A model generated the notes under the pieces. The model made no database searches. It was not told the origin of the DNA and saw only the letters and a program-made list of their open reading frames with translations. A stretch of DNA of 64,000 bases from Folioceros fuciformis (taxonomy: Eukaryota), in contig JBNGIO010005876.1 in the NCBI GenBank assembly GCA_049999805.1, forward strand, positions 20,776 to 84,775, read 5' to 3'. Positions 1-64,000 of the stretch are shown here, one piece after another. Positions within the stretch are counted from its first letter, which is position 1; each line of letters starts with the position of its first letter. The position numbers and the translations under genes are program-made.

Positions 1-47
1 GCCTCTCGCCCTCCGGCTCTCGCTCCCCGCTGTCTACAAACTTAATA
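1..47 (+). repeat. 3' end of the 5' LTR
   Basis: Exact match to 4937-4983, immediately followed by the PBS. Confidence 0.93.
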
Positions 48-58
48 TGGTATCAGAG
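48..58 (+). promoter_or_regulatory. Primer-binding site (initiator tRNA-Met type)
   Basis: TGGTATCAGAG directly after the LTR, the canonical plant LTR-retroelement PBS. Confidence 0.92.
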
Positions 59-822
59 TTTCTCTGGTTCTGATGTCCCTCTCTCGTTGCTAAGTATGCC
101 TCGGCGAGGCGGTTCCGTCAATCAGGGGCACGGATCGCATTTCTACAAGTGCGATAATCAGCGCCAATTTCCCAAGACGGTCCCGGCTGAAATTAACGCC
201 CTGGCATACTATCTGGCGGGAGGAACAGGTCACGATCCCTACTGGTCACAAGACCGGGAGCGTGCTAAATTACTTCGGCGATTCTACCGGCAAGACCAAA
301 TTTCTGGGAATCAGAGGAAAGGCAGGCGGCATCGGCAATCTTACACTCCTTTTGCCCCGGATTCCTTCTGCGCAGCACCTAGGGAGGTCCTTCCAGGCAA
401 TCCGTCAAATTACGTAGGCGGAGACCCTGTGCAAGGCCTTCACTGCAGCGCGGTCCCCCGCCAACTCAACTTTCCCATCCATGAGACCTGTACCTCCACA
501 GACCACAGCCATACGAGAATTCTCGTCAATGAAATGAAGCATTTGGCTGAGCAATTGACGACGAAGATCAAGGAATTCACTGATTACCTGCTGAGATTGG
601 AGATTGCTGACGGCATCCCGCAGGCATCAGTGCTTCCCGATCATCCACATTCCGCTGCCTGAGAGCCGGGAGGTGCGAAGCGCCGCGTTTGCTCCCGCGA
701 CTCTTCGGCCTGTGAGGACGGCTGGCGGAACGGCGCGTCCACGTTGCCGAAGGTGTGAGAGCGAGATCTGAAGGCCGCGCACCACCGGGTACAGAGTCGC
801 TGTCGGTTGGCGTTGCCCCTAA

Positions 823-3800
823 GCCGCAGAGAACGACAAGGTGTTTCTAGGAGATGAACAACTTGACAGCAGCCTGCAAGTTAAGGGACAAGGCAAAGTT
901 ACTTTCAGACTGAAGGACTGTTCAGATCTTACTCTTGAACGCGTTTTGTACGTACCTGACATGGCTAAAAATCTGTTGTCCATGAGCCAGCTTCTCAAGC
1001 TACGGACGATTGAAATGAGAGCCACCGGTGATACGTGCACCTTCTACAGGAAGGCAGCGCCCGACATTTCTATCTTCCAGGGTTTCCTTGAAGATGATCT
1101 GTATTGCCTTGACCTCTTACCCGTTAAGACTGCCACAGTCCACAGTACTGGATTAGCTAATATGGACACCAAACAGTTGGCTATGTTATGGCATGCGAGA
1201 CTGGGACATCCCAACAAACAGAAATTGTTGGACATGTCTGTTAAACAGTGTTTTAGGGAACCACTTCCCCGCTGTTTTAAGGACTTACCATCCTGCGAGG
1301 CATGCATAATAGCCAAACAAAAGGAGCACCCTTTTCCTTCCGCGCCTGCTTACAGAGCCACCTCTGTTCTAGGTCTGGTCCATGCGGACATCTCCGGACG
1401 GATACAAGTGCCCTCAATCGGTGGTTCCAATTACTATCTCACCTTGACGGACGACTACAGCCGATATACCTGGACGTTTCCCATGCAGAGAAAGAGTGAC
1501 GTTCTTGAAATTTTCAAGGAATGGCTCCCTGCAGTGCAACGTCAGACAGGTTTGTTATTGAAGTACCTGCGTACTGATAACGGGGGTGAATTCGTCAATG
1601 ATGCTTTTGATGCATACCTTGCTGCGGAGGGGATCCAGCGACAGTTGACTGTTCCTTATACACCCCAGCAGAACGGGGTCTCGAAGAGGAAAAACCAGTC
1701 TTTGCTCTCTATGACGCGGAGCATGTTACTCTGGTCGGGTCTACCTCAAGTGTACTGGGCAGAGGCCATCTCTGCTGCGACGTATGTTCTGAACAGAATT
1801 CTTACGAGCTCTGTCCCGAACCAGACTCCTTATGAGGCCCTCCATAAGAAGAAACCCAGCCTGCTGCACTTATGAGTTTTTGGCTCTCGTGCGTATGCTT
1901 TCATTCCTGCAAAGAAACGCCAGAAGTTAGACCCACAAGCTCAAGCCCTAGTTTTTGTGGGGTATAGTGAGCAGGCCAAGGCATATCGGCTGTATGACCC
2001 AACTACAAGGAAGATGTTCCTTGCACGCAGTGTCACCTTCATCGAACCTCACTCTCCATTGCTTGCTCAAGCTCCACAGACAGAGGGAGTTACGGCTGTC
2101 CCTGAGGAGACAGAGGGAGCTACTACGTACCCTGTGCCTGAAGACCAGGTTACCCATCACATGTATCCTCAAGACACCGAACCGGCTGTGAGACTTTTGG
2201 ATGCCGCTGTGGAGACTGACGCACTGCCTGCTGACCCTCCTGCAACGGAACCACTCGCTGCATTAGAAATTCAGGCGGCCCCGGATCCTGCAGCCCTAAA
2301 TGCCCCTTCTTCCCCTGCTCAGGCTGACGAGGACTTCCCAGTAGTAGCCGATGAGCACGACTCAGACTTCATCGCGGATGAAGACATACCTGAGGACGTC
2401 CAACTACCAATAGTCCCTCCCGTTGAGATTACCCGTGATCCTGAAGAAGTTGCTCCTCGCCGCTCAGGACGCCACCGACCACCACCTGATCAATGGGCCG
2501 AACCACGCTATCAGTCTATTGACTTTCGTCACCGGGCAGCCCCAGCTACTACTCACACTGCTCCATCAGCCATACCAGATGAGCCACGCACCTTGGTTGA
2601 GGCTTACAACGGACCTGATAGCAAGCAATGGTATGCGGCTGTTGAGGACGAGTACCAGTCATTGATTAAAAATAAAACCTGGACTCTTGTGGACTTGCCA
2701 CCTGGCCGCAAACCCATTTCATGCAAATGGGTCTTCAAACATAAATTGAATATTGAGGGCAAGATTGCCAGGTATAAGGCCCGTCTTGTGGCCCGTGGTT
2801 TTACCCAGGTGGAGGGTCTGGACTATCAGGAGACATTTTCTCCTGTTGTTCGGTCTCAATCTATTCGCATGCTACTGGCTCTAGCTGCAGAATTTGACTT
2901 GGACTTATGGCAGATGGATGTCTGCACAGCATATCTCTATGGCTCTTTAGATGAAGAACTGTACATGCAACAACCGGAAGGGTATGTTAGCAAACAGCAT
3001 CCTAAGAAGGTCCTTAAACTGCTGAAATGCATTTACGGACTTAAACAGTCTGGACGGGTTTGGTATTTCACCATTCATGTTTACCTGCTAGGCCTGTCGT
3101 TTGTCCAAAGTGCTGCAGATACAAATGTTTACAGATTGACCAGGGGCACTGCCTTCGTCATCGTTGCCTTATATGTCGATGATGTTATCCTGGTCACGAA
3201 CAGCAAAGCATTGTTAGCAGAAGTCAAGCAGATGCTCAGCGACAGATTTGAAATGAAGGACATAGGCGATCTAAAATTCTGTTTAGGGATACAGATCCTC
3301 CGCGTTCGTGAAGAAGGGCTACTCATTATCCATCAGCACAAATATATCCGTGAGATCCTGCATAAGTTTAAGATGGATCAAGCTCGCCCAGCTGTTACAC
3401 CTTCAGCTGTGGGCATCAAATTGACGCTTTCTCAATGTCCTACCACCACTGAAGCAAAACAGGATATGGCAGATGTCCCTTACAGGCATGCTGTTGGCAG
3501 TCTCTTGTTTGTGGCAAATTGGACTCGCCCCGACATACAGTATGCAGTGAGCACCGCTTCCCAATTTATGGAAAACCCTGGACGCCCTCATTGGGTCGCC
3601 GTAAAGCGAATTTTCCGTTACCTGCAGGGCACTCACACCTATGGGTTATTCTACAAACGGAGTGGTACAGGCACATTCCATCTCTCTGGTTTCACGGATG
3701 CAGACTGGGGTTCGGACAGTGATGGACGTCGCAGTTTGTCAACCTACTGTTTCTTGCTGGCCAATGCATCTGTGAGTTGGAGCTGCAAGAAACAAACGAC

Positions 3801-4173
3801 AATAGCCCTGTCCTCGACGGAGGCTGAATACAAATCTCTTACAGAAGCCTCCAAGGAGGCAGAGTGGGCTCGACAGTTTCTGGCTGATCTTGGTCATCCT
3901 CAACTTTCTCCCACTCCTATCCTCTGCGACAATACTGGTGCTCTTGACCTTGTTGCCAATCCCCGGTATCATGCTCGCACGAAGCATATCGAAATACAAC
4001 ACCATTATATCCGAGATGTATCTGCACGTGGCGTGGTGAGGGTTGGTTATGTCGATACCGAGCTGAACACTGCCGACATCTTCACCAAGCCGCTCCCTAA
4101 GCTCAAGCACTATACACACATGACGGGACTCGGCCTGCAGGATTACTCTGCCTACTTCGACTCAGTGTCATGA
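823..4173 (+). pseudogene. Copia pol: protease C-terminal part, GAG-pre-integrase, integrase, RT and RNase H; one in-frame stop
   Basis: LWHARLGH..CEAC zinc finger, VHAD..LRTDNGGEF integrase core, ARLVARGF and YVDD RT motifs, FTDADW..ADIFTK RNase H. ORFs 841-1875 and 1957-4173 share a frame and are split by TGA at 1873-1875 (LHL*VFGS). Confidence 0.93.
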
Positions 4174-4790
4174 CTCTAGCTACCGCAGCTGGATCTGAAC
4201 GCTTATCTGGGGGGGGGGGGGGGGGGGGGAACCTAAGTTCCCTTGTTGCTGCTCCTCTCCAGGCACCGTCTCCTGCAGTCCATATCTACAGTCCGTCAGT
4301 GTCCTTTTTTTTTTTGTCATGCTGTTGCAGGTGGATGAAGCTTCATATACCTGATCTAATCACTCTGCTCCAGCTTCTACAGTACTCCCTTCCATCCCTC
4401 TGGTGGCCGGCACAAATTCCATGGGCAAGGGGACCTTGGCAGCCATCTACAGCAGTTCGCGGGCGTGCTCCGTGCTGGTGTCTTCAGGCCACTTGAGGAC
4501 TTCTTCGGCACGCCTAACTCTGGCTATGGCGATCTCCATCGACCACTTGCCCTCCCAACCAACAAATTTGATCAGCTGTTCCACCCTCAATGGCGTCCAG
4601 CTCTGATGCTCCTGTCTTCCATCTGCTAGAGCAACGAGGAGAGCCGCCACAGTGAGGGTTTCCGTCGTGGATTTGCCCATCTTGGGCGCCTGGAGCTCGA
4701 CAGTGCTGGGCGATGGCGCTTCCGTTTCTCCACAGAACGGAACGTATCGACGTTCCCCTCTATGCCGTAATCCGTTGACGCCGTTAGGTT

Positions 4791-4799
4791 AAGAGGGAG
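4791..4799 (+). promoter_or_regulatory. Polypurine tract
   Basis: AAGAGGGAG immediately before the TGTT start of the 3' LTR. Confidence 0.8.
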
Positions 4800-4983
4800 T
4801 GTTGAAAGGGATAACCCTACACTGGTCAACTAACCGACTAGGTTAGGGTTCGGTGGATAGTACTTCGAAACTATATTTAAAGACCCTTTTTTGTTCTTTA
4901 TCAACACTTAATCATTTGGATAGTTTGTATGCTAATGCCTCTCGCCCTCCGGCTCTCGCTCCCCGCTGTCTACAAACTTAATA
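4800..4983 (+). repeat. 3' LTR (184 bp, TG...TA termini)
   Basis: Starts TGTTG after the PPT, contains TATA-like TATATTTAAA, and ends with the 47 bp shared with the 5' LTR. Confidence 0.88.
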
Positions 4984-6295
4984 GGTGTCAGTTTTAAAAG
5001 TTTATGTAGTGTTTTCATGTAGTCTTTAGTTTTGTCTTCTTCTACAGATAAGAAAAGTGTTTGAACTTTGTAGCTTCTAAGCATGGTTTTTTCTTTCACA
5101 CATATTTTTCCTGGGTGGGTTTTTTTGCTTTTTCAACTTAGTTACTGCTTTTAAGCACAGCTTTTTCCTTTTAATATGTTTTTCCTATATGATGGTTTTT
5201 TTGTGTTTTCTTATTGTTTATTAATGTCGCTTAGAAAACTCTTTTCTATAGTTTATGGGGCCCTTAGGACCTTAGCGGATATCTATGCTTGTCTGCGATA
5301 TTATTCTTTACATCATAGGTCTTGTGACAAGATCTTGTAATTGTGAAGAACAACACAAATCCAACAGCAAACATGTAAAATATACCTAGTTCTCTTGTCA
5401 TTTAGCGCATGGCCTCTACCACCTATGTCATTGCCTCTAACACCTGGTGTTGTTGATTGACTTCGTGATGGATTTTGTGAAAAGTTACATTAGGCATTTT
5501 GTAAAAAGGGCACACATAAAGATCAACAGCACGAAATTTAAACCCAGAAACCAATATTAAAACACTAACTCAACCCATGACAAACTTTTCAGTGAATGAA
5601 TTCTAGTATTTAAACCCTAACTCAATCCATTACATACTTTTCACTAAATGCGTTCTAACTATTTTCCACTTTGCAACAAACAAGGCTCTCCAAATAGGTT
5701 AGGTTTCTATTGTGTTTATTGAACGTACTTTGGTAATCCCAAAATTTTGTCTCACAATTGCTGAACGTAATGCTTGAGACCCTCTACTAGAATTGTTTAG
5801 CAATAGATACCCGATGGAGAAAAAAAAAAGAACTATCACAGATGGTTCAAGTGGATTGATCTTACAATACTCTTTCTCGATCATGTCATATACAAGTCTC
5901 TCAAATATTTGGGAAACGAGCTATGGACATTGAAGGAGAGTATATCACTAAGCTGCTTAGCATACTTCCTGCAGTTTAGCAAAGACATTTCAGATTAATC
6001 ACGCCCCACTCTGCAAGTCCATTTCAAACAATTGTTTGTGGTGATACATCAAGTCAAAATACCCTTTATTGTAGATCGTTCTTTTCGTACAACGATTTTT
6101 CAGATTCAAAGAATGGGACGAGAGTTGCTTGGAAAAATGTCCTTGTCAAAAATGAATTCCGCAGTTCATGTTGTGGAGGCTACATACGAATGACTTCCAA
6201 GCGAACCTTGAAATGGTCCTCGGGCAAGTCCATGACTTGGTTACCAAGGATCACTCAAGATAGACCATGGGAGGCCTTCAGTATGTGTAGTTCTT

Positions 6296-7635
6296 TTATG
6301 CCCAGATTGCAAGTAGAGACATAGCACATACTCCAATAAGTAATGAAACATAAGACGAGATTTGCAGTTGACGATTACACCGCATTCTCTTGCTTAAGAA
6401 GTCTGCTGCTATAAGATCTACCAAAGCCATGTAGATTAATATTCCTGCAGATATGCTGTCAAATACTCCTTCCACTATCAGAGATGTTGGACTATTCGGA
6501 ACGTAGCTTGAAGATATCAGGAATCCAATGCCCACTCCAATGGGGGTGGTGACGGTAAAAAAGAATGCCATACAGGCGGCAGAAAAGTTCCTGAACTCTG
6601 CCTGCATAAAACACAGCTAATTTCAGTAATTGACTTGGTCGGGGGGCAGAAAGCATGTCAGACATCCTAGCCATGAACAGAAACCCACCTGAGAAATGCA
6701 ACCACCAAGGGCAAAACCTTCAAAAAACTGATGGAAAGTGAGCGCCGCGATGAGTGGGCGAATTGTACAGGGGCTTCGGGATACTCCTAAGGAAACCCCA
6801 ATAATTATCGAATGGGCCAGAATTCCTACCTCCAGCACCTGGAACCAACATGAACATTTTCAGAGTTAGACATGATCAAGGTGAAAACTCCCATGGGTTA
6901 CCCGGCCAAGGAACACATTCCCACCTGAGAAATGACAACATGCCGAACGTGCTGCAACCCTTCTTCTGGAGGCTCTGTATCATGGGAATGGCCAAGATGG
7001 CCGTGTACATGCTCATGAGTGATGTCTATGCATTCATGGTGTCCTTCAGGATGGCTATGGCTGTGCGCAGCTACATGAGCACGCATCCCCACGATGTGTA
7101 TCTGAGAGCCTCCCTCATGTGCACCACTTTCTTGGGTCTTGTTGCTCTTGGGGGAGGACAAATCTAACACACTAACTCCTTCGAAAGGTACGTAACCTTC
7201 CGACTCTGGCGCCCCATCTTGCTCTCCATGAGAGTGCTTCCTCTCGTAAAACTGAGTGGCCAGAAAGTCCACAATCAATGTCAAGAGAGCAGCAAGCATG
7301 GCAATAAACCCTGCAAACGGGAATTTGCTCCAAGGATAGCTCGGCAAGCAATCGCTGGTCAAAGCCTGGGTAGCATCTGGCATCATGTGCACGAAGCCGG
7401 TGGCCAATATAACCCCGGCAGCAAATGCCTTGGCAATGAAAAAGAAGTTTCCATCAGTCTTGAGGTGCTTCACATTCTTTCCGAGCAGCGGTATCGCAAC
7501 TCCCAGAGCCCCCAAAGCGAAGATTGAAACGATGGCAGCAAGTTTGAGAGTTTTAGCCCCTTCACTGTCTCTGCACGTCGAATCTTGCGCTTCTGCGCAA
7601 GTCATGACCAGCCTCTGTACCTCTAGGATGTTCAT
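6296..7635 (-). CDS. ZIP-family Zn/Fe transporter (ZIP4/IRT3-like); exons ~7635-6925, 6838-6689, 6601-6296
   Basis: [16 protein letters not shown], His-rich loop, [36 protein letters not shown] end; phase-0 GT-AG introns. Start codon is tentative. Confidence 0.93.
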
Positions 7636-8559
7636 CCAGGCAAAGTCCAATTCTTCAAAATCAGTGGTGGACTAGGCGGGGGGATAGATTGTCTCTCTGG
7701 CCGGGCCTGCTCAACCGGAGTTGCAAATTGACGCAGCACCCCAGCTTGAAGAAACCCTGATTAAAATCCACAGTAATCGCCCGACACCGAAATTTCACTG
7801 CCACACTTATACGCCTCTGCTTCACGGAATCTGCTGCACACCCGAATTCGCCAGCATACTACGGTGCTCCCCTCGGTTCTCAAAGTCCTAGGGTTGGCAC
7901 GTACAGTGCAGGAAGCTAAGCCCTGCAACAACCTCCAAGTCACCTGCGTTTCCCGAGGGAAACGATCGAACAAGCGGTCCACTAGGACTGTCTTATCTAT
8001 CGAGATCCTCGCAATGCTTGCTGGAACCAGAACGGGCCCTCAAGAGAAAATTACGAACTTCTCCGTGATCTACGCTTCGCGTTCCCTCTCCCTTTCATGG
8101 TTTCGTATCAAACCGGAAAAGGAAGCATTTGTTTTCTTTTCACTATCTCAGATTTGTATCCTACATGCAAGGACATACCTACTAAATCTCATGGCCTTGA
8201 TCAATTATTTGAGGTTCCCTCTGTCCAAGAATGCATCTCTTGCACGCTTAATATAGAATTTCTATAAGAATGGAGTTACTTCATGCAAAACTTCATAAGG
8301 AATGGGTTGTGGTTAACGTCAATACTCAAAGAGAAGCTCTGATAGCCATTACCACTTCGAGAGAGATTGAGGAGTGTCCACTCTTCTTGATATTAGTAGT
8401 TGTGCAGGTGTGACAACCACTCGTGCTTAGAAAGATTGGTTGTGTAGATTGTTCTTAAGATTAGGATCTACCTATATGAGCTTAGGCTAGAGGATAGGCA
8501 AGAACTAGAACATCTAAGTACCTCATCTTATGTAGCCAAAAAGTAGTAACAAACAACCT

Positions 8560-9110
8560 CAAAACTCATCTATAAAGCAGTAACAGATAACCTCAAAACT
8601 CATCAACCTACTCTACAAAGAGTCCAACACATAATCTACTTTACAACGAGTTCAGGGCACACAATCTACTCTACTAAGTCAAGGGCACAATCTATTCTAC
8701 AAGAGTCCAGCACATAATCTACTCTACAAGAATCTAATGCATAATCTACTCTATAGGAGTCTAACACACAATCTGTTGTATTAGAATCCTATGCACAATT
8801 CTCAACTCCATCTATTCTCACACCACAACACAAAGCACAAGGGTCTAATGCAAAACTCTCAATGTCCTTGACTCTCACAACATAGCTTTAGGCTTAAGTA
8901 GCCCACCGTCTCATAACAACTTGTAGGAATCCAGCGAGGACTTGTGAACTCCCTCCACTCTCACACCACAACATTAGACACAAGAGTCCAATGCACAACT
9001 CTCAATATCCTCACTCTTACAATATAGCAATAGGTTGGAGTAGACCATCACTCTTACAAAGTAGAGTTAGGCTAGAGTAGCCCACCATCCAATGACAACT
9101 TGTAGTCCGT
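8560..9110. repeat. Degenerate tandem repeats (~27-bp AATCTACTCTACAAGAGTCCA-type units, then a longer duplicated block)
   Basis: Recurring aatctactct/acaagagtcca units at 8600-8780 and a repeated ctcacaccacaaca...actctcaat...gtagcccacc block. Confidence 0.65.
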
Positions 9111-9234
9111 GATGCTCACAATACAATAGTGTGCTAGACTCCAAGTGATTCATTGTCAACTTGTGATCCACTGTGTTGCTATTTATTTTAAATATACAAA
9201 GCCTTCATTGTGCTCTAACCATTGGATGCTAAGC

Positions 9235-9940
9235 ACTCTAACCCTTGGATGGATATCGCTCTCTGGCTCTGGGATAGGATGTTCTAGCCTTGGATGGACT
9301 AATGCTTGGATGGATGTTGGGCTCTAGCCTTGAATGGACTAACCCTTAGATGGATGTTGGGCTCTAGCTTTGGATGGACTAACGCTTGGATGGATGTTGG
9401 GCTCTAGACTTGAATAGACTAGCCCTTGGATGAATGTGGGGCTCTAGCCTTGAATGGACTAATTCTCTGTTGGGCTCTAGACTTGAATAGACTAGCCCTT
9501 GGATGAATGTGGGGCTCTAGCCTTGAATGGACTAATTCTCGATGGATGTCGGGCTCGGCTCTAACCTTGGATGGATGTAGGACTCTAGCCTTGGATGGAC
9601 TAACCCTTGGATGGATGTCGGGCTGTAGCCCTTGGACAGATACCTTCTAGGTAATCTTGAGTTTGCCCTCTATTCCATACTGGATATTTGTCCTCTAGCC
9701 CATATATGCTCTAGCCAATCCTTGGATGTGTGCCCTCTAGCCCTTGGATGTGTGCCCTACAGCCCTTGGATGCGTGCCCTACAGCCCTTGGATGCGTGCC
9801 CTATAGCCCTTGGATGCGTGCCCTATAGCCCTTGGATGTGTGCCCTCCAGCCCTTGGATGCCCTCCAGCCCTTNNNNNNNNNNAGCCCTTGGATGTGTGC
9901 CCTCCAGCCCTTGGATGCCCTCCAGCCCTTGGATGTTCGG
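9235..9940. repeat. Minisatellite array built on a CCTTGGATG core (~40-bp units grading into ~21-bp units); contains an assembly gap at 9874-9883
   Basis: Many copies of gcccttggatg(t/c)gtgccct and ctagccttg(g/a)atggactaa. Confidence 0.9.
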
Positions 9941-10241
9941 TAGCTCTCCGAGGAGTTCTACATGATACATGCAACACATGCATCTCCAACAAGACAGCCA
10001 TTCTCGTCGGAGTTCCACATACAGCGCGCACTACGTACGCCTTCGTAAAGAGGCAGCCAATCTTTAACAATCTCTTGAAAGCTTTGCAGGAGCATGTTCA
10101 TCGAGGAGCAAAGCATGCGTACATTGAACAAGGCAACTACCTAGTTTCAGGTTGATCTTTCGCCTAAATTCGTTTGTACCGTTACTTTCCTACTACATTT
10201 CATGGCCTTGATGCAACAGTTCCTCAAATCACCAGAACATG

Positions 10242-13200
10242 TTACGCTAAGCCAATTTGTTCGGATTGTCTCGAATCCAGTACGGCAAAAGTATGCACCA
10301 ATCCGTCCATGTCGGTCCACAAGCTCTGTCCTGGCGGCTTCCATGCCCTTTTCGTTTTCCTCCAGGCATGCATCTGCTTTGCCTGATCGCACATATTTGC
10401 ACCCATATATATATTTGACATCAACACATAAGCTGCCGCATCTTTCTCATCGATCTTCACAGCTTCTTGGAAAGCATGGCATGCCACCTCGACGTTGCTC
10501 CACTTTCGACAAGCACCCAACATAGCGTGCCAAATTGCAGCACTAGGCGGGACAGACATTGTCCTTACCAACGACAGCGCCTCATCTAGTCGTCCAGCCC
10601 GACCCAGAAGATCCACCATGCACGTGTAGTGCTCCACCGTGGGCACGATGCCGTGGTCTTTTCTCATGGAGTCAAAGTACTCTCTCCCCAGCTTCAATAG
10701 ACCCGCATGACTGCATACTGTTAGTACACTGAGGAGAGTGATGCCCACCGGCTGTATGCCGTCCTCCCTCATTCTCTTGACCAAATCAAAGACCGCTTGA
10801 CTATCTCCTTGACAGGCGTACCCTGCAATCAGTGCACTCCAGGTTACAACATCTTGTTTGGGCAACAAGTCAAACACCTGCTGCGCGTCAACCACGCTCC
10901 CGGCTTTTCCATACATGTGTATCAAACTTCCGGCCACAAACAAATCAGATTGAAGGTCCGCTTCTTCAATCTGCGCGTGCAGCTGCCTCCCCAAGCTCAA
11001 AGCTGCGACGTCTGCTATGACCTGCAGAAGGCAGACAAACGTCACGGCGTCAGGTGCAGCATGTCCTTCTTTTTGCATAGTATCGTAAAGATGAAGCGCT
11101 TCCTGGCCCATCCCCTGTTGCGAATACCCTGATAGAAGGGCATTCCACGTCACCACATTTTTTTCACCGAGTCCGTCAAATACTTGCTGAGCGTCCTCTA
11201 GGTTGCCACACTTCGCATACATGTTCACCAAGCTGCTGGCCACAAAGACATCAGCTTGATACCCTTGCTCTCTAATTTGCACATGAAGCTTCTTTCCCGT
11301 CTCCAAAGCTGGGGCACCCACACTTGCACAAGCTTGCAGGACGCTCACAAATGTCATAGAATTGGGTGCAATGCCTTCTTCTCGCATAGCAGCAAAGAGA
11401 TCAAGAGCGTCCTGCCCCATGTCCTGCCGTGAATACCCTGCTATCATGGCAGTCCATGTCAACACATCTTTTTGATCAAGCCCGTCAAACACATTGCGGG
11501 CATCCTCCAGGCTGCCACATTTTGCATACATGTTCACCAAACCGTTAGCTACAAACACATCAGCCTGATTTCCTCTTTCTGTAATTTGTGTGTGAAGCTG
11601 TTTCCCCGTCTCCAAGGCTGGGATACCCACACTAGCACAAGCCTGTAGGAGGCACACAAAGGTCACGGGATTGGGTATAGGGGTAAGTAGTTCTTTCATA
11701 TCACTGTAAAGTTGGAGAGCTTCATTCCCCATGCTCTTCTGGGAGTACCCTGCAATCATTGCATTCCACGCCACTACATCTTTTTTATCAAGTCTGTCAA
11801 ACACTCTGTGAGCATCCTCCATGCTGCCACATTTCGCGTACATGTTTACCAAGCTGTTGGCAGCAAACACATCAGTTTCATGGCCTCGTTCTCTAATTTG
11901 AGCATGAAGCTCCAACCCCTTCTCCAAAGCTTGGCTCCCCACACTGGCACATGCCTGCAGGAGGCACACAAATGTTACCGAATCTGGTACGGAAATGCCA
12001 AGTTCTAGCATGTCACTGTAGAGTTGAAGCGCTTTCCACCCCATACCTTGCTGGGAATAGCCTGCTATTAGAGCAGTCCACGTCACCACATCTTTTTTAC
12101 TAAGTCTATCAAACACTATCTGAGCATCCTCCAGGCTGCCACACTTTGCATACATATTTACCAAACTGCTGGATACAAACACATCAGCTTCATGTCCTTG
12201 CTCTCTGATCTGTGAGTGAAGCTGCTTCCCCCTCTCTAATGCTGCGGCTCCCACACTTGCACATGCGTGGAGCAGGCATGCAAAAGTCACTGAATTGGGT
12301 ACAGCAACGCCCTCGTCTTGCATGGCACTGTAAAGACAAAGGGCTTCCTGACCCTTGCCCTGCTGCGAATACCCTGCAATTAAAGCAGTCCAGGTTCCTA
12401 TATCCTTTTGAGAAAGCCTATCAAACACTCCTTGAGCATCTTCTAAGCTACCACACTTGGAATACATGTTCACCACGCTGTTTGCAACAAGCGCATCTGC
12501 TTCATGTCCACGCTCTCTAATTTGCACATGGAGACGCCTCCCCGTGTCCAAGGCAACGGTGCCTAAACTTGCACAGGCCTGCATGAGGCAGACAAATGTT
12601 ACAGAATCGGGAACAGTGCTGCCTTCTTCCTCCATTACACTGTAGAGAGCAAGGGCTTCCTGCCCCTTGCCCTGCTGAGAACAACCAGCTATCATGGCAT
12701 TCCATGTCACCACATCCTTTTCACCAAGTTCACAAAAAACACTATGGGCATTCTCCAGGCTTCCACACTTTGCATACATGTTCACCAAACTGCTTGAGAC
12801 AAACACATCCGCCTGGTGTCCTCGTTGTCTGATTTGTGCATGAAGTTGCTTGCCCTGCTCCAAAGCTGGAGGACCCACAATTGCACATGCCTGCAGGAGG
12901 CACAAAAATGTCACGGAATCAGGTGCAACATTTCGGTCGTGTTGCATAGCTCCGTAGAGATGAAGGGCTTCCTGGCCCATGCCCTGCTGGGTATAACCTG
13001 CTAGCATGGCATTCCAGGTCACAACATTCTTTGCCTCCAGTCCACGAAATACTTTCTCCGCATCCTCTAAGCTGCCACACTTGGCATACATGTCCACCAG
13101 GCAACTAGTAACAAACAAATCAGGCTCAAGGCCACGAGCCAACACATGAGCATGCACCTGCTGTCCAGTATTCAAGTCTAATCCCCTTGCGCAAGCTTGA

Positions 13201-14009
13201 AGGGCTGCTACAAACACATGACCATCTGCGTTCGCACCTGAATCCCGCATCCGATGATACAGTTGTATAGCTTGCCTGTCCATACCATGCTTAACATGGG
13301 CAGAGATTATGGAGGACCACATGAAGGCATTCGGTTTGACAACCTCAGTGAACACATCCATCGCATCTTGCAACCTGCCATGAGAGGCATACATTCGCAG
13401 GATGTGGTTGCACAGGAATTCATCCGACTGATGTCCATTTTTAACTGCGAAGGCATGGACGCGGCGACCCAGAACAAGATCTTTCTTCAAGACACATTTT
13501 TTCAGGACAATATAAAAGAGAGCCGTGGAAACACAACAGCATGTCTGAACTAAAACACCCAAAGCCTCGACAGCCACGTTGACAAGGCCCTCGTCACACA
13601 GCTTCCTCACGGTTTCAGCCGTCACATCCGTTTCATATCCAGCAAGACTGTGAGAGCCAGTATCATCCGGCAAGCAGCAGCTGGATGCCCAGCCACGACG
13701 CCCCATCCCCATATCTGGACCGCCTAGCCGTGCATCCACCCAAGATAGACGATTCTGGACCTCCCTGAGACGCAAGCCAGGCAGCCAACCGCACGTTCCA
13801 CCTCCTCCCGCATTCCACAATACTGTAGGGCCCCGAGAGAGGTCCTGGCGAGGGCCCGCGCCCGAACGTCCATCCCCAGTATCCCATCCTCGTCGACCTC
13901 CTGGCTCCTTCACAGACGTGCTACACCCCGCCCCTGCCACCAGCTGCTTCCTCCAAACCAGGTGAGCTCGAGCTCTTCCTAGAGCACCTGTCACCACACT
14001 CCCTCCCAT
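10242..14009 (-). CDS. PLS-class PPR protein 1 (1255 aa) with E1/E2 and truncated WW-type DYW start
   Basis: Repeated ~104-aa P-L-S triplets (VVTWNAM..PDSVTFVCLLQAC..SLVNMYAKCGS), HYTCMVDLLGRAG, AAYVLMSNIY, AWKPPGQSLWTD, then a stop. Confidence 0.95.
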   Translation of the reverse strand: MGGSVVTGALGRARAHLVWRKQLVAGAGCSTSVKEPGGRRGWDTGDGRSGAGPRQDLSRGPTVLWNAGGGGTCGWLPGLRLREVQNRLSWVDARLGGPDMGMGRRGWASSCCLPDDTGSHSLAGYETDVTAETVRKLCDEGLVNVAVEALGVLVQTCCCVSTALFYIVLKKCVLKKDLVLGRRVHAFAVKNGHQSDEFLCNHILRMYASHGRLQDAMDVFTEVVKPNAFMWSSIISAHVKHGMDRQAIQLYHRMRDSGANADGHVFVAALQACARGLDLNTGQQVHAHVLARGLEPDLFVTSCLVDMYAKCGSLEDAEKVFRGLEAKNVVTWNAMLAGYTQQGMGQEALHLYGAMQHDRNVAPDSVTFLCLLQACAIVGPPALEQGKQLHAQIRQRGHQADVFVSSSLVNMYAKCGSLENAHSVFCELGEKDVVTWNAMIAGCSQQGKGQEALALYSVMEEEGSTVPDSVTFVCLMQACASLGTVALDTGRRLHVQIRERGHEADALVANSVVNMYSKCGSLEDAQGVFDRLSQKDIGTWTALIAGYSQQGKGQEALCLYSAMQDEGVAVPNSVTFACLLHACASVGAAALERGKQLHSQIREQGHEADVFVSSSLVNMYAKCGSLEDAQIVFDRLSKKDVVTWTALIAGYSQQGMGWKALQLYSDMLELGISVPDSVTFVCLLQACASVGSQALEKGLELHAQIRERGHETDVFAANSLVNMYAKCGSMEDAHRVFDRLDKKDVVAWNAMIAGYSQKSMGNEALQLYSDMKELLTPIPNPVTFVCLLQACASVGIPALETGKQLHTQITERGNQADVFVANGLVNMYAKCGSLEDARNVFDGLDQKDVLTWTAMIAGYSRQDMGQDALDLFAAMREEGIAPNSMTFVSVLQACASVGAPALETGKKLHVQIREQGYQADVFVASSLVNMYAKCGNLEDAQQVFDGLGEKNVVTWNALLSGYSQQGMGQEALHLYDTMQKEGHAAPDAVTFVCLLQVIADVAALSLGRQLHAQIEEADLQSDLFVAGSLIHMYGKAGSVVDAQQVFDLLPKQDVVTWSALIAGYACQGDSQAVFDLVKRMREDGIQPVGITLLSVLTVCSHAGLLKLGREYFDSMRKDHGIVPTVEHYTCMVDLLGRAGRLDEALSLVRTMSVPPSAAIWHAMLGACRKWSNVEVACHAFQEAVKIDEKDAAAYVLMSNIYMGANMCDQAKQMHAWRKTKRAWKPPGQSLWTDMDGLVHTFAVLDSRQSEQIGLA

Positions 14010-15112
14010 GCCTCAAAAAACACTAAACGGAATAAATTCCCGCCTCCAGCATCTCAATCCTCCGGCAGCAGAGACCAGAGCACCCTTACCCCGCACCTCC
14101 GTAGCCCCCTCCGGCAGCTTCAAACAAGGATACACGCCAATCCCCCTGTCCCCGTCCATCCTCTGTCCGCCAGCAAAACACACAGGCTTCGGGCCCTGAC
14201 TCCTCATCTCTCCAGAGAACCACACCTGCCCAGCGCTCAATCATCGCCGAAGCCCGGTCCACAACCAACCATCCCCGACAAAATCGTGCACCGCAAACCA
14301 TACTACTCTCATAACCCCCGCACCCGGAACAGCCAACTGCTCCAGCATCACCTGAGCCCGCCATGATCCCTACTACCACCATCGCAGTCGCAGTCCTCCA
14401 CTCCTGCCTCTATCACTACCACACAGCGAGGAACAAATCCCGCATTGTCCAAAGATGCCCTCCATCAACCACACTGTCCTTGAACCAAACAACTCCACCG
14501 TTCCCACAACATCCCCCTTCCCACGCATTCCTCCACTGAATCCTAGCCTTCAGGACGAGTCCTGAGAATCCGACAAGCCCGGAAAAGGGCCCCGCCAGGC
14601 CTCCATCTGAGAAGAGACGGCCTCAGACGGGCCTCGTCACATTCGCCACCACGAGATGTCCATGACCAGATTCCGCCCATTCGTATCAATCTCTGAGCTT
14701 CTCGATCTCAGGGCTATGTTCCTCACAATTTACCATCTCCCGCCGAGCGTCCTCTAAACTTTCACTGGAGCTTTAGTTACTCACCGATTCCATCTCCAGC
14801 TCCAGGGCACAAAAGGAGTAAAAGATACCGATCAAACCCTAAGATTTTCCTTAACGCATTAGGCGGATCGCAGCAAGTTCCAATATTCTAGATTCAGAAG
14901 AACATTCTTCGGATTCATCAAAGATTCCGCGGCTTCCGGAAAGAATCTTGTTTCCGGGCTCCATGAAGCTCTTGGTTATATACATATTCAAGTAAGAAAC
15001 CTCAAACAAACTTTGAAACCCAAATATCATCTCATCCAAGCTCTTGCAATTTTTTTATTTTTATTTAAAATATATTCATTTCTATTACACACAGGATATT
15101 TTTACAATAAGT

Positions 15113-16457
15113 ATGGAAATAAGGAAGAATTTTATGATAATTCTTATCATTTTTCTTGTAAGTATTTTTTATAAAATTAGTATGTAACTATTTTTAAATT
15201 TGTTATATATATATATATTTATGACTTTTATTTGATGATAAATCTCCCAATATAAGACTCTAAATGTTCTTTCATCTTGTTCAGGCAGGCAAGCTAGCCT
15301 TAAGTACTGCATCCACATTGAAGTTCTTCGAATCAATGTCCTTTGACAAAGTGCAAGATAAGAATTTGAATATGGATAGACTGACCTATTGGGATACAAC
15401 ACTTCCTCACACATCCATGCCTTTGTCACTAAAGAACATGGTATCTCCTCTCACAAACCAAGAGACAAACATGTTCTACGAGTTGATCAAATTGAACCAA
15501 TTGGATCACAACAATGAACTTCGGGTTAGCTTTTGCACTAAAGCTTCACTTGTTTGCAATACCTTGGATAATGTCACAGATAGGAATGCGCTAATAATCC
15601 CAGCATGTGTTTGGAACCCCTTTGGAATATACTTTGGGTACCTCCCGGGAAAGATGGTGCCCAAAAACTTGTTTGTACATGGAACAAAGGATGACAACTT
15701 ACTAGTGCCTCCCAATGCTGTTTCCAACATTCCCGATCAAGTTCGACTTTTGTGGTTCTTTGAACAGACTCTTTCGTCTGCTGTGGATTTGGATGAGACG
15801 TTCGCTGTCACTGTTGAGATGTTTTATGCAAGTCTGTTGCAAAGAGTTTTTCTTCCTCGTAGACTCGTGAAAGCTTTTGGGAGATTAACGTCTAGTAGAT
15901 TATCCTTCTTCCAGAAATGGTTAAACATTCCTCAGAATTCCACTATGGCTACTTCCATGAAAGACACTGCAGATTTATGTGACGTGGGATCGAATTCTAT
16001 AAAGAATGGAGAAACTCGCAAGTGTGTTACATCCTTGGAGGACATGATTGATCTTGTGCAAGAGATGTTAAGTGGAGCAAGCCATGTTACAAAGATTCAA
16101 GTTCTGACAAACAAGTCCTTAGGTGAGAGAAGCAACTATCATATAAATGAAAGCTTTGTTGTAACAAAAGTAGACTTAAAGAGCGGCATAGAGTCCAAGT
16201 ATGTGTCTTGCCATTCCTTGTTGTTTCCCTTTCAAGTATATTTTTGTCATTATTTTGTAAATACCAAAATATATGATGTTAGCTTAGAGTCCTCCATTCA
16301 TTCAGGGATTAAGATTAACAACATTGCTATATGCCATACTGATACGAGAAATTGGGATCCCCAACATGTGGCCTTCAAAGTGCTTGGTAGCAGACCAGGG
16401 GGGCAAACTATTTGTCATTGGTCCAAACCTAATGCATTTGTATTTGTAACTGCTTAG
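15113..16457 (+). CDS. Secreted BURP-domain protein; exon 1 15113-15157 (signal peptide), exon 2 15285-16457
   Basis: Four CH dyads (VSCH..YFCH..AICH..WDPQHVAF..TICHW). Short exon MEIRKNFMIILIIFL joins in frame via a GTAAGT..TTCAG intron. Confidence 0.88.
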
Positions 16458-17239
16458 TACATAGATTGATAGTTTGAGGGATTGAGAGCAAGATGACATG
16501 CAAAAGATGTGAGATCCCTGTCTACCCAAAGAAAGGATATGAAGAGGATCTCTAAGTTAAGCAAACTATATCCTTTTAGCCTTTGGCCCTGCTTGGTTGT
16601 TCCTCTATCTTTGGAGTAGATGAGACTTCCCATCTCTTTTTCAATAATAAAAATACGTTACCTAAAGTTACCTTATATTCGTTATGTTGTCTTGCAAAAT
16701 GGTGCACGGTTTTGTTCTTTGTGTAAGTACATGGCTTTTTTTTTTTTCCCATATTACCGGTAGCATTTTTACATAATAGCATTTTTACATAATCCCAACA
16801 TCACAGAGGTAGCGCAAACGTCCCATTGTGAGAGCTGCAGGGTGTTGTTTGTTGGAAGGATAGCACATTTGCAGCTCGATAAAGCATGGCTGGTGGTTGC
16901 ATCCTTCCCAGACCGAGTGATGGCGAAATGCTAGGGGAGAGGTGGGAGCTTCTGGAGGATGTGCGGTCACATGTAGTGGGTGAAATGGCTATAGGGAGGA
17001 AGGCAAGTTCCAGTCTGGAATCGCAACCATCAGGAGGCGGTTCTCTGAACGAGTATCATCCTTGTGCTTTGCGAATTGACAGTATCCTGGTTTGCAGAGG
17101 CAGATCGCGTGCTGTCTGTGAAATCTCGTGCAGCTGCGAAGTCTGCGATTATGTCCACCTTCGGCCTAAGTTCGCTGCGGATTGTCCTCCAAGGTGTGCT
17201 CACCGACGGGTGGATCGATGCGTCTAGTATCGGTAGGAC

Positions 17240-20200
17240 ATGGCTGTCTGGAGCGTGTTAACGGGGCTTGTAGGACGAGCTCCTGCCTACCTGACGTCCA
17301 GGAACCAGCACTTGGCAAACAACCAAGCGGCGAGGTGCGTCACTTTCGCGAGAAGCTCGTCGCTACAGAGAGGACATGTAGCTGGAGACGGAAGGAACGT
17401 TACGGCTGAGACCGTGAGCATGTTGTGTGGTGAGGGCCGCGTTCCTGAGGCTGTGGAGGCATTGGGAGTTCTGGTGAGGAAAGAGTGTTCCGTGTCCAAT
17501 CACCTTGTGTACACTGTTCTGAAGAAGTGTGCTGTGGAGAAAGATCTTGTTCTCGGTCGCCGTGTTCATGCCCTGACGGTGAAGGCGGGGTATGAGTCGG
17601 ACACGTTCGTATGCAACCATATTCTGCGAATGTATGCTTCTCATGGCGGGTTGCAAGATGCCATGGACCTGTTCATTCTTGTTGCCGAACCAGATCCCTA
17701 CATGTGGTTTTCCATAATTTCCGCGCACGTTAAGCGGGGGCAAGAGAGGCAGGCCATACAGCTGTATCATTGGATGCGGAGGTCGAATGTGAAGCCAGAT
17801 GATCATGTATTTGCCGCAGCCCTTCAGGCTTGTGCCAGGGCATCAGACTTGAGAACTCTGCAGCAGGTGCATGCAGATGTGTTGGCCAGTGGCGTTGAGC
17901 CGAGTTTGTTCGTCTGTAATTGCTTGGTGGACGTGTATGCGAAGTGCGGCAGCCTGCGGGATGCTCAGTGTGTGTTTGATAGACTTCATCGGAAAGACGT
18001 GGTGACGTGGAATTCCATGATAGCAGGATATTCGCAGCAGGGCATGGGGCAGGAAGCCCTTCGTCTGTATAGGGACATGCGAGATGAAGGTATCGTTACG
18101 CCTGATTCTGTCACGTTCGTGTGCCTCCTACAGGCATGTGCGCGTGTGGGTATCGCAGCTTTTGAGACGGGACAGGAGATCGATGTGCAAAGTAAAGAAT
18201 GTGGACTTGAAGGCGATGTTTTTGTGTCAAACAGTTTGGTGAACATGTATGCAAATTGTGGGAGCTTGGAATATGCCCAGAAAGTATTTAACGGGCTTGT
18301 TCAGAAAGACGTAGTCACCTGGACTGCTCTAATTGGAGGGTATGCCAAACAGGGTATGGGGCAGGATGCCCTTCGTCTTTATGGTCTTATGCAACAAGAG
18401 GGCATGACTTTGCCTAATTCCGTAACCTTCGTGTCCCTGCTGCAGGCATGTGCAAGTGTGGGCACTCCAGCCCTAGAGAAGGGGAAGCAGCTGCATACAG
18501 AAATTAGAGAACGTGGACATGAAGCGGATGAATTTGTCATCAACAGTTTGGTGAGCATGTATGTGAAATGTGGCAGCTTGGAAGATGCTCAGAGAGTATT
18601 TGATGGACTTAATAAGAAAGATGTGGTTACGTGGACTTCTCTCATTGCTGGGTATTCCCAGCAGGACAAGGGCCAGGAGGCCCTCCGTCTCTACAGGTTG
18701 ATGCAAGACGAAGGCATAGCTGTTCCGGATTCCGTGACATTTGTATGCCTCTTGCAAGCTTGTGCCACTGTGGGCAGGCCAGCGCTGAAGGAGGGAAATT
18801 TACTTCACACACAAATAAGAGAAGGAGGATGCCAAGCGGATATAACCGTCGCCAATGGTCTGGTGAACATGTATGCCAAGTGTGGTACCTTGGAAGATGC
18901 TCAAAAGGTGTTTGACGCGCTAGGGCAGAAGGATGTGTTTACGTGGAATGCCATGATATCAGGATATTCCCAGCAGGGAAGAGGCCAGGAGGCCCTTCTT
19001 CTCTACTGTGATATGCAAGAAGAAGGCATTGCAGTACCTGATTTCATGACATTTGTATGCCTCTTGCAGGCATGTGCTAGTGTGGGCAACTCGGCATTGG
19101 AGAATGGAAAGCAGCTTCATACAAAAATTAGAGAACTAGGATACCAAGATGATTTATTTGTAGCCAGCAGTTTGGTGAACATGTATGCCAAATGTGGCAG
19201 GTTGTCATATGCTCGAGAAGTGTTTGACAGACTTTGTGAGAAAAATGTGACAATATGGAATGCCATGATAGCAGCATATTCCCAGCAGGGCATGGGGCAG
19301 GAAGCCCTTCATCTGTACAATGCGATGGACGAAGAAGGCATTGCTATTCCCAATTCTGCAACATTTGTGGGTCTTCTGCAGTCCTGTGCAACTGTGGGCC
19401 CCCAAGCTTTGCAGAAGGGAAAGCAGCTTCATGCACACATTAGAAGACAAGGACTCGAAGCTGATGTGCTTGTACCCAGCAGCCTGGTAAATATGTATGC
19501 CAAGTGTGGCAGCCTGGAGGATGCTCATAGCTTGTTCAACAAGCTCGAGCAACCAGATGTGGCCACATGGAACGCTCTTATCTCAGGGTATTCCCAGCAG
19601 GGCATGGGGCAAGAAGCCCTTGGTCTCTACAGAAGTATGCAAGAAGTAGGTTTTGCAATACCTGATTCCGTGACATTTGTTTGTATTCTGCAGGCATGTG
19701 CAATCATGGGCACCCCGGCTTTGGAGAAGGGGAGACAGCTTCATGAACAAGTTAGAGAATCAGGACATCTCACTGATGTGTGTGTAGTCAACAGTTTGGT
19801 GAGGATGTATGCTAAATGTGGAAGCCTAGGGGATGCTGAAAGTGTATTCAATGCACTGGGCGAGAAGGCTGTAGCGACATGGAATGCAATGATTGCAGGG
19901 TATGTATACCACGATAGGGGACTGGAAGCCCTTCGGCTCTACAGTGTTATGCAGGAAGACGCCAGTGCAGCGGCACCTGATTCTATGACACTTGTGTACC
20001 TCTTGCAGGCATGCGCAAGTTTGGGCAACTCTTCTTTGGAGACAGGGATGCAGCTACATGTGCTCATAATTGATCGAGAGCTTCTATCTGATGTATTTGT
20101 AGCCAACAATTTGTTAAACATGTATACAAAGTGTGGCAGCCTAGAGGATGCTCGCAAGGTCTTTGACAGTCTATGTGAAAAGGACGTGGTGACATGGAAC

Positions 20201-21781
20201 ACCATGATCGCAGCGTATTCCCAACATAGCATGGGTCAGGAAGCCCTTCAACTCTACAGAGATATGCAAGAAGGAGGAAAGGCTACACCAAACTCTGTGA
20301 CATTTGTCTGCTTGTTGCAGGCATGTGCAAGTTTGGGCACCGCGGCTTTGGAAGAGGGTCAGCAACTTCATGCTCTGATTATAGAGCGAGGAGATGAAGT
20401 TGATTTGTTTCTAGCCAGCAGTTTGGTAAACATGTACGCAAAGTGTGGCAGGGCAGGGGATGCCCAGAGGGCGTTTGATGGACTTGATCATAAGGATGTT
20501 GTGACGTGGAATGCCATGATAGCGGGATATTCCCAGCAGGGCAAAGTGCAGGAAGCCTTTCATCAATTGAGTGTTATGCAAGAAGATGGAATGGCTATAC
20601 CTGATTCTGCAACATATGTGTGCCTCCTACAGGCATGTGCAAGTCGGGGCACCGTGGCTTTAGAGAAGGGGAGGAAGCTTCATATGCTGATTACAGAACA
20701 AGAACATACAGCTGATGCGTGTGTAGCCAGCAGTTTGGTGAATATGTATGCAAAGTGTGGCAGTTTGCACGATGCCCAGAAGGTGTTTGATGGACTTGGT
20801 CAAAAAGATGTGGTGACTTGGACTGCTATGATAGCAGGGTATTCCCAGCAGAGCATGGGCCAGGAAGCCCTTCATCTTTACAGTTCCATGCAAGAAGAAG
20901 GCGTGGCTGTACCTGATTCCATCACTTTTGTGTGCCTCCTGCGGGCGTGTGCTAATGTGGCCGCTTTGCATGTGGGAAGGCAGCTACATGCACAGATTGA
21001 AGAGCAAGGTCTTGATCGTGATGTGTTTGTTGGCGGCGGTCTGATAAACATGTATGGCAAGTGTGGGAGCATGCTTGATGCACGGCATGTGTTTGACGCG
21101 TTGCCCGAAAGGGATGTCATCACGTGGAGTGCATTGATTGCAGGCTACACCTGTGAAGGAAGCAGTGACATGGTCTTCGAATTGGTCCATAAAATGAGAG
21201 AGGACGGCATACAGCCCGATGGAATCACGTTCCTTAGTGTGCTAACAGTATGCAGTCATGCTGGTTTAGTGAAGGAAGGGAGAGCGTATTTTGAGGATAT
21301 GAGAAGTCAGTATGACATCAGTGTCACCGTGGAGCACTACACGTGCATGGTGGATCTCTTTGGCCGCGCTGGCCAAGTGGAGGAGGCACTAGATTTTGTA
21401 AGGAGAATGCCTGTACTGCCTAATGCTGCAGTTTGGCATACTCTGTTGGGTGCGTGTAGAAAGTGGAACAACGTGGAGGTGGGAATCCATGCTTTCAACG
21501 AAGCAGTGAAGTTAGACAAGCGGGATGCCGCAGCATACGTTTTGATGTCAAGTGTATATAGCAGTGCCCAGATGTGGGATCAGGCGCGGGATACGCAGGT
21601 GAGAAGAAAAAGAAGCGGGGCATGGAAGGTACCGGGCCAGAGCTGGTGGACGGACATGGACGGACTGGTGCAGAGGTTTGTAGTTGCTTGTCCCAAGCAA
21701 GAGTCAAGAAAGGCTGAGACAGGTTTTGGTTTCTGTGTGAAAGGAAGTGACCTCAAACAATTACACGCGCGCTCCGTTTAG
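17240..21781 (+). CDS. PLS-class PPR protein 2 (1513 aa) with E1/E2 and truncated WW-type DYW start
   Basis: About 12 PLS triplets plus the terminal P2-L2-S2/E region; AWKVPGQSWWTDMDG followed by an early stop. Confidence 0.95.
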   Translation: MAVWSVLTGLVGRAPAYLTSRNQHLANNQAARCVTFARSSSLQRGHVAGDGRNVTAETVSMLCGEGRVPEAVEALGVLVRKECSVSNHLVYTVLKKCAVEKDLVLGRRVHALTVKAGYESDTFVCNHILRMYASHGGLQDAMDLFILVAEPDPYMWFSIISAHVKRGQERQAIQLYHWMRRSNVKPDDHVFAAALQACARASDLRTLQQVHADVLASGVEPSLFVCNCLVDVYAKCGSLRDAQCVFDRLHRKDVVTWNSMIAGYSQQGMGQEALRLYRDMRDEGIVTPDSVTFVCLLQACARVGIAAFETGQEIDVQSKECGLEGDVFVSNSLVNMYANCGSLEYAQKVFNGLVQKDVVTWTALIGGYAKQGMGQDALRLYGLMQQEGMTLPNSVTFVSLLQACASVGTPALEKGKQLHTEIRERGHEADEFVINSLVSMYVKCGSLEDAQRVFDGLNKKDVVTWTSLIAGYSQQDKGQEALRLYRLMQDEGIAVPDSVTFVCLLQACATVGRPALKEGNLLHTQIREGGCQADITVANGLVNMYAKCGTLEDAQKVFDALGQKDVFTWNAMISGYSQQGRGQEALLLYCDMQEEGIAVPDFMTFVCLLQACASVGNSALENGKQLHTKIRELGYQDDLFVASSLVNMYAKCGRLSYAREVFDRLCEKNVTIWNAMIAAYSQQGMGQEALHLYNAMDEEGIAIPNSATFVGLLQSCATVGPQALQKGKQLHAHIRRQGLEADVLVPSSLVNMYAKCGSLEDAHSLFNKLEQPDVATWNALISGYSQQGMGQEALGLYRSMQEVGFAIPDSVTFVCILQACAIMGTPALEKGRQLHEQVRESGHLTDVCVVNSLVRMYAKCGSLGDAESVFNALGEKAVATWNAMIAGYVYHDRGLEALRLYSVMQEDASAAAPDSMTLVYLLQACASLGNSSLETGMQLHVLIIDRELLSDVFVANNLLNMYTKCGSLEDARKVFDSLCEKDVVTWNTMIAAYSQHSMGQEALQLYRDMQEGGKATPNSVTFVCLLQACASLGTAALEEGQQLHALIIERGDEVDLFLASSLVNMYAKCGRAGDAQRAFDGLDHKDVVTWNAMIAGYSQQGKVQEAFHQLSVMQEDGMAIPDSATYVCLLQACASRGTVALEKGRKLHMLITEQEHTADACVASSLVNMYAKCGSLHDAQKVFDGLGQKDVVTWTAMIAGYSQQSMGQEALHLYSSMQEEGVAVPDSITFVCLLRACANVAALHVGRQLHAQIEEQGLDRDVFVGGGLINMYGKCGSMLDARHVFDALPERDVITWSALIAGYTCEGSSDMVFELVHKMREDGIQPDGITFLSVLTVCSHAGLVKEGRAYFEDMRSQYDISVTVEHYTCMVDLFGRAGQVEEALDFVRRMPVLPNAAVWHTLLGACRKWNNVEVGIHAFNEAVKLDKRDAAAYVLMSSVYSSAQMWDQARDTQVRRKRSGAWKVPGQSWWTDMDGLVQRFVVACPKQESRKAETGFGFCVKGSDLKQLHARSV

Positions 21782-23132
21782 GCTAAGATTTACACCAGAT
21801 TGCCTGATGAATTTAGAATAGCAGGAACAGGTGCCCTCTCTGTTCACACTTGGAGCGAGTACATGCTTGGATGTATGAGAAAGTGAAACTNNNNNNNNNN
21901 TCACACTTGGAGCGAGTACATGCTTGGATGTATGAGAAAGTGAAACTACCTCAGATGTCTTCCCATTAGATTAACTGCGTTACTCTAACAAATGTCTCCT
22001 CCTGTAGCTCATACGCGGTCTTCAGGACCTTAACTGTCTGGCAACAAAGCACAGCCATATCCCGACCCCTAACTACCTTTGCTTTTGGAAGCAAGACCTC
22101 GAAGCAGGCTAGTCTCAGATTAGCAGGAGTTTTTGCAGGTGCATGATGCCAGATGGGAGGGTTTGCATAGCTTCCCAAGATTTAAGGTACTAAATTTAAG
22201 GAAGTGGAGTCGGCATGAAGGCTAGGCGATATTGAGCTTGTGATTCATGAAGGTAGGAGGTCAACGCCATGCTAAACTGGCTTTTTGGGGCAGGCCATTG
22301 GATCTAAACCCTAAGCCCTTAAATTCCATTGGTACCACTACACCAGCTCACGTGTCCTATAGCTCAACTATTTGTCCTTACAGAGCTAGGCTAAATGTTT
22401 TAGCCGAATCAGGGGATGCAATCTACTGGATGGCTATGTCTGTAGCGCGTTATGCGGTTTTTTTCGATTCGAACATTGCGTCAGCGTGGACTATAGCCAG
22501 CAGCCTGCCACTTTTCCACGTCCCAAGCGCACGAATTCCCGTCTGCAAAATTCTGCTGAACACCTGTGGATCAAGTGAATCTCTTTGTACTAGCCAATGC
22601 CATCAAACAGCTCGAGAGTCGCTTTTTGTGGGGGTTGTAAGTGGAGCTTTTGTTACATCTAAAACTGTTTTTTGGTGGCATGTTCTATCAGACCTACTTG
22701 CACATCCTTGGTGTAGTCTATACTATCAAATTCCTCATCTTTACTATAGACTGGTGATCACAGGAATCGTTGGTTAACAACCATAAACTACAAGTGGCCT
22801 TGGGCCTAGAGCTCGGAGCTCTACTTGCTTGTACGTCCAGGAGCTCTCAGATCTATTTAGTTACATCTCCAGAAGCTCGGGCACCATCTACTATTTCAAC
22901 GTACCACTGATGAATCCTAAAGGTCCTCAAGAAAGCTGTTATGTACTCCCTGACCTCGCAAAGGACATGGCAGCTGCAACCTTCAAAGTGGATGTTAAGG
23001 AGAATGGACAGATTTCAAACGTTGAGAAAGGCCCCCTTTCCTGGTTACAGACTGTGTTTGGGATTTCCGTCCATATGTGTCCACCAGCTACCTATGTCTT
23101 TCGAAGATTCTCCCTCAACGACCTCAGCTGAC

Positions 23133-26100
23133 CTACAATGTCTTAGCCTTGCACGACTTCGGGGAAGACAGCATCCCCGACAGGAAACTGTGCACCTTTC
23201 CGTCCATGTCTGTCCACCAGCTCTCACCCGGCTGCTTCCATGCCCTGGTTTCTACTCGCGCTGCCTGCATCCTTTGTGCCGATTCCCACATCTTAGCTCC
23301 GGTGTAAATATTCGACATCAAGACATATGCTGCAGCATCTTTCTCATCCAGTTTCACTGCTTCGTTGAAAGCATGGTATCCCACCTCCACATTGCCCCAC
23401 TTTTGGCAAGCACCCAACAGAGTGTGCCAAACTGCAGAGGTAGCCAGTACAGGCATTGTCGTTGCCAAAGCTAGTGCCTCGTCCAGTTGGCCTGCACGGC
23501 CCAGGAGGTCTAGCATGCATGTGTAGTGCTCTACGGTGGGATTAACGCCGTAGTGTGTGGTCATAGACTCGAAGTACTCTCTCCCCCTGTCTACTAGTCC
23601 CGCATGGCTACACACTGTTAGAACACTGAGGAACGTTATGCCAATTGGCTGTTTACCATCACTTCTCATTCTCTGGACCAACTTGAAGACCATTCCACTG
23701 GCCCCTTGACAGGCGTAGCCAGCAATCAGTGCATTCCAGGTGACAACGTCTTTTTCAGGCAACGCATCAAATACCCGCCGTGCATCGATCATGCTTCCAC
23801 ACTTTCCATACATATATATCAAACCATTGGCTACAGACCTATCAGCTTGAAGCCCTTGTTGTTCAACTTGTGCATGTAGCTGTCGTCCAAGCTGCAAGGC
23901 TGCCACATTTGCACATGCCTGCAAGAGGCATACAAATGTCACGGAATCAGGTACCGCTATGCCTTCTTCTTGCATAGCGCTGTAGTGACGAAGGGCTTCC
24001 TGGCTCATGCCCTGGTGCGAATACCCTGCAATTAGAGATGTCCATGTCACCACACTCTTCTGATCAAGTCCGTTGAACACTTCCTGTGCGTCGTCTAGGC
24101 TGCCACACTTTGCATACATGTTCACTAAGCTGTTGGCTACAAACGCATCACTTTCATGTCCCAGTTTTCTGATTTGTGCGTGAAGCTGCTTCCCCTTGTG
24201 CAAAGCTGGAGTGCCCACACTTGCACATGCCTGTAGGAGACAAACAAAGGTGACAGGATCGGGTAGGGCGATCCCTTCTGCCTCCATAACACTGTAAAGT
24301 TCAAGGGCTTCCTGGCCCATGCGCTGCTGGGAATAACCTGCTATCATGGAATTCCAGGTCACCACGTCCTTTTGGCGAAGTCCATCAAACACTATCTGAG
24401 CATCTTCCAAGCTATCACACTTGGCGTACATATTCACCAAACTGTTGGATACAACCACGTCATCTTGATGTCCTAACTCTGTAATTTGCTCATGAAGCTG
24501 CCTCCCTGTCACCAAAGCTGTCGTACCCACACTTGCACATGCCTGCAGTAGGCAAACAAATGTTACAGCATCAGGTACAGCCATGCCATCTTCTTGCATA
24601 GCACTGTACAGATGAAGAGCTTCCTGCCCCATGCCCTGCTGGGAATACCCTCCTATAACTGCATTCCAGGTCACCACATCTTTTTGGCTCAGCCCATCAA
24701 ACACTTTGTGAGCATCTCTTAGGCTGCCACATTTTGCATACATCTTCACCAAGCTGCTGGCTACAAACACATCAGCTCCATGTTCTCGTTCTCTGATTTG
24801 CGCATGAAGCTGCTTTCCTATCTCCAAACCTGGGTTGCCCACACTTGCACATGCCTGTAAGAGACACACAAATGTCACACAATTAGGCTCAATAGTGCCT
24901 CCTTCTTGCATAGTATTGTAGAGATGAAAGGCCTCGTGCAACATGCCCTCGTTGGAACACCCTGCTATCATAGCGTTCCAGGTAACCACATCTTTTCGCC
25001 CCAGTCCAGCAAACTCTTTCTGAGAATCCGCTAGGCTTCCACACTTTGCGTACATGTTCACCAGACTGTTAGCTACAAACAAATCAGCTTCATGTCCTGC
25101 TTCTCTAATTTGTGCATGAAGTTGCTTCCCCATTTCCAATGCTGGGGGACCCACTGTTGCACATGCCTGCAGCAGGCACACAAAAGTTACCGAATTGGGT
25201 ATAGCGATGCCTTCGTCCTGCATAACACTGTAAAGACGAAGGGCTTCATGCCCCATGCCGTGCTGGGAATACCCAGAAATTAGCGCAGTCCATGTCACCA
25301 CATCTTTATGAACCAGTCCTTCGAACACCTTCTGAGCATCTTTCAAGCTGCCGCACTTTGCATACATATGTACTAAATTGTTGGCTACGAACACATCAGC
25401 TTGATATCCTCGGTCTATAATGCACCCATGTAGCTGCTTCCCCACCTCTAAAGCTGCGGGGCCAATACCTGCATATGCCTGCAGGATACAAACAAATGTC
25501 ACAGAATTGGGTAGTGCAAGCCCTTCTTCTTGCATTGAACTGTAAAGGCGATGGGCATGCCAACCCATGCCCTGCTGAGAGTATCCTGTAATTAGGGCAG
25601 TCCAGGTCACCACATCCTTCTGACCAAGTCCATCAAACACTCTCTGACCATCTTCCAGGCTGCCACATTTTGAATACATGTTTACCAGACTGTTGGCCAT
25701 GGACACATCAGCTTGAAGTCCTTGCTCTGCAATTTGAATATGAAGCTGCCTCCCTTCCTCCAAAGCTGGGCTGCCCATACTTGCACATGCCTTCAGGAGG
25801 CACAAAAATGTCACCGCATTGGGAACAGCTGTACCTACGTCTTGCATCGCCCTGTAAAGGTGAAGGGCTTCCTCAGCCATGCCTTGCTGGGAATATCCTG
25901 CTATCATAACATTCCACGTCACCACATCCTTTCGAACTAGCCCGTCAAAGACCCTCTGGGCCTCTTCCAAGCTGTCACACTTTGCATACATGTCGACCAA
26001 ACTGTTCGCTACAAACATGTCATCTTGATATCCTTGATCTCTGATTTGCGCATGGAGTTGCCTCCCCATATCCAGGGCTTTTCTGCCTACACTTGCACAT

Positions 26101-27362
26101 GCCTGAAGGAGGCACATGAATGTCACAACATCGGGAACAGTGACGCCTCCTTCCTGCATCACAGTGTAGAGACGAAGGGCTTCCAGGCCCATACCCTGCT
26201 TGGAATACCCTGCTATCATGGCATTCCACGACACCACGTCTTTTTGACCAAGTTCGTCAAATACTCTCTGTGCATCTGTTAAGCTGCCACACTTCGCATA
26301 CATATTTACCAAACTGTTGGCTACAAACACATCATCTTCATGTCCTTGATCCCGGATTTGTGCATGAATCCCCTTCCCCTTGTCCAAAGCGGAAGGGCCC
26401 ACAGTGGCGCATGCCTGCAGGAGGCATACAAATGTAACAGAATGGGATACAATAACTCCCTTTTCTTGCATAGCGCTGTAAAGACCAAGGGCTTCGTGGC
26501 CCATGCCCTGCTGGGAATACCCTGCGATGAGAGCAGTCCAGGTGATCACATCTTTGTGACCAAGTCCATCAAAAACGGTCTGGGCATCTTTCAAGCTGCC
26601 ACACTTTGCATACATGTTGACTAAGCAAGTTCGGACAAAAAGATCAGACTCCTCACCACTGGCCAGCACATCAGCATGCACCTGCTGCCCAGCTTTCAGG
26701 TCCAATTCCTTTGCACAAGCCTGAAGGGCTGCCACAAAGACATGGCCATCTGGTTTCACGCTGGACCTTCGCATGTGCTGATACAGCTGTATAGCCTCCT
26801 TAGTCTGTCCGTGTTTTGCGTGAGCAGAAATTATGGCAGACCAAGTGAAGGCATCTGGTTCGGGAAGCATTTGTAACACATCCATCGCGTCTTGCAGCCT
26901 GCCATGAGAAGCATACATTCTCAGAAGTTGGGTGCCCAGGAACGTGTCCGACTGATAACCCTGTTCCACCATGAAGGCATGCACTCTGCGACCCAGAACA
27001 AGATCGTTCTGAGCCACACATCTCCTCAAGACAGTGTAGAAGAGAGACTTGGAAAGGCAACGTTCTGTCCGCACTAGAACTCCCAAAGCCTCAACAGCCT
27101 CAGTGACATGGCCCTGATCACATAGCTTGTTCACGAAATCAGCTGTCAAGCCCCCTTCACATCCTGCAGGCCTGCGCCGAGGATCCCACGCTGGCTTGCT
27201 AAGATTGTTCTGCCATAGAACCTCCTGGGACTCCTTTTGCCCGCAGTCAGGCGGACGGGGTCTCCTCTTTTCCCGCCCGCCAAAGCGGGATCCAGAAATG
27301 CTCGATGGCGCCGAAGCACCCGGGGACAGCCCTCGCTGGACAATCCGTTTCCAGCGAGACAT
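23133..27362 (-). CDS. PLS-class PPR protein 3 (1409 aa) with E1/E2 and truncated WW-type DYW start
   Basis: Same triplet architecture; AWKQPGESWWTDMDGKVHSF, then a stop. Confidence 0.95.
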   Translation of the reverse strand: MSRWKRIVQRGLSPGASAPSSISGSRFGGREKRRPRPPDCGQKESQEVLWQNNLSKPAWDPRRRPAGCEGGLTADFVNKLCDQGHVTEAVEALGVLVRTERCLSKSLFYTVLRRCVAQNDLVLGRRVHAFMVEQGYQSDTFLGTQLLRMYASHGRLQDAMDVLQMLPEPDAFTWSAIISAHAKHGQTKEAIQLYQHMRRSSVKPDGHVFVAALQACAKELDLKAGQQVHADVLASGEESDLFVRTCLVNMYAKCGSLKDAQTVFDGLGHKDVITWTALIAGYSQQGMGHEALGLYSAMQEKGVIVSHSVTFVCLLQACATVGPSALDKGKGIHAQIRDQGHEDDVFVANSLVNMYAKCGSLTDAQRVFDELGQKDVVSWNAMIAGYSKQGMGLEALRLYTVMQEGGVTVPDVVTFMCLLQACASVGRKALDMGRQLHAQIRDQGYQDDMFVANSLVDMYAKCDSLEEAQRVFDGLVRKDVVTWNVMIAGYSQQGMAEEALHLYRAMQDVGTAVPNAVTFLCLLKACASMGSPALEEGRQLHIQIAEQGLQADVSMANSLVNMYSKCGSLEDGQRVFDGLGQKDVVTWTALITGYSQQGMGWHAHRLYSSMQEEGLALPNSVTFVCILQAYAGIGPAALEVGKQLHGCIIDRGYQADVFVANNLVHMYAKCGSLKDAQKVFEGLVHKDVVTWTALISGYSQHGMGHEALRLYSVMQDEGIAIPNSVTFVCLLQACATVGPPALEMGKQLHAQIREAGHEADLFVANSLVNMYAKCGSLADSQKEFAGLGRKDVVTWNAMIAGCSNEGMLHEAFHLYNTMQEGGTIEPNCVTFVCLLQACASVGNPGLEIGKQLHAQIREREHGADVFVASSLVKMYAKCGSLRDAHKVFDGLSQKDVVTWNAVIGGYSQQGMGQEALHLYSAMQEDGMAVPDAVTFVCLLQACASVGTTALVTGRQLHEQITELGHQDDVVVSNSLVNMYAKCDSLEDAQIVFDGLRQKDVVTWNSMIAGYSQQRMGQEALELYSVMEAEGIALPDPVTFVCLLQACASVGTPALHKGKQLHAQIRKLGHESDAFVANSLVNMYAKCGSLDDAQEVFNGLDQKSVVTWTSLIAGYSHQGMSQEALRHYSAMQEEGIAVPDSVTFVCLLQACANVAALQLGRQLHAQVEQQGLQADRSVANGLIYMYGKCGSMIDARRVFDALPEKDVVTWNALIAGYACQGASGMVFKLVQRMRSDGKQPIGITFLSVLTVCSHAGLVDRGREYFESMTTHYGVNPTVEHYTCMLDLLGRAGQLDEALALATTMPVLATSAVWHTLLGACQKWGNVEVGYHAFNEAVKLDEKDAAAYVLMSNIYTGAKMWESAQRMQAARVETRAWKQPGESWWTDMDGKVHSFLSGMLSSPKSCKAKTL

Positions 27363-28170
27363 GCTCTAGGAGGAGCTGGGTTTCTCGCAAGGGCGATGGA
27401 TTGCTGATTACCCAGAGGTTGCCTCCTTGCAGTGAGCTGTGGGCGGGCTCTTCCAATCATACACTTCGAGCCACCCATCGTTCGCAGGAGCACGCTCAAC
27501 AATGGATACAATGTTGCCAATCACCTGGTAAGCAAAAAGGGGTTCACAGGAGCTGCCACCGGGAATGATGGTAAGGTCAGATCTGCGACCCAGACGCGCA
27601 ACACCAAATCGATTCTACTCAGGCAGCGTCCATGACAAGGACAAAAGTACGTACATACGAGCACTACAGCAGGCAAAAACGCAAGTAGCCCCTGGAAGTT
27701 CTGGAACAGTCCATGTGAGAGACCTTGCTCGGGCAACAGTAGCCAGCACACCTTCGGTCCTATCCAACATCGAGTAAGCAGAGAGTGTGTAGTAGAAGTA
27801 CAATGTTGGGAACGGGCGACTTTACATCCAGCGGGTTGAGGACTCCAGCTATTACAAAATCGGTAGTAGATCTACGTACATGATTTTACCTGTGCTCTCC
27901 GCATCTCACAACTGGCAGCATAGGAACCTGTGTGAAATCGCCAACGCAAGTTTCACACTGGTCTTGCTTTCCTGTGCCCATATTGCTTGTTTCCAGTGTA
28001 CATATTGCTTGTTCCCTATGCAGGTTGTACAAGTTGCTTCCCAAGATATGTTCACACGTGGTCAGTGATGATTTGTCGAGACAGCGTCGGGGTGTGAGGT
28101 TTAGGGCAGACGCATTGGACCTCGACACAGATGAGATGATACGGGCCACCTTGTTCAATCGACGACCTAC

Positions 28171-31100
28171 CTATTTCAGTCTTGCCTGACTCGTGGAATC
28201 ATTCTCATCACCAACCAAAAAGCTATGCACCTCGCCGTACATGTCTGTCCACCAGCTCTGACCTGGCTTTTTCCATGCCCCGATGCTCACTCTCCTTGTT
28301 TGCGTTTTCTGTGCCTGCTCCCACATTTGAGCACCGGTGTATATACTGGACATCAACACATAAGCGGCTGAATCCTTGCTGTCCAACTTCAACGCTTCAT
28401 TGAAAGCATGGCGTCCGATCTCCACGTTCCTCCATTTTCGACAAGCAGCCAAGAGACTATGCCAGACAGCAGAATTAGGCGGTACCGCCATTGTGCTTAC
28501 CAACCCTAGTGCTTCATCCAAATGGCCCGCACGGGCCAGGAGGTCGACCATGCACGTATAGTGATCCACTGTGGGAGTGATGCCATAGTGTTCACGCATA
28601 GTCATAAAGAACTCTCTACCCTCGTTCACAAGACCTGCATGACTACATGCTGTCAGTACACTAAGGAATGTGACCCCCTCTGGCTCCATGCCATCCTCCT
28701 TCATCGTCTCGACCAAGTCAAAGACAACTGCGCTGTATCCTTGACAGGCGTAGCCTGCAATCAGCGCACTCCAGGCAATACCGTCTCTCTGGGGTAACCC
28801 GTCAAACACCACCTGTGCATCCAACATGCTTCCGGATTTTCCATACATGTTTATCAAACTGCTGGCCACAAACACATCCGATTGAAGACCTTGTTCCTCA
28901 ATCTGCGCATGTAGCTGCCTTCCCATATGCAAAGCCGCCACGTCTGCACATGCCTGTAAGAGGCTTACAAAAGTCACAGAATCTGGAACAGAGAGGCCGT
29001 CTTCTTGCATTGAACTGTAACGACGAAGGGATTCGTGGCCCATGCCCTGCTGGGAATACCCCGCAATTAGAGTCGTCCACGTGACGACATCCTTTTCAAC
29101 AAGTCCGTCAAACACTTTCTGAGCGTCTTCAAGGTCGCCACACTTCGCATACATGTTCACTAAACTGTTGCCTACACACACATCCGCTTCGTATCCTAGT
29201 TCTCTGATCTGTGCGTGAAGCTGCTTCCCTTTATCCAAAGCTGAGCTGCCGGCACTTGCACATGCCTGCAGGAGGCACACAAATGTCACATAATCAGGTG
29301 AAGTGGTGCCTTCATCCTGCATAACACGGTACAGAATAAGGGCTTCCTGGCTCATGCCCTGCTGGGAATATCCAGCTATCATAGCATTCCAGGTCACCAC
29401 ATCCTTATGTCTAAGTCCATCAAACACTTTCTGAGCATCTTCCAAGCTCCCACATTTTGCATACATGTTTACCATACTGTTTGCTACAAACACATCACCT
29501 TGATGCCCACACGCTCTAATCTGTGCATGGAGATCCTTGCCCCTGTCCAAGGCTGGTGACCCCACATTTGCACATGCCTGCAGGAGGCACGCGAATGTCA
29601 CAGAATCAGGTACTGCAATGCCTTCTTCTTGCATAGCACTGTAAAGACTAAGAGCTTCGTGCCCCATGCCCTGCTGGAAGTAACCTGTAATGAGAGCAGT
29701 CCAAGTCACTACATCTTTTTTAGCGAGTCCATCAAACACAATCCGAGCATCCTGCAAGCTGCCACACTTTGCATACATGTTCACCAGGCTGCTCCCTACA
29801 AACAGATCAGCTTGATGTCCTCGTTCCCTGATTTGAGCATGAAGCTCCTTCCCCTTCTCCAAACCTGGGCTGCCGACAACTGCACACGCCTGCAGGAGGG
29901 ACACAAATGTTAAGGAATCAGGTGCAGCAATGTCCGCTTCTTGCATATCACTATAAAGGCGAAGGGCTTCCTGCCCCCTGCCCTGCCGAGAACACCCCGC
30001 TATTATGGAATTCCATGTCACTACATCTTTTTCAACTAGTGTGTCAAACACTCTCTGAGCGTCCTCTAGGCTGCCACACTTTGCGTACATGTTTACCAAA
30101 CTGTTGGCAACAAAAACATCACCTTGGTGTCCCCTTTCTCTAATTTCCGCATGAAGCTCCTTGCCCTTATCCAAAGCAGGAGTCCCTATACTTGCACATG
30201 CCTGCAGGAGGCACACAAATGTTACCGTACTCGGTACAGCTATGCCTTCCTCTTGCATAGCACTGTAGAGACGAAGCGCTTTCTGACCCAAGCCCTGCTG
30301 GGAATATGCTGCCAAAAGGACAGTCCATGTCACCACATCCTTATGGCAAAGTGAATCAAACACCCTCTGAGAATCTTCTACGCTACCACACTTTGCATAC
30401 ATGTTTACCAAACTATTGGCAACAACAACATCCGCTTCATATTGCTGTTCCCTGATTTGTACATGAATTTGCCTCCCCCTCTCCAAAGCTGAGGTTCCCA
30501 CACTTGCACATGCCTGCAGAAGGCAAACAAACGTCACAGAGTCGGGTGCAACAATCCCATCTTCCAGCATAACACTGTAGAGGCGAAGGGCTTCCTGGAC
30601 TTTGCCCTGCTGGTAACACCCTGTTATCATGGCATTCCACGACCCCACATCTTTCTGATGGAGTCCTTCAAACACCTCCTGAGCATCCTCTAAACCGCCA
30701 CACTTTGCATACATGTTCACCAAACTGTTGGCTACAAACACATCAGCTTGATGTCTCCCTTCTCTAATTTGCCCATGAAGCTGCTTTCCTTTCTCCAAAG
30801 CCAAGGAGCCCAAACTTGCACATGCCTGCAGGACACCCAAAAATGTCACAGGATTGGGGGCAGTCTCACCTTGCTCTTGCATGACACTGTAAAGATGAAG
30901 GGCTTCGTGGCCCATGCCCTGTTGGGAATATCCTCCTATCATGGCATTCCATGTCACCACATCCTTTTGGCTAAGTCCGTCAAACAGTGTCTGAGCATCT
31001 TCCAAGCTGCCACACTTAGCATACATGTTCACCAAACTGTTGGCTACAAACGTGTCACCTTGGTGTCCTCTTTCTCGGATTTGCTCGTGAAGCTGCTTCC

Positions 31101-32121
31101 CGATCTCCAGAGCTGAGGTCCCCACTCTTGCACACGCCTGGAGGAGGCATACAAATGTCACGGAATTGGGTACTGCGATACCTCCTTGTTGCATGGCTCT
31201 GTAAAGAAGCAGAGCCTTCTGCCCCATGCCGTGGTGGGAGTATCCTGCAATCAAAGCAGTCCACGTCACGACATCTTTGTCACCGAGTCCATCAAACACT
31301 CTCTGAGCATTCTCCAAGCTGCCACACTTGGCGTACATGTTCACTAAGCAAGTACACACAAACAAATCAGGCTCAACGCCACTGGCCAACAAATCAGCAT
31401 GCACCTGCAGCCCAGATTTCAAATCTCCTCCCCTTGAACAAGCTTGAAGAGCCGACACGAACACATGACCATCGGGTTTCACACTGGAGCCGCGCATCCG
31501 ATGGTACAGCTGCAAGGCCTGCCTGTCCTGCCCTTGTTTCACATGCGCAGAAATGATGGCAGACCACGTGAAGGCCTCTGGTTTGGGAACCATTGCAAAT
31601 ACATCCATCGCCTCTTGCAACCGGCCATGAGAAGCATACATGCGCAAGATGTGGGTCCCCAGGAACGTATCCGACTGCAACCCCTTTGCCACCGTGAAAG
31701 CATGGACGCGGCGACCCCGAACAAGATCCTTCCCCGCTACGCATTTTTTCAGCACTGTGTAAAAGAGGGGTCTAGAAATAACGCATTCCATCTGCTGCAC
31801 CAACACTCCCAGAGCCTCGACAGCCTCAGCCAAGCACCCCTCATCACACAGCTGACTCACGGTTCTGAGCATCACCCCAGTTTCGCATCCTGCAGGCCTG
31901 CGAGACCCATCATCATCCGGCAAGCTCCATGTGGATTTGAAGAAATTCATCTGGCCATCCAGGTCACCCACCCAGGCCCAAGCTTGCTTGTGTAAATTTT
32001 TGAGCCAGGGGATCTCCCGGAGCTTCGTTGGAAACGTGCTGTATTTGGCAATTTCGTTCATTGCACTCATGTGGGCGGGAGCCCTTCCTACAATGCGCGT
32101 TACCACGCTCCAGGTAGCCAT
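28171..32121 (-). CDS. PLS-class PPR protein 4 (1316 aa) with E1/E2 and truncated WW-type DYW start
   Basis: Same architecture; AWKKPGQSWWTDMYGEVHSFLVGD, then a stop. Confidence 0.95.
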   Translation of the reverse strand: MATWSVVTRIVGRAPAHMSAMNEIAKYSTFPTKLREIPWLKNLHKQAWAWVGDLDGQMNFFKSTWSLPDDDGSRRPAGCETGVMLRTVSQLCDEGCLAEAVEALGVLVQQMECVISRPLFYTVLKKCVAGKDLVRGRRVHAFTVAKGLQSDTFLGTHILRMYASHGRLQEAMDVFAMVPKPEAFTWSAIISAHVKQGQDRQALQLYHRMRGSSVKPDGHVFVSALQACSRGGDLKSGLQVHADLLASGVEPDLFVCTCLVNMYAKCGSLENAQRVFDGLGDKDVVTWTALIAGYSHHGMGQKALLLYRAMQQGGIAVPNSVTFVCLLQACARVGTSALEIGKQLHEQIRERGHQGDTFVANSLVNMYAKCGSLEDAQTLFDGLSQKDVVTWNAMIGGYSQQGMGHEALHLYSVMQEQGETAPNPVTFLGVLQACASLGSLALEKGKQLHGQIREGRHQADVFVANSLVNMYAKCGGLEDAQEVFEGLHQKDVGSWNAMITGCYQQGKVQEALRLYSVMLEDGIVAPDSVTFVCLLQACASVGTSALERGRQIHVQIREQQYEADVVVANSLVNMYAKCGSVEDSQRVFDSLCHKDVVTWTVLLAAYSQQGLGQKALRLYSAMQEEGIAVPSTVTFVCLLQACASIGTPALDKGKELHAEIRERGHQGDVFVANSLVNMYAKCGSLEDAQRVFDTLVEKDVVTWNSIIAGCSRQGRGQEALRLYSDMQEADIAAPDSLTFVSLLQACAVVGSPGLEKGKELHAQIRERGHQADLFVGSSLVNMYAKCGSLQDARIVFDGLAKKDVVTWTALITGYFQQGMGHEALSLYSAMQEEGIAVPDSVTFACLLQACANVGSPALDRGKDLHAQIRACGHQGDVFVANSMVNMYAKCGSLEDAQKVFDGLRHKDVVTWNAMIAGYSQQGMSQEALILYRVMQDEGTTSPDYVTFVCLLQACASAGSSALDKGKQLHAQIRELGYEADVCVGNSLVNMYAKCGDLEDAQKVFDGLVEKDVVTWTTLIAGYSQQGMGHESLRRYSSMQEDGLSVPDSVTFVSLLQACADVAALHMGRQLHAQIEEQGLQSDVFVASSLINMYGKSGSMLDAQVVFDGLPQRDGIAWSALIAGYACQGYSAVVFDLVETMKEDGMEPEGVTFLSVLTACSHAGLVNEGREFFMTMREHYGITPTVDHYTCMVDLLARAGHLDEALGLVSTMAVPPNSAVWHSLLAACRKWRNVEIGRHAFNEALKLDSKDSAAYVLMSSIYTGAQMWEQAQKTQTRRVSIGAWKKPGQSWWTDMYGEVHSFLVGDENDSTSQARLK

Positions 32122-32499
32122 GCCCCAGGAATACCTTGTGAATCACCTGTGGCTGCCACAGTGCCGTCGCCTGCAGGGAATGGCATCCGAATGCGCAATG
32201 CACCGATTCTGTAGATGCCTTCAAGTCTTTAGAATAGCAGGCAGACTTGAAGCTCAGCCTTTCCCACATATCCAGCTGAACCCGACTTGCATGGAGCCGA
32301 CGCTACCGCATGTTCTGATACGCAAAACGTTGGAGCCAGAGCGATCGGTAGCTTCCAAATATGCATCAAATGGTCGGCACGTTTCCAAATTTTGAGCCAG
32401 GCTCCATTTACTCATAACTAGTCCGGGAGACAAACGGTACTCTCGGACACAGGTGTGGAACGTACGGATTTCCACCTTGAGATTGCTACACCTTTTCAT

Positions 32500-33005
32500 G
32501 AGCCCTTATGTAGTGTGCCAAACTCCAGGTGTAGTGTGCCAAACTGCAGCATCACTATGCAGTAAGCATATCTTCACTAAAGCTCATTGTGCAGTAGGTA
32601 TATCTTACTAAAGCTCATTGTGCAATAGACATCATCTTCACTAAAGCTTACTATGCCTTAGACATCATCTCATATGACAATAGCATGGTTCCAAGCATTG
32701 TTTATGCGAGCTTTGTCGTCCCAAGTATTGATGCAAGCTTTCTCGTCCCAAGCTTTCATGCAAGCTTTCTCATTCCAAGCATTGTTTATGCGAGCTTTCT
32801 CGTCCTAAGCATTGATGCATGTTTTCTCGTCCTAAGCATTGATGCAAGCTTTCTCGTCTCAAGCTTTGACATAAGCTTTCTCATCCCAAGCATTGACATA
32901 AGCTTTCTCATCCCAAACATTGACATAAGCTTTCCCATCCCAAGCATTGATGCAAGCGTTCTCATTCCAAGTTTTGATCCAAGCTTCTTCTTTCCAAGCA
33001 TCCTC
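32500..33005. repeat. Tandem repeats: short duplications (gtagtgtgccaaact; actaaagctcattgtgc), then a ~24-27-bp array TCCCAAGCATTGATGCAAGCTTTCTC
   Basis: About a dozen visible copies at 32688-33000. Confidence 0.85.
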
Positions 33006-33202
33006 ATTCCAATTCTCCAACCAAAAATTCATCCTTTAGACTTTGATAAAATTTTCTGTTCATTGTTTATGAGATGTTTCAACTTTGATGCTGTAAATAT
33101 TGTCCATAAGATGAAGACCACCACTTCATTTAGAAGAAGAGATATTCCTTAATTATTCAGAAAATTCCCTAAACTTCTATTGTAATATAGCTCACGACTC
33201 CT

Positions 33203-35476
33203 TTAGAGGTTTCTGCAAGTGTTTCTTAATTCACTCCCGATCTGGATCTTATCTGAGGCATTTTTATCTTCAACCCAGAAACTGTGAACCAAACCATCCA
33301 AGTCAGTCCACACGCTCTGTCCTGGCAGCTTCCACGCGCTGATCCGTTTTCTCCTCGAATGCATCTCATCGGCCTGATCCGACATCCCTGCCTCAGTATA
33401 TATGTTCGCCATCAGAACATATGCTGCAGCATCCTTATTTTGCAGCTTCACGGCCTCGTTGAAAGCCTGGCATCCCACCTCCACATTACTCCACTTTTGA
33501 CAAGCCCCTAATACAGTGTGCCAAGCCGCAGCGTCAGGATGCACAGGCATCGACTTCACTAGAGCTAGTGACTCGTCCAACCGGCCCACACGACCTAGGA
33601 GGTCCACAATGCAAGTGTAGTGCTCCACCGTGGGACTGATCCCGTATTCCCTACTCATAGCTTCAAAGTACGCCCGCCCCTTTTCTGGCAGACCCGAATG
33701 ACTGCATGCTGTTAGTACACTAAGGAATGTGATGCCATCTGGCTGTATGCCATCCTTCCTCATTCTCCGAAACAAGTTGAAGACCGCGCCACTGTTCCCT
33801 TCACATGTGTAGCCTGCGATGATAGCATTCCAAGCAGAAGTGTCTCTTTCAGGTAATGCTTCAAACACCTTCTGTGCATCACTCATGCCGCCAGTCTTTC
33901 CATACATGCTTATCAGACTCCCAGCCACAGCCAAATCAGCTTGAAGGCCTTGATCATTTATCTGTGCATGAAGCTGCCTTCCCACATGCAAAGCTCCCAC
34001 GCTTGCACATGCCTGCAGGAGGTATACAAACGTCACTGCATCAGGTGTTGTCAAACCTTCTCCTTGCATTTCATTGTAAAGGCGAAGGACTTCGAGTACC
34101 ATGCCTTGCTTGTAATATCCTGCTATTATGGCACTCCATGCCACGACGTCTTTTTGACCCAGTCCGTCAAACACTCTTTGCGCTTCTTCTAAGCTGCCAC
34201 ACTTGGCGTACATGTCTACCAAGCTGCTGGCTGCAAACACATCACCTTGAAGGCCTTTTTCTATGATCTGTGCATGAAGCTCCTTCCCTTTTGCCAAAGC
34301 TGGGGTGCCAACGCTTGCACAAGCCTGCAGGAGGCACAGGAACGTCACAGAAGTTGGTACAGGAGTGCCAGCTTCTTGCATAGCATCGTAGAGACGAAGG
34401 GCTTCCGCTCCCTGGCCCTGCTGGGCATACCCTGCGATCAGGGAATTCCATGTCACGATATCTTTGTGACCAAGTCTGTCAAACACTCTTTGGGCGTCGT
34501 TCAAGCTCCCACACTTTGCATACATGCTAACCAAACTGTTCGCCACAAACACATCAGCATGATGCCCCCTTTCTCGAATTTGTGCATCAAGATGCTTCCC
34601 CTTCTCCAAGGCCTGCGTGCCCATACTTGCACATGCCTGCAGGAGGGACAAATATGTCACAGAATCGGGTACAACAGTCCCTTCTTCTACCATAGCATCA
34701 TATAGACAGAAGGCTTCTTGCCCCATTCCCTGGTGGGAATATCCTGCTAACAGAGCATTCCACGTGACCACATCTTTTTGGCCAAGTCCATCGAACACTC
34801 TTCGAGCGTCTTCTAAGCTGCCACACTTCGCATACATAACAACCAAGGCACTACTAACAAACAAATTAGGCTCCAGTCCTTCAGCCAACACATGAGCATG
34901 CACCTGCTGCCCAGATGCCAAGTCTGCTCCCCTTGCACAAGCCTGAAGGGCTGCCACAAACACATGAGCATCTGGCTCCACTTCGGACCTGCGCATGCGA
35001 TGATACAGTTGTATGGCCTGTTTATCCCGCCCGTGTTTGACGTGAGCTGATATCATCGCGGACCACGTGAAGGCATCTGGCCTGGCAACCATAGTAAACA
35101 CATTCGTAGCCTCTTCCAGCCTGGCATGAGAGGCATACATTCGCAAGATGTGGTTGCACAGAATCGTGTCCGACTGATGCCCCTGCTTCAAGGTGAAAGC
35201 ATGGACGCGGCGACCGAGAGCCAGATTCTTCTTAGCCACACATTCCTTCAGAACCGTAAAGAAGAGAGGTTTGGAGATGCCACAATCTGTCTGCACCAGC
35301 ACTCCCAGAGCCTCAACGGCCTCAGTGAGCTGCCCAAGCTGACAAAGTTGGCTCACAGTTTCAGCCAGGCATGCGGCTTTCGTATCCTGCAGGCCTGCAA
35401 GGCTCACAATCGACCGGCACGTATGGAAGGGCAGCAGCACAACCCGTCTCCACATCCAAACCCGCCAGCTGCGCAT
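33203..35476 (-). CDS. PLS-class PPR protein 5 (757 aa); shorter array, ancestral N-terminus out of frame (possible pseudogene)
   Basis: PLS triplets, E domains and AWKLPGQSVWTDLDG. The paralog-like N-terminal segment lies in another frame (see findings). Confidence 0.85.
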   Translation of the reverse strand: MRSWRVWMWRRVVLLPFHTCRSIVSLAGLQDTKAACLAETVSQLCQLGQLTEAVEALGVLVQTDCGISKPLFFTVLKECVAKKNLALGRRVHAFTLKQGHQSDTILCNHILRMYASHARLEEATNVFTMVARPDAFTWSAMISAHVKHGRDKQAIQLYHRMRRSEVEPDAHVFVAALQACARGADLASGQQVHAHVLAEGLEPNLFVSSALVVMYAKCGSLEDARRVFDGLGQKDVVTWNALLAGYSHQGMGQEAFCLYDAMVEEGTVVPDSVTYLSLLQACASMGTQALEKGKHLDAQIRERGHHADVFVANSLVSMYAKCGSLNDAQRVFDRLGHKDIVTWNSLIAGYAQQGQGAEALRLYDAMQEAGTPVPTSVTFLCLLQACASVGTPALAKGKELHAQIIEKGLQGDVFAASSLVDMYAKCGSLEEAQRVFDGLGQKDVVAWSAIIAGYYKQGMVLEVLRLYNEMQGEGLTTPDAVTFVYLLQACASVGALHVGRQLHAQINDQGLQADLAVAGSLISMYGKTGGMSDAQKVFEALPERDTSAWNAIIAGYTCEGNSGAVFNLFRRMRKDGIQPDGITFLSVLTACSHSGLPEKGRAYFEAMSREYGISPTVEHYTCIVDLLGRVGRLDESLALVKSMPVHPDAAAWHTVLGACQKWSNVEVGCQAFNEAVKLQNKDAAAYVLMANIYTEAGMSDQADEMHSRRKRISAWKLPGQSVWTDLDGLVHSFWVEDKNASDKIQIGSELRNTCRNL

Positions 35477-35970
35477 CCACGCAAGCTAGCTTGGAGAATC
35501 CGTCCAACCAGAGGACCCCCGTGGGACTCCTTCCACCCGCAGGCGTCCTTGTTTGCCGACCTGGTACTTGGAAGCAATCACTACAGCAGCAGCTCTTCAT
35601 AGTGTACCGTGAGCGTGGTCAGACTGCGCCTCGATCACCCTGCAGGTCATCAACAAGGTGAATTGCAAATGTTAGCACCTCAAGCAGCAAACCTGATAGT
35701 ACATGGCTATGCCATCGCCGGCTGTGGAATGAGCAAGTGTATATTACGTCCAGGGACATCCGGTCAGTAACGTTTGTGAACTGCACACAACTCAGAGCAT
35801 CAGTTCTAACTTCTCGAGCATGGAAGGTAACTTGTCGTTGTCCTCGCATCATATTTTCCGTCCACGCGATCAGGCAAGCGTGATGGCCGCGGCTGATGAA
35901 TCGAGTACTTCCAATATTTCAGAATGGGAATAAGTAGGGGCAGGAGGTCACAACGAGAATTGCCACAAAC

Positions 35971-37314
35971 ATGCCTGGAGATGGATGCATTGGTTATTCC
36001 GCCCTCTCCGGTTCCCTCTTCTACAACAACAAATGTTGCCCCTTGAGCAGATCTAAGATCATCGCTATCGGAGGAATTGGAAGCAAACAGGAGGCCGCCT
36101 CCGGTCTGAATCTTTTCCGCAGATTGAAGACCGATTTCATTTCCAGGATATGGTGGAGCTGGGAAACACGAAAGCTAGACAAACCTGGTAGATTCAGCTC
36201 CGAGGTATCTGACCTACGCGTGTCGTGTCCAGAGACTTCTGTCCCCGTTCCTCCAGGTCACACAGTCCATCTCCGTGCTTCACTAGTGATTCGCCAATGT
36301 GAAACAGGGCAAACTCTCCTGCAGAGCATCGCACGATGATGAGTTCAAGTCAACGAGGAGCATCGCTCTTGGGTTGCACAGACGATACAAGGACGTTTTG
36401 AACGGTGGCTTCACCAATTTGAAGGTAAGGGTCTCTCCACCTGAAAGGACCGTGAGGGACACTCGGAAGCTCGTCACATGGGACTTGTCTCTCTTCACAG
36501 GAATTTGTGGAGGCTGGGGTAACTGCTTACGCAGTAGGTTGTACTGCTGAAGGTCTCCGCAACGAACTTCTGAGCGTGTGTGAATCGGAAAATCTGGAAA
36601 CGCCAGCGGGAAGTGTGAGGTTGAAAAATGTGACTGCAGAGGAGGTACCTGAGAGGCCATCACCAGTTTGAGTCGATCGATTCTTGTATGCTTCCTGTGG
36701 ATCGTAATAGGAGTACCTGGTTGGTTGCAGGTAGAAGACTGCATACTATGGCTTTGTATCGTCTTCCTCACGATCATGTGCACCCCTCAACCAACGGTTG
36801 TCAGGTGGTCAAGCTTTCCAGCAGTCTCGTCTGAACAGCAGCGGCAATGGAAAGGGTTTTGTGCTGTTATTGCCAATGCTTACTACACCCGTGGGATGGC
36901 CTGGTAGGACTTGCTCATTGGCTTACAGGCTCCAAAATTTACCTTGTTGGGTGAACGTTTAGGCTTACTAATCAATTACATGTTAGGCCAGCCAATCCTT
37001 GACGTCATTGCTGCCAACATAGCCGCATGACCTTCTTTCTCAAGCCTGTGAATGCATTGTAGGATGCCCATAAAGACCTTGCAGCTGGAGCAGTTAGCTG
37101 TTGCAGGCCATGCTGAAGAGCCGGCACTGGTTGCAGATCGCATGCGCTTGGTGTTCGCCACTCTCGAGGTCTGTCTGCACTAAAGCTTTGAGTTGGGTTA
37201 TGTTGGATGCACCAGATCATGTTCCGCAGAACAGGATCCTGTGGACGCATTTCATCCAACAAATTTCAGCATCTGTATGTGCAGAGTGTAAGCCCACAGT
37301 GGCCAAAACAATAG
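35971..37314 (+). CDS. Conserved plant, probably plastid, protein of unknown function; exons 35971-36204, 36308-36424, 36501-36644, 36731-36903, 37063-37168, 37285-37314
   Basis: Phase-consistent GT-AG exons give ..EFVEAGVTAYAVGC..VEDCILWLCIVFLTIMCTPQPTVVRWS..ANAYYTRGMAWMPIKTLQLEQ..RMRLVFATLESVSPQWPKQ*. I recognise this as a conserved land-plant family but cannot name it. Confidence 0.8.
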
Positions 37315-40300
37315 GAGGGAAGCTCGTTGTTGATTCCGTCTCAGCCAGGTATCAGCGAAAGGGCTTGAAGAAGCACATGTATGTACATAAAAACATTGTG
37401 GATATGCGGTCACGCATCTGTCCTTGGTAGTGCTGTACATTCTTTGGCATGTAGTCACACATGGGGGCATCCCTTGTCCTCAAGCTTGGCATTCACTCAG
37501 CACTTGCTGGAAGATTTGATCCATAATGTACGAGGGATTAGCCACATGTGTGCAGAGCGTGTCAACAGCTTGCTGTCCAGCGGGACTGGATTGTGCAATT
37601 GCTAGTTGCAGTCTCCACCGGAACCAGACCAGTGTGCGTGTCCAGGACTCTCACTTGGGGGAAGCTTTATTGCCTCATGTGCCTCCGAATCTAATGCTTT
37701 TGTCCCAGTCCAAGAACGGGCTCCTCGTTTCCGGAATCAAGTGAAGATAAAACGGATTGTGTCAAGATTGCAGTCCAGGACGCAAGCGTAGGGTTTACAG
37801 GACGAATCGGGAGGCTTGCAGGACGGAATGACTCATCAGTTGCGGGGTAATGTCAGATAGGTAGTATCTCAAATCATCAGCGTGATGAAAGGTTGTGACC
37901 CATCTGTCAACCATGGGCATCATTGGCGGATGCATCAAGGTGAAGCACAGGAAGAAAAAAAAAAAAAGTGCAAGAATCAGCAGCCCGTACTGGGACGTCA
38001 TCCTTACTCCCGCCCCTCCTCCGGGTCCCAGGGCTAGGATTCATCAGTGCTCTGCCTCCACTGAGTCAGGGATAGAACACACCCTGAGTAGCAGTAGGCC
38101 ACGAGTGCCAGCGCTGCGTCTTCCTTGCCCCTCACAGACGACGACGAGCCTTCTTTTCGTCCAGGTTACCGCATGCAGCTATGGCCCTAGGTAGGCGTAC
38201 ATAGATGCATGCTCTGAACAGTGGGCTCGAATTGCGAGCATGAGCTTCCCTCCACATACACACCGATTTCTTGTTGTGATGAGCTGCCATAGGCCAAGAA
38301 GCGCAGTGTTGATGGCAGCCTCCAGTGGCCCGTATGGTCCGACCAAGAAGCGTCAGGTCGTCAGAGCATTCCCATCAGACGCAGAGATCGTACCGCATTT
38401 CAACGGCTACTGTATTCCTTCATCGGCCGCATCACCATGATGATGTATTAATAAATTACCACGCCCCTGCAGAGCGTTTTGTGCCTGGGAGAAGGCGTCG
38501 CAGTCTTGGAAACATGCACTCAATCCGTTGCTGCTCTCCTCCCATCTCCAAACTCGCTGTGAGAGAAGAGAAGCAAGTTACTGGACGACTTGCGAGCATT
38601 CATTCCCCTTGTTTATGATATCTGCATCGCGCAGAGGCATACGGTCCGATCCAGGCCACGGATCTGCTGCCACTTTATGGTCGCCAACAGGAAGAGGTCA
38701 GAGAGCTTCACAGAAGAACGGCATCCTAAGCTGGGAATCAGCCCCCGGAGCTGGTAGACAAGCATTTTTCCTAGGGTTCCGCATCGAGGTGTCAGCCACA
38801 GCGGGTACGACCTTTGCGAACATACCAGCCAGGCCCTTTCATTAGCGCCTGTGAGAGCTCATCAACTTGCCTCCATGTACGTAATCACTATCCTTGGGAA
38901 CAGAGTCCAATTCAAGACCCTGAGACCTCCAGGAAGCAGCGTACGCATGTGTATGTACAGTACAGACATCCATCTGCTCCCTGGTCGACGTCGCCAGTCC
39001 ATAGTCCGGTGCCACCGCCGCAACAGCTCTATTCGCTGACATAGCCAGCCAGCCAGCCAGCCAGCTCTGTGGGGTTAGGGCAGGCAGTGGACAGCGCCAT
39101 CCCACCAACACAGCACATGTCTGTGCACTAGCGCGTTGAAGGGGAGTTAGTGCATCTCGCAGATACTCTCCTTTTTCTCTTGTCTGCTTGGCCAAGCAAC
39201 CCCTCCATTGGACCGAGTCGGACCGTGCATCGCCATCTTTCGCTACCTTCATTGTGACGCCAGGCTTCCTCTCCACTAACTCTCCCTTCCCCGGCCCCAT
39301 TCGGGCCGTGCCCGCAGCGCACGGGCCGCGGGGCGAGACAAGTGTCCGATCTACAGCGGCCGCCGTCATCATGCTGCAAGGTGGGAGCCGGGGCCGGGAC
39401 CGGGTCCGGGCTTTTCCCACCCGCCACGCCCACCGGTGAGCTCGCTACCCGGCCCGGTTACTAACTTACTGCAACGGCCACATGACTCATAATTCGAATG
39501 GGCCAATATGTATCGTATCCGGCCGCATCTGGGCAATGCCGTGTACGGGTTTGTTGCATGTATGCGTGTAAGCGTGTTACTTAGTGATGATGCGGAGCAT
39601 GTGCAGCATGTCCTCATACGAGGGAGATCTGGGACGGATACGGCAGCCCGGCGGGGAAGACAGATATGTATATTTGTGAAGGGTTGCAAGCTCGGCGGGC
39701 TGCCCGGGAAGCCGCAGTTCCGGCGGCCGAGGCCGGTGTTTTGAAAGGGGGGGAAGGCTGCCCGGTCACGAACGTTCATGATGGCGTGCTGCCCGAACAT
39801 GAACGTTACAGCAACGGGCTCATAAAGACGGGGGCCAGTTAACGTTGCATTGGCACAGGTTTGGCCCTGCCTGCTGTTGCCTGCTGGTGCTGGTGCTGCC
39901 CTGCTGCCCTGCCCCCCTCCCCCCGCCCCGCCCTGGTGCGTGTCGGACTCGGGTCTGCCTGGGAGCCCAAGCTTTGCTCAAATCCGGCTTGGCGCCGCAT
40001 TTGCTCGCATTGAGCTCTTCCCGCCTCCTCTGCTCTAGCGGCTCGCAGGAGGGAAAGGGAAAAGGCTGCAGGCGGCTGGCTGGATTCGCGGATTCGCGTC
40101 TCTGCTGCACAGCACACCTGCACCTGTGTGGGTGTTAGGACTCGTATTTCTTGCATTGCGTCGGCATTGGACTGCGCTTTTTCACGGCCTTTGCGGGCGG
40201 GAGCTTGAGCCTTCTTTCAGTGCAGCGGCTGGGCTGGTCTGGGATAGGCGGGGAGGGGAGGGGGTAGCTGCGGAGCCGGTGTTTCTGTTGCTGCTGTTGT

Positions 40301-40505
40301 GAGACTGGGGGCTGCGGGGCCTGGTATTGCAATTGGAATGCGCAGGAGCTCCCTCGGGCGGTGGTGTTAAGGGTGGCGGAATTGGTGTGGGCCGGGTCTT
40401 GCTGGAGGAGGGCTACCTGACTGGTCTGGGCTGGACTGGTCTTTGGCGGGAGGGAGGAGCAGAGAGCAGGGACTATTGTAGAGCGGAGGAGAGTGCTGGG
40501 CCGAC

Positions 40506-43500
40506 ATGGCCGCCCCCGCTCCTGCCAAGCCTGAGGATTTGCAGCACAAGGCGGAGGAGCAGCTGCTCACGCTCAAGTATTGCATCAATGACAATCCGCC
40601 CTGGGGTACGTTCTCCGCTTCCTGCCCTGCACTGCCTTGTTTCCTGCCCCTGCGCCTGGTTCTTCCCCTGCTGGAGCGGGCTGTTTTTCGTAATTGGGCT
40701 GTTTGTGGGCGGGCAATTGGGGGTGGGGGTGGTAGCTGGTGTGCGGAATGGGGTTCTTGGTTGGTTTCCTTGAGGTTTGAGTATGGGAATGCGTGGAGGA
40801 AGGTGTGATTTTTATCTGTAAGGGTCCAGAGGCTGCTTGGGCTGTCGGTGGTGGCCGCCCTTTCGTCTTGGCACCAAAGGTGCGAGCTACGCGTAACCGC
40901 CGCAATGGCACCAGCTTGGATGGTTGTAACCGACTGTTGCCCCTCAAAGCTCCCGGCAACTGCACTCTGACCGATATTCGGCCGACTCGCGGCACGAGGG
41001 ATGGGAGGGGGAAGGGGAATGAATTGCCTGGGTTGGCTGGCACTGGCACTGGCGCTGGCTCTGGCTATGGGTTTCGTCGCCTCACCGCTGCCTGTGTCCT
41101 GCAGTGGAGGCCGTTGCGCTGGGCTTTCAACACTACATCGTGATGCTGGGAGCTGCCGTCATGATTCCGTCGATGTTGGTGCCGTTGATGGGAGGCAACG
41201 ACGTAGGTCTTCTTGCACCACTGCTTTCGCTCCGCCTTTAGGAGACTCCTGGTCTCTCTTGCTGCTCTGCTTCATGTGGCTTCGTGGGTATTGCGCAGCA
41301 CGACAAGGCCAAGGTAATCCAGTCCGTTGTGTTTGTGACGGGCATCAACACGCTACTGCAGACCACTCTTGGGGCCCGCCTTCCAACGGTTGTAGGGAGC
41401 TCCTTTTACTTCATCCTACCTACCATCACGATCATCCGCTCTCCTGCCTTGCTGCACATCAATGATGACCACGAGGTATTAACTTTCTCTCTCTCTCCAC
41501 CTCTATCTACTCGTTTGAGTGGAGCCGGCTGTTTATAGAAGTCGCCAAGCTAATCCCCGGTCCCAGTCTGTTGCCCATTCGCGTTCATATTATCTGCATA
41601 CCCTGGAACAGAGGTTTATTAGAACCATGCGTGCCATACAAGGAGCTACTTTGGCAGGATGCAGCCTTCATATTATCCTTGGATTCAGTGGCCTCTTGGG
41701 CATACTGATCAGGTATGCTTGCTTGTCATTTAAACACGTGATTTGGCTTAATGTAAACAGAGGTTCTTGAGGTCAATGCGTGCTGTCCAAGGAGCTTACA
41801 TCGCAACGTCCAGTCTTCACATAATTCTGGGATTCAGTGGCCTGTGGGGTATAGTGGCAAGGTGAGACGGGGATTGATCTCCATTGTTTCATTTTCTACA
41901 GCATGGAAGGGGGTTTTTTTTTTTTAGGGGGGGTTGGAGTATTGGGCCACAGTAGCATTCCAGAGGATATGGCGACTGAAAGCCACAGTGTCCCCCCGTT
42001 CTCACATGTCATGCCCACTGTTATGTGCCATCAGGTTCTTCACGCCCCTCATGATCGCTCCCACCATCGCAATGGTTGGGCTCGGTCTTTTCAATCAAGG
42101 CTTCCCAGGGGTAAGCGGTCGGTCGATACTCATCCGTGCTCGATCGATTGTCCATGCTTGTGTGCTTGTCGTACTTACTCTGACGGCCTCCGGCTTCCAG
42201 GTGGGCAAATGTGTCGAGGTTGGTCTTCCCCAGATTATTGTGATCCTTGCCTTCTCACAGGTTAGTACTTCTGACAACACTTGTCCTTACCACAATTCAT
42301 CTCACAAGTCACCATTCCTAACTCCAGGATGTGGAATTCCTCAGTTCCTGAGGCACGTGAAGGTCCGAAAGGTTCCAATCTTCGAGCTCTTTCCGATTAT
42401 CTTGGGCGTCGCCGTCGTGTGGGCTTACGCCCATCTGCTCACAATTAGTGGAGCATACGACAAGGCGAGCCCCAAAGGACAACAGCATTGCCGAACCGAT
42501 CGCGCGAACATCATCGAATCATCGCCGTGGTGGGTTGCACCGTCTCTCCTCTCCCGTCACACTGTCCCCGGAGTTCATCGGAAGCTGTGTGATGTCCTAA
42601 TTCCCGTGGCATTCTCTCGTGGTGTGTTCAGGATCCGCATCCCGTATCCTCTGCAATGGGGCGCCCCGACCTTCGACGCCGGCCATGCGTTCGGCTTGAT
42701 GGCAGGAGCTTTTGCCGCTCTTATCGAGGTGGGTTTCACCTTCTCTGTGATAGGGTCACTGGTACTGCGTTGGATGGAACTGACACTCTGCTCTGTCCTG
42801 TTGTCAGTCAACAGCTGATTACTACGCCACTGCACGCCTCTCCGGAGCGACTCCCCCGCCCCCGTTCGTTATCAGCCGAGGAGTTGGTTGGCAGGTAGTT
42901 TTCACATGCTTTTACCGCCATGGCTTCCTTCATTGTTCTTTTGTTCCTATGTGGATGCCTTCTCACTGGGTGGGCGCGGGCACTGTCATGGTGCAGGGGA
43001 TAGGATTACTCATCGCAGGAATGTTCGGAACAACAACTGGAGTGACCATCTCTCCGTACGCCTTCATCGTGGCCCTTCCGTTTTCTTGGCATGAAACGTC
43101 ATGGCAGCTGACGCATTCGTGCTATTTTGTCTGTTGCAGTGAGAATGTGGGAGTTCTTGGTATCACAAGGGTTGGCAGTCGCCGGGTGGTACAGATCTCT
43201 GCAGGCTTTATGATATCTTTCTCTCTACTTGGTGAGCTGATGTCATGCGTCCATTGCACCCCCGGTTTCAGTTCCAGTCAGATCGTGACGTATCTCCTGT
43301 AGCGTCCAATTTGACTGTTGTGGGATACTCTTCCTTGCAGGCAAGTTTGGTGGCATTTTCGCTTCGATACCCCAACCCATTGTCGCGGCCATCTTCTGCA
43401 TTGTCTTCGGGGTTGTCAGTAAGTTTTCTTGTCCGCACCTTCTCCCATCTAAGGCTGAAATGTCTTGTGCTGATGTTGTTCGTCTTTCTCGAGCAGCGGC

Positions 43501-43962
43501 CGTCGGGATCTCACAGCTCCAGTTCGTCAACTTGAACTCCTCCCGGAACATGTTCATCATCGGCTTCGCATTTTTCATGGCCATTTCCGTCCCACAGTAC
43601 TTCAACGAGTTCAGGACTTCGGCTCTTCATGGCCCTGTGCACACTGGAGCTGACTGGGTAAGTTACGCATCACCTAACCCTGCTGTGTAATGTCTGCATC
43701 GCCGACCCTTGGATCGTGCACAAGGTGACGAAAGTGTGTGAACGTGTTACAGTTCAACGATGTGCTCAATGTCATCTTCTCTTCAAGCCCGGTGATTGCT
43801 CTGTTCATCACTGCCATTCTGGACAACACAATGAATCAGGCTTCAGCGAAGGATCGTGGAATGGGTTGGTGGGAGAAGTTCAGAACCTTCAATGGAGATC
43901 CTCGCAACCTGGAGTTTTACAGACTGCCTCTCGGGCTTAATAAGTACTTCCCACCTACCTAA
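40506..43962 (+). CDS. NAT: Nucleobase-ascorbate transporter (NAT/NCS2), multi-exon, with duplicated exon 4
   Basis: YCINDNPPW, LGFQHYIVMLG, GINTLLQT..GARLP, HCRTDR, PYPLQWGAPTF, NAT signature ENVGVLGITRVGSRRVVQ, C-terminal FYRLPLGLNKYFP. Confidence 0.95.
41612..41712 (+). other. NAT exon 4A (101 nt)
   Basis: CAG|...|GTATGC; encodes RFIRTMRAIQGATLAGCSLHIILGFSGLLGILIR. Confidence 0.88.
41761..41861 (+). other. NAT exon 4B (101 nt)
   Basis: CAG|...|GTGAGA; encodes RFLRSMRAVQGAYIATSSLHIILGFSGLWGIVAR. Confidence 0.9.
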
Positions 43963-44553
43963 TAGAGGAAGCAAGATTTCTTCATTTCCTTCTGAGAAGG
44001 ATTCCTGAGAATTTTTGAACTGCGGCAGTACGCTGCAATGGGTCAAGAGGTAGAGAGACACAAGGTGTACAGATAGATACTGACATCGCAGCTTCGCAGG
44101 CACATCTCGGCCCCCAAATTTTAAGTAGAAATTTTTGTACAGCTGTTAGAGATTCGTCACTGCAGAAATTTATATACCATAAGCTATAATTAGACACTGC
44201 AGTATTGAAAACTGCTCTGACAGGCCGTGACGATAACATCTTATTCTGTCCACTCAATATGAATGTTGCACAACAAATACAATTGTGCTTGTCACTTTGA
44301 TATCTCTCAAGCAAAGCAACTTGGCCTCCTCCTATGCCCTGAAGAAATAACCCAACAAAAAGACACAACTATGCTCGACATCTTTAACAAATGTAGGAAA
44401 TTAAATCTCAGTAAAACAGCTCTAGAAAATTTGTGGATGAGGAAATGTTTGTTATCATCCTTATTCAGACCTAACTAATCCCAGGTTTTGCTCAAGAGCA
44501 GTAATTAATAATACATACCGTTTGGAATACAAGACGAGTGACACGAGGCAGTC

Positions 44554-46230
44554 CTAGGTCACAAACACGAAATCTCTGTCCAAAGCCCAACCAGTGAATG
44601 GTACGGCTGAAACAATCTGCTTCCCCTCCAGCACAGGCAACTCATCCTTATTGGGGCTCTTGTCTCGCCAAACGAACTCGTTCTCATGCTCAACCTTCCT
44701 GAGCAGCTCTGAAAGAGTGCTCACTTCTAGTCTAAAAATTGGCCTCCAATACTCATCCCCTGGCAGGCTCCAGAAGGTATCGACAGTCAGAAAGGGGACA
44801 ATATTCCTCCGGTTTCATAAGAGATGATGTCTGGGTTATGCGGCTCACCTGGACACTTCACGTATTGGACTTGGGTCACCGCATGTTGTAATATAGCGAC
44901 AGCAATACCAAGACGTTCTTGTTTCATGTAATGCTCTGCGCAGTATCTTCGACTTCGCGCCTCATGAAGGGAATGACAAATTCCTATATATTTCTGCGAT
45001 GTCACCTCACAATGCTCAGCTGTCGGGCGTTTATGAGGTACGCAACCTCAATCCACGGAGGTCCACGGTAAACAGGGTCCAAAATCCCTAGAGTACTTAC
45101 CCTGAGCTTGTCAGAGACATCATTCCAATCTCCTAGGCTTGTTCGGAGAAGTTCACTGGCTTCTTCGAGAAATTGCACCACTCCATAGTGCAGTTTTGCA
45201 AGGAGGGCACCACCTGTGGACATATCTTCTGCCTTTCGGACAGTCACAGCCTACGGACAGGAACTCAATTGTAGGTTAACAACACAGAAAAGCCTTCCAC
45301 GCAAATAACAGCAACATCAAGAGGAAAACCAAACCCACCTGCGCTTCAGCCAAGCAAACTAAGCGCAAGACACATGCCATCGAAGCTGTGCATTCAGGAG
45401 GACGTTCCGATGGAAGAAGCTGCTGCAAAGGTGGCAGGACATTCTGTGCGAGATACTGATAGACTCCTGCAGCAGTCCTGAACAAAGTGGCTGCTTCAAC
45501 GAGATCTGTGCAGTTGAAAAAGCAACGATCATTGTAAACAGAACTCTAGACAAAACACACAATAAGTGTGAAGGATACTCACAACCTTACCTGTGGATAA
45601 TAGCTCTAAACCCCGTTCCCTCAGAAACGCGCCATAAAGAAACAGCATCATGCAAAGTTCGTATCGGAGGTCATTCACTCGAAAGTACTTGGCTTTTCCA
45701 AAGGCACTGCCACTGGAGCCACTTAGCACACTTGTCCATCTTATCTTGAGGTCCGTTGTCCACTGTTGGATTCTGGCATTCTCCGGTTCAGCACTCACAC
45801 GCTTGATCAAGTTTTCAAGAAGAGGCAGATATGACTTCAGCTTCTGGATATCCTGCACAAGGAGCACCAGGTTAGGTCTCATACGCTGAAAACAGTGGAG
45901 GATCATCATTTGGAAGAAATTTCAAAAGAACCTGCAGAACAGGAGAAGTAACTCCGCCAGCCATTTCACGTGCAATAGCTGGAGTGAGTTGACTTTTCCC
46001 ATTGATTGACAGAGCAATAGCTTTTCGTCTGGTGCTCAGCTCCTTCAATTGCTCCAGTGTGCCGGAATCTCGTGCGTAGTATGTGTCCTCGTACACCACC
46101 TAGACAAGAGGCAGAGCATCAGGTTGTTGCTTCCACGAGGATCGTGAGAGGTGCAATAATCACCGGCTTGGCAATAGGTTGAAACCTCTTTTGTCTTCAC
46201 TTTCCCTAAGTTCCGAAAATGCAGGAGCAT
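44554..46230 (-). CDS. BRO1-like domain (endosomal targeting) protein, multi-exon
   Basis: Spliced fragments ARDSGTLEQLKELS..YLPLLENL..IRWTSVL..LRYELCMMLFLYG..AAGVY..RPPEC..CLAEAQAVT..LLAKLHYG..ENEFVW..LPVLEGKQIV. Confidence 0.88.
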
Positions 46231-48560
46231 CCTTCCGTCAGCACAATGTCCTTCTTCTTCTCCCAATAGCAATCTTGCCAAGAATCATCCTTCACCTTTG
46301 AATAACTCCTGATACCAACACTGTTCATCAAAACAAGGTCGCTGTCCCTGGCGACCAAAAGCTTGTTAGAAGGTGGCAGATAGAACTGCAAAAACCCTCA
46401 CTCTCTCCCTCACTTTCATTCCTCTGAGCTAAACACCCCGATTCCCAGAATACAACACCAGCTATCGCACAGATCGTCGTTGCCTAATAGCCAGTGAGAC
46501 CACCTCCAAAACCGAAACTAGAAAATCGTCCATCAACAGGTGATCACAGAGCTGAGAACGAAAAGGTTCAGAAGAATTGCGCACCACCACTACAAATCAG
46601 CTGTCTCTGCCACCCCTTGCTCTTCCCCCACAATCAAAAAACACACTTCGCCACAATTGCTTCGCTGCCAATGAAGAGGTCCCTGAAGCTGCCGATGCAC
46701 TGGTCACACCTTGCATCAAGCAGGAAGACAGCGAATTCTCGCTCCTTGGTTTCACCTCCAGGTTCAATCCTCGTTTTGTCCAGACCTCACAAAATCAGGC
46801 GGAAACAATTCAAAGGAAATGCACCACGCCTCGAAAAATTGCGCTGGAGGAGCCGGCGAGCGATGGATTCGCTGCACTTTCGGTCCGCTACATCGACGTG
46901 GAAGCAATCGGTCTCGTTTGCTGGAGCTTCATCCGCAGGGCGGAGGCAACCGGCGGGAAGCTGCGCAGCCAGTTACGCCAGACAGTTTAGCCAGGTTGCT
47001 GCCTTCATTGTAAAGAGCCTACGCAGTCGTCAGCCGCGTAAAGGCGAGATCTGTTTGGCGAAACTGCTCGACGTCGGCAGCTAGAGCAACGAACGGTGGA
47101 CTGGTATCCTATGCAAGAGGGCGCTTCCCTTGAAAGCGGGGAGACGTGTGGCCTGTTTGTCGGTTCTTCGCCCCCAAGCTACGGATGGCCGTTATTAGCC
47201 AACTAGAGCCATGGAATGCAGCAACTAACGACCACGGACTGCGAATCGTACCAAGTCAACTCTCCCTAGCGGCAGCAATTTTTTTTTCTCCCACTTACGC
47301 CAAAATAATTTATTAGACCTCCAAAATGGAGGTAGATAATCACAATTACCTACCCGGCTGGCGGGTAGAGCGTAGCGGTGGCGTAGGGAAGTTGTGCCGA
47401 CACCATCGTCCACCTGTGCTCCTGTTGGCTTCAAGCATCCGGCATCGAGGACGCTGCTTTTTCCCTCTCGCCATCCCGTCTCCTCACCTCGGACCTGCAC
47501 CTCGGATGAACCGTCCTTCCGCGTTCTCCGTCTCCCATCCATTCAGTGGGATTCAGGAGTTGGAGCCTCTTTGGCCTTGTTCGTCTGGCCCTTACGGTAC
47601 AGATTGCACCCTGGAGGATGTCGTGCAGTGCTGGCGTGCCAGCGAAGGAGTCCGCTTTGTCCGCCTTGGCTAGGGTTGAAGAAATAAGAGCCCCGCGGGC
47701 ATGGAGAAGGGTGATCTCCAGATTGCCACTGGTAAGCAGATCTGGAGCCCATCCTTGAAGTGGAAACCTGATAAGGAACCGGTGTCCTTTTCTGGACGTT
47801 CTCCTCGTTGTCGGATAGGTAGGTGTCAGATCCCAGCGCGCGCTGGCGTAGTGTCGGAGACACGGATGCGCGTCTATCCTCCGCACCTACGTTTTTGTGC
47901 ACACTTCCGCTGGACTCCCGAATTCGTCTTTGCGTCTGGATCGCTCAATGAGGGAGATCGGTGGTTAGAAACCTCGGGAAGTGCGTTCTGGTGTTGTTCC
48001 CGATTCAGTAGATTGCGCCTTGATGGCTGGCATTCCATGGCTGCCGGACATCCGCCACACTTGGAACAGCCTACGAAGATTCTCTGCCTGAACATGATGT
48101 ATGAGGGCTGACTGCCAACCTAGAAGCGCAAGCATTACTACTTAGGTGTATGTCGAAAATGGAGATCACGAGAAATACGAGGCCCCCGCTGCCTACTTAA
48201 ACCTAAGAAGGGAAAGTTGAACTCCGGACACCGCTGAGCATCCTGGTGGAATGACACGGCGTAGTGCACGGTGGAGGGGCGAAGAATGGGTGTAGAGGCA
48301 AAAGCAGCGGTAGAGATGCTGGAAGGAAACGGATTAGCCAGCGGGGATTCTCATTGGGGTCAGACTTGTGAAATTAGTCAGAGAACGCTGATGCGCTTGT
48401 GACGGATGAAGTCCAGCCATGGCGAAATAGCAACTGACCTGGTTTGTGGGGAGATCCGGAAGTCGAGCTGTTGGAATACAGCGTCCAAGTTGGACTGCTT
48501 CTGCCAGCTGTACGTACAAAGACATTTCTCCTTGCAAGCATACGCAGCGGCCAAGCGGAA

Positions 48561-50228
48561 ATGGAGATCGTCTCCGCGGCGGAGGAGTCGGCGTCCTTCT
48601 GCTATCGGTTGATAACGCCCTGGGCCAATTACGCTTGGATGTATAATGTGCTCATGGCGGCCCCAGCCGTGCTGCTCTTCTTTTTTTTGGTTGCCAACGC
48701 TCGGGCCAGCGTGAGGAAGCTTGCGCAGAGTCAATCACACATCATGGCCACCTACTACTGCTTTTTATGGGTGATTTGCTTGCTCAACATTTGCTGGTGT
48801 CTGGTGGAGGTACATCGACTAAAGCCCTGTCAGCTGACGAATGCCGTCTGCCCCAAGAATCTGGATGCATTTGCTGAAGGGATTCTGGTACGGAAATTTA
48901 GGTGTCTGGTTCCTTGAGGCCCTCTCTGACTGTAGGCTGTTGAATTGTCAGGTTGGGCAAACCGGTGCCGGTGAAAGGGCAACAACATGGAACGTGGTTG
49001 CGTTGGTGACGCGCAGTGGCATGTTACTGCTGGAAATTAGCGTCATTGTGTTCCTGAGCCAAGGGTATCTGGTCAGTGGTTGGGATGCTCTTCTACGGAC
49101 GCTCCTGTTCTCTGGCCTCTTCGCTGCCGCAGACGTCATTATTAAGGTTTTTACCCTTGCCCACCAGTGTGGTATTTGGAAACAAACTGTGCCAAGCCTT
49201 CTGGTCACACTTGTTAGCTGTTTGATTTGCCTGGTTCATGTGAGGATGCAATCAATGACTAGACAAGTAGTGTTGACGAATGCAACACCCACTTTCTGCT
49301 GAAAGATTCATGCCCTATCTTTCATCTGCAGAGATCTGTTGGAGAACCTTTCTTACGTGCTTGTGCAGGCGATATACATTTTTGGGATAGGTGTTCCTCT
49401 GTTCATATTCAAGGACGATAGTGGAGACTGGCGAAAATGGGGCTTCTGGCTTGTACATTCTGCCTTTTTCTCGGGCCTGTACTTGTTAATTCTTATACTT
49501 CCGCATACGAAATGGAAGGAACGGCTGCCTGGTAAGATATGGGTACTGACAGCTTGGTGCGACATGACGAGAGGCACCAGTCTCCGGCTTGCTACGGAAC
49601 TTCTGGTAGAGAATTTCAGATGTCTAACTACCTTCGTAACCTTGGATGTGAGCAGCACGTCCATCGTTTTATCGATATGTCTTCCTTCTGTTTCTGCTGA
49701 ACTTTATGACGGCCTTTGGCAGCTCCCTACTTGGCTTCAAAGCTACATTCGGCTACTGGTACGTGGATAACATCCCTTGATAGCTATATCCAAGATTTTT
49801 TTTTTGTCTTTTTTTTCACACCAAATTGGCGGCTGTTTGACAGTAGCTTCTGAACAGGTGCCTGCTGTCTAATAGATATTGGCCTTTGGTAGAAGAGGGC
49901 GAGTTTTGAGGATGTAGATGTGGGTCTTTGATGTGTTGTCACTGGTTTGGCATTGTACAGTGTTTATGGTGTAACGAGTTTTTGTTACTACGCGATTTAT
50001 CCACCTCTCCTCTATGTCACATTCCTGTCCGATTTTTTCCAGGTACAGTTATGGAATACCTTTCACGCACCATGTTTTTGTTGATTTGATATGCTCTGGG
50101 TGCGAGCCAGATCGATTTCACGCTGCAAGTGATTTGATTCTATGGAGCAGGAAGAGCACATGCAAGCGGAGGATGTGTACTATTCTGAGATGAAAGACGC
50201 TGGCTACTTCGACACTGAATGGGATTGA
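48561..50228 (+). CDS. CAND2: CAND2/PMTR1-like multi-pass membrane protein (TPRA1 family), 6 exons
   Basis: SHIMATYYCFLW, GMLLLEISVIVFL.QG, WKERLPARPSFY, YPPLLYVTFLSDFFQEE..YYSEMKDAGYFDTEWD*. Confidence 0.88.
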
Positions 50229-51042
50229 TCCAATAGCCATCTTAATGTTCAGCCGATGGTAAACAGCTTGATAACATCCTGTGTCAAAAGATGCACATTA
50301 GCAAGCAAAGCCTGCATCATGAAAGCGTCCAAAGGCAATGAGTTGTTGTCAGAGACATGTAATCCGGCGGTTGCGGATGACATAGGTTTCACTGACACAA
50401 AGGGCCGGTCTCTTGGATGTACATAGGATTGTATTTTAAGCATTCTAGGAGCTCAAAATCAGTCTCCCGAAACCACCCACCGCTAGTGAGAACCGGTGGA
50501 AGTGGGCATCAGATCTAGAATAGTTTCACGGAGCTGCACGCATTTTCATGTATGTTTTGGAGAATAGTGGCAACGTGCCTAGTGCCCATGGATGGAATCT
50601 CGAAGCGGAGGCAGGGAGGCAGGTCTTTGAGCCAACCCATCCCCTGGACACAACTCCAGAAACCCATTGATCCTAAACCCTCAGTAGAACTGAATATCAT
50701 GATGAGTAAGTTATAACTACTCATCTTGCCATTCTGTACAGATATCACAATTCTTTATCATCCTTTGGTTAGTATCCTATCTAATTTCTCGTTCGAACTT
50801 GGTGCTGAATTTCCAAGTATGCGGCATCACTGGCTATCATGGGCCTGTCCAGTTAGCGAGATTGTTTTCACACTTTTAGTGATGCTGTGAGCCCGTGTGT
50901 GGGCGTGAATGTGATCGGATCCCATTTGAATTGTATGTCACCACAATCGGATTAGGTTGGAACCTCACAATGCCACGGTTCGTATTTCCTTTTGGAACAC
51001 CATCTATGCCATCACCGTGGCCCTGCAGCTGGTAAGTTTGTT

Positions 51043-51650
51043 CTAGGCATATTCAGCTGGATTAGCTACCAGGCGTGCTTCGAGAACCTTCAGAAGTTGC
51101 GCATAGCCGTTTATGTGTTCCACGGGGGGAGGTTGCTCGCCTATTGGCTCGTACTCAATAACGTAATGAACGATGGAGTTGGAAGGGACCTGAGCAGGCT
51201 GAATCTGTGTCGTCACCTTGTACTGACTGTACAGGGACAGCGCCTCTCCCTCCACAACATGATAGCTTGCAGTGAGCTTTTCGTCATCCACTTCATCAAT
51301 CACGTCCTTCGTGGCCGTGAGCTTGATCGTTGATGCTATCTCTGCATGGATATCGCGCACCCGGTCACATTCCAATATCCTCACACACTCCTCGATTCAC
51401 TGAGCATCACCGCACATGATTCGGCAACGTAGGATGACAATCCAGGGTGGTAGATGAGTAACTCACCTGTGGCAGGGGCGAACTTGATAAGTCTGATGCT
51501 CCCAGGGCCTCCGTCACCTTCAATCCAAGTGACGCTTTCGACCACTCCAGGCAGAAGGACGGGCAAGAGTTTCGGGAAATCCCGAAGAGCATTCCACAGG
51601 CGCGCTGCCGTGACAGTAACCTCCACATCCAGGATCTCGGTCTTGGTCAT
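51043..51650 (-). CDS. PR-10/Bet v 1-like protein; exons 51650-51467 and 51341-51043
   Basis: Gly-rich loop IEGDGGPGSI, C-terminal EARLVANPAEYA, and a single phase-1 intron in codon 62 as is typical of PR-10 genes. Confidence 0.92.
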
Positions 51651-53362
51651 CTTGGCAGTAGGGGACAATCACGAAGAGAACAAACGGTTTCTGGAAACAC
51701 TTGGCACGGGTGAGGTCTGAGGTCGTCAAGCCTGGACAGTCGCGACGAACCAAAACGAATGCAAGATAAGGAGCATTGAGTACCACGTAGCTTTGAAGTG
51801 CCGAAGCTGCACTCTAGGCACCTGCGTTGCCAGCCAGATCGAGCGTCACTCCGACTGCTGGCTTTGGGTTCTGCCTTTCCTCAATTTTATTCTGCAGCTC
51901 TCTCTCTTGCATGCACTGTACAGAGCTGCCAGTGATCAGCAGACGTGCGGTGAGGCCACGGGGGCGGAGAATTTTAGTAATGAAGGCCCCAACCTGCAGA
52001 ATGTAGGGGTGGATGGAGTTAGATGCCTTCGCACAACAAGTCACTCCCCACAGTCGTCAATCAGCCTTCTTTCCTATGTCAAGTTCCAGGGTGTACCTTC
52101 TGAAATCCTTCGGAAGCAGTCTCAATTTGGCTTGCGCTGTTGATTGCAACAGTCAGATACTGCTTCTTTCAGGCTATCCGATGCGATGTTCGACGGACCG
52201 TGTTCCTTCTGAAACTCGTTGGGGGATGTCTACATTCCGATAGCACTGTTGAGAGCAATAGTCGTGCCATAGTAGCACTTTGGCTTATCCGCTCAGTACC
52301 TCGACAAACAGGAGAACTAGACTTCTCAAGCTGCTTCAAACCTGGCCAGCGGAAGCGGGGCTGCAAGAACCTAGACTGTGCAGAAGTAGAAATTCCCGGC
52401 GACGAGCTCCTCCGGAGCCAGCACATGCCGGCAGAGGGTCCCAGGCGACCGGGGGCTCCGCATCCGCCTGTAGGATAGCACGCGAGTAGGCGTTCTACAT
52501 CAGATTCTCCACACCGCGCCGCAAAGCCTGCAGCGGCTCAGCCCTTCCGACCGCATCAGCACAGGCAAGTGAATGAAAATCTCTGCACTCGCCACATCTT
52601 TGTGTTAGGAAAAAATGTCGTAGAGGATTTGCAGACGTGAAATCTGGCGGCCCCGACTGCCAGCTTCTGGATGGCGGGATGCGCACGCACATGCGGGGGA
52701 AGGACCTCCTGCACCGCCGTCTCGGTCATGGTGCGGAGCAGGCGGAATGCAGGCGCCGTTGTACCGCCTCACGTGGGAGTACAAGTCCGCGTCCCGGCCG
52801 CAGCTTTCGACGTCCTCTCACCTGGTCAGACACGCGCGTACGCATCCATAGTGGCCTAGCATCAGGAATTCGAGCACCCGAGAGCTCACGGCCCCGGCGG
52901 GCATGACGCCGATGTAGTAGTACCCGATGACGACGAAGGGCTCCAACAGTCCTGCACCGCTCCGGGACGAAACGTGAAACGCCTCCGGCCGCCGCTTTGT
53001 ACAGAGCAATCGAGACAATGGAGAATCCCTCTGCTTGTCACAAGCTCTGGCACACACCTAAAAGTCTTTGCCTACGAGCTCATGAATTTCAAGAGCAAAT
53101 ATATTATTAAAAAAACAAGCCCACGGGCCCAACTAGGGCCCGCGGGGTATGGAGACACCGCCGCAAATCCAGTAGCCGAAGGGTCTGCAGAGCTCGGGCT
53201 TCCGGAGACCCTTCAGATCGCTGTCAACATCAGTGAAATCCAAGACAGGAGAGATCGTGTTCAGCAAGCACGCATTTCGGCAGTTCCTTGAGCCGTGCTT
53301 TAGAACGCCTTGCGATGGAGTTTGCTTGGACTGTTAGCACGGCGGTCACAGAAGCTCATGGC

Positions 53363-53731
53363 TCAAGAAGGAGAAGCTTGTTGGCTTTCCAATAGGCGAG
53401 TGATCCAGTCCGCGACCACGTCCCCATGGCAGGCCAGGGGCTTGCAGTAGCAGGCCAGCTTGAGCTCAGGGTTTCCAGGTTGCGCCAGATGCACCAGCTG
53501 CATCAGGTGCTCGAACTGCGGGTTGGTGCGGCCAGCAAGCCCCTCGCTTACCAGCTGCCCCAGCCAGCTCCTGTACTTGGCCACAACGTCCTGCCTGTCC
53601 CCGTCCACCCCGATCTTGAAAGGGTTGCCCAGCGGAGATCCCGCCAGATTGAACTTGGGGTTCCGCCTCCCGATGTAAACCACGCCTTCGCCTCTCCACC
53701 CCTCCTTGTACCCGTTCACTGCTCGCACCAT
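53363..53731 (-). CDS. Intronless DUF4326-like protein (122 aa)
   Basis: Motifs VYIGR, SPLGNPF, DR..VVAKYRSWL and LACYCKPLACHGDV match the DUF4326 pattern as I recall it. Confidence 0.85.
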   Translation of the reverse strand: MVRAVNGYKEGWRGEGVVYIGRRNPKFNLAGSPLGNPFKIGVDGDRQDVVAKYRSWLGQLVSEGLAGRTNPQFEHLMQLVHLAQPGNPELKLACYCKPLACHGDVVADWITRLLESQQASPS

Positions 53732-54220
53732 AGCCGCGGCCCGCGCACCACTGCAGCTGGTATGCGTGTGTTGAGAACCTGAGGCAGTGCACGGGAGGGT
53801 GAAAGGGCTGCGAAGTCATGGTCTGCATGTGCATCTCACACCAGCGTAGGAGCTACGGCACATCCAAGCCGACTTACCAAACTGCCCGGAGCCTTCCTGC
53901 TCTCAGTCACAGAGATCTTATCCGAGCCCAGATATTTGCAGACTGTGCCATTTGCCTCAAAAGCAGACACTTCACTGTTGAGTTTGCATTTTGCGCCGGG
54001 CAGGAGGAAGGGTCGCAGGGTCTGGAGGGCCTGGAATCCGTACTGGGCCCTGACAGACTGTAGTGCGGAGATGGAAGGCTGTTGCTGGGCCTGAATGCAG
54101 CTGCCGGTGTTGCTGGGAGCAGGATGCGGGCTAGGGTAGCCGGAGTGCGGTGACTGTGCAGCCGGGCGGCGAAGGAAATACAAGCAGAAGTTCCGCATGC
54201 CGGGGTGCGGAGGGAGAGCA

Positions 54221-56288
54221 ATGGCTCAGGCTCTGGGGCTGAAGCCGTCCGTGATGGTGCCGTCGGGGCACCCGCTGTCGTCGCTCTCCGCCACCAACTG
54301 CGCCAGGCCGCTGCAACAGCGCTGCGCGCACCTGGCGCACGGCCTCAGATTGTGCTCAGCTACGGCCTCNNNNNNNNNNNNNNNNNNNNNNNNNNNNNNN
54401 NNNNNNNNNNNNNNNNNNNNNNNNNNNNNNNNNNNNNNNNNNNNNNNNNNNNNNNNNNNNNNNNNNNNNCTGAGGGAAGTGGAACTGGAGAGTGGTGCTG
54501 ATTCCGACGGGTCAGAGGAGAAGCCTGGAGCCTGGAAGTGGGCCATCCGGAAGAAGATTTGGGACTTGCTGGAGGCCGAGAACTTGGCCCAAAGCCCGCG
54601 GCCTGTGCACCATCGGATTCCGAATTTCGTGGGTGCGAATGTGGCAGCTACCAAGGTGCTGCTCCTGTCAATGTCTGTGCTTTTGGGTTTTGGTGGATTT
54701 TCTTCCATTGTCTGGACGGTGCGGTGCTGAATCTTCTGTGCATCCTCAACATTGTGGAACTGTCCTAGGTGGCAAGTCTGCCAGAATTTGTGGCTGCCAA
54801 GACTGTGAAAGTGAATCCGGATACTCCCCAGAAATTGGTGCGACGCTTGGTCTTGGCTGGTGAGAGCCTTAAGCGTTTTGAGTGAAGAGTATCGGATTTG
54901 CCTCCGCAAATGGCCTGAAGGATCCCGGCTTGAGCATGGGTGCAGAGGGCAAGAAGATGATAACTCCACAGCCTCGGCTTCGGACAGGCTTCTTTTCGTT
55001 GTTGGATCCTGCCGTTCTGTCTTCCGAAGCGATTAGGGAGTGTGTCACCTCAGCAGCGGTAGCCAAGCACGGGAAGCCCCTCACTGTCAAGGCGGACTTG
55101 AAGGTGGATCTGCTTGTTATCGGGTCTGTGGCTGTGGATCCTGCAACTGGTGCCCGTCTCGGGAAAGGAGAGGTAGAGGATGCAGCATGCGTTTCCTGGC
55201 TTGTGATTGTTTAGTGTGCCTTCACGTCAACTCTCCATTCAGCTCCTTTGGGCAATCTGCGATAGGGTTTTGCAGAGTTGGAGTATGGTCTGCTGCGCTA
55301 CATGGGTGCAATCGATGACTCCACTCTAATCGTCACGTCAGGTAGTCTACTTACTCTTCTTCGGTTGTTGGAAGGATGCACCCTCACGAGTCTCTCTCGG
55401 TATGATCTGCTACTGATTGTGCCCCTGATGAGAGGGATGTGCGTTGTCAGTGCATGATAAGCAGCTGGTGGACAACATACCAGTGGAAAAGCTTCTTGTA
55501 CATGACGTCCCGGTGGACATCATCTGCACTCCTACCCAAGTCATCCGCACCAACACAACTATTCCGAAACCTACAGGTAACTCCATGCCATCTGGAATCA
55601 GCTGTAGAATGACTGCTGTTTCTGGCTTCTGTGAGGGACTGGAGCAAGGGAGCTGAGGACAGGAATGGCCTTCGGGGGGCACACAGGTATCTACTGGGAC
55701 AAACTGTCTCCAGAGAAGCTGAGCCAGATCAAAGTACTCAGGGACTTAAAGAGGCAGATCGAAGCTGAAACAGGGAAAAAGCTACCCACAGGGCCGAGTG
55801 AAACACTACCTCCAGTGGCCAAAAGGGTTCCTATTGGCAAGGCTCGAGAACTCCCTCTCAAAGAGAAGCTCGTGCTCTGGTATCTGGATCCCAAGGTAAC
55901 ATGGTTTGATGTGAAGCAGCACGTAGAAAAGGTGGGAGGAGTCGTAGACAGCGTGACCATGTTCGGGGCAAGGACTGGGACACCAAAGCAAGCCGCTCGG
56001 GTGACTCTGAAAGCAGGAGGGACTGCTCCGGTAGAAAAGCTGGCCGAATCTCTCCGGGCCTCGGTTCTGAAAGGCTCCCATGTCAGGGCCAGAGTTCTCC
56101 TACCCAAGGACGGTGCTTCAGAATCGGTGGCGGACATCATAGATGAACAGGAGACAACAGTGCTGTGTACAGCCTCAAACACGGCGGGCGGGCCAGCATC
56201 CCGCGACTCCGAGTCTGAGCCTTCTCCAACAGAAGTAGCTGTTATCGCTACCGCCCAACATGTACGAATGCCCCACTGCCGTCCTTGA
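54221..56288 (+). CDS. COG0212: COG0212 / MTHFSD-like 5-formyl-THF cyclo-ligase paralog with a long C-terminal extension; exon 1 contains a 100-N gap (54370-54469)
   Basis: [79 protein letters not shown]. Exons 54221-54655, 54769-54859, 54946-55172, 55266-55341, 55451-55575, 55687 onward. Confidence 0.9.
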
Positions 56289-56363
56289 CTCCCCGGCCAG
56301 ATTAGTGAAGCGGGCCCTCGCGACAGGTCGTGGTAAAGTGTTGGTTCTAACGCTCTCATGCAG

Positions 56364-56918
56364 AGTGCACAGACTCGTCGACAGGCTCTCTGTTCTCTCT
56401 GCCTTGGAGCTCTCTCTCTGGCTGCTGATTCCCGCCAAGAAGCCCAGGCCCTCTTGGACAACACCCCTGGCTGCCGAAACTGTGGTGGCTCCGGTGCCGT
56501 TCTCTGTAAGTACTGCGTCCTTCATCCTCTCTGCATGTAACCTTGAAGGTAGTGCCGTCCCTCCAACTACATCGTCTGAACCCGCGATCTCGTGCTTCTG
56601 GCCAGGCGACATGTGTGGAGGGACTGGCAAGTGGAAGGCCCTCAACAGGAAGCGAGCCAAGGACATCTACGAGTTCACCGAATGCCCTAACTGCTACGGT
56701 ATATTCCTTCCTGATTCGAATCTCTGGAACGTGCTCTTGTTGCCGGCCAATCGTAGCCAACACCGTGCACTGATTTCCTCCTCGCAGGACGCGGCAAGCT
56801 CGTCTGCCCGGTCTGCCTCGGCACGGGCGTGTTCAATAACAAGGGGCTGCTTCGCAGACCCGAGGCCAAGGAGCTCCTGGACAAAATGTACCATGGTAGG
56901 TTGCTGCCGAGCAGCTAG
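56364..56918 (+). CDS. PSA2: PSA2/EDA3-like DnaJ-type zinc-finger thylakoid protein; exons 56364-56505, 56606-56698, 56788-56918; no separate first exon visible
   Basis: TRR..AQA lumenal-type signal, then [65 protein letters not shown]. Confidence 0.9.
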
Positions 56919-58223
56919 CCGTTGCGTGTGTCCCGTCCTCCGTGCAATCACACCTTTTTTGTGGGGTTCACCCCGTCCGGTAGTAGAGACCATGGAAGCT
57001 TGTGCCTTTGCCAAAACGAGCCGTGGCCAACCCACGACGTCAGACAAGAGCACCAACAGTAACGACACGAAGTGCGTGAAGTGGGCCGCATCACGAAAAC
57101 CAACCACCTGTGTGGGCGGAGTACGGCCACCTCCAGAAACTGTGGTCTGTCACGAGAGCACACTTGCGTTGCGGATAGTGCTGCTGGAACAGAGAACTGT
57201 ACCGAAGGGGCGGGGAAGCCGCCAGGAACCTCCGCGACGCTAAGGTTAAAGGAATTTCACCTACTGTACCAGCGGGATTTGAAGGCACGGCTGTGCAACA
57301 GACACGCGGAGTGGGGGAGATCCGCGACGCAGCCGGAGCGATTCAGCTCGGGCGCCGCGAGGCTGTATTGAATGTGGTAGGCCAGCTGCTGTGGCAGTGG
57401 GCGTGTGTCTGTGCCAGAGTGTTTCGTTGGTGAACGTGGATAGAATAAGACAGTAGCAGTCGGGCTTAGAAGCCTGATGTTGACACAGTCCTGTGACGCA
57501 AGAATCCGTGTGCTACCGACCTCGACTGGGAGTGTGAACTTTCGAGGCAACTGGAGTCTTGTGGTCGGCTTGACCCATGTTTGTTGCACCCTTGTCTGAT
57601 GTCAGTCAAGGTTCTGTGATGGCTACTCCTGCTTCTTGCCCCTATTAGCCTCTGGGATTATGCCCCAGGGTCCCGAATATCAGTGCCGGCCGGCCTTCTC
57701 TTGTCGCTCGCTGCCCTGACTTTGCGTCGGGTCTGTGACAATTAGTTCGTTTGAGATTTGGCGCCCCGACAGGCGGCGGTTTCGGTTTTGCAACCACTGC
57801 TCGGGCTGGGATTGAAGTCCTATTGGCAGGAACTTGTATTTGCTTTGGGCCTGGTGCTCGATTTTGGCCTTGGGCTGTCCGCTTGCTCCGAGACTCCTTT
57901 GTGTCTCTTCTTTGCTGAGTTGCGGGTCTGCATGTTGCGATTCTCTGCCCTGCAAGTGTTGAGGGTGCTAGCTCTGGTGGAGAAGGAACGTCCGCGGCGT
58001 GTCGGAAGCTGCCAGGTGCCGGGATGAACTTTGCGTGCAGAATTTGAGATTTGGGCGGGTGGATTTGGAGGTCCCGGTGGCAGGTTGGGGAGCTGCAAGC
58101 CGTTTGGTGAAGTTGTTGAAAAGGTGGCGAACAGAGTTTTCAAGATGCATGGTGGAAGACAGCGCTGTGGGAATGCTGCAAAGGGTAGAGGAGAGCGGGA
58201 CTGTGGTGTGAGTGCCCACCAGC

Positions 58224-59708
58224 ATGTGCTTCCCCAAGCGTGCAACTCCGTCCAAGCCTGGGTGTGCTAAGGGACCGACAGAAAACACGGCGCGTAAGCA
58301 GATTATGAAAAATGAACTCAGGCACATGGGTCCAGCAAGCCGAGCGGCACCAGCTGTTCATCAGGCCAGGGCTAAACCGCCCAGATTCCAGGAGCATCGG
58401 AGTTTAAATCCGTCGAGCAGCACGTCGTCGGGTCGGCAGTCGGGCTTCTCCAGGGAGTCTGCCAGCAGCGGGTCTCTGGCGGGAGTGAGACAGCTCGTGT
58501 CGGATGGGGCTGTGGTGTACAGGCACAAGGAACTCAGCAGGGCCACAGACCATTTCAGCAGTTCCATGAACATCCCAGGCTCCAAGTCGGTGTTCCGCGC
58601 TTCTCTTATGGGGGTGGAGGTGGCAGTGACGCGGAAGAAACATGAAGGACAGGGTATGGACTTTCTGGCAGAGCTCAAGCTTCTTTGCAGTGTGCACCAT
58701 ACCAACATCGTGAAGCTCTTGGGGGGATGCTTTGTGAAAGGAGACTGTGTGTACCTGGTTCATGAACTGGCAGAAGGTGCTAATCTCAGGCACGCCCTTC
58801 GCAGTCCTCACAATCCGGGCTTCTGCCTTCTGGCATCTTTGGCATCCAGGCTGCAGGTAATCGCCGTCTGGCCTCAGGGTGATGTTTCTTTTCCATTCCT
58901 GCATGGCTTGTGGACACTTGTTGCATGACAGTGACATGCATTACCTGGTGCGAGCTGCCAGGTTGGTTTGGATGTGGCCAAGGCTCTGGAATACCTTCAC
59001 GAGTATGCCTACCCAACCTTCGTCCACAGGTTCGTACAGAGCTCCAACGTTATCATTGACAATGACCTGAGGGCCAAGATTGCAAAGTTCGGTGTCTCCA
59101 AGTTGATCGGAGACACAGTCAGTCAAACACCCACTCCAGATCCCTCCTCCAGATCAAGCGGCGAGCACTCAATATTCAGCGGTGAGATACAGCCGTCAAC
59201 TGGTGCTGGAGGATCCGGAAGGAGTAGCCCGTTGGCAATAGCGCGACCCAGAAGCGGCCGGATTATAGGGACTAAGGGTTACATGCCTCCAGAGTACTGC
59301 TCCTCGGGCATTGTGAGCGTCAAGTATGACGTTTTTTCTTTCGGGGTGATTTTGCTGGAGCTCCTATCTGGCCAGGAGCCCCTTGTCTACGTTCCGGACA
59401 AAGATCAGAACTCCGTCACCGTGAATTCCGTCACCGATGCAATTTCTTACATCATGGAAGACAGCAATGACAGCAGGACGAGGCTGAGGAAGTGGATGGA
59501 TCCTCTTCTTCGAGACCAATACTCTCTTGATCATGCGTACCAGGCTGCAGCTCTTGCCAAGTCCTGTGTGGACCCAGACCCAACAATCCGCCCCCACATG
59601 CGGGATGTGGCTGTTAAACTGTCTAAGCTCCTGACAGCTACCACAGTGTGGGAGACTAACTTGGCTAGCGCCAAGAACGCGATGAGTGGCCCAGTCGAGG
59701 CAAGATGA
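58224..59708 (+). CDS. Receptor-like cytoplasmic (pseudo)kinase related to LysM-RLK kinase domains; intron 58857-58961
   Basis: LCSVHHTNIVKLLG, LDVAKALEYLH, GTKGYMPPEY, DVFSFGVILLELLSG, RPHM; no ectodomain or TM segment. Confidence 0.88.
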
Positions 59709-60698
59709 AGACAAAGCTTGGGCATTGCTGCTGCTTTAACTGCTGATGCCACCACTGGCAGGTCCTGGTTCTCAACTCAATGCTTGGCCTGGAGGGTTCT
59801 CCACATGTTTCGCGTGGGCAGTTCTCGGATGAAAGCGTAGAAGGCTGGTCGCTTGACAATGCGGAAGTCACCAGCCAAGACTTGGGTCGTGAATTGTGAG
59901 GCATACGTGATCCAGGTCTTCGGCAGACGTCACAAAGTCCTGGTCACAAGAGAGAAATCTGTGACCAGTTTGGGTTGCAGAGGTGTGGGTCACATCTAAA
60001 GGCAACCAGGGCAAGGAAATTCTTGTCCACGAGGAATCTCTCGTGCCACCAGGGTAGATGAGACGACTTACGCCTTTCCGAGCGTGCCAGGACAACTTCA
60101 GAAGTTGTTCCGAACACCAGAATTTCTCGATCCAGTCGAAATATTCATGTGAACATCCAAGGCGGCACGTGCGGTCACGTTCTTCTATTTGAGTTGAGGT
60201 AGATGTTATTCAAGGCCTCCTAGCCCATGCTATGAGATTCATAGTTCACACAATAAGAGGCTTCCAGTTCGTTGTAGGAGACTGTACTACTAAGTTTCAG
60301 TTCATTCAAGTCTGGTACGATTTACCAGCTTGTCTAACAATCCGGTTTTATAGGTGATAGCTTTCATAACAATTCGATTCTCTACATAATAGGTTTTCCA
60401 AGCATTCATCTTTCTGCGTGAGAGCTTTTCTAACCATTCAATTAACATCTCCTTTGCTTTAACAGCCCTTCTAACTATTCATCAGAAGTGGCTATACCAT
60501 TCCGGCGTTTTCCATGCTAGCCATTTTGGGCTAAACGACATGCATGTGAATGACAACAGCCAGCCTCAGTTGGGCTGAGACGTTACCAGCACAAAGAATA
60601 ACGGTGATGACTACCATTTAGCAAGTACCCGGCAGATCTTCTTTTGTGTATCCACTCGAGCTACGTAGATGAATTCTGAAGTTCAATGTGACTTTGAC

Positions 60699-62772
60699 TT
60701 ATCCGGTCGCAATGGTCCGTGCCTTTTCTCGAGGGGGCACTTTTAGCCAAGTCTTGAGAGTTTCGTACGCAGCAAATCCGATAGCCACAGAGGGCACCAA
60801 CTGCACACAAGAGGACATTCCAAGGGTCAGTGCAGTAACAGCCAAGGAGAATGAAAGCAGATGGAGAGAGCCTCTTGAAACGCAGTAATATGCTAGCAGC
60901 CATCTCTCGTTTGACCCGAGACCTTGATGTAGTTAATGCTGAGCCCTGCGTACATCTGCCTCCAGCCGTGAGTGCGGAAAATTGTGACTAGACCATGCCA
61001 TGTTCCCTTGTAATGGACAGGGACCAATCCGGATCCTCTGTAAACGCCTTGTACCTGATCGCAGCAACAACTGTTAATTCTTGCAACAAGATGTCAAGGG
61101 GAGAGAGCAGAAACAGAACAAACATGCCTTCTGTAGTCTGTGATGAAATCTACCTGCATTTGTCGCCTGATTACATCAAGAGGATAGGTGCACGTTTGGC
61201 CCACTAATCCAGCCACTCCTCCACAACCAAGTTTCCAGATTATAGAAGGCTCATCATCGCCTGGTATCTGCTTCTTCAATGATTCATACACAAAAAACTT
61301 GAGACCAGCATATGGGAAGATTCCCCACAAAGTCGGTCCTGCAAACACAAGATGACAAATAATATGGTATTGCCCGAAAATGGACATGGCTGGAAAGCAT
61401 GGTACATCAATACCAGAAGTCAACCTAAAGAAGGGTCAATCTTAGCTAGCACATTGATACACATACACTTCGATGCCAATTTCAAAACACTTGTGATGTT
61501 GCAACCGTTTAAGGTCCTCTTGAAGGCACATACCAACCCCTCGGTACAATCCACGGATACCGCTCTCTTTGTAAACCCTGGAGAAGACATCTCCAACACC
61601 CTTATACACAACACCTCTAAAAGAACTATCCCCTGCTGCAGTGGAACCCGTCTGCCGAGAAACAAACTTGTCAGTGGCCCGCAAAACAATATCTACACAT
61701 CTGAGCACCAGCAAAGCACAAAAGCCTTCCCTTGTACTTACATTGCATGCCAATCGAGTACGTGCGAGATCTAACGGGTACGTGCTGATGACCGCTGTTC
61801 CCCCGGCTAATGAACCAGCAATGAGGTCAACCACGGGCCCTGAACCTGCTGGAGGATAGTATTCTATAATCCATCGCCGATATTGCTCATAACTCATAAA
61901 GTGCAGAGCAGCGTATGGAACGACCCTCATGACGTTTGCACCATTCCCTCTGTTCCAAAAACCAGCCTTCTATCTCAGGCCACACAATAATAGGAAAGCA
62001 ATACCGGTAGCCAACAATTTGACAATTGAAACCCGCGCCACACTCATATTTACAGACCGGGTGCTAATTCAAGGTGGAAGACCCACCGGTAGAACCCACG
62101 AATGCCTTCACTTGTCCATATAGACGTCAAGGACCGCCAGACTCCAAGTGTCTGAAAGTTGCCGTACCTAGTCTGCAGTTCACCAGACTCTGGCTAAGTG
62201 CTCCTCACAAAAAAAAGAACAGCAATACCATGACATGACCTTGAGTTCACGCTTCAAACTCTGCATCCGCCGACCAAGACCACTGCCAAACCACGTACAA
62301 GTGATTCCTGTCGGCAAGCCAACCGTGAGAATGTGCGACATACAGTACCAGAGTACCAAGCTTGATGGACCTTCCAGCTTAAGATATAGCGTCAATTACC
62401 TTCGAAACCCTAAAAGAGCTACGAAAATACTGTCTCTTCCACAACAATTCACAATGACCTCAACAGCAGGTTGAAGTGAAACAATTTCCGACACTGGACC
62501 AACGTCCCCAAGCATTTCCAGTGACAGGCAGTGCTCTCGTCTGAAGCACTAGCACAGGAAAGCAAAGCGCTAACCTGGTAAAGTATCTTAACACGCTCAA
62601 GAGGAGCCACGGCAGACTTAGCAAATCCGCCAGCCACACCTCCAGCTATTAGCTCCTTCGCATAGGTCGGCATCGAATCCCTCCAAGAATCCAGGCTCTC
62701 GTCCGTTTCAGCCATTGCCACAGTCCTGCTGTAATCCGGATTAGAAACCAAACTCCGGGCTCCGGGGTCCAT
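60699..62772 (-). CDS. Mitochondrial carrier, CoA-transporter (CoAc)-like, multi-exon
   Basis: Three carrier signatures ([22 protein letters not shown]), plus [29 protein letters not shown] and LKVPPRE. Confidence 0.9.
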
Positions 62773-64000
62773 CCTTCCGGAGTGACCGAAATCCACGGTA
62801 TTAGAGTCTTTCGATCACCACAGAATTTTCCAGCGGTGATTCTGAGTTGGACAATGAGAAGCTTCTCCCCACACGCGAATTTCGCCAATCCTGCCCCACG
62901 ACTAAAACATCGAGGCACCAGAAGGATAACATCCACGATTCCTCCGATTCTGCCGACGAAGAGTTGCAAACCTAGAAGACAACATCAACCTCCAAGCAAC
63001 AACCCCATCCTGGACATGCCAGACTCCACCACCGTGTCTGATCCAGCTTCTTCACCCTCTCACTGCCCAATCCGTAGCCTATAGACAATACCGTGCCGAA
63101 TCTCCAGGGCATCTTCCTATCACTTGCGGCACTCAGAATGACGAGACAGCGGTTGCCTGGGATCCTGCTCACCGCAAGATCTTCAGAGCACACCCCATGC
63201 CTCCATCTATTGCCGGCGAACATGGGCAGAAGTATGGCAGATTTTCCAAGCAGTTGGGGATCTGACACCGAGTCTGAGGAAGGTAAGTGGCAACCCGGGC
63301 TTCCACCTGACGAAGAAAAAATGCAGCACCGCGCACAGCATTCGAACACGCAACATACACAAGGCATCACGGCCGCACTAGCCGCGGCAACTGGAATTTC
63401 AGGCCAGTTTCTGGATGGCCCACCAGAGCGTGGTGCACACCGGCCCGGCCTGAACGGGTCGGGTAACGGGCTGACGGGATCAGAAATTACGTGGATGGCC
63501 ACACATAAGGCTTTCTTTATATTGGTGCCGGGATCTCGGGTACGCAATGCGGGAGAGCGACCTAGACGGCACCGCCTCGTATAAAAGCCATTTTTTAGGG
63601 CAGTGCCGTGACATCCGGTCCTTCTGTTCTGCGGCAGAGCCTCATTTGCGTCGTAAAGCTTTAGGGCTTTCTGTCATTCTTGTTGTGGGGTCCGAGGATC
63701 TGTCGTTATTCTGGTTGTGGGGTTGGGGCGTTTGTGGTCAGCTTCGCTGTGTGGTCACCGTTGGTTGTCATCCTTGTTGTATGGTCTCGTGATGAATGAG
63801 TAAGCTGCAACAACATGCGCGGGCTTTGATTACTAGCAAACATTTCTCGATGCTGATACTGCATGTTGCTCGGTCGGGTTCGGTCGGGTTGACAACATCA
63901 AGTCGGATTTGACTGATGAGAAGTGCGTTGTGATGAACGAGTGCCTTTCATCGTGGCAGTTCGTAGTCACAGCGTAGTCCCGCCTTCATCTACGGTGTCT

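What the first reader, a model, noticed from the sequence alone, without database searches (positions are those of the whole stretch)
41612..41861. Tandem homologous exon pair in the NAT transporter: candidate mutually exclusive exons
Seen: two 101-nt exons (41612-41712 and 41761-41861), each with its own CAG acceptor and GT donor and the same phases (0 in, 2 out). They encode 34-aa peptides identical at 24 positions, and 10 of those 24 codons differ synonymously, with no indels or stops. They are separated by only 48 nt, shorter than the other introns I modelled here. Joining A to B gives AGA GGT TCT TGA, an immediate stop, and skipping both also frameshifts, so exactly one exon must be used. 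Known: a very short donor-to-branch-point distance plus frame incompatibility is the classic mechanism enforcing mutual exclusion in animals, and such exons are rare in plants. Inference: both copies are under selection and give two isoforms that differ in the helix after the GSSF substrate-binding segment (ATLAGC vs AYIATS, GLLG vs GLWG), possibly switching substrate or kinetics.
Basis: partly seen in the sequence, partly recalled or inferred. Interest (0 to 1): 0.88.

Follow-up and report, generated by a model that had tools for sequence, protein, structure and literature searches.

The report
Duplicated exon in plant nucleobase transporter
A plant nucleobase-ascorbate transporter gene carries two tandem copies of one 101-base exon that can only be used one at a time; the available transcript uses the second copy, and the first looks kept by selection but has not been seen in RNA.

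Summary
Exons A (41612-41712) and B (41761-41861) are 101-nt homologous copies with AG/GT sites and the same phases. They match at 71 of 101 nt, with 10 synonymous-only and 10 amino-acid-changing codons, and lie 48 nt apart. They sit in a 14-exon, 526-aa bryophyte-like NAT (PF00860) gene and encode helix TM4 of the core domain. Joining A to B gives a stop, and skipping both shifts the frame.

The only RNA-derived assembly found is a 4798-nt spliced contig with 0 mismatches. It joins exon 3 to B and B to exon 5 and skips A.

A does not look like a neutral relic. dN/dS is 0.18, and "A neutral since duplication" fits the data in at most about 1% of simulations. A keeps most near-invariant residues, although it changes three of them.

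No A-like exon appears in 149 homologous proteins or in 40 genomic NAT loci of other plants. The pair is therefore lineage-specific among what was sampled.

Verdict: a real tandem exon duplication and a credible but unvalidated mutually exclusive pair. B is the default exon. Use of A is inferred, not shown.

The parts
40506..43962 (+). Coding region of a plant-type nucleobase-ascorbate transporter (NAT/NCS2, PF00860) gene. It has 14 exons and encodes 526 aa with either exon 4 copy.
   Evidence: A spliced contig of run X1 matches with 0 mismatches across 13 GT..AG introns. The translation is open. Identity to bryophyte NATs is 66-69%. Pfam PF00860 matches single exons.
41299..41475 (+). Exon 3, constitutive. 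It holds the GSSF segment (TM3) and ends in phase 0.
   Evidence: Junctions 41202>41299 and 41475>41761. PF00860 match at 28.4 bits.
41476..41611 (+). 136-nt sequence between exon 3 and exon A. It would be the intron if A is used, and it is part of the 285-nt intron in the observed transcript.
41612..41712 (+). Exon 4A, the upstream copy. It is 101 nt, phase 0 in and 2 out, with intact CAG acceptor and GT donor. It was not seen in RNA.
   Evidence: It is skipped by the contig junction 41475>41761. dN/dS against B is 0.18. Its profile score is 55.1 bits against 66.6 for B.
41713..41760 (+). 48-nt spacer between the two copies. It is shorter than every confirmed intron of the gene (78-499 nt), and reading through it reaches a stop.
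41761..41861 (+). Exon 4B, the downstream copy. It is 101 nt with the same phases as A. This is the copy present in the transcript assembly and the more canonical one.
   Evidence: Junctions 41475>41761 and 41861>42035. It keeps S17 and W29, which occur in 120 and 112 of 121 distinct homologue segments.
41862..42034 (+). 173-nt intron downstream of B. It contains a G5-T13-A-G7 run near 41912-41938.
42035..42110 (+). Exon 5, constitutive, entered in phase 2.

Best explanation
An ancestral 101-nt exon 4 of a bryophyte-like NAT (SLC23/NCS2) transporter gene was duplicated in tandem together with its splice sites. This exon is conserved in length and boundaries across land plants and encodes helix TM4 of the substrate-carrying core domain.

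The two copies cannot be used together. The 48-nt spacer is well below the shortest intron of the gene, so the donor of A lies too close to any branch point for B. Joining A to B, retaining the spacer, or skipping both copies all give a frameshift or an early stop.

B is the default exon and is the one found in mRNA. A has been kept intact by purifying selection for a long time. It is most likely a minor or condition- or tissue-specific alternative that replaces B, which would make the pair mutually exclusive. The resulting isoform would differ at 10 of 34 TM4 residues, including changes at three otherwise near-invariant positions (I14L, S17C, W29L).

Shown: the duplication, the incompatibility, use of B, and the selection signature. 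Inferred: that A is spliced in at all, that steric hindrance is the mechanism, and that the isoforms differ in function.
For: Anatomy:
- The copies have equal length, phases and AG/GT sites, and form a 108-nt repeat at 72% identity.
- The spacer is 48 nt against introns of 78-499 nt.
- A+B reads RGS*, and skipping both shifts the frame.

Selection:
- Sd is 15 over 24.5 synonymous sites and Nd is 15 over 74.5 non-synonymous sites. This gives dS 1.27, dN 0.23 and omega 0.18. Differences fall 8, 5 and 17 by codon position.
- In simulations with A neutral since the duplication and B at omega 0.1, the observed pattern (Nd<=15, Sd>=15, no stop) occurs in at most 0.7-1.0% of runs at any divergence. 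It occurs in about 30-40% of runs when both copies evolve at omega 0.18.
- Against a profile of 121 distinct homologue segments, A scores 55.1 bits. Neutrally drifted copies of B with 15 substitutions have a median of 33.5 bits, and 0.2% reach A's score.
- A is as close to outgroup proteins as B is. For example, identities out of 34 are 25 (A) and 24 (B) to Calypogeia, 24 and 24 to Ceratopteris, and 23 and 25 to Sphagnum.
- A keeps residues such as RFIRTMRAIQGA and GIL where B has changed.

Gene context:
- The spliced contig has 0 mismatches.
- The segment aligns to SVCT1 TM4, between loop EL2 and TM5, in the core domain.
- The 101-nt exon with AG..GT is conserved in 38 of 40 genomic plant loci.
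Against: - No transcript evidence for A exists. The one RNA-derived assembly found (run X1, contigs only) joins across A. Contigs drop rare variants, so this does not show that A is absent from RNA.
- A scores lower than B and lies in the lowest 5% of real homologues.
- A carries residues almost never seen at three near-invariant positions: C17 in 0 of 121, L29 in 1 of 121 and L14 in 2 of 121.
- Mean dN to 26 outgroup exons is 0.356 for A and 0.284 for B.
- GC3 of A is 0.455, against 0.515 for B and 0.645 for the whole CDS.
- No second copy was found in 0 of 40 genomic NAT loci of other plants, including the Sphagnum orthologue. No A-like segment was found in 149 homologous proteins.
- No competing RNA structure was found.
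Confidence: 0.52

Rival explanations
1. Exon A is a silent duplicate (pseudo-exon). It is never used now, having been silenced fairly recently after a long functional period. B alone makes the protein.
For: - Only B is present in the spliced contig, which joins across A.
- A has changes at three near-invariant positions (S17C, W29L, I14L) and a lower profile score of 55.1 against 66.6 bits.
- A has a somewhat higher dN to outgroups, 0.356 against 0.284.
- A has the lowest GC3 of the two copies.
- No other plant sampled has or needs a second copy.
Against: - Neutral evolution since the duplication reproduces the data in at most about 1% of simulations.
- Neutrally drifted copies reach A's profile score in only 0.2% of cases.
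- The frame, both splice sites and the exact length are intact despite near-saturated synonymous divergence (pS 0.61).
- A recent loss of use cannot be excluded by sequence alone.
Confidence: 0.33
2. A acts as a regulatory poison exon. Including it together with B, or with the spacer retained, gives a premature stop and mRNA decay, which tunes transporter level rather than making a second protein.
For: A+B reads into a stop three codons after the junction. Reading through the spacer reaches a stop at 41768-41770.
Against: - A poison exon needs no coding conservation, yet A keeps a NAT-like TM4 sequence with omega 0.18.
- The 48-nt spacer is probably too short to be spliced, so A+B joining is unlikely.
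- No such joint was seen.
Confidence: 0.08
3. A did not arise in place. It was copied into the intron from a diverged paralogous NAT gene, so the low dN/dS reflects divergence between paralogues rather than selection on A at this site.
For: - A and B share no derived residue that outgroups lack.
- They are as far from each other as from moss, liverwort and fern homologues.
Against: - A has the correct orientation, exact exon boundaries with splice sites, and a position 48 nt upstream of its homologue. These fit tandem duplication far better.
- There is no second NAT gene in the window.
- No A-like segment occurs in any of 149 homologues.
- The organism's own paralogues could not be searched because no genome is held.
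Confidence: 0.05

Closest known systems
Homologous mutually exclusive exon clusters arising by tandem exon duplication, as catalogued in human (Hatje et al. 2017, PMC5740500, passages read). This includes the 'steric interference' class with donor to branch point under 50 bp. The alpha-tropomyosin exon 2/3 example is recalled, not from a call.
   Same: - Neighbouring exons of equal length, the same frame and splice sites, and clear homology.
- Exon length is not divisible by three, so joint inclusion gives a frameshift.
- The intron between them (48 nt) is shorter than the 50-bp steric limit used in that paper.
- The exons encode one secondary-structure element, a transmembrane helix.
   Different: - That paper's validation needs junction reads from each exon that bridge the other. 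Here only B has them.
- The organism is a plant, where such exons are rarely documented.
Predicted, unvalidated MXE candidates in Arabidopsis thaliana from Kassiopeia (PMC3923563, passages read). The paper reports 99 exons left as MXE candidates after initial and terminal exons are set aside. None of its internal candidates was annotated as mutually exclusive.
   Same: A candidate defined by the same sequence criteria (length, frame, splice sites, similarity), with transcript proof lacking.
   Different: - A different lineage (a bryophyte-like plant) and a different gene.
- This case adds a quantified selection signature and a steric spacer.
- I did not see the candidate list, so I cannot say whether any Arabidopsis NAT gene is on it.
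Orthologous NAT genes of bryophytes: Marchantia polymorpha Mp6g08300, Riccia, Calypogeia, Sphagnum, and Physcomitrium NAT2 isoform X1
   Same: - The same gene family, with full-length identity of 66-69%.
- The window's gene is sister to this moss plus liverwort group in a quick tree, with SH-aLRT 89.
- The same 101-nt exon 4 with AG..GT boundaries is present in the Sphagnum genomic loci.
   Different: - They carry a single exon 4.
- All 37 annotated proteins or isoforms checked have one B-like segment with W29.
- Sphagnum loci L012-L015 have no second copy within 4 kb.
Mammalian SVCT1 (SLC23A1) structures 7YTW and 8JEW
   Same: A homologue of the window's protein aligns along its length at E 1e-89. 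The duplicated exon corresponds to TM4, the last helix of the first half of the core (elevator) domain.
   Different: - SVCT1 has a long extracellular loop before TM4 and transports ascorbate with sodium.
- No alternative TM4 exon was found in print for SLC23 (search listing only).

Membership tests
NAT/NCS2 transporters (Pfam PF00860 Xan_ur_permease; SLC23) | Significant match to the family profile | tested here: met
   Exon 3 alone scores 28.4 bits against a cut-off of 27. The 232-aa read-through of exons 5-8 scores 25.4 bits, just under the cut-off because intron-coded residues interrupt it. All listed homologues carry PF00860.
NAT/NCS2 transporters (Pfam PF00860 Xan_ur_permease; SLC23) | Full-length homology to annotated family members | tested here: met
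   The 526-aa model is 66-69% identical over about 520 residues to bryophyte NATs and sits inside the bryophyte NAT clade (quick tree).
NAT/NCS2 transporters (Pfam PF00860 Xan_ur_permease; SLC23) | 14-helix 7+7 fold with core and gate domains | not tested
   Only a homologue (P0005) was aligned to SVCT1 structures. The window's spliced protein was not folded.
Homologous mutually exclusive exon (MXE) cluster | Adjacent exons of similar length, same reading frame and phases, own splice sites, sequence homology | tested here: met
   Both are 101 nt, phase 0 in and 2 out, with CAG..GT sites. 71 of 101 nt and 24 of 34 aa are identical.
Homologous mutually exclusive exon (MXE) cluster | Splice-junction evidence from each exon to the flanking exons, bridging the other copy (criteria R2 and R3 of PMC5740500) | tested here: not met
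   B has junctions 41475>41761 and 41861>42035. No junction was seen for A. The evidence is one run kept as assembled contigs, which drop rare variants. The criterion is unmet for lack of data, not disproved.
Homologous mutually exclusive exon (MXE) cluster | No transcripts joining the two exons, or joining causes a frameshift (criterion R1) | tested here: met
   A+B gives a stop after three codons. No A-B joint was seen.
Homologous mutually exclusive exon (MXE) cluster | Both copies under purifying selection | tested here: met
   Omega is 0.18. The model with A neutral fits in at most about 1% of simulations. A's profile score is far above that of drifted copies. The sample is only 33 codons.
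Homologous mutually exclusive exon (MXE) cluster | Pair conserved in related species | tested here: not met
   0 of 40 genomic NAT loci from metagenome contigs have a second copy. 0 of 149 homologous proteins have an A-like segment. All are distant relatives with at most 81% identity in the exon. No close relative could be examined.
Steric-hindrance type of mutual exclusion | Donor of the upstream exon lies under 50 nt from the branch point of the downstream exon | tested here: met
   The whole spacer is 48 nt, so any branch point inside it is under 48 nt from A's donor. The shortest confirmed intron of the gene is 78 nt. The branch point itself was not mapped.

The most novel reading that the evidence does not exclude
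This is a genuine, anciently maintained mutually exclusive exon pair in a non-seed land plant. Exclusivity is enforced sterically by a 48-nt spacer and backed up by frameshift. The pair swaps helix TM4 of the elevator core domain of a NAT transporter, replacing the near-invariant Ser17 and Trp29, to give a second transporter with altered substrate handling or kinetics in particular tissues or conditions. It would be one of very few validated homologous MXEs in plants and the first in the NAT/SLC23 family.
Probability: 0.35. Interest if true: 0.65.

Novelty: new member of a known kind. Interest (0 to 1): 0.45.

Why it matters
Mutually exclusive homologous exons are common and well studied in animals. 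They are hardly documented in plants, where alternative splicing mostly means intron retention. A validated case would show that plants also use tandem exon duplication with steric and frame-based exclusion to make protein variants.

This case would also provide a natural TM4 swap in an elevator-type transporter, which can be assayed directly. If A proves unused, the locus is still a clear example of an intact duplicated exon that gene annotators should not merge into a model.

Tried and rejected
- **Whole genome.** None is held for this window, so the organism's paralogues and other introns could not be examined.
- **RNA runs.** One holder only was listed (X1, guessed to be RNA, kept as contigs, 0.34 of words). 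No listed holder is on record as RNA. There is no cover over 41479-41740 apart from the contig that joins across it.
- **Protein searches for an A-type peptide.**
  - The 33-aa query was too short.
  - The 41-aa reference around A, searched against longer proteins, gave 4 hits among 106 candidates, all B-like.
  - Exon 3 as query gave nothing among 20 candidates.
  - The organism's own protein is not in that collection, so this absence says little.
- **Exhaustive representative search and word search with exons 5-8**. These gave homologues only, and none was A-like.
- **Isoforms of bryophyte orthologues**. None differs in this exon.
- **Metagenome contigs**. There were 46 loci and none had a second copy. 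None is a close relative.
- **Competing RNA structures.** The fold of 41476-42034 has a z-score of +1.70, less stable than shuffles. The only inverted repeat is 14 nt at 79%.
- **Residual similarity of the flanking introns.** There is none apart from one 14-nt match.
- **Earlier findings of this scan.** Nothing was found in 4 look-ups.
- **Literature.**
  - 0 papers hold both 'mutually exclusive exons' and 'nucleobase-ascorbate transporter'.
  - The search 'mutually exclusive' + SLC23 + exon found 12 papers, of which 10 were listed. None of those 10 titles or abstract starts concerns a coding MXE in SLC23 (listing only).
  - 'TM4' is not mentioned in PMC11219872.
- **Supplements.** Supplementary files of the papers were not seen. 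The Kassiopeia candidate lists could bear on whether NAT genes were predicted before.
- **Folding the two isoforms.** Not attempted, because spliced proteins are not accepted by the folding tools.

Full report
**Observation**

- Each copy is 101 nt, preceded by CAG and followed by GT.
- 71 of 101 bases are identical.
- Of the 33 whole codons, 13 are identical, 10 differ only synonymously and 10 change the residue. With the shared split Arg codon, 24 of 34 residues agree.
- There are no indels and no stops.

The repeat finder reports the pair as a 108-nt direct repeat at 72% identity that includes the last bases of the acceptor and the GT of the donor. The two copies are 48 nt apart. Exon 3 + A + exon 5 and exon 3 + B + exon 5 are both open. 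A joined to B reads RGS-stop, and leaving both out shifts the frame. The similarity is not chance. A local protein alignment seeded with B finds A at score 115. The same scan in 46 control loci gives best second hits of only 23-37.

**The gene**

No genome is held for the window. One public run (X1, kept as assembled contigs) holds the gene. Laid on 40300-44200, it gives a 4798-nt contig with 0 mismatches that skips 13 GT..AG introns, so it derives from spliced RNA. With these junctions the gene has 14 exons, a 526-aa product and introns of 78-499 nt.

Single exons match Pfam PF00860. The full product is 66-69% identical to NAT proteins of Sphagnum, Ceratodon, Physcomitrium, Marchantia (Mp6g08300), Riccia and Calypogeia. 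A quick maximum-likelihood tree places it inside the bryophyte NAT clade. There it is sister (SH-aLRT 89) to a moss plus liverwort orthologue group. The careful tree search did not finish.

The organism is therefore a land plant about equally distant from mosses and liverworts. I did not identify it further.

**What the exon encodes**

A close homologue (P0005) aligns along its whole length to mouse and human SVCT1 structures at E 1e-89. The duplicated segment aligns to the helix between the long extracellular loop EL2 and TM5. According to the passages read from PMC10011568, that helix is TM4. It is the last helix of the first half of the core domain (TM1-4 and TM8-11), which carries the substrate site between TM3 and TM10.

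**Transcript evidence**

The contig joins 41475>41761 and 41861>42035. It contains B and skips A. Nothing else in that run lies on A. Contigs drop rare variants, and only one run was available. This shows that B is used and is the major form in that sample. It does not show that A is never used. The validation criteria for mutually exclusive exons in PMC5740500 (passages) require junctions from each exon that bridge the other. Those criteria are met for B only.

**Is A a relic?**

Several results argue against long neutral decay.
- By Nei-Gojobori counting, synonymous differences are 15 over 24.5 sites and non-synonymous differences are 15 over 74.5 sites. This gives dS 1.27, dN 0.23 and omega 0.18. 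Third positions carry 17 of the 30 differences.
- I simulated A as neutral since the duplication with B at omega 0.1. At most 0.7-1.0% of runs, at any divergence, gave as few non-synonymous and as many synonymous differences without a stop. With both copies at omega 0.18 the figure is about 30-40%.
- Against a profile of 121 distinct homologue segments (from 149 proteins), A scores 55.1 bits and B 66.6. Copies of B drifted neutrally by 15 substitutions have a median of 33.5 bits, and only 0.2% reach A's score.
- A is as similar to outgroup proteins as B is. A keeps ancestral residues where B has changed (RFIRTMRAIQGA, GIL), and B keeps others where A has changed.

Other results point toward relaxation or specialisation of A.
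- It lies in the lowest 5% of real homologues.
- It has Leu for Ile14 (2 of 121), Cys for Ser17 (0 of 121) and Leu for Trp29 (1 of 121).
- Its mean dN to 26 outgroup exons is 0.356, against 0.284 for B.
- Its GC3 is 0.455, against 0.515 for B and 0.645 for the whole CDS.

These features fit either a specialised alternative helix or some relaxation. A recent loss of use cannot be excluded from 33 codons.

**Relatives**

No A-like segment occurs in the 149 homologous proteins examined. Seven are marginally closer to A than to B, by one residue each. All 37 annotated bryophyte proteins or isoforms checked, including five products of Marchantia Mp6g08300, carry one B-like segment with Trp29.

A scan of metagenome contigs with an alignment of exon-4 peptides returned 46 loci.
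- 40 are genomic and 6 look like cDNA.
- 38 of the 40 genomic loci have the same 101-nt exon with AG..GT boundaries.
- None has a second copy within 4 kb on the same strand.
- This includes four loci identical to the Sphagnum orthologue.

The duplication is therefore not an old shared feature of plant NAT genes. It is specific to the window's lineage among what could be sampled. All sampled loci are distant, with at most 81% identity in the exon. Synonymous divergence between A and B (pS 0.61) is nearly as high as between either copy and other plant lineages, so the duplication is old.

**Mechanism**

The 48-nt spacer is well below the shortest confirmed intron of the gene (78 nt). It is also below the 50-nt donor-to-branch-point limit used to define steric interference in PMC5740500. 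Reading through the spacer reaches a stop at 41768-41770. Exclusion is thus expected both from geometry and from frame.

No competing RNA structure was found. The region folds less stably than shuffled sequence (z = +1.70), and the only inverted repeat is 14 nt at 79%. What chooses between A and B is unknown.

**Comparison and novelty**

The anatomy is that of a classical tandem-duplication MXE cluster of the steric and frameshift kind known from animals. In plants, Kassiopeia predicted candidates by the same sequence criteria in Arabidopsis. After initial and terminal exons were set aside, 99 exons remained as candidates, and none of its internal candidates was annotated as mutually exclusive (PMC3923563, passages).

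I found no paper linking such exons to NAT or SLC23 genes. One search returned 0 papers. The 10 titles and abstract starts listed (of 12 papers found) showed nothing relevant. Supplements were not available.

The finding is a new member of a known kind, pending transcript proof.

**Verdict**

The pair is real, mutually incompatible and shaped by purifying selection, but only B is seen in RNA and no relative sampled has the pair.
- I put about 0.5 on A being a used, mutually exclusive alternative. I put about 0.3 on A being a now-silent duplicate. The rest goes to a poison-exon role or a paralogue-derived insert.

Noticed in passing
window 42111-43496 (introns of the NAT gene): 8 of the gene's 13 introns have lengths divisible by three (binomial P = 0.035). 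Six of these, of 90, 84, 102, 102, 84 and 78 nt, have no in-frame stop, so retaining them would keep the frame. The chance of being stop-free is 0.29-0.43 for each when shuffled. As a result exons 5-8, 9-11 and 12-13 each lie in one long open frame.
   Followed up: partly
window 41581-41594 and 41664-41677: A 14-nt stretch in the intron upstream of exon A matches the interior of exon A at 13 of 14 bases. Only 2 of 500 shuffles score as well. The match does not extend. It could be a remnant of a further partial copy or chance.
   Followed up: partly
window about 41912-41938: A run of G5, T13, A, G7 lies in the intron downstream of exon B. No role was examined.
   Followed up: no
window upstream of 40300 and downstream of 44200: The 4798-nt spliced contig extends about 590 nt upstream of 40300 and about 2180 nt beyond 44200. 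That is roughly 800 nt before the start codon and 2.4 kb past the stop codon. This means either very long untranslated regions or an overlapping neighbouring transcript merged by the assembler.
   Followed up: no
locus L022, 707-808: One moss-like metagenome locus has an in-frame stop at codon 3 of its exon-4 equivalent (RF*HAM...). It may be a pseudogene copy or a sequencing error on a low-coverage contig.
   Followed up: no
window 10001-22000: Strong GC skew of opposite sign lies in adjacent blocks, about -0.2 to -0.25 over 10-16 kb and +0.17 to +0.23 over 16-22 kb. Three runs of N lie at 9874-9883, 21891-21900 and 54370-54469.
   Followed up: no

Follow-up and report, generated by a model that had tools for sequence, protein, structure and literature searches.

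An intron-free DUF4326 gene, probably acquired from outside plants, among the spliced genes of Folioceros fuciformis

The window analyzed here, a 64,000-nucleotide stretch of DNA from Folioceros fuciformis, encodes on its minus strand, at positions 53363 to 53731, a protein of 122 amino acid residues that belongs to the DUF4326 family. This ORF is probably a real, intact, single-copy gene in the nucleus of a land plant, with an origin outside plants and most likely brought in by a bacterial plasmid, prophage, or phage. Its foreign derivation, considered by itself, can be regarded as quite likely, and the chances that the gene is translated and under selection appear evenly balanced. Such a gene would have been acquired singly, from a plasmid, prophage, or phage that carried a long-form stand-alone DUF4326 gene, a type common in cyanobacteria. 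The first-pass annotation of this DNA had singled out the ORF as a candidate for horizontal transfer. What stands of that proposal is a genuine intronless DUF4326 gene of the bacterial and phage type, located among spliced plant genes and with no plant relative in the searches described below; the nesting within a donor clade that it had envisaged was not recovered.

The coding sequence, found in the list of ORFs and recognized by the Pfam entry PF14216, consists of 122 codons and a stop codon, starts with an ATG at 53731, and is free of introns. Its frame is shut 28 codons above this ATG by a stop codon at 53816-53818, there is no earlier in-frame ATG between the two, and the first Met residue aligns with the N termini of the bacterial relatives, so that there is no space for a transit peptide. 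If the protein is made in the plant, as the proposed scheme would have it, it is probably cytosolic or nuclear, given that there is no targeting extension. The length of the ORF is not significant by itself, since two further frames over the same positions, of 118 and 122 amino acids, are also open. The motifs that had drawn attention to it are all present: YIGR at residues 19 to 22, GNPF at residues 35 to 38, and the Cys/His motif at residues 94 to 104. The N-terminal pattern described earlier (VNG..G..G...YIGR.N..L.GS.L.N.F.IG.DG.R) matches the translation as well. The ORF is present in a single copy in the 64-kb window, no second copy or repeat of its region was found there, and a search for flanking repeats that would mark a transposon around it returned short, weak pairs only. 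On its 3′ side, there is a probable untranslated stretch (53209 to 53362, minus strand), delimited by an RNA contig that matches the window from 53209 rightwards. On its 5′ side, a divergent intergenic region (53732 to 54220), whose ORFs contain no Pfam family, extends from the DUF4326 ATG to the start of a cyclo-ligase-like gene.

Assignment of the protein to DUF4326 relies on profile matches that are far beyond chance. The Pfam profile is matched from position 5 to position 81 of 82 with an E value of 5.8e-17 (62.6 bits, compared with a cut-off of 25), PHROG 464 is matched with an E value of 3.1e-25, and the matches in the protein atlas are solely DUF4326 clusters of bacteria and phages; PADLOC and NCBIfam searches with the plant protein gave no match. 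In an alignment of 31 sequences (the plant protein and 30 relatives), the plant protein retains all 11 invariant columns, represented by Y19, G21, R22, L34, N36, R46, C94, C96, C101, H102, and D104, along with 5 of the 5 nearly invariant ones. The hallmarks of the family that can be recognized in it are YIGR, NPF, the Arg residue before helix 1, and the C-x-C-x-P-x-x-C-H-G-D loop.

The ORF contains 61.5% GC, and its GC3 of 0.76 is the highest among 17 ORF segments of the window. The GC3 values of the 16 other host segments range from 0.42 to 0.62, those of the two spliced neighbors are 0.60 and 0.55, and the flanks of the ORF contain 56 to 59% GC. A GC3 of 0.76 is unlike that of most cyanobacteria. 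The genes acquired by Anthoceros angustus are described as more GC-rich than its native ones (PMC7027989), and the GC content of the plant DUF4326 gene agrees with that description.

The surroundings of the gene are those of a land plant. Downstream of it, on the same strand, lies a two-exon PR-10/Bet v 1 gene (51046 to 51668, minus strand), the splicing of which, suggested earlier, is supported by the division of the Bet v 1 profile (PF00407) over two ORFs in different frames: profile positions 4 to 60 fall in 51384-51668 and positions 65 to 150 fall in 51046-51396, both on the minus strand. On the other side is a spliced gene of the 5-formyltetrahydrofolate cyclo-ligase family on the plus strand (54221 to 56261, the end being approximate), which had been recognized as COG0212. 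Pfam places PF01812 on 54882-55211, and GT..AG joints of this gene were found in the RNA contig at 54653/54767, 54858/54945, 55170/55264, 55336/55446, and 55572/55683. The head-to-head arrangement of the two genes at ∼490 bp was described correctly, in that the ATG at 53731 faces an ATG either at 54221 (490 bp) or at 54197 (466 bp). The nearest plant genes begin within 0.5 kb of the DUF4326 gene on one side and about 1.7 kb away on the other; no Pfam family was found in the ORFs that lie in between. There are only three runs of N in the window (9874-9883, 21891-21900, and 54370-54469). The last of these, 100 N long, is in the first exon of the cyclo-ligase-like gene, 149 to 173 nt into it and 639 nt from the DUF4326 ATG, and is spanned by the RNA contig and also by a DNA contig that has 22 letters on one side of it. 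The claim of gap-free contiguity with the PR-10 gene and the start of COG0212 holds for the stretch that it named. A Pfam scan covered 45 of the 321 window ORFs of at least 75 amino acids and five more ORFs; the other genes of the window include a Copia-type element, a ZIP transporter, a BURP-domain ORF, kinase exons, a mitochondrial carrier, and five PPR ORFs with E motifs, all very long and intronless. Across the 13 GT..AG joints listed for the RNA contigs, the introns measure 86 to 222 nt. Introns this short, together with large PPR families, are in keeping with hornworts and lycophytes.

Relatives of the plant protein are numerous and distant. A word-indexed protein search yielded 125 of them, the best with 46% identity, and an exhaustive search of 1.84 billion representatives (standing for ∼15 billion proteins) yielded 3587 matches at E values of ≤1e-3, 289 at ≤1e-10, and one at ≤1e-30. 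This single match, P0144, is the nearest of all, with 57% identity, and its cluster at the 90% level has two members, both from run assemblies. It is followed by P0145 at 53% and then by proteins at 41 to 50%. P0144, the associated protein P0291, and P0145 could each be bacterial or come from other plants. No named plant was found among the matches of the exhaustive search of ∼15 billion annotated proteins, the named ones being a minority of these matches. All named relatives in the exhaustive, profile, phage, plasmid, and species-genome searches are prokaryotes, phages, or plasmids.

The named relatives have a pronounced cyanobacterial component. Of the ten best matches that were looked up, two are named, one from Laspinema palackyanum and one from a Lyngbya, the same two genera that account for the named fused relatives. 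The 120 rows listed for the profile search include 12 with an organism name, and all 12 are cyanobacterial, with 36 to 47% identity (Microcoleus, three times, Merismopedia, Chroococcopsis, Spirulina, Aerosakkonema, Kamptonema, Snowella, Microseira, Laspinema, and Synechocystis). There is no Nostoc among these named cyanobacterial relatives and, to our knowledge, no named relative belongs to a Nostocales genus. Plasmid sequences gave 34 matching records, the best four being cyanobacterial plasmids at 40 to 44% identity; phage sequences gave 448 records, every one of them at <60%; and IMG/VR gave four contigs at 40%. No relative emerged when prokaryote genomes were scanned for peptide patterns of the plant protein. 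When P0291 was compared with 185,579 prokaryote species genomes, eight loci were found, the best at 44% identity over most of the protein; the best loci are in an Elainellaceae cyanobacterium and in Rhodopseudomonas, with nothing close, and an IMG/VR search with P0291 returned no match. Bacterial relatives sit on mobile elements next to anti-restriction genes in two loci, one where the DUF4326 gene is found beside genes for terminase and ArdA (L012) and one where it is found beside genes for ArdC and TraG (L015).

The position of the plant protein was examined in a careful maximum-likelihood tree of 80 rows and 123 columns, in which fused proteins were trimmed to their DUF4326 part. The rows were 71 of the 402 stored proteins, six phage proteins, two IMG/VR proteins, and the query; the 71 comprised the closest matches, all 15 organism-named proteins, and ten short-form outgroups, the others of the 402 being left out. 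In this tree, the plant protein forms a trio with P0144 and P0291 (support 99/87). A clade of 41 rows (95/86) takes in each of the 14 named cyanobacterial rows and leaves the trio outside. The trio weakly (86/52) adjoins a group of the Escherichia phage N4 protein gp12, which is a long branch, two more phage proteins, and two further proteins. A quick tree of 97 rows contained the same trio in a similar neighborhood. A topology in which the cyanobacterial clade and the trio are sister groups was not rejected by the AU test (log-likelihood difference of 9.2, p of 0.354). An ad hoc motif from the middle of the protein, present in 3 of 3 trio rows, in one of the 14 named cyanobacterial rows, in none of the 8 viral rows, and in 15 of the 55 others, does not discriminate between donors. 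The cyanobacterial resemblance noted at first sight has some basis in the 12 of 12 named profile rows listed, the best four plasmids, and the named fused relatives, but nesting inside the cyanobacterial clade was not recovered.

As judged from these alignments and trees, the plant protein appears to belong to a bacterial and phage radiation of the long-form type, without a donor that could be named. The identity ceiling of 57% disfavors recent acquisition from any of the sampled lineages, including symbionts; a recent transfer from a symbiont is not indicated by the sequence comparisons, which likewise do not show a cyanobiont origin of the gene. The closest counterparts remain the cyanobacterial long-form stand-alone proteins of Microcoleus spp., Merismopedia glauca, and Laspinema olomoucense, which are similar in length (113 to 121 amino acids) and also have an N-terminal strand before YIGR. 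Together with the plasmid copies from Microcystis aeruginosa NIES-2481, Synechocystis sp. B12, and Cyanobacterium aponinum, these long forms are the best named matches (36 to 47%), and they share with the plant protein the invariant Y, G, R, N, R, C, C, C, H, and D residues. However, they are prokaryotic and often located in plasmid or prophage-like regions, whereas the plant copy, with its GC3 of 0.76, is nuclear, lies among spliced genes, and is placed outside their clade. Phage proteins of PHROG 464, exemplified by Escherichia phage N4 gp12 and by those of Achromobacter phage Axy13 and the Ralstonia jumbo phage RsoM2USA, have the same domain and motifs but are 34 to 41% identical to the plant protein, and the three phage rows in the group beside the trio are placed there with weak support (86/52).

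Evidence for the presence of the gene in the plant genome comes from contigs of three public runs from two studies, compared with positions 48000 to 58000 of the window. Two runs (X1 and X2) represent one DNA sample; the third (X3) is from the other study and another year and was taken as RNA because its contigs carry GT..AG joints. Four further runs (X4 to X7) contained hardly any of its sequence words, which does not speak for its absence from them. X1 DNA contig 4 covers 52848-54187, X2 DNA contig 13 covers 53583-54239, neither contains any differences from the window, and the X1 DNA depth is 7.3 to 15.2 across all 30 bins, with 9.99 over the DUF4326 ORF. RNA contig 19 of X3 (7531 nt) shows no splicing from 53209 to 54369; past this point, it bridges the run of 100 N and has eight listed GT..AG joints, which belong to neighboring plant genes, namely, to the cyclo-ligase exons and beyond. 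Over 53209-54369, no run that includes this stretch shows a single sequence difference. The divergent intergenic region at 53732 to 54220 is covered by the RNA contig without a break; X2 contig 13 includes it as part of its span, and X1 contig 4 covers it as far as 54187. The RNA contig departs from the window at 53209, its remaining 526 nt match nothing in the window, and the minus strand has a GT exactly there, at 53209-53208. This coincidence could reflect a splice donor on the sense strand within the 3′ untranslated region, with the partner exon missing.

The DUF4326 stretch is, then, represented in RNA, strand aside. The contig is strandless and also includes the oppositely oriented cyclo-ligase gene, which leaves room for a reading in which the gene is foreign-derived but a functionless passenger, open by chance or youth, and in which the RNA is only a by-product of the divergent promoter of the cyclo-ligase gene, through antisense or promoter-proximal transcription. 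A GC3 that is the highest of the 17 segments would suit such a passenger, in that its composition has not drifted toward that of its neighbors. However, the retention of 11 of 11 invariant residues and of the full domain length argues against it, as does a start codon context with a purine at −3 and G at +4. Moreover, the nearest relative at 57% identity and the lack of a recent donor among ∼15 billion proteins argue for long residence, and long residence without selection should have broken a frame of 369 nt. A passenger is considered unlikely.

Vertical inheritance of an old eukaryotic or streptophyte gene, lost from most plants and never transferred into this lineage, is quite improbable. 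In its favor, P0144 and P0291, with which the plant protein forms its well-supported trio, have a GC-rich composition unlike that of the cyanobacterial rows, and the distance of P0291 from anything in the 185,579 prokaryote genomes and in IMG/VR means that both could be plants or algae. However, a widespread plant family should leave many matches, and below 1e-30 there is a single cluster at 50% identity, with two members at 90%. The relatives that carry an organism name are all prokaryotes, phages, or plasmids, and the DUF4326 gene is intron-free while the neighboring genes have many short introns. Acquisition from outside plants remains the preferred explanation.

The donor could also be sought among giant viruses (NCLDV) or other eukaryotic viruses, with the gene being the remnant of an endogenized viral insertion. 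DUF4326 has been described in Pithovirus, Marseillevirus, Pandoravirus, and others (PMC9503650, PMC7824862), and a search of BFVD with the predicted structure of the plant protein found 18 matches at E values of ≤1e-3, with TM scores of up to 0.82, the named ones being mostly phage and giant-virus DUF4326 proteins, including those of these viruses. However, the identity of the viral models to the plant protein is at most 32%, compared with 40 to 57% for the bacterial-type long forms. The multidomain proteins of giant viruses and phages, in which DUF4326 is fused to SLOG, Macro, or NADAR domains (PMC9503650, PMC7824862), have the same fold (TM 0.5 to 0.8), but in the plant protein the domain stands alone, and no Macro, NADAR, or SLOG family was found in the scanned ORFs of the window. 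There are no viral hallmark genes and no viral-type block, the ORFs for several kilobases on both sides being plant-type or unassigned by Pfam, and plant genes begin within 0.5 kb and about 1.7 kb of the DUF4326 gene. Such an origin can be considered very doubtful.

Contamination of the DUF4326 stretch, against which the first-pass annotation had already argued, is very unlikely, since the RNA contig joins the ORF to a spliced plant gene independently of the assembly; a chimera of bacterial and plant DNA, the least probable of the readings considered here, could draw on the breaks of the listed DNA contigs at 52845-52847 (bridged by none of them, X1 having a 28-letter loose end there) and at 54188-54192, on the loose ends of contigs at 52848 and 53209 (whose sequences, like those of the loose ends at 52506 and 52729, were found nowhere in the window), and on the scaffold gap of 100 N at 639 nt, but X2 contig 13 crosses the break at 54188-54192, the RNA contig that connects the ORF to plant exons comes from the other study, DNA depth is equal over the ORF and its flanks, no differences are seen over 53209-54369, and the foreign part amounts to one ORF with GC-matched flanks (0.56 to 0.59).

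An AlphaFold2 model of the plant protein, of the kind that had been recommended earlier, is confident (mean pLDDT of 96.2, pTM of 0.89). It contains three strands and three long helices, and the Cys/His site falls in the loop that connects strand three with the final helix. According to the model and the alignment, strand 90-94 ends in C94 and is followed by a loop to H102 and by helix 102-119. Foldseek comparison of the model with the PDB gave no match at E values of ≤1e-3, and sequence searches of the PDB gave no real match to a solved structure. An exhaustive structural aligner listed the C-terminal domain of RapZ at the top (Z of 6.6); 33 of the 50 listed neighbors are cysteine phosphatases of the PTP/DUSP fold (Z of 3.2 to 4.0), and two are NADAR-type entries (NADAR/YbiA; Z of 3.9 to 4.1). 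All these matches to solved folds fall in the Z range that the aligner itself calls common. The plant protein and the PTP/DUSP phosphatases appear to be alike in the succession of a strand, a Cys-bearing loop, and a helix but are unlike in that the Z values are just 3.2 to 4.0 and the CX5R signature is absent: none of the 31 aligned sequences has an Arg between C94 and H102, and the invariant Arg residues, R22 and R46, are outside the Cys/His loop. A candidate catalytic or metal-binding site can be assembled from C94, C96, C101, H102, and D104 together with R22, N36, and R46; the three Cys residues and the His of the loop could instead form a zinc site.

The family has been predicted by Iyer, Burroughs, Aravind, and colleagues to be phosphatase-like, as a member of the rhodanese-phosphatase superfamily that would act on ribose phosphates in ADP-ribose products, and phages and giant viruses have been proposed to use it in NAD-centered conflicts (PMC9503650, PMC7824862). 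A fusion protein of SLOG and DUF4326 from the giant virus Tunisvirus is mentioned in a preprint (bioRxiv 10.1101/2025.06.06.658234). The literature consulted on DUF4326 offers predictions only and no reported activity of any member. Among the relatives of the plant protein, DUF4326 is fused to SLOG/DprA-like domains in five proteins and to Prim-Pol, Pol-beta thumb, and HTH domains in one each. These fusions and the loci of the relatives agree with the published phosphatase-like prediction, from which the mechanism is inferred. If the role proposed for the family applies to it, the plant protein would be a small enzyme that acts on the ribose-attached phosphate of ADP-ribose-derived or related nucleotides; its assignment to this substrate class (phosphoribose or ADP-ribose derivatives) is tentative and may well be wrong.

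The literature search found no report of DUF4326 in plants and no mention of PF14216. A. angustus is stated to have 19 microbe-derived genes, none of them from cyanobacteria (PMC7027989), and a survey of 49 streptophytes is stated to have found 1,809 transferred families, with 229 such genes per bryophyte on average (PMC12513842). Neither paper refers to DUF4326 in its text, and the spreadsheet supplement of PMC7027989 contains neither DUF4326 nor PF14216. The DUF4326 gene shares with the transferred genes of bryophytes and land plants described in these papers (PMC7027989, PMC12513842) its short length, lack of introns, GC content above that of native genes, and position between plant genes. 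The transfer of genes from microbes to plants is already well documented, above all in bryophytes, and the event itself is unsurprising. As described, the pipeline of PMC12513842 excludes cyanobacterial donors by design, so that genes like this one fall in the blind spot of at least one large screen that removes candidates of cyanobacterial origin.

DUF4326 has been tied by comparative genomics to phage-host conflicts that revolve around NAD and ADP-ribose. Plant immunity likewise uses ADP-ribose-derived signals. It can be speculated, although the chances of this being correct are rather slim, that the plant gene encodes a domesticated phage or plasmid counter-defense enzyme that dephosphorylates ADP-ribose-derived nucleotides and thereby tunes TIR-type NADase signals or those of microbial partners, and that it has been missed by screens that discard cyanobacterial best matches. 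The plant copy would, in any case, provide a handy non-viral entry point to DUF4326, an uncharacterized counter-defense domain.

In the alignment of contigs from public sequencing runs, the DUF4326 ORF is covered by an RNA contig of 7,531 nt, which parts from the window sequence at position 53209, and the 526 nt of this contig that lie beyond that point are absent from the window. A minus-strand GT is found exactly at the break. To the left of 53209, RNA coverage persists, collinear with the window and at lower depth. Splicing to a missing exon could account for the break, as could structural variation among individuals or chimerism of the contig.

Farther into the interval between the PR-10 and DUF4326 genes, a stretch of ∼224 bp (52506-52729) is probably a dispersed repeat. 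Contigs from the RNA run continue at both of its ends into sequence that is not part of the window, as does a DNA-run contig on the left side; one copy is 90 to 95% alike, with a 79-nt skip, and a 34-nt contig in this stretch has doubled depth. An unassigned part of the same interval contains two direct repeats of 64 nt each (52091-52263), which are 70% alike and have a spacing of 109 nt.

Among the bacterial relatives, the DUF4326 gene of a cyanobacterial MAG (locus L012, positions 3962-4297) is flanked by the genes for a terminase large subunit and the anti-restriction protein ArdA, and the DUF4326-matching ORF in Rhodopseudomonas (locus L015, positions 3322-4281) is flanked by an ArdC-type gene and a gene for the TraG coupling protein.

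Elsewhere in the window, the Pfam scan of ORFs revealed five intronless and very long PPR ORFs (760 to 1,514 aa, as stop-to-stop frames), which form a 25-kb cluster that involves both strands (10245-35485) and each of which terminates in an E motif. The cluster has the appearance of tandemly expanded PLS-class editing-factor-like genes. The BURP-domain ORF at 15264-16454 has a GC content of 39.7% and a GC3 of 0.42, well under the values of its neighbors; the word-indexed protein search returned no relative of this ORF at an E value of ≤1e-10, although its Pfam match is at 2.3e-47. The polyprotein of a Copia-type retrotransposon (integrase and RVT_2 domains in Pfam; 823-4170) is split between two adjacent frames, so that this element is probably degenerate.

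A scaffold gap of 100 Ns (54370-54469) interrupts the cyclo-ligase-like gene in its first exon region. An RNA contig whose shorter side has 184 letters spans this gap, as does a DNA contig (22 letters). Public data could close the gap.

Follow-up and report, generated by a model that had tools for sequence, protein, structure and literature searches.

A lineage-restricted gene joining COG0212, an RRM-fold domain and the photosystem I assembly factor PSA2 in Folioceros fuciformis

Arabidopsis COG0212 (At1g76730), a paralog of 5-formyltetrahydrofolate cycloligase (5-FCL), is located in the plastid. In MTHFSD of animals, a 5-FCL-like domain precedes an RRM (PDB 2E5J). The PsbY polyprotein of higher plants was reportedly studied by Thompson et al. 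in 1999 and by Mant and Robinson in 1998. Plant PSA2 (EDA3, Arabidopsis At2g34860; PSA2 in maize, ZNJ1 in Chlamydomonas) is a lumenal DnaJ-type zinc-finger factor of photosystem I (PSI) assembly. The cited passage of PMC4120688, which draws on Pribat et al. 2011, treats COG0212 as an orphan function associated with thiamin metabolism and co-expressed with THIC, and that of PMC2504292 describes an RRM of canonical fold beside the 5-FCL-like domain of MTHFSD. According to the lines cited from PMC4823308, PsbY is made as a thylakoid polyprotein whose cleavable signal peptides lie internally. For Arabidopsis PSA2, the cited part of PMC11449065 gives a predicted cut at A93-L94 and a mass of 10.1 kDa.

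We analysed a window of F. fuciformis DNA, that is, the whole stretch of 64,000 nucleotides (64 kb). One nuclear gene in it comprises three modules, COG0212, an RRM-fold domain and PSA2, connected by in-frame splicing (Table 1). This single gene is real, and it is lineage-restricted. The precursor of about 630 residues consists of a transit-peptide-like N-terminus, COG0212, the RRM-fold domain, a linker of about 50 residues, a twin-arginine (RR) signal and a zinc finger with four CxxC motifs. The spliced open reading frame, from the ATG at 54221 to the TAG, has 1896 nt (631 codons), a count that takes in a 100-N assembly gap of uncertain length and frame at 54370-54469. The gap lies inside exon 1 and makes the N-terminal third of this exon provisional.

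Table 1. Features of the COG0212-RRM-PSA2 gene (positions in the window)
Feature	Positions	Strand	Basis
Exon 1: ATG, transit-peptide-like N-terminus, start of the 5-FCL-like domain	54221..54655	+	RNA donor joint 54653>54767 (cut +2)
Exon 2: COG0212	54769..54859	+	RNA joints 54653>54767, 54858>54945; homologous exon in loci L001-L005
Exon 3: COG0212, core of the 5-FTHF cyclo-ligase-like domain	54946..55172	+	PF01812 and RNA joints
Exon 4: COG0212	55266..55341	+	RNA joints 55170>55264, 55336>55446
Exon 5: COG0212	55451..55576	+	RNA joints; frame
Exon 6, first part: COG0212 C-terminal helix region ending in GPSETLPP	55687..55814	+	land-plant COG0212 matches
Exon 6, middle: predicted RRM fold, beta-alpha-beta-beta-alpha-beta	55854..56105	+	AF2 model, Foldseek
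Exon 6, end: predicted disordered, acidic, Ser/Thr/Ala-rich linker (52 codons), ending at the phase-0 donor	56106..56261	+	AF2, open frame
Fusion intron, 102 nt, GT..AG	56262..56363	+	RNA joint 56261>56364
Exon 7, first part: putative twin-arginine lumenal signal	56364..56450	+	hydropathy, alignment with stand-alone PSA2
Exon 7, rest: predicted start of mature PSA2, first CxxCxGxG	56451..56505	+	tblastn with P0079/P0121/P0123/P0087
Exon 8: second and third CxxCxGxG	56606..56698	+	RNA joints 56505>56606, 56697>56787
Exon 9: fourth CxxCxGxG, conserved C-terminus, TAG (56916-56918)	56788..56918	+	homology

The original prediction held that the last COG0212 exon stays open beyond GPSETLPP and is joined in frame to the PSA2 exons by a normal 102-nt intron, with neither intergenic space nor a separate PSA2 transit-peptide exon between the two parts. 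Each element of it was recovered. The stop-to-stop frame extends over 55635..56288, with a TGA at 56286-56288; the phase-0 donor CAT/GTACGA (GT at 56262-56263), the CTAAC at 56347-56351 and the acceptor CAG/A (56363/56364) are all present; and the 102-nt intron is all that lies between COG0212 and PSA2. Furthermore, a 7531-nt contig from a public run (X1) contains all eight joints of the gene and has no differing letters relative to the window over the aligned part. Eight GT..AG introns are removed in this contig, including exactly 56262-56363. The joint 56261>56364 skips 102 nt with GT..AG ends and has 142 letters on its shorter side and no ambiguous letters. Both flanking exons are of phase 0, and the fusion intron is similar in size and ends to the seven other introns of the gene (86-113 nt). 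The RNA evidence is one assembled contig of one run, labelled 'RNA?', and its RNA origin is deduced from the eight spliced introns. On both sides the contig continues into neighbouring genes, by 1790 nt upstream and by at least 4.2 kb downstream. Overlapping transcripts are merged in it, and transcript starts and ends are not readable from it. Assembled contigs also lose rare isoforms and variants.

Artefacts of assembly can be dismissed. Collapse of the genomic assembly is ruled out, as the RNA joint coincides exactly with the canonical GT..AG boundaries that the intron has in the assembly, with no ambiguous letters; were the true intron longer, the fused mRNA would still be intact. Chimeric assembly of the RNA is ruled out by the canonical ends, by the lack of ambiguous letters, and by the lack of a word shared by the two sides of the joint. 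Nor does the locus look like a conjoined or read-through chimera, in which both parents keep their own stop, terminator and promoter: in the spliced RNA, COG0212-RRM lacks a stop codon, since its sole stop (56286) is removed together with the 102-nt intron, and there is nothing else between the parts. The only poly(A)-type motifs downstream of 56262 are two TGTAA in the first PSA2 intron, which are uninformative.

The fusion intron itself contains, besides the in-frame TGA and the CTAAC box, an ATG (56358-56360) in frame with PSA2. If the intron were retained, COG0212-RRM would stop at the TGA 56286 and this ATG, 69 nt further on, could open a second cistron (MQSAQTRRQ..), so that one bicistronic mRNA would yield two proteins. 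We consider such a switch extremely unlikely. The intron is bridged by one X1 contig and covered by none, and PSA2 initiated at 56358 would have a lumenal-type signal and no plastid transit peptide. Leaky scanning is implausible, as the 5' cistron has ten further ATGs before 55959 alone. Finally, the intron-retaining mRNA would carry two exon junctions 3' of the stop codon and hence should be a target of nonsense-mediated decay.

The two gene identities proposed originally were upheld by homology. Exon 1 residues past the N gap match PF01812 (Pfam, E 0.005), and exon 3 alone matches the same domain with E 1.1e-08 and 35.7 bits, above the cut-off of 27. All 56 matches found with exon 6 are land-plant COG0212 proteins (PF01812, many so named) of 338-456 aa, covering only the first 24% of the exon, and the first 46 residues of the exon are 70-80% identical to them. 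Exon-by-exon tblastn matches to the COG0212 part were observed in 24 metagenome loci. The shared PF01812 domain and the exon-level homology indicate that this part is orthologous to the plant paralog, COG0212, and not to true 5-FCL. The N-terminus resembles a transit peptide in composition, with no D/E, four K/R and nine S/T among its first 50 residues.

Land-plant COG0212 ends just past the GPSE.LPP motif (7 and 5 residues past it in P0043 and P0032, respectively), whereas in this gene the frame continues through an RRM fold and a linker to PSA2. The original prediction was right about the fused reading frame, which the RNA joint strengthens, but the stretch after GPSETLPP can no longer be called an unexplained open frame: its 149 codons appear to encode an RRM-fold domain and the linker. 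In the AF2 model, residues 14-97 have pLDDT of about 70-90, with strands at 18-24, 44-50, 59-65 and 91-95 and helices at 30-40 and 73-82. When this model was compared with the PDB by Foldseek, RRM or RNA-binding domains made up 48 of the 50 best-ranked structures, with TM (target) up to 0.78 and six matches at E <= 0.001; ranks 17 and 50 were an ACT-domain protein and PurU. Sequence searches gave less: Pfam RRM_1 scored 13.3 bits, under its cut-off of 20.7, all 13 PDB matches had E >= 0.31 and none was meaningful, and the best protein atlas score was 0.87, under the lead level of 0.9, so that the RRM-named clusters there serve as leads only. Homologs of the domain are P0057 (E 1.5e-15, 39% identity), P0060 (E 3.7e-05, 35%) and the multi-RRM proteins P0058, P0059 and P0061.

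The RNP1 position was called with the RNP1/RNP2 consensus, in which aromatic residues presumably serve for RNA stacking. The beta3 strand here, K-Q-A-A-R-V-T-L, has no aromatic residue, and the same lack is seen in P0057; the corresponding strand of P0060, R-Q-S-A-R-I-T-F, ends in Phe. With no aromatic RNP1 residue and an RRM_1 score under the cut-off, the modelled domain seems to be a non-canonical RRM fold, and RNA binding is uncertain. The linker following it (residues 98-149 of the model) has pLDDT < 50. Its frame is the sole open one, the other two having two stops each, and it weakly resembles the tail of P0057; GC content by codon position does not set it apart from the other coding parts.

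The order of domains, 5-FCL-like and then RRM, is the same as in animal MTHFSD. However, MTHFSD has neither plastid targeting nor a PSA2 part, and 2E5J is absent both from the 13 PDB sequence matches (E up to 10) and from the best 50 Foldseek ranks.

One possibility is that the locus consists of overlapping units, and PSA2 is made mainly from a shorter mRNA that starts in exon 6 and is translated from the ATG at 55959 (MFGAR..). A transit peptide of 101 residues would then consist of the last two thirds of the RRM-fold domain plus the linker, and the long reading frame would be the incidental end of a COG0212-RRM mRNA. This internal start had been suggested in the original prediction, and the ATG is indeed in frame and provides the sole Met codon of exon 6. 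The product of 222 residues would be within the length range of stand-alone PSA2 among the matches listed. The first 55 residues of this product have a basic, Ser/Thr-rich composition (10 K/R, 4 D/E, 8 S/T), and the Met is common to P0057 and absent from the unfused P0060, while the X1 contig is blind to transcript starts. On the other hand, this stretch is a conserved, apparently folded RRM and is thus unlikely to be an unstructured transit peptide. Besides, COG0212-RRM would remain without a stop, and hence the fused protein would be made anyway. We regard the overlapping arrangement as unlikely.

Downstream of the fusion intron, all landmarks of PSA2/EDA3/ZNJ1 are matched: the RR signal, A-x-A, four CxxCxGxG motifs and the C-terminus. 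The translation contains all four motifs, which align, together with the conserved tail, with nine stand-alone PSA2 proteins. Exon 8 is 93.5-96.8% identical over 31 residues to the stand-alone PSA2 proteins P0079, P0121 and P0123, and 78.6% identical over 42 columns to a fourth, P0087. Exon 9 is 81-93% identical to its homologs among 120 listed of 372 matches, many of which are named PHOTOSYSTEM I ASSEMBLY 2 or EDA3. The DnaJ_CXXCXGXG domain (PF00684) gave a weak Pfam match on exon 7 alone, under cut-off (E 0.011).

The predicted lumenal signal has T-R-R at 56373-56381, a hydrophobic core of 14 residues and A-Q-A at 56442-56450, with cleavage sites read by eye. The Kyte-Doolittle maximum of the entire protein in a 15-residue window, 1.71, is in this region, and the region aligns with the S/T-R-R, hydrophobic and small-residue segment of the nine stand-alone PSA2. 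The predicted mature protein after A-Q-A has 92 residues, matching the 10.1 kDa given for Arabidopsis PSA2 in the cited part of PMC11449065. Homology of the stand-alone proteins to the window begins at the RR motif. All nine start with a Met-led presequence of their own, which is 67-150 residues long and precedes the RR motif; here it is replaced by the COG0212-RRM of about 510 residues, and the lumenal signal is internal. There is no bipartite presequence specific to PSA2, as exon 6 is joined straight to the RR-signal exon in the RNA. Searching for longer proteins with the first PSA2 exon (exon A, 47 aa), most of which is variable signal peptide, yielded 136 candidates, none of them significant.

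COG0212-RRM was found in two further organisms, represented by P0057 and P0060; the last exon is the same, with the COG0212 C-terminus followed by the RRM fold. In the organism of P0060, metagenome contigs (loci L001-L006) contain the same six-exon gene ending in its own TGA. One of them, L006, looks like RNA, with most introns spliced out, and extends about 590 nt past the stop. The exon there ends in a true stop followed by transcribed 3' sequence, and no PSA2 lies within 6 kb, whereas the F. fuciformis exon continues to a splice donor. P0057 is known as an exon-level reading frame ending in SSESSEDV-stop, an end that could be read-through of a GT donor. Judging by loci L001-L006, COG0212-RRM demonstrably occurs elsewhere as a complete stand-alone gene. 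The other 18 of the 24 metagenome loci are plain plant-type COG0212. No PSA2 was detected in the 24 loci by tblastn with four stand-alone PSA2 queries (E <= 0.01), including the 6 kb downstream in L004 and L005. Stand-alone PSA2 proteins are 96-378 aa long among the matches listed, typically 180-240 aa. Given stand-alone COG0212-RRM, and PSA2 with its own presequence elsewhere, the fusion has swapped the transit-peptide exon of PSA2 for the whole upstream gene.

The donor of exon 1 (54655/54656) or of exon 3 (55172/55173) could be spliced alternatively to 56364, producing a short mRNA for a transit peptide and PSA2 beside the fusion. Both donors and the acceptor are of phase 0 and the joins would be in frame, but an in-frame donor is expected by chance in one case of three. 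No such joint is among the eight listed, all of which are constitutive, which is weak evidence, as contigs miss minor isoforms. We deem this alternative very unlikely. Of the three options considered in the original prediction, the sole RNA form seen is the fully spliced fusion; an intron-retaining contig and a join of exon 1 to 56364 were not seen in the X1 contigs, which lose rare variants.

The fusion was not found in other organisms: it is absent from the 56 COG0212 matches, from the 120 listed PSA2 matches and from the 24 metagenome loci. Correspondingly, none of the 56 COG0212 matches has a DnaJ zinc-finger domain, and PF01812 is absent from the PSA2 matches among 120 listed of 372. This narrow distribution would fit a young, dispensable chimeric copy, with stand-alone COG0212(-RRM) and PSA2 elsewhere in the genome doing the real work. 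However, every module is intact and free of frameshifts and stops. Identity of the PSA2 exons to land-plant PSA2 is 88-97%, and the RR signal has been kept, as have the four CxxC motifs. Mean word depth of the X1 contig is 93, which marks presence, not level, and tblastn detected no second copy of PSA2 or COG0212 within the 64-kb window. A dispensable copy is therefore improbable.

The reading that we find fairly probable is that the gene encodes a stroma/lumen polyprotein precursor with an internal Tat signal, which is cut to free PSA2. The N-terminal transit peptide would bring the whole precursor into the plastid. There the RR signal, now internal and preceded by about 510 residues, would engage the thylakoid Tat translocase as a hairpin or loop, leaving all N-terminal parts on the stromal side and carrying the zinc-finger domain into the lumen. 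The thylakoidal processing peptidase would cut after A-Q-A and release PSA2 of 92 residues (about 10 kDa). COG0212-RRM would stay stromal, anchored by what is left of the signal or set free by another cleavage within the linker. We know of no citable natural precedent for a Tat signal that lies internally, after about 510 folded residues. Hairpin-like insertion of Tat signal peptides, with the N-proximal part kept on the cis side, is described in the cited passage of PMC3538955.

A parallel is PsbY, where likewise one nuclear precursor of the plastid gives more than one product of the thylakoid system and a signal peptide is not N-terminal. However, PsbY pairs a small membrane protein with a second copy of itself, the result of internal duplication, whereas here two unrelated proteins, one for the stroma and one for the lumen, are combined, and their signal is a twin-arginine one. 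Should the precursor indeed be synthesised and cleaved in this way, it would be a natural example of a twin-arginine lumenal signal that works from far within a polypeptide chain, with two folded stromal domains ahead of it. It would offer a ready-made test of the loop or hairpin model of Tat targeting, and would be the first stroma-plus-lumen polyprotein in the literature searched.

Alternatively, the fusion may remain uncut, with the RR/hydrophobic segment acting as a signal-anchor of one membrane-spanning protein that has stromal COG0212 and RRM-fold domains and a lumenal PSA2 zinc finger. We think this quite unlikely. If true, it would physically couple a stromal step of PSI biogenesis, possibly RNA- or ribosome-linked, to lumenal assembly, and would give the orphan enzyme COG0212 a functional connection with photosystem I.

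The gene connects the conserved plastid protein COG0212, of orphan function, and its RRM-fold extension, which vascular plants lack, with a factor of PSI assembly. Such fusions can point to a functional relationship, but in a compact genome they may just as well arise by accident. Full-text literature search found no paper naming PSA2 and COG0212 together. In annotation, gene callers would probably split or truncate the COG0212-RRM-PSA2 locus.

Runs X2 and X3 of the same study, from other organisms, contain next to none of the words of the window, and X3 gave 0 records at 80% likeness. The X1 contig is unspliced from 56787 to at least 58200. An X2 contig, silent on the fusion in that organism, has a single 62-nt match, in exon 4 only, with 11 differing letters; its loose end continues into exon 5 sequence.

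The COG0212 and PSA2 coding regions of the window belong to a single gene with nine exons and eight GT..AG introns, each 86-113 nt long. COG0212 is a 5-formyltetrahydrofolate cyclo-ligase-like protein, and PSA2 (EDA3) is a lumenal photosystem I assembly factor. The spliced reading frame has 1896 nt (631 codons), counting the 100-N assembly gap at its nominal length. The frame is nominally maintained over this gap (149 + 100 = 249 nt), but both this frame and the N-terminal third of exon 1 are provisional. The original prediction of a shared reading frame rested on an open frame beyond ..GPSETLPP in exon 6, a phase-0 donor, a CTAAC branch site and an acceptor. All were found at the predicted positions, the open frame in stop-to-stop reading.

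Coordinates of the features (window positions unless a metagenome locus is named)
Feature	Position	Strand	Details
DUF4326 gene	53363-54198	-	PF14216, E 1e-16
Fusion gene	54221-56918	+	ATG 54221, TAG 56916-56918
Assembly gap	54370-54469		100 N, inside exon 1
Third module	55815-56261	+	149 codons
In-frame ATG, exon 6	55959	+
Beta3 strand of third module	55989-56012	+	RNP1 position
Donor	56261/56262	+	CAT/GTACGA, phase 0
TGA ending exon 6 frame	56286-56288	+
Branch site	56347-56351	+	CTAAC
Intronic ATG	56358	+
Acceptor	ahead of 56364	+	CAG; following exon phase 0
Protein kinase gene	58212-59708	+	plant-type
Pkinase / PK_Tyr_Ser-Thr ORFs	58212-58928, 58935-59708	+
Other assembly gaps	9874-9883, 21891-21900		10 N each
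COG0212-like fragment, L012	7382-7707		partial, tandem
COG0212-like fragments, L010/L011	9144-10021	reverse	partial, inverted

A search of sequencing runs gave one match, X1 (68% of sampled words), labelled only 'RNA?' in its record. Its contig, one record of 7531 nt, has no differing letters relative to the window and skips all eight introns at their GT..AG ends. Since eight canonical introns are removed and the sequence is otherwise identical, the contig is the product of spliced RNA from the window's organism. It contains the joint 56261>56364, marked 'skips 102', whose shorter flank spans 142 letters and which has no ambiguous letters; the intron 56262-56363 is bridged by one X1 contig and covered by none. 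The junction itself is secure, and so is its consequence: in this RNA, no stop codon ends the COG0212 part ahead of the PSA2 stop. This RNA support consists of one assembled contig from one run, and contigs lose rare isoforms and give no transcript ends. The fusion is confirmed as real in RNA; what the original prediction did not recognise is that the codons between the two parts constitute a third module.

The COG0212 part is encoded by exons 1-6. PF01812 already reaches 35.7 bits with exon 3 by itself (cut-off 27). Over its first 46 residues, exon 6 shares 70-80% identity with land-plant proteins (56/56 matches, 338-456 aa), and many of these bear the name COG0212. Land-plant COG0212 proteins end a few residues past GPSE.LPP: 7 residues in P0043 (354 aa, ..PTAERKRR) and 5 in P0032 (348 aa).

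The PSA2 part is encoded by exons 7-9. For the last exon, identity to the 120 listed of 372 matches is 81-93%, and PHOTOSYSTEM I ASSEMBLY 2 or EDA3 is the name of many of these. Exon 8 was compared with four stand-alone PSA2 proteins; identity is 93.5-96.8% for three of them and 78.6% for the remaining one. The identities of both parts and the plant-type kinase gene nearby place the organism among the streptophytes. All four CxxCxGxG motifs are present. They are accompanied by an intact T-R-R; behind it come the 15 residues with the highest hydrophobicity anywhere in the protein and an A-Q-A, after which 92 residues remain. This predicted mature part fits Arabidopsis PSA2, a lumenal protein with a mature mass of 10.1 kDa and a predicted cut at A93-L94 (PMC11449065).

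An exhaustive HMMER search with the third module (1.84 billion representatives) yielded six proteins at E <= 0.001. In P0057 (E 1.5e-15) and P0060 (E 3.7e-05), both ORFs at exon level, an initial COG0212 C-terminus leads into the same domain; P0058, P0059 and P0061 have several RRM-like repeats each. Domain make-up was read for these five; the sixth is P0062 (1368 aa, E 3.2e-04). In the AlphaFold model (7-row alignment), residues 14-97 fold as beta-alpha-beta-beta-alpha-beta with pLDDT 70-90, and residues 98-149 form a disordered tail. RRM/RNA-binding domains occupy 48 of the best 50 Foldseek ranks against PDB (TM (target) <= 0.78), the other two being an ACT-domain protein and PurU. Pfam RRM_1 is sub-threshold (13.3 bits vs 20.7), and the RNP1 strand, which we place by the RNP consensus, has no aromatic residue. 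Given these homologues, the predicted fold, the Foldseek matches, the low RRM_1 score and the non-aromatic RNP1, we call the module an RRM-fold domain, which may or may not bind RNA. The RNP1 position reads K/R-Q-A/S-A-R-V/I in COG0212-attached domains; beta3 is non-aromatic in the window and P0057 and ends in Phe in P0060, and P0058 and P0059 share the version R-Q-A-V-V-E-F. The COG0212-attached domain may represent a distinct RRM subclass. In domain order, COG0212-RRM is reminiscent of MTHFSD from animals (RRM structure 2E5J; PMC2504292); no specific similarity between that RRM and the window domain was seen in PDB sequence matches or the best 50 Foldseek ranks.

When the three COG0212-RRM sequences were aligned and used to search metagenome contigs, 24 loci emerged. 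Six of them (L001-L006), from the P0060 organism, contain the same six-exon gene, closed by a true TGA after the RRM; L004 and L005 include 6 kb of downstream sequence, and L006, a mostly spliced, RNA-like contig, about 590 nt past the TGA. The other 18 are plain plant-type COG0212, with the match stopping at the final residue of GPSETLPP (L012 ends in ..PTAERKRR-stop). Extra COG0212-like fragments in L010, L011 and L012, several kilobases away from the intact copy, look like pseudogene pieces. No match to four stand-alone PSA2 proteins was found by tblastn in any of the 24 loci. As the L001-L006 genes have their own TGA and PSA2 is absent from these loci, COG0212-RRM is an independent gene elsewhere. 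Nine stand-alone PSA2 proteins, taken from bryophyte, conifer, angiosperm and transcriptome entries, all begin with a Met-led presequence of their own (67-150 residues) and can be aligned to the window from the S/T-R-R motif onward only. Together with the independent COG0212-RRM gene, this indicates that the fusion has exchanged the PSA2 transit-peptide region for the whole upstream protein. The locus could also be a redundant chimera in a genome that has the normal genes at other sites.

The fusion was found in no second organism among the protein-database matches and the 24 loci: the DnaJ zinc-finger domain occurs in none of 56 COG0212 matches, and PF01812 in none of the 120 listed of 372 PSA2 matches. 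P0057 (233 aa, from an 18.8-kb contig) has a post-RRM tail of 77 residues ending in ..SSESSEDV-stop, in which ..SPTAVATVAS.. faintly resembles the ten linker residues directly before the fusion donor. The end of this ORF may have arisen by reading through a GT donor, and its organism is a possible second carrier of the fusion. COG0212 and PSA2 are both well-known families, and fused genes and precursors of the polyprotein type are familiar too; in the literature searched, no report naming PSA2 and COG0212 together was found.

The fusion product most likely works through plastid import, an internal Tat signal and cleavage after A-Q-A. Its first 50 residues (no acidic, four K/R, nine S/T) are transit-peptide-like by composition, and the precursor of about 68 kDa would enter the plastid by this N-terminus. 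The internal RR signal would then bind the thylakoid Tat receptor in hairpin orientation. The zinc-finger domain would pass through the membrane and be cut after A-Q-A by the lumenal peptidase, and COG0212-RRM would remain stromal, either tethered or released by a second cut within the disordered linker. Tat signals in hairpin orientation keep the N-proximal part on the cis side (PMC3538955, citing Fincher et al. 1998). Alternatively, a shorter PSA2 mRNA could begin within exon 6 and be translated from its only in-frame ATG; the resulting precursor would have 222 residues, a usual length for PSA2, and its start would be basic and rich in Ser/Thr. In minor splice forms, exon 1 or exon 3, each with a phase-0 donor, could be connected to 56364. 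Retention of the intron could serve as a switch; however, such an mRNA should be unstable, because its stop at 56286 precedes two exon junctions, and PSA2 started from the intronic ATG would have no plastid transit peptide. For the imported precursor with an internal signal, the nearest precedent is the polyprotein PsbY, in which cleavable signal peptides lie internally (PMC4823308). The original interpretation is partly supported, its mechanism and extra isoforms remaining proposals.

The X1 contig reaches 1790 nt upstream of 54470; at the other end, it is unspliced from 56787 past 58200 and continues for 2812 nt more into the same-strand kinase gene (58212-59708). Therefore, it merges neighbouring, overlapping transcripts. 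The unspliced stretch beyond the PSA2 stop points to one of two things: a very long 3' UTR that overlaps the 5' end of the kinase gene, or read-through transcription. The DUF4326 gene and the fusion gene are arranged head-to-head, and what is likely exon 1 of the DUF4326 gene (MRNF..) begins some 25 nt away from the COG0212 ATG. Given the upstream reach of the contig, the 5' ends of these divergent transcripts probably overlap.
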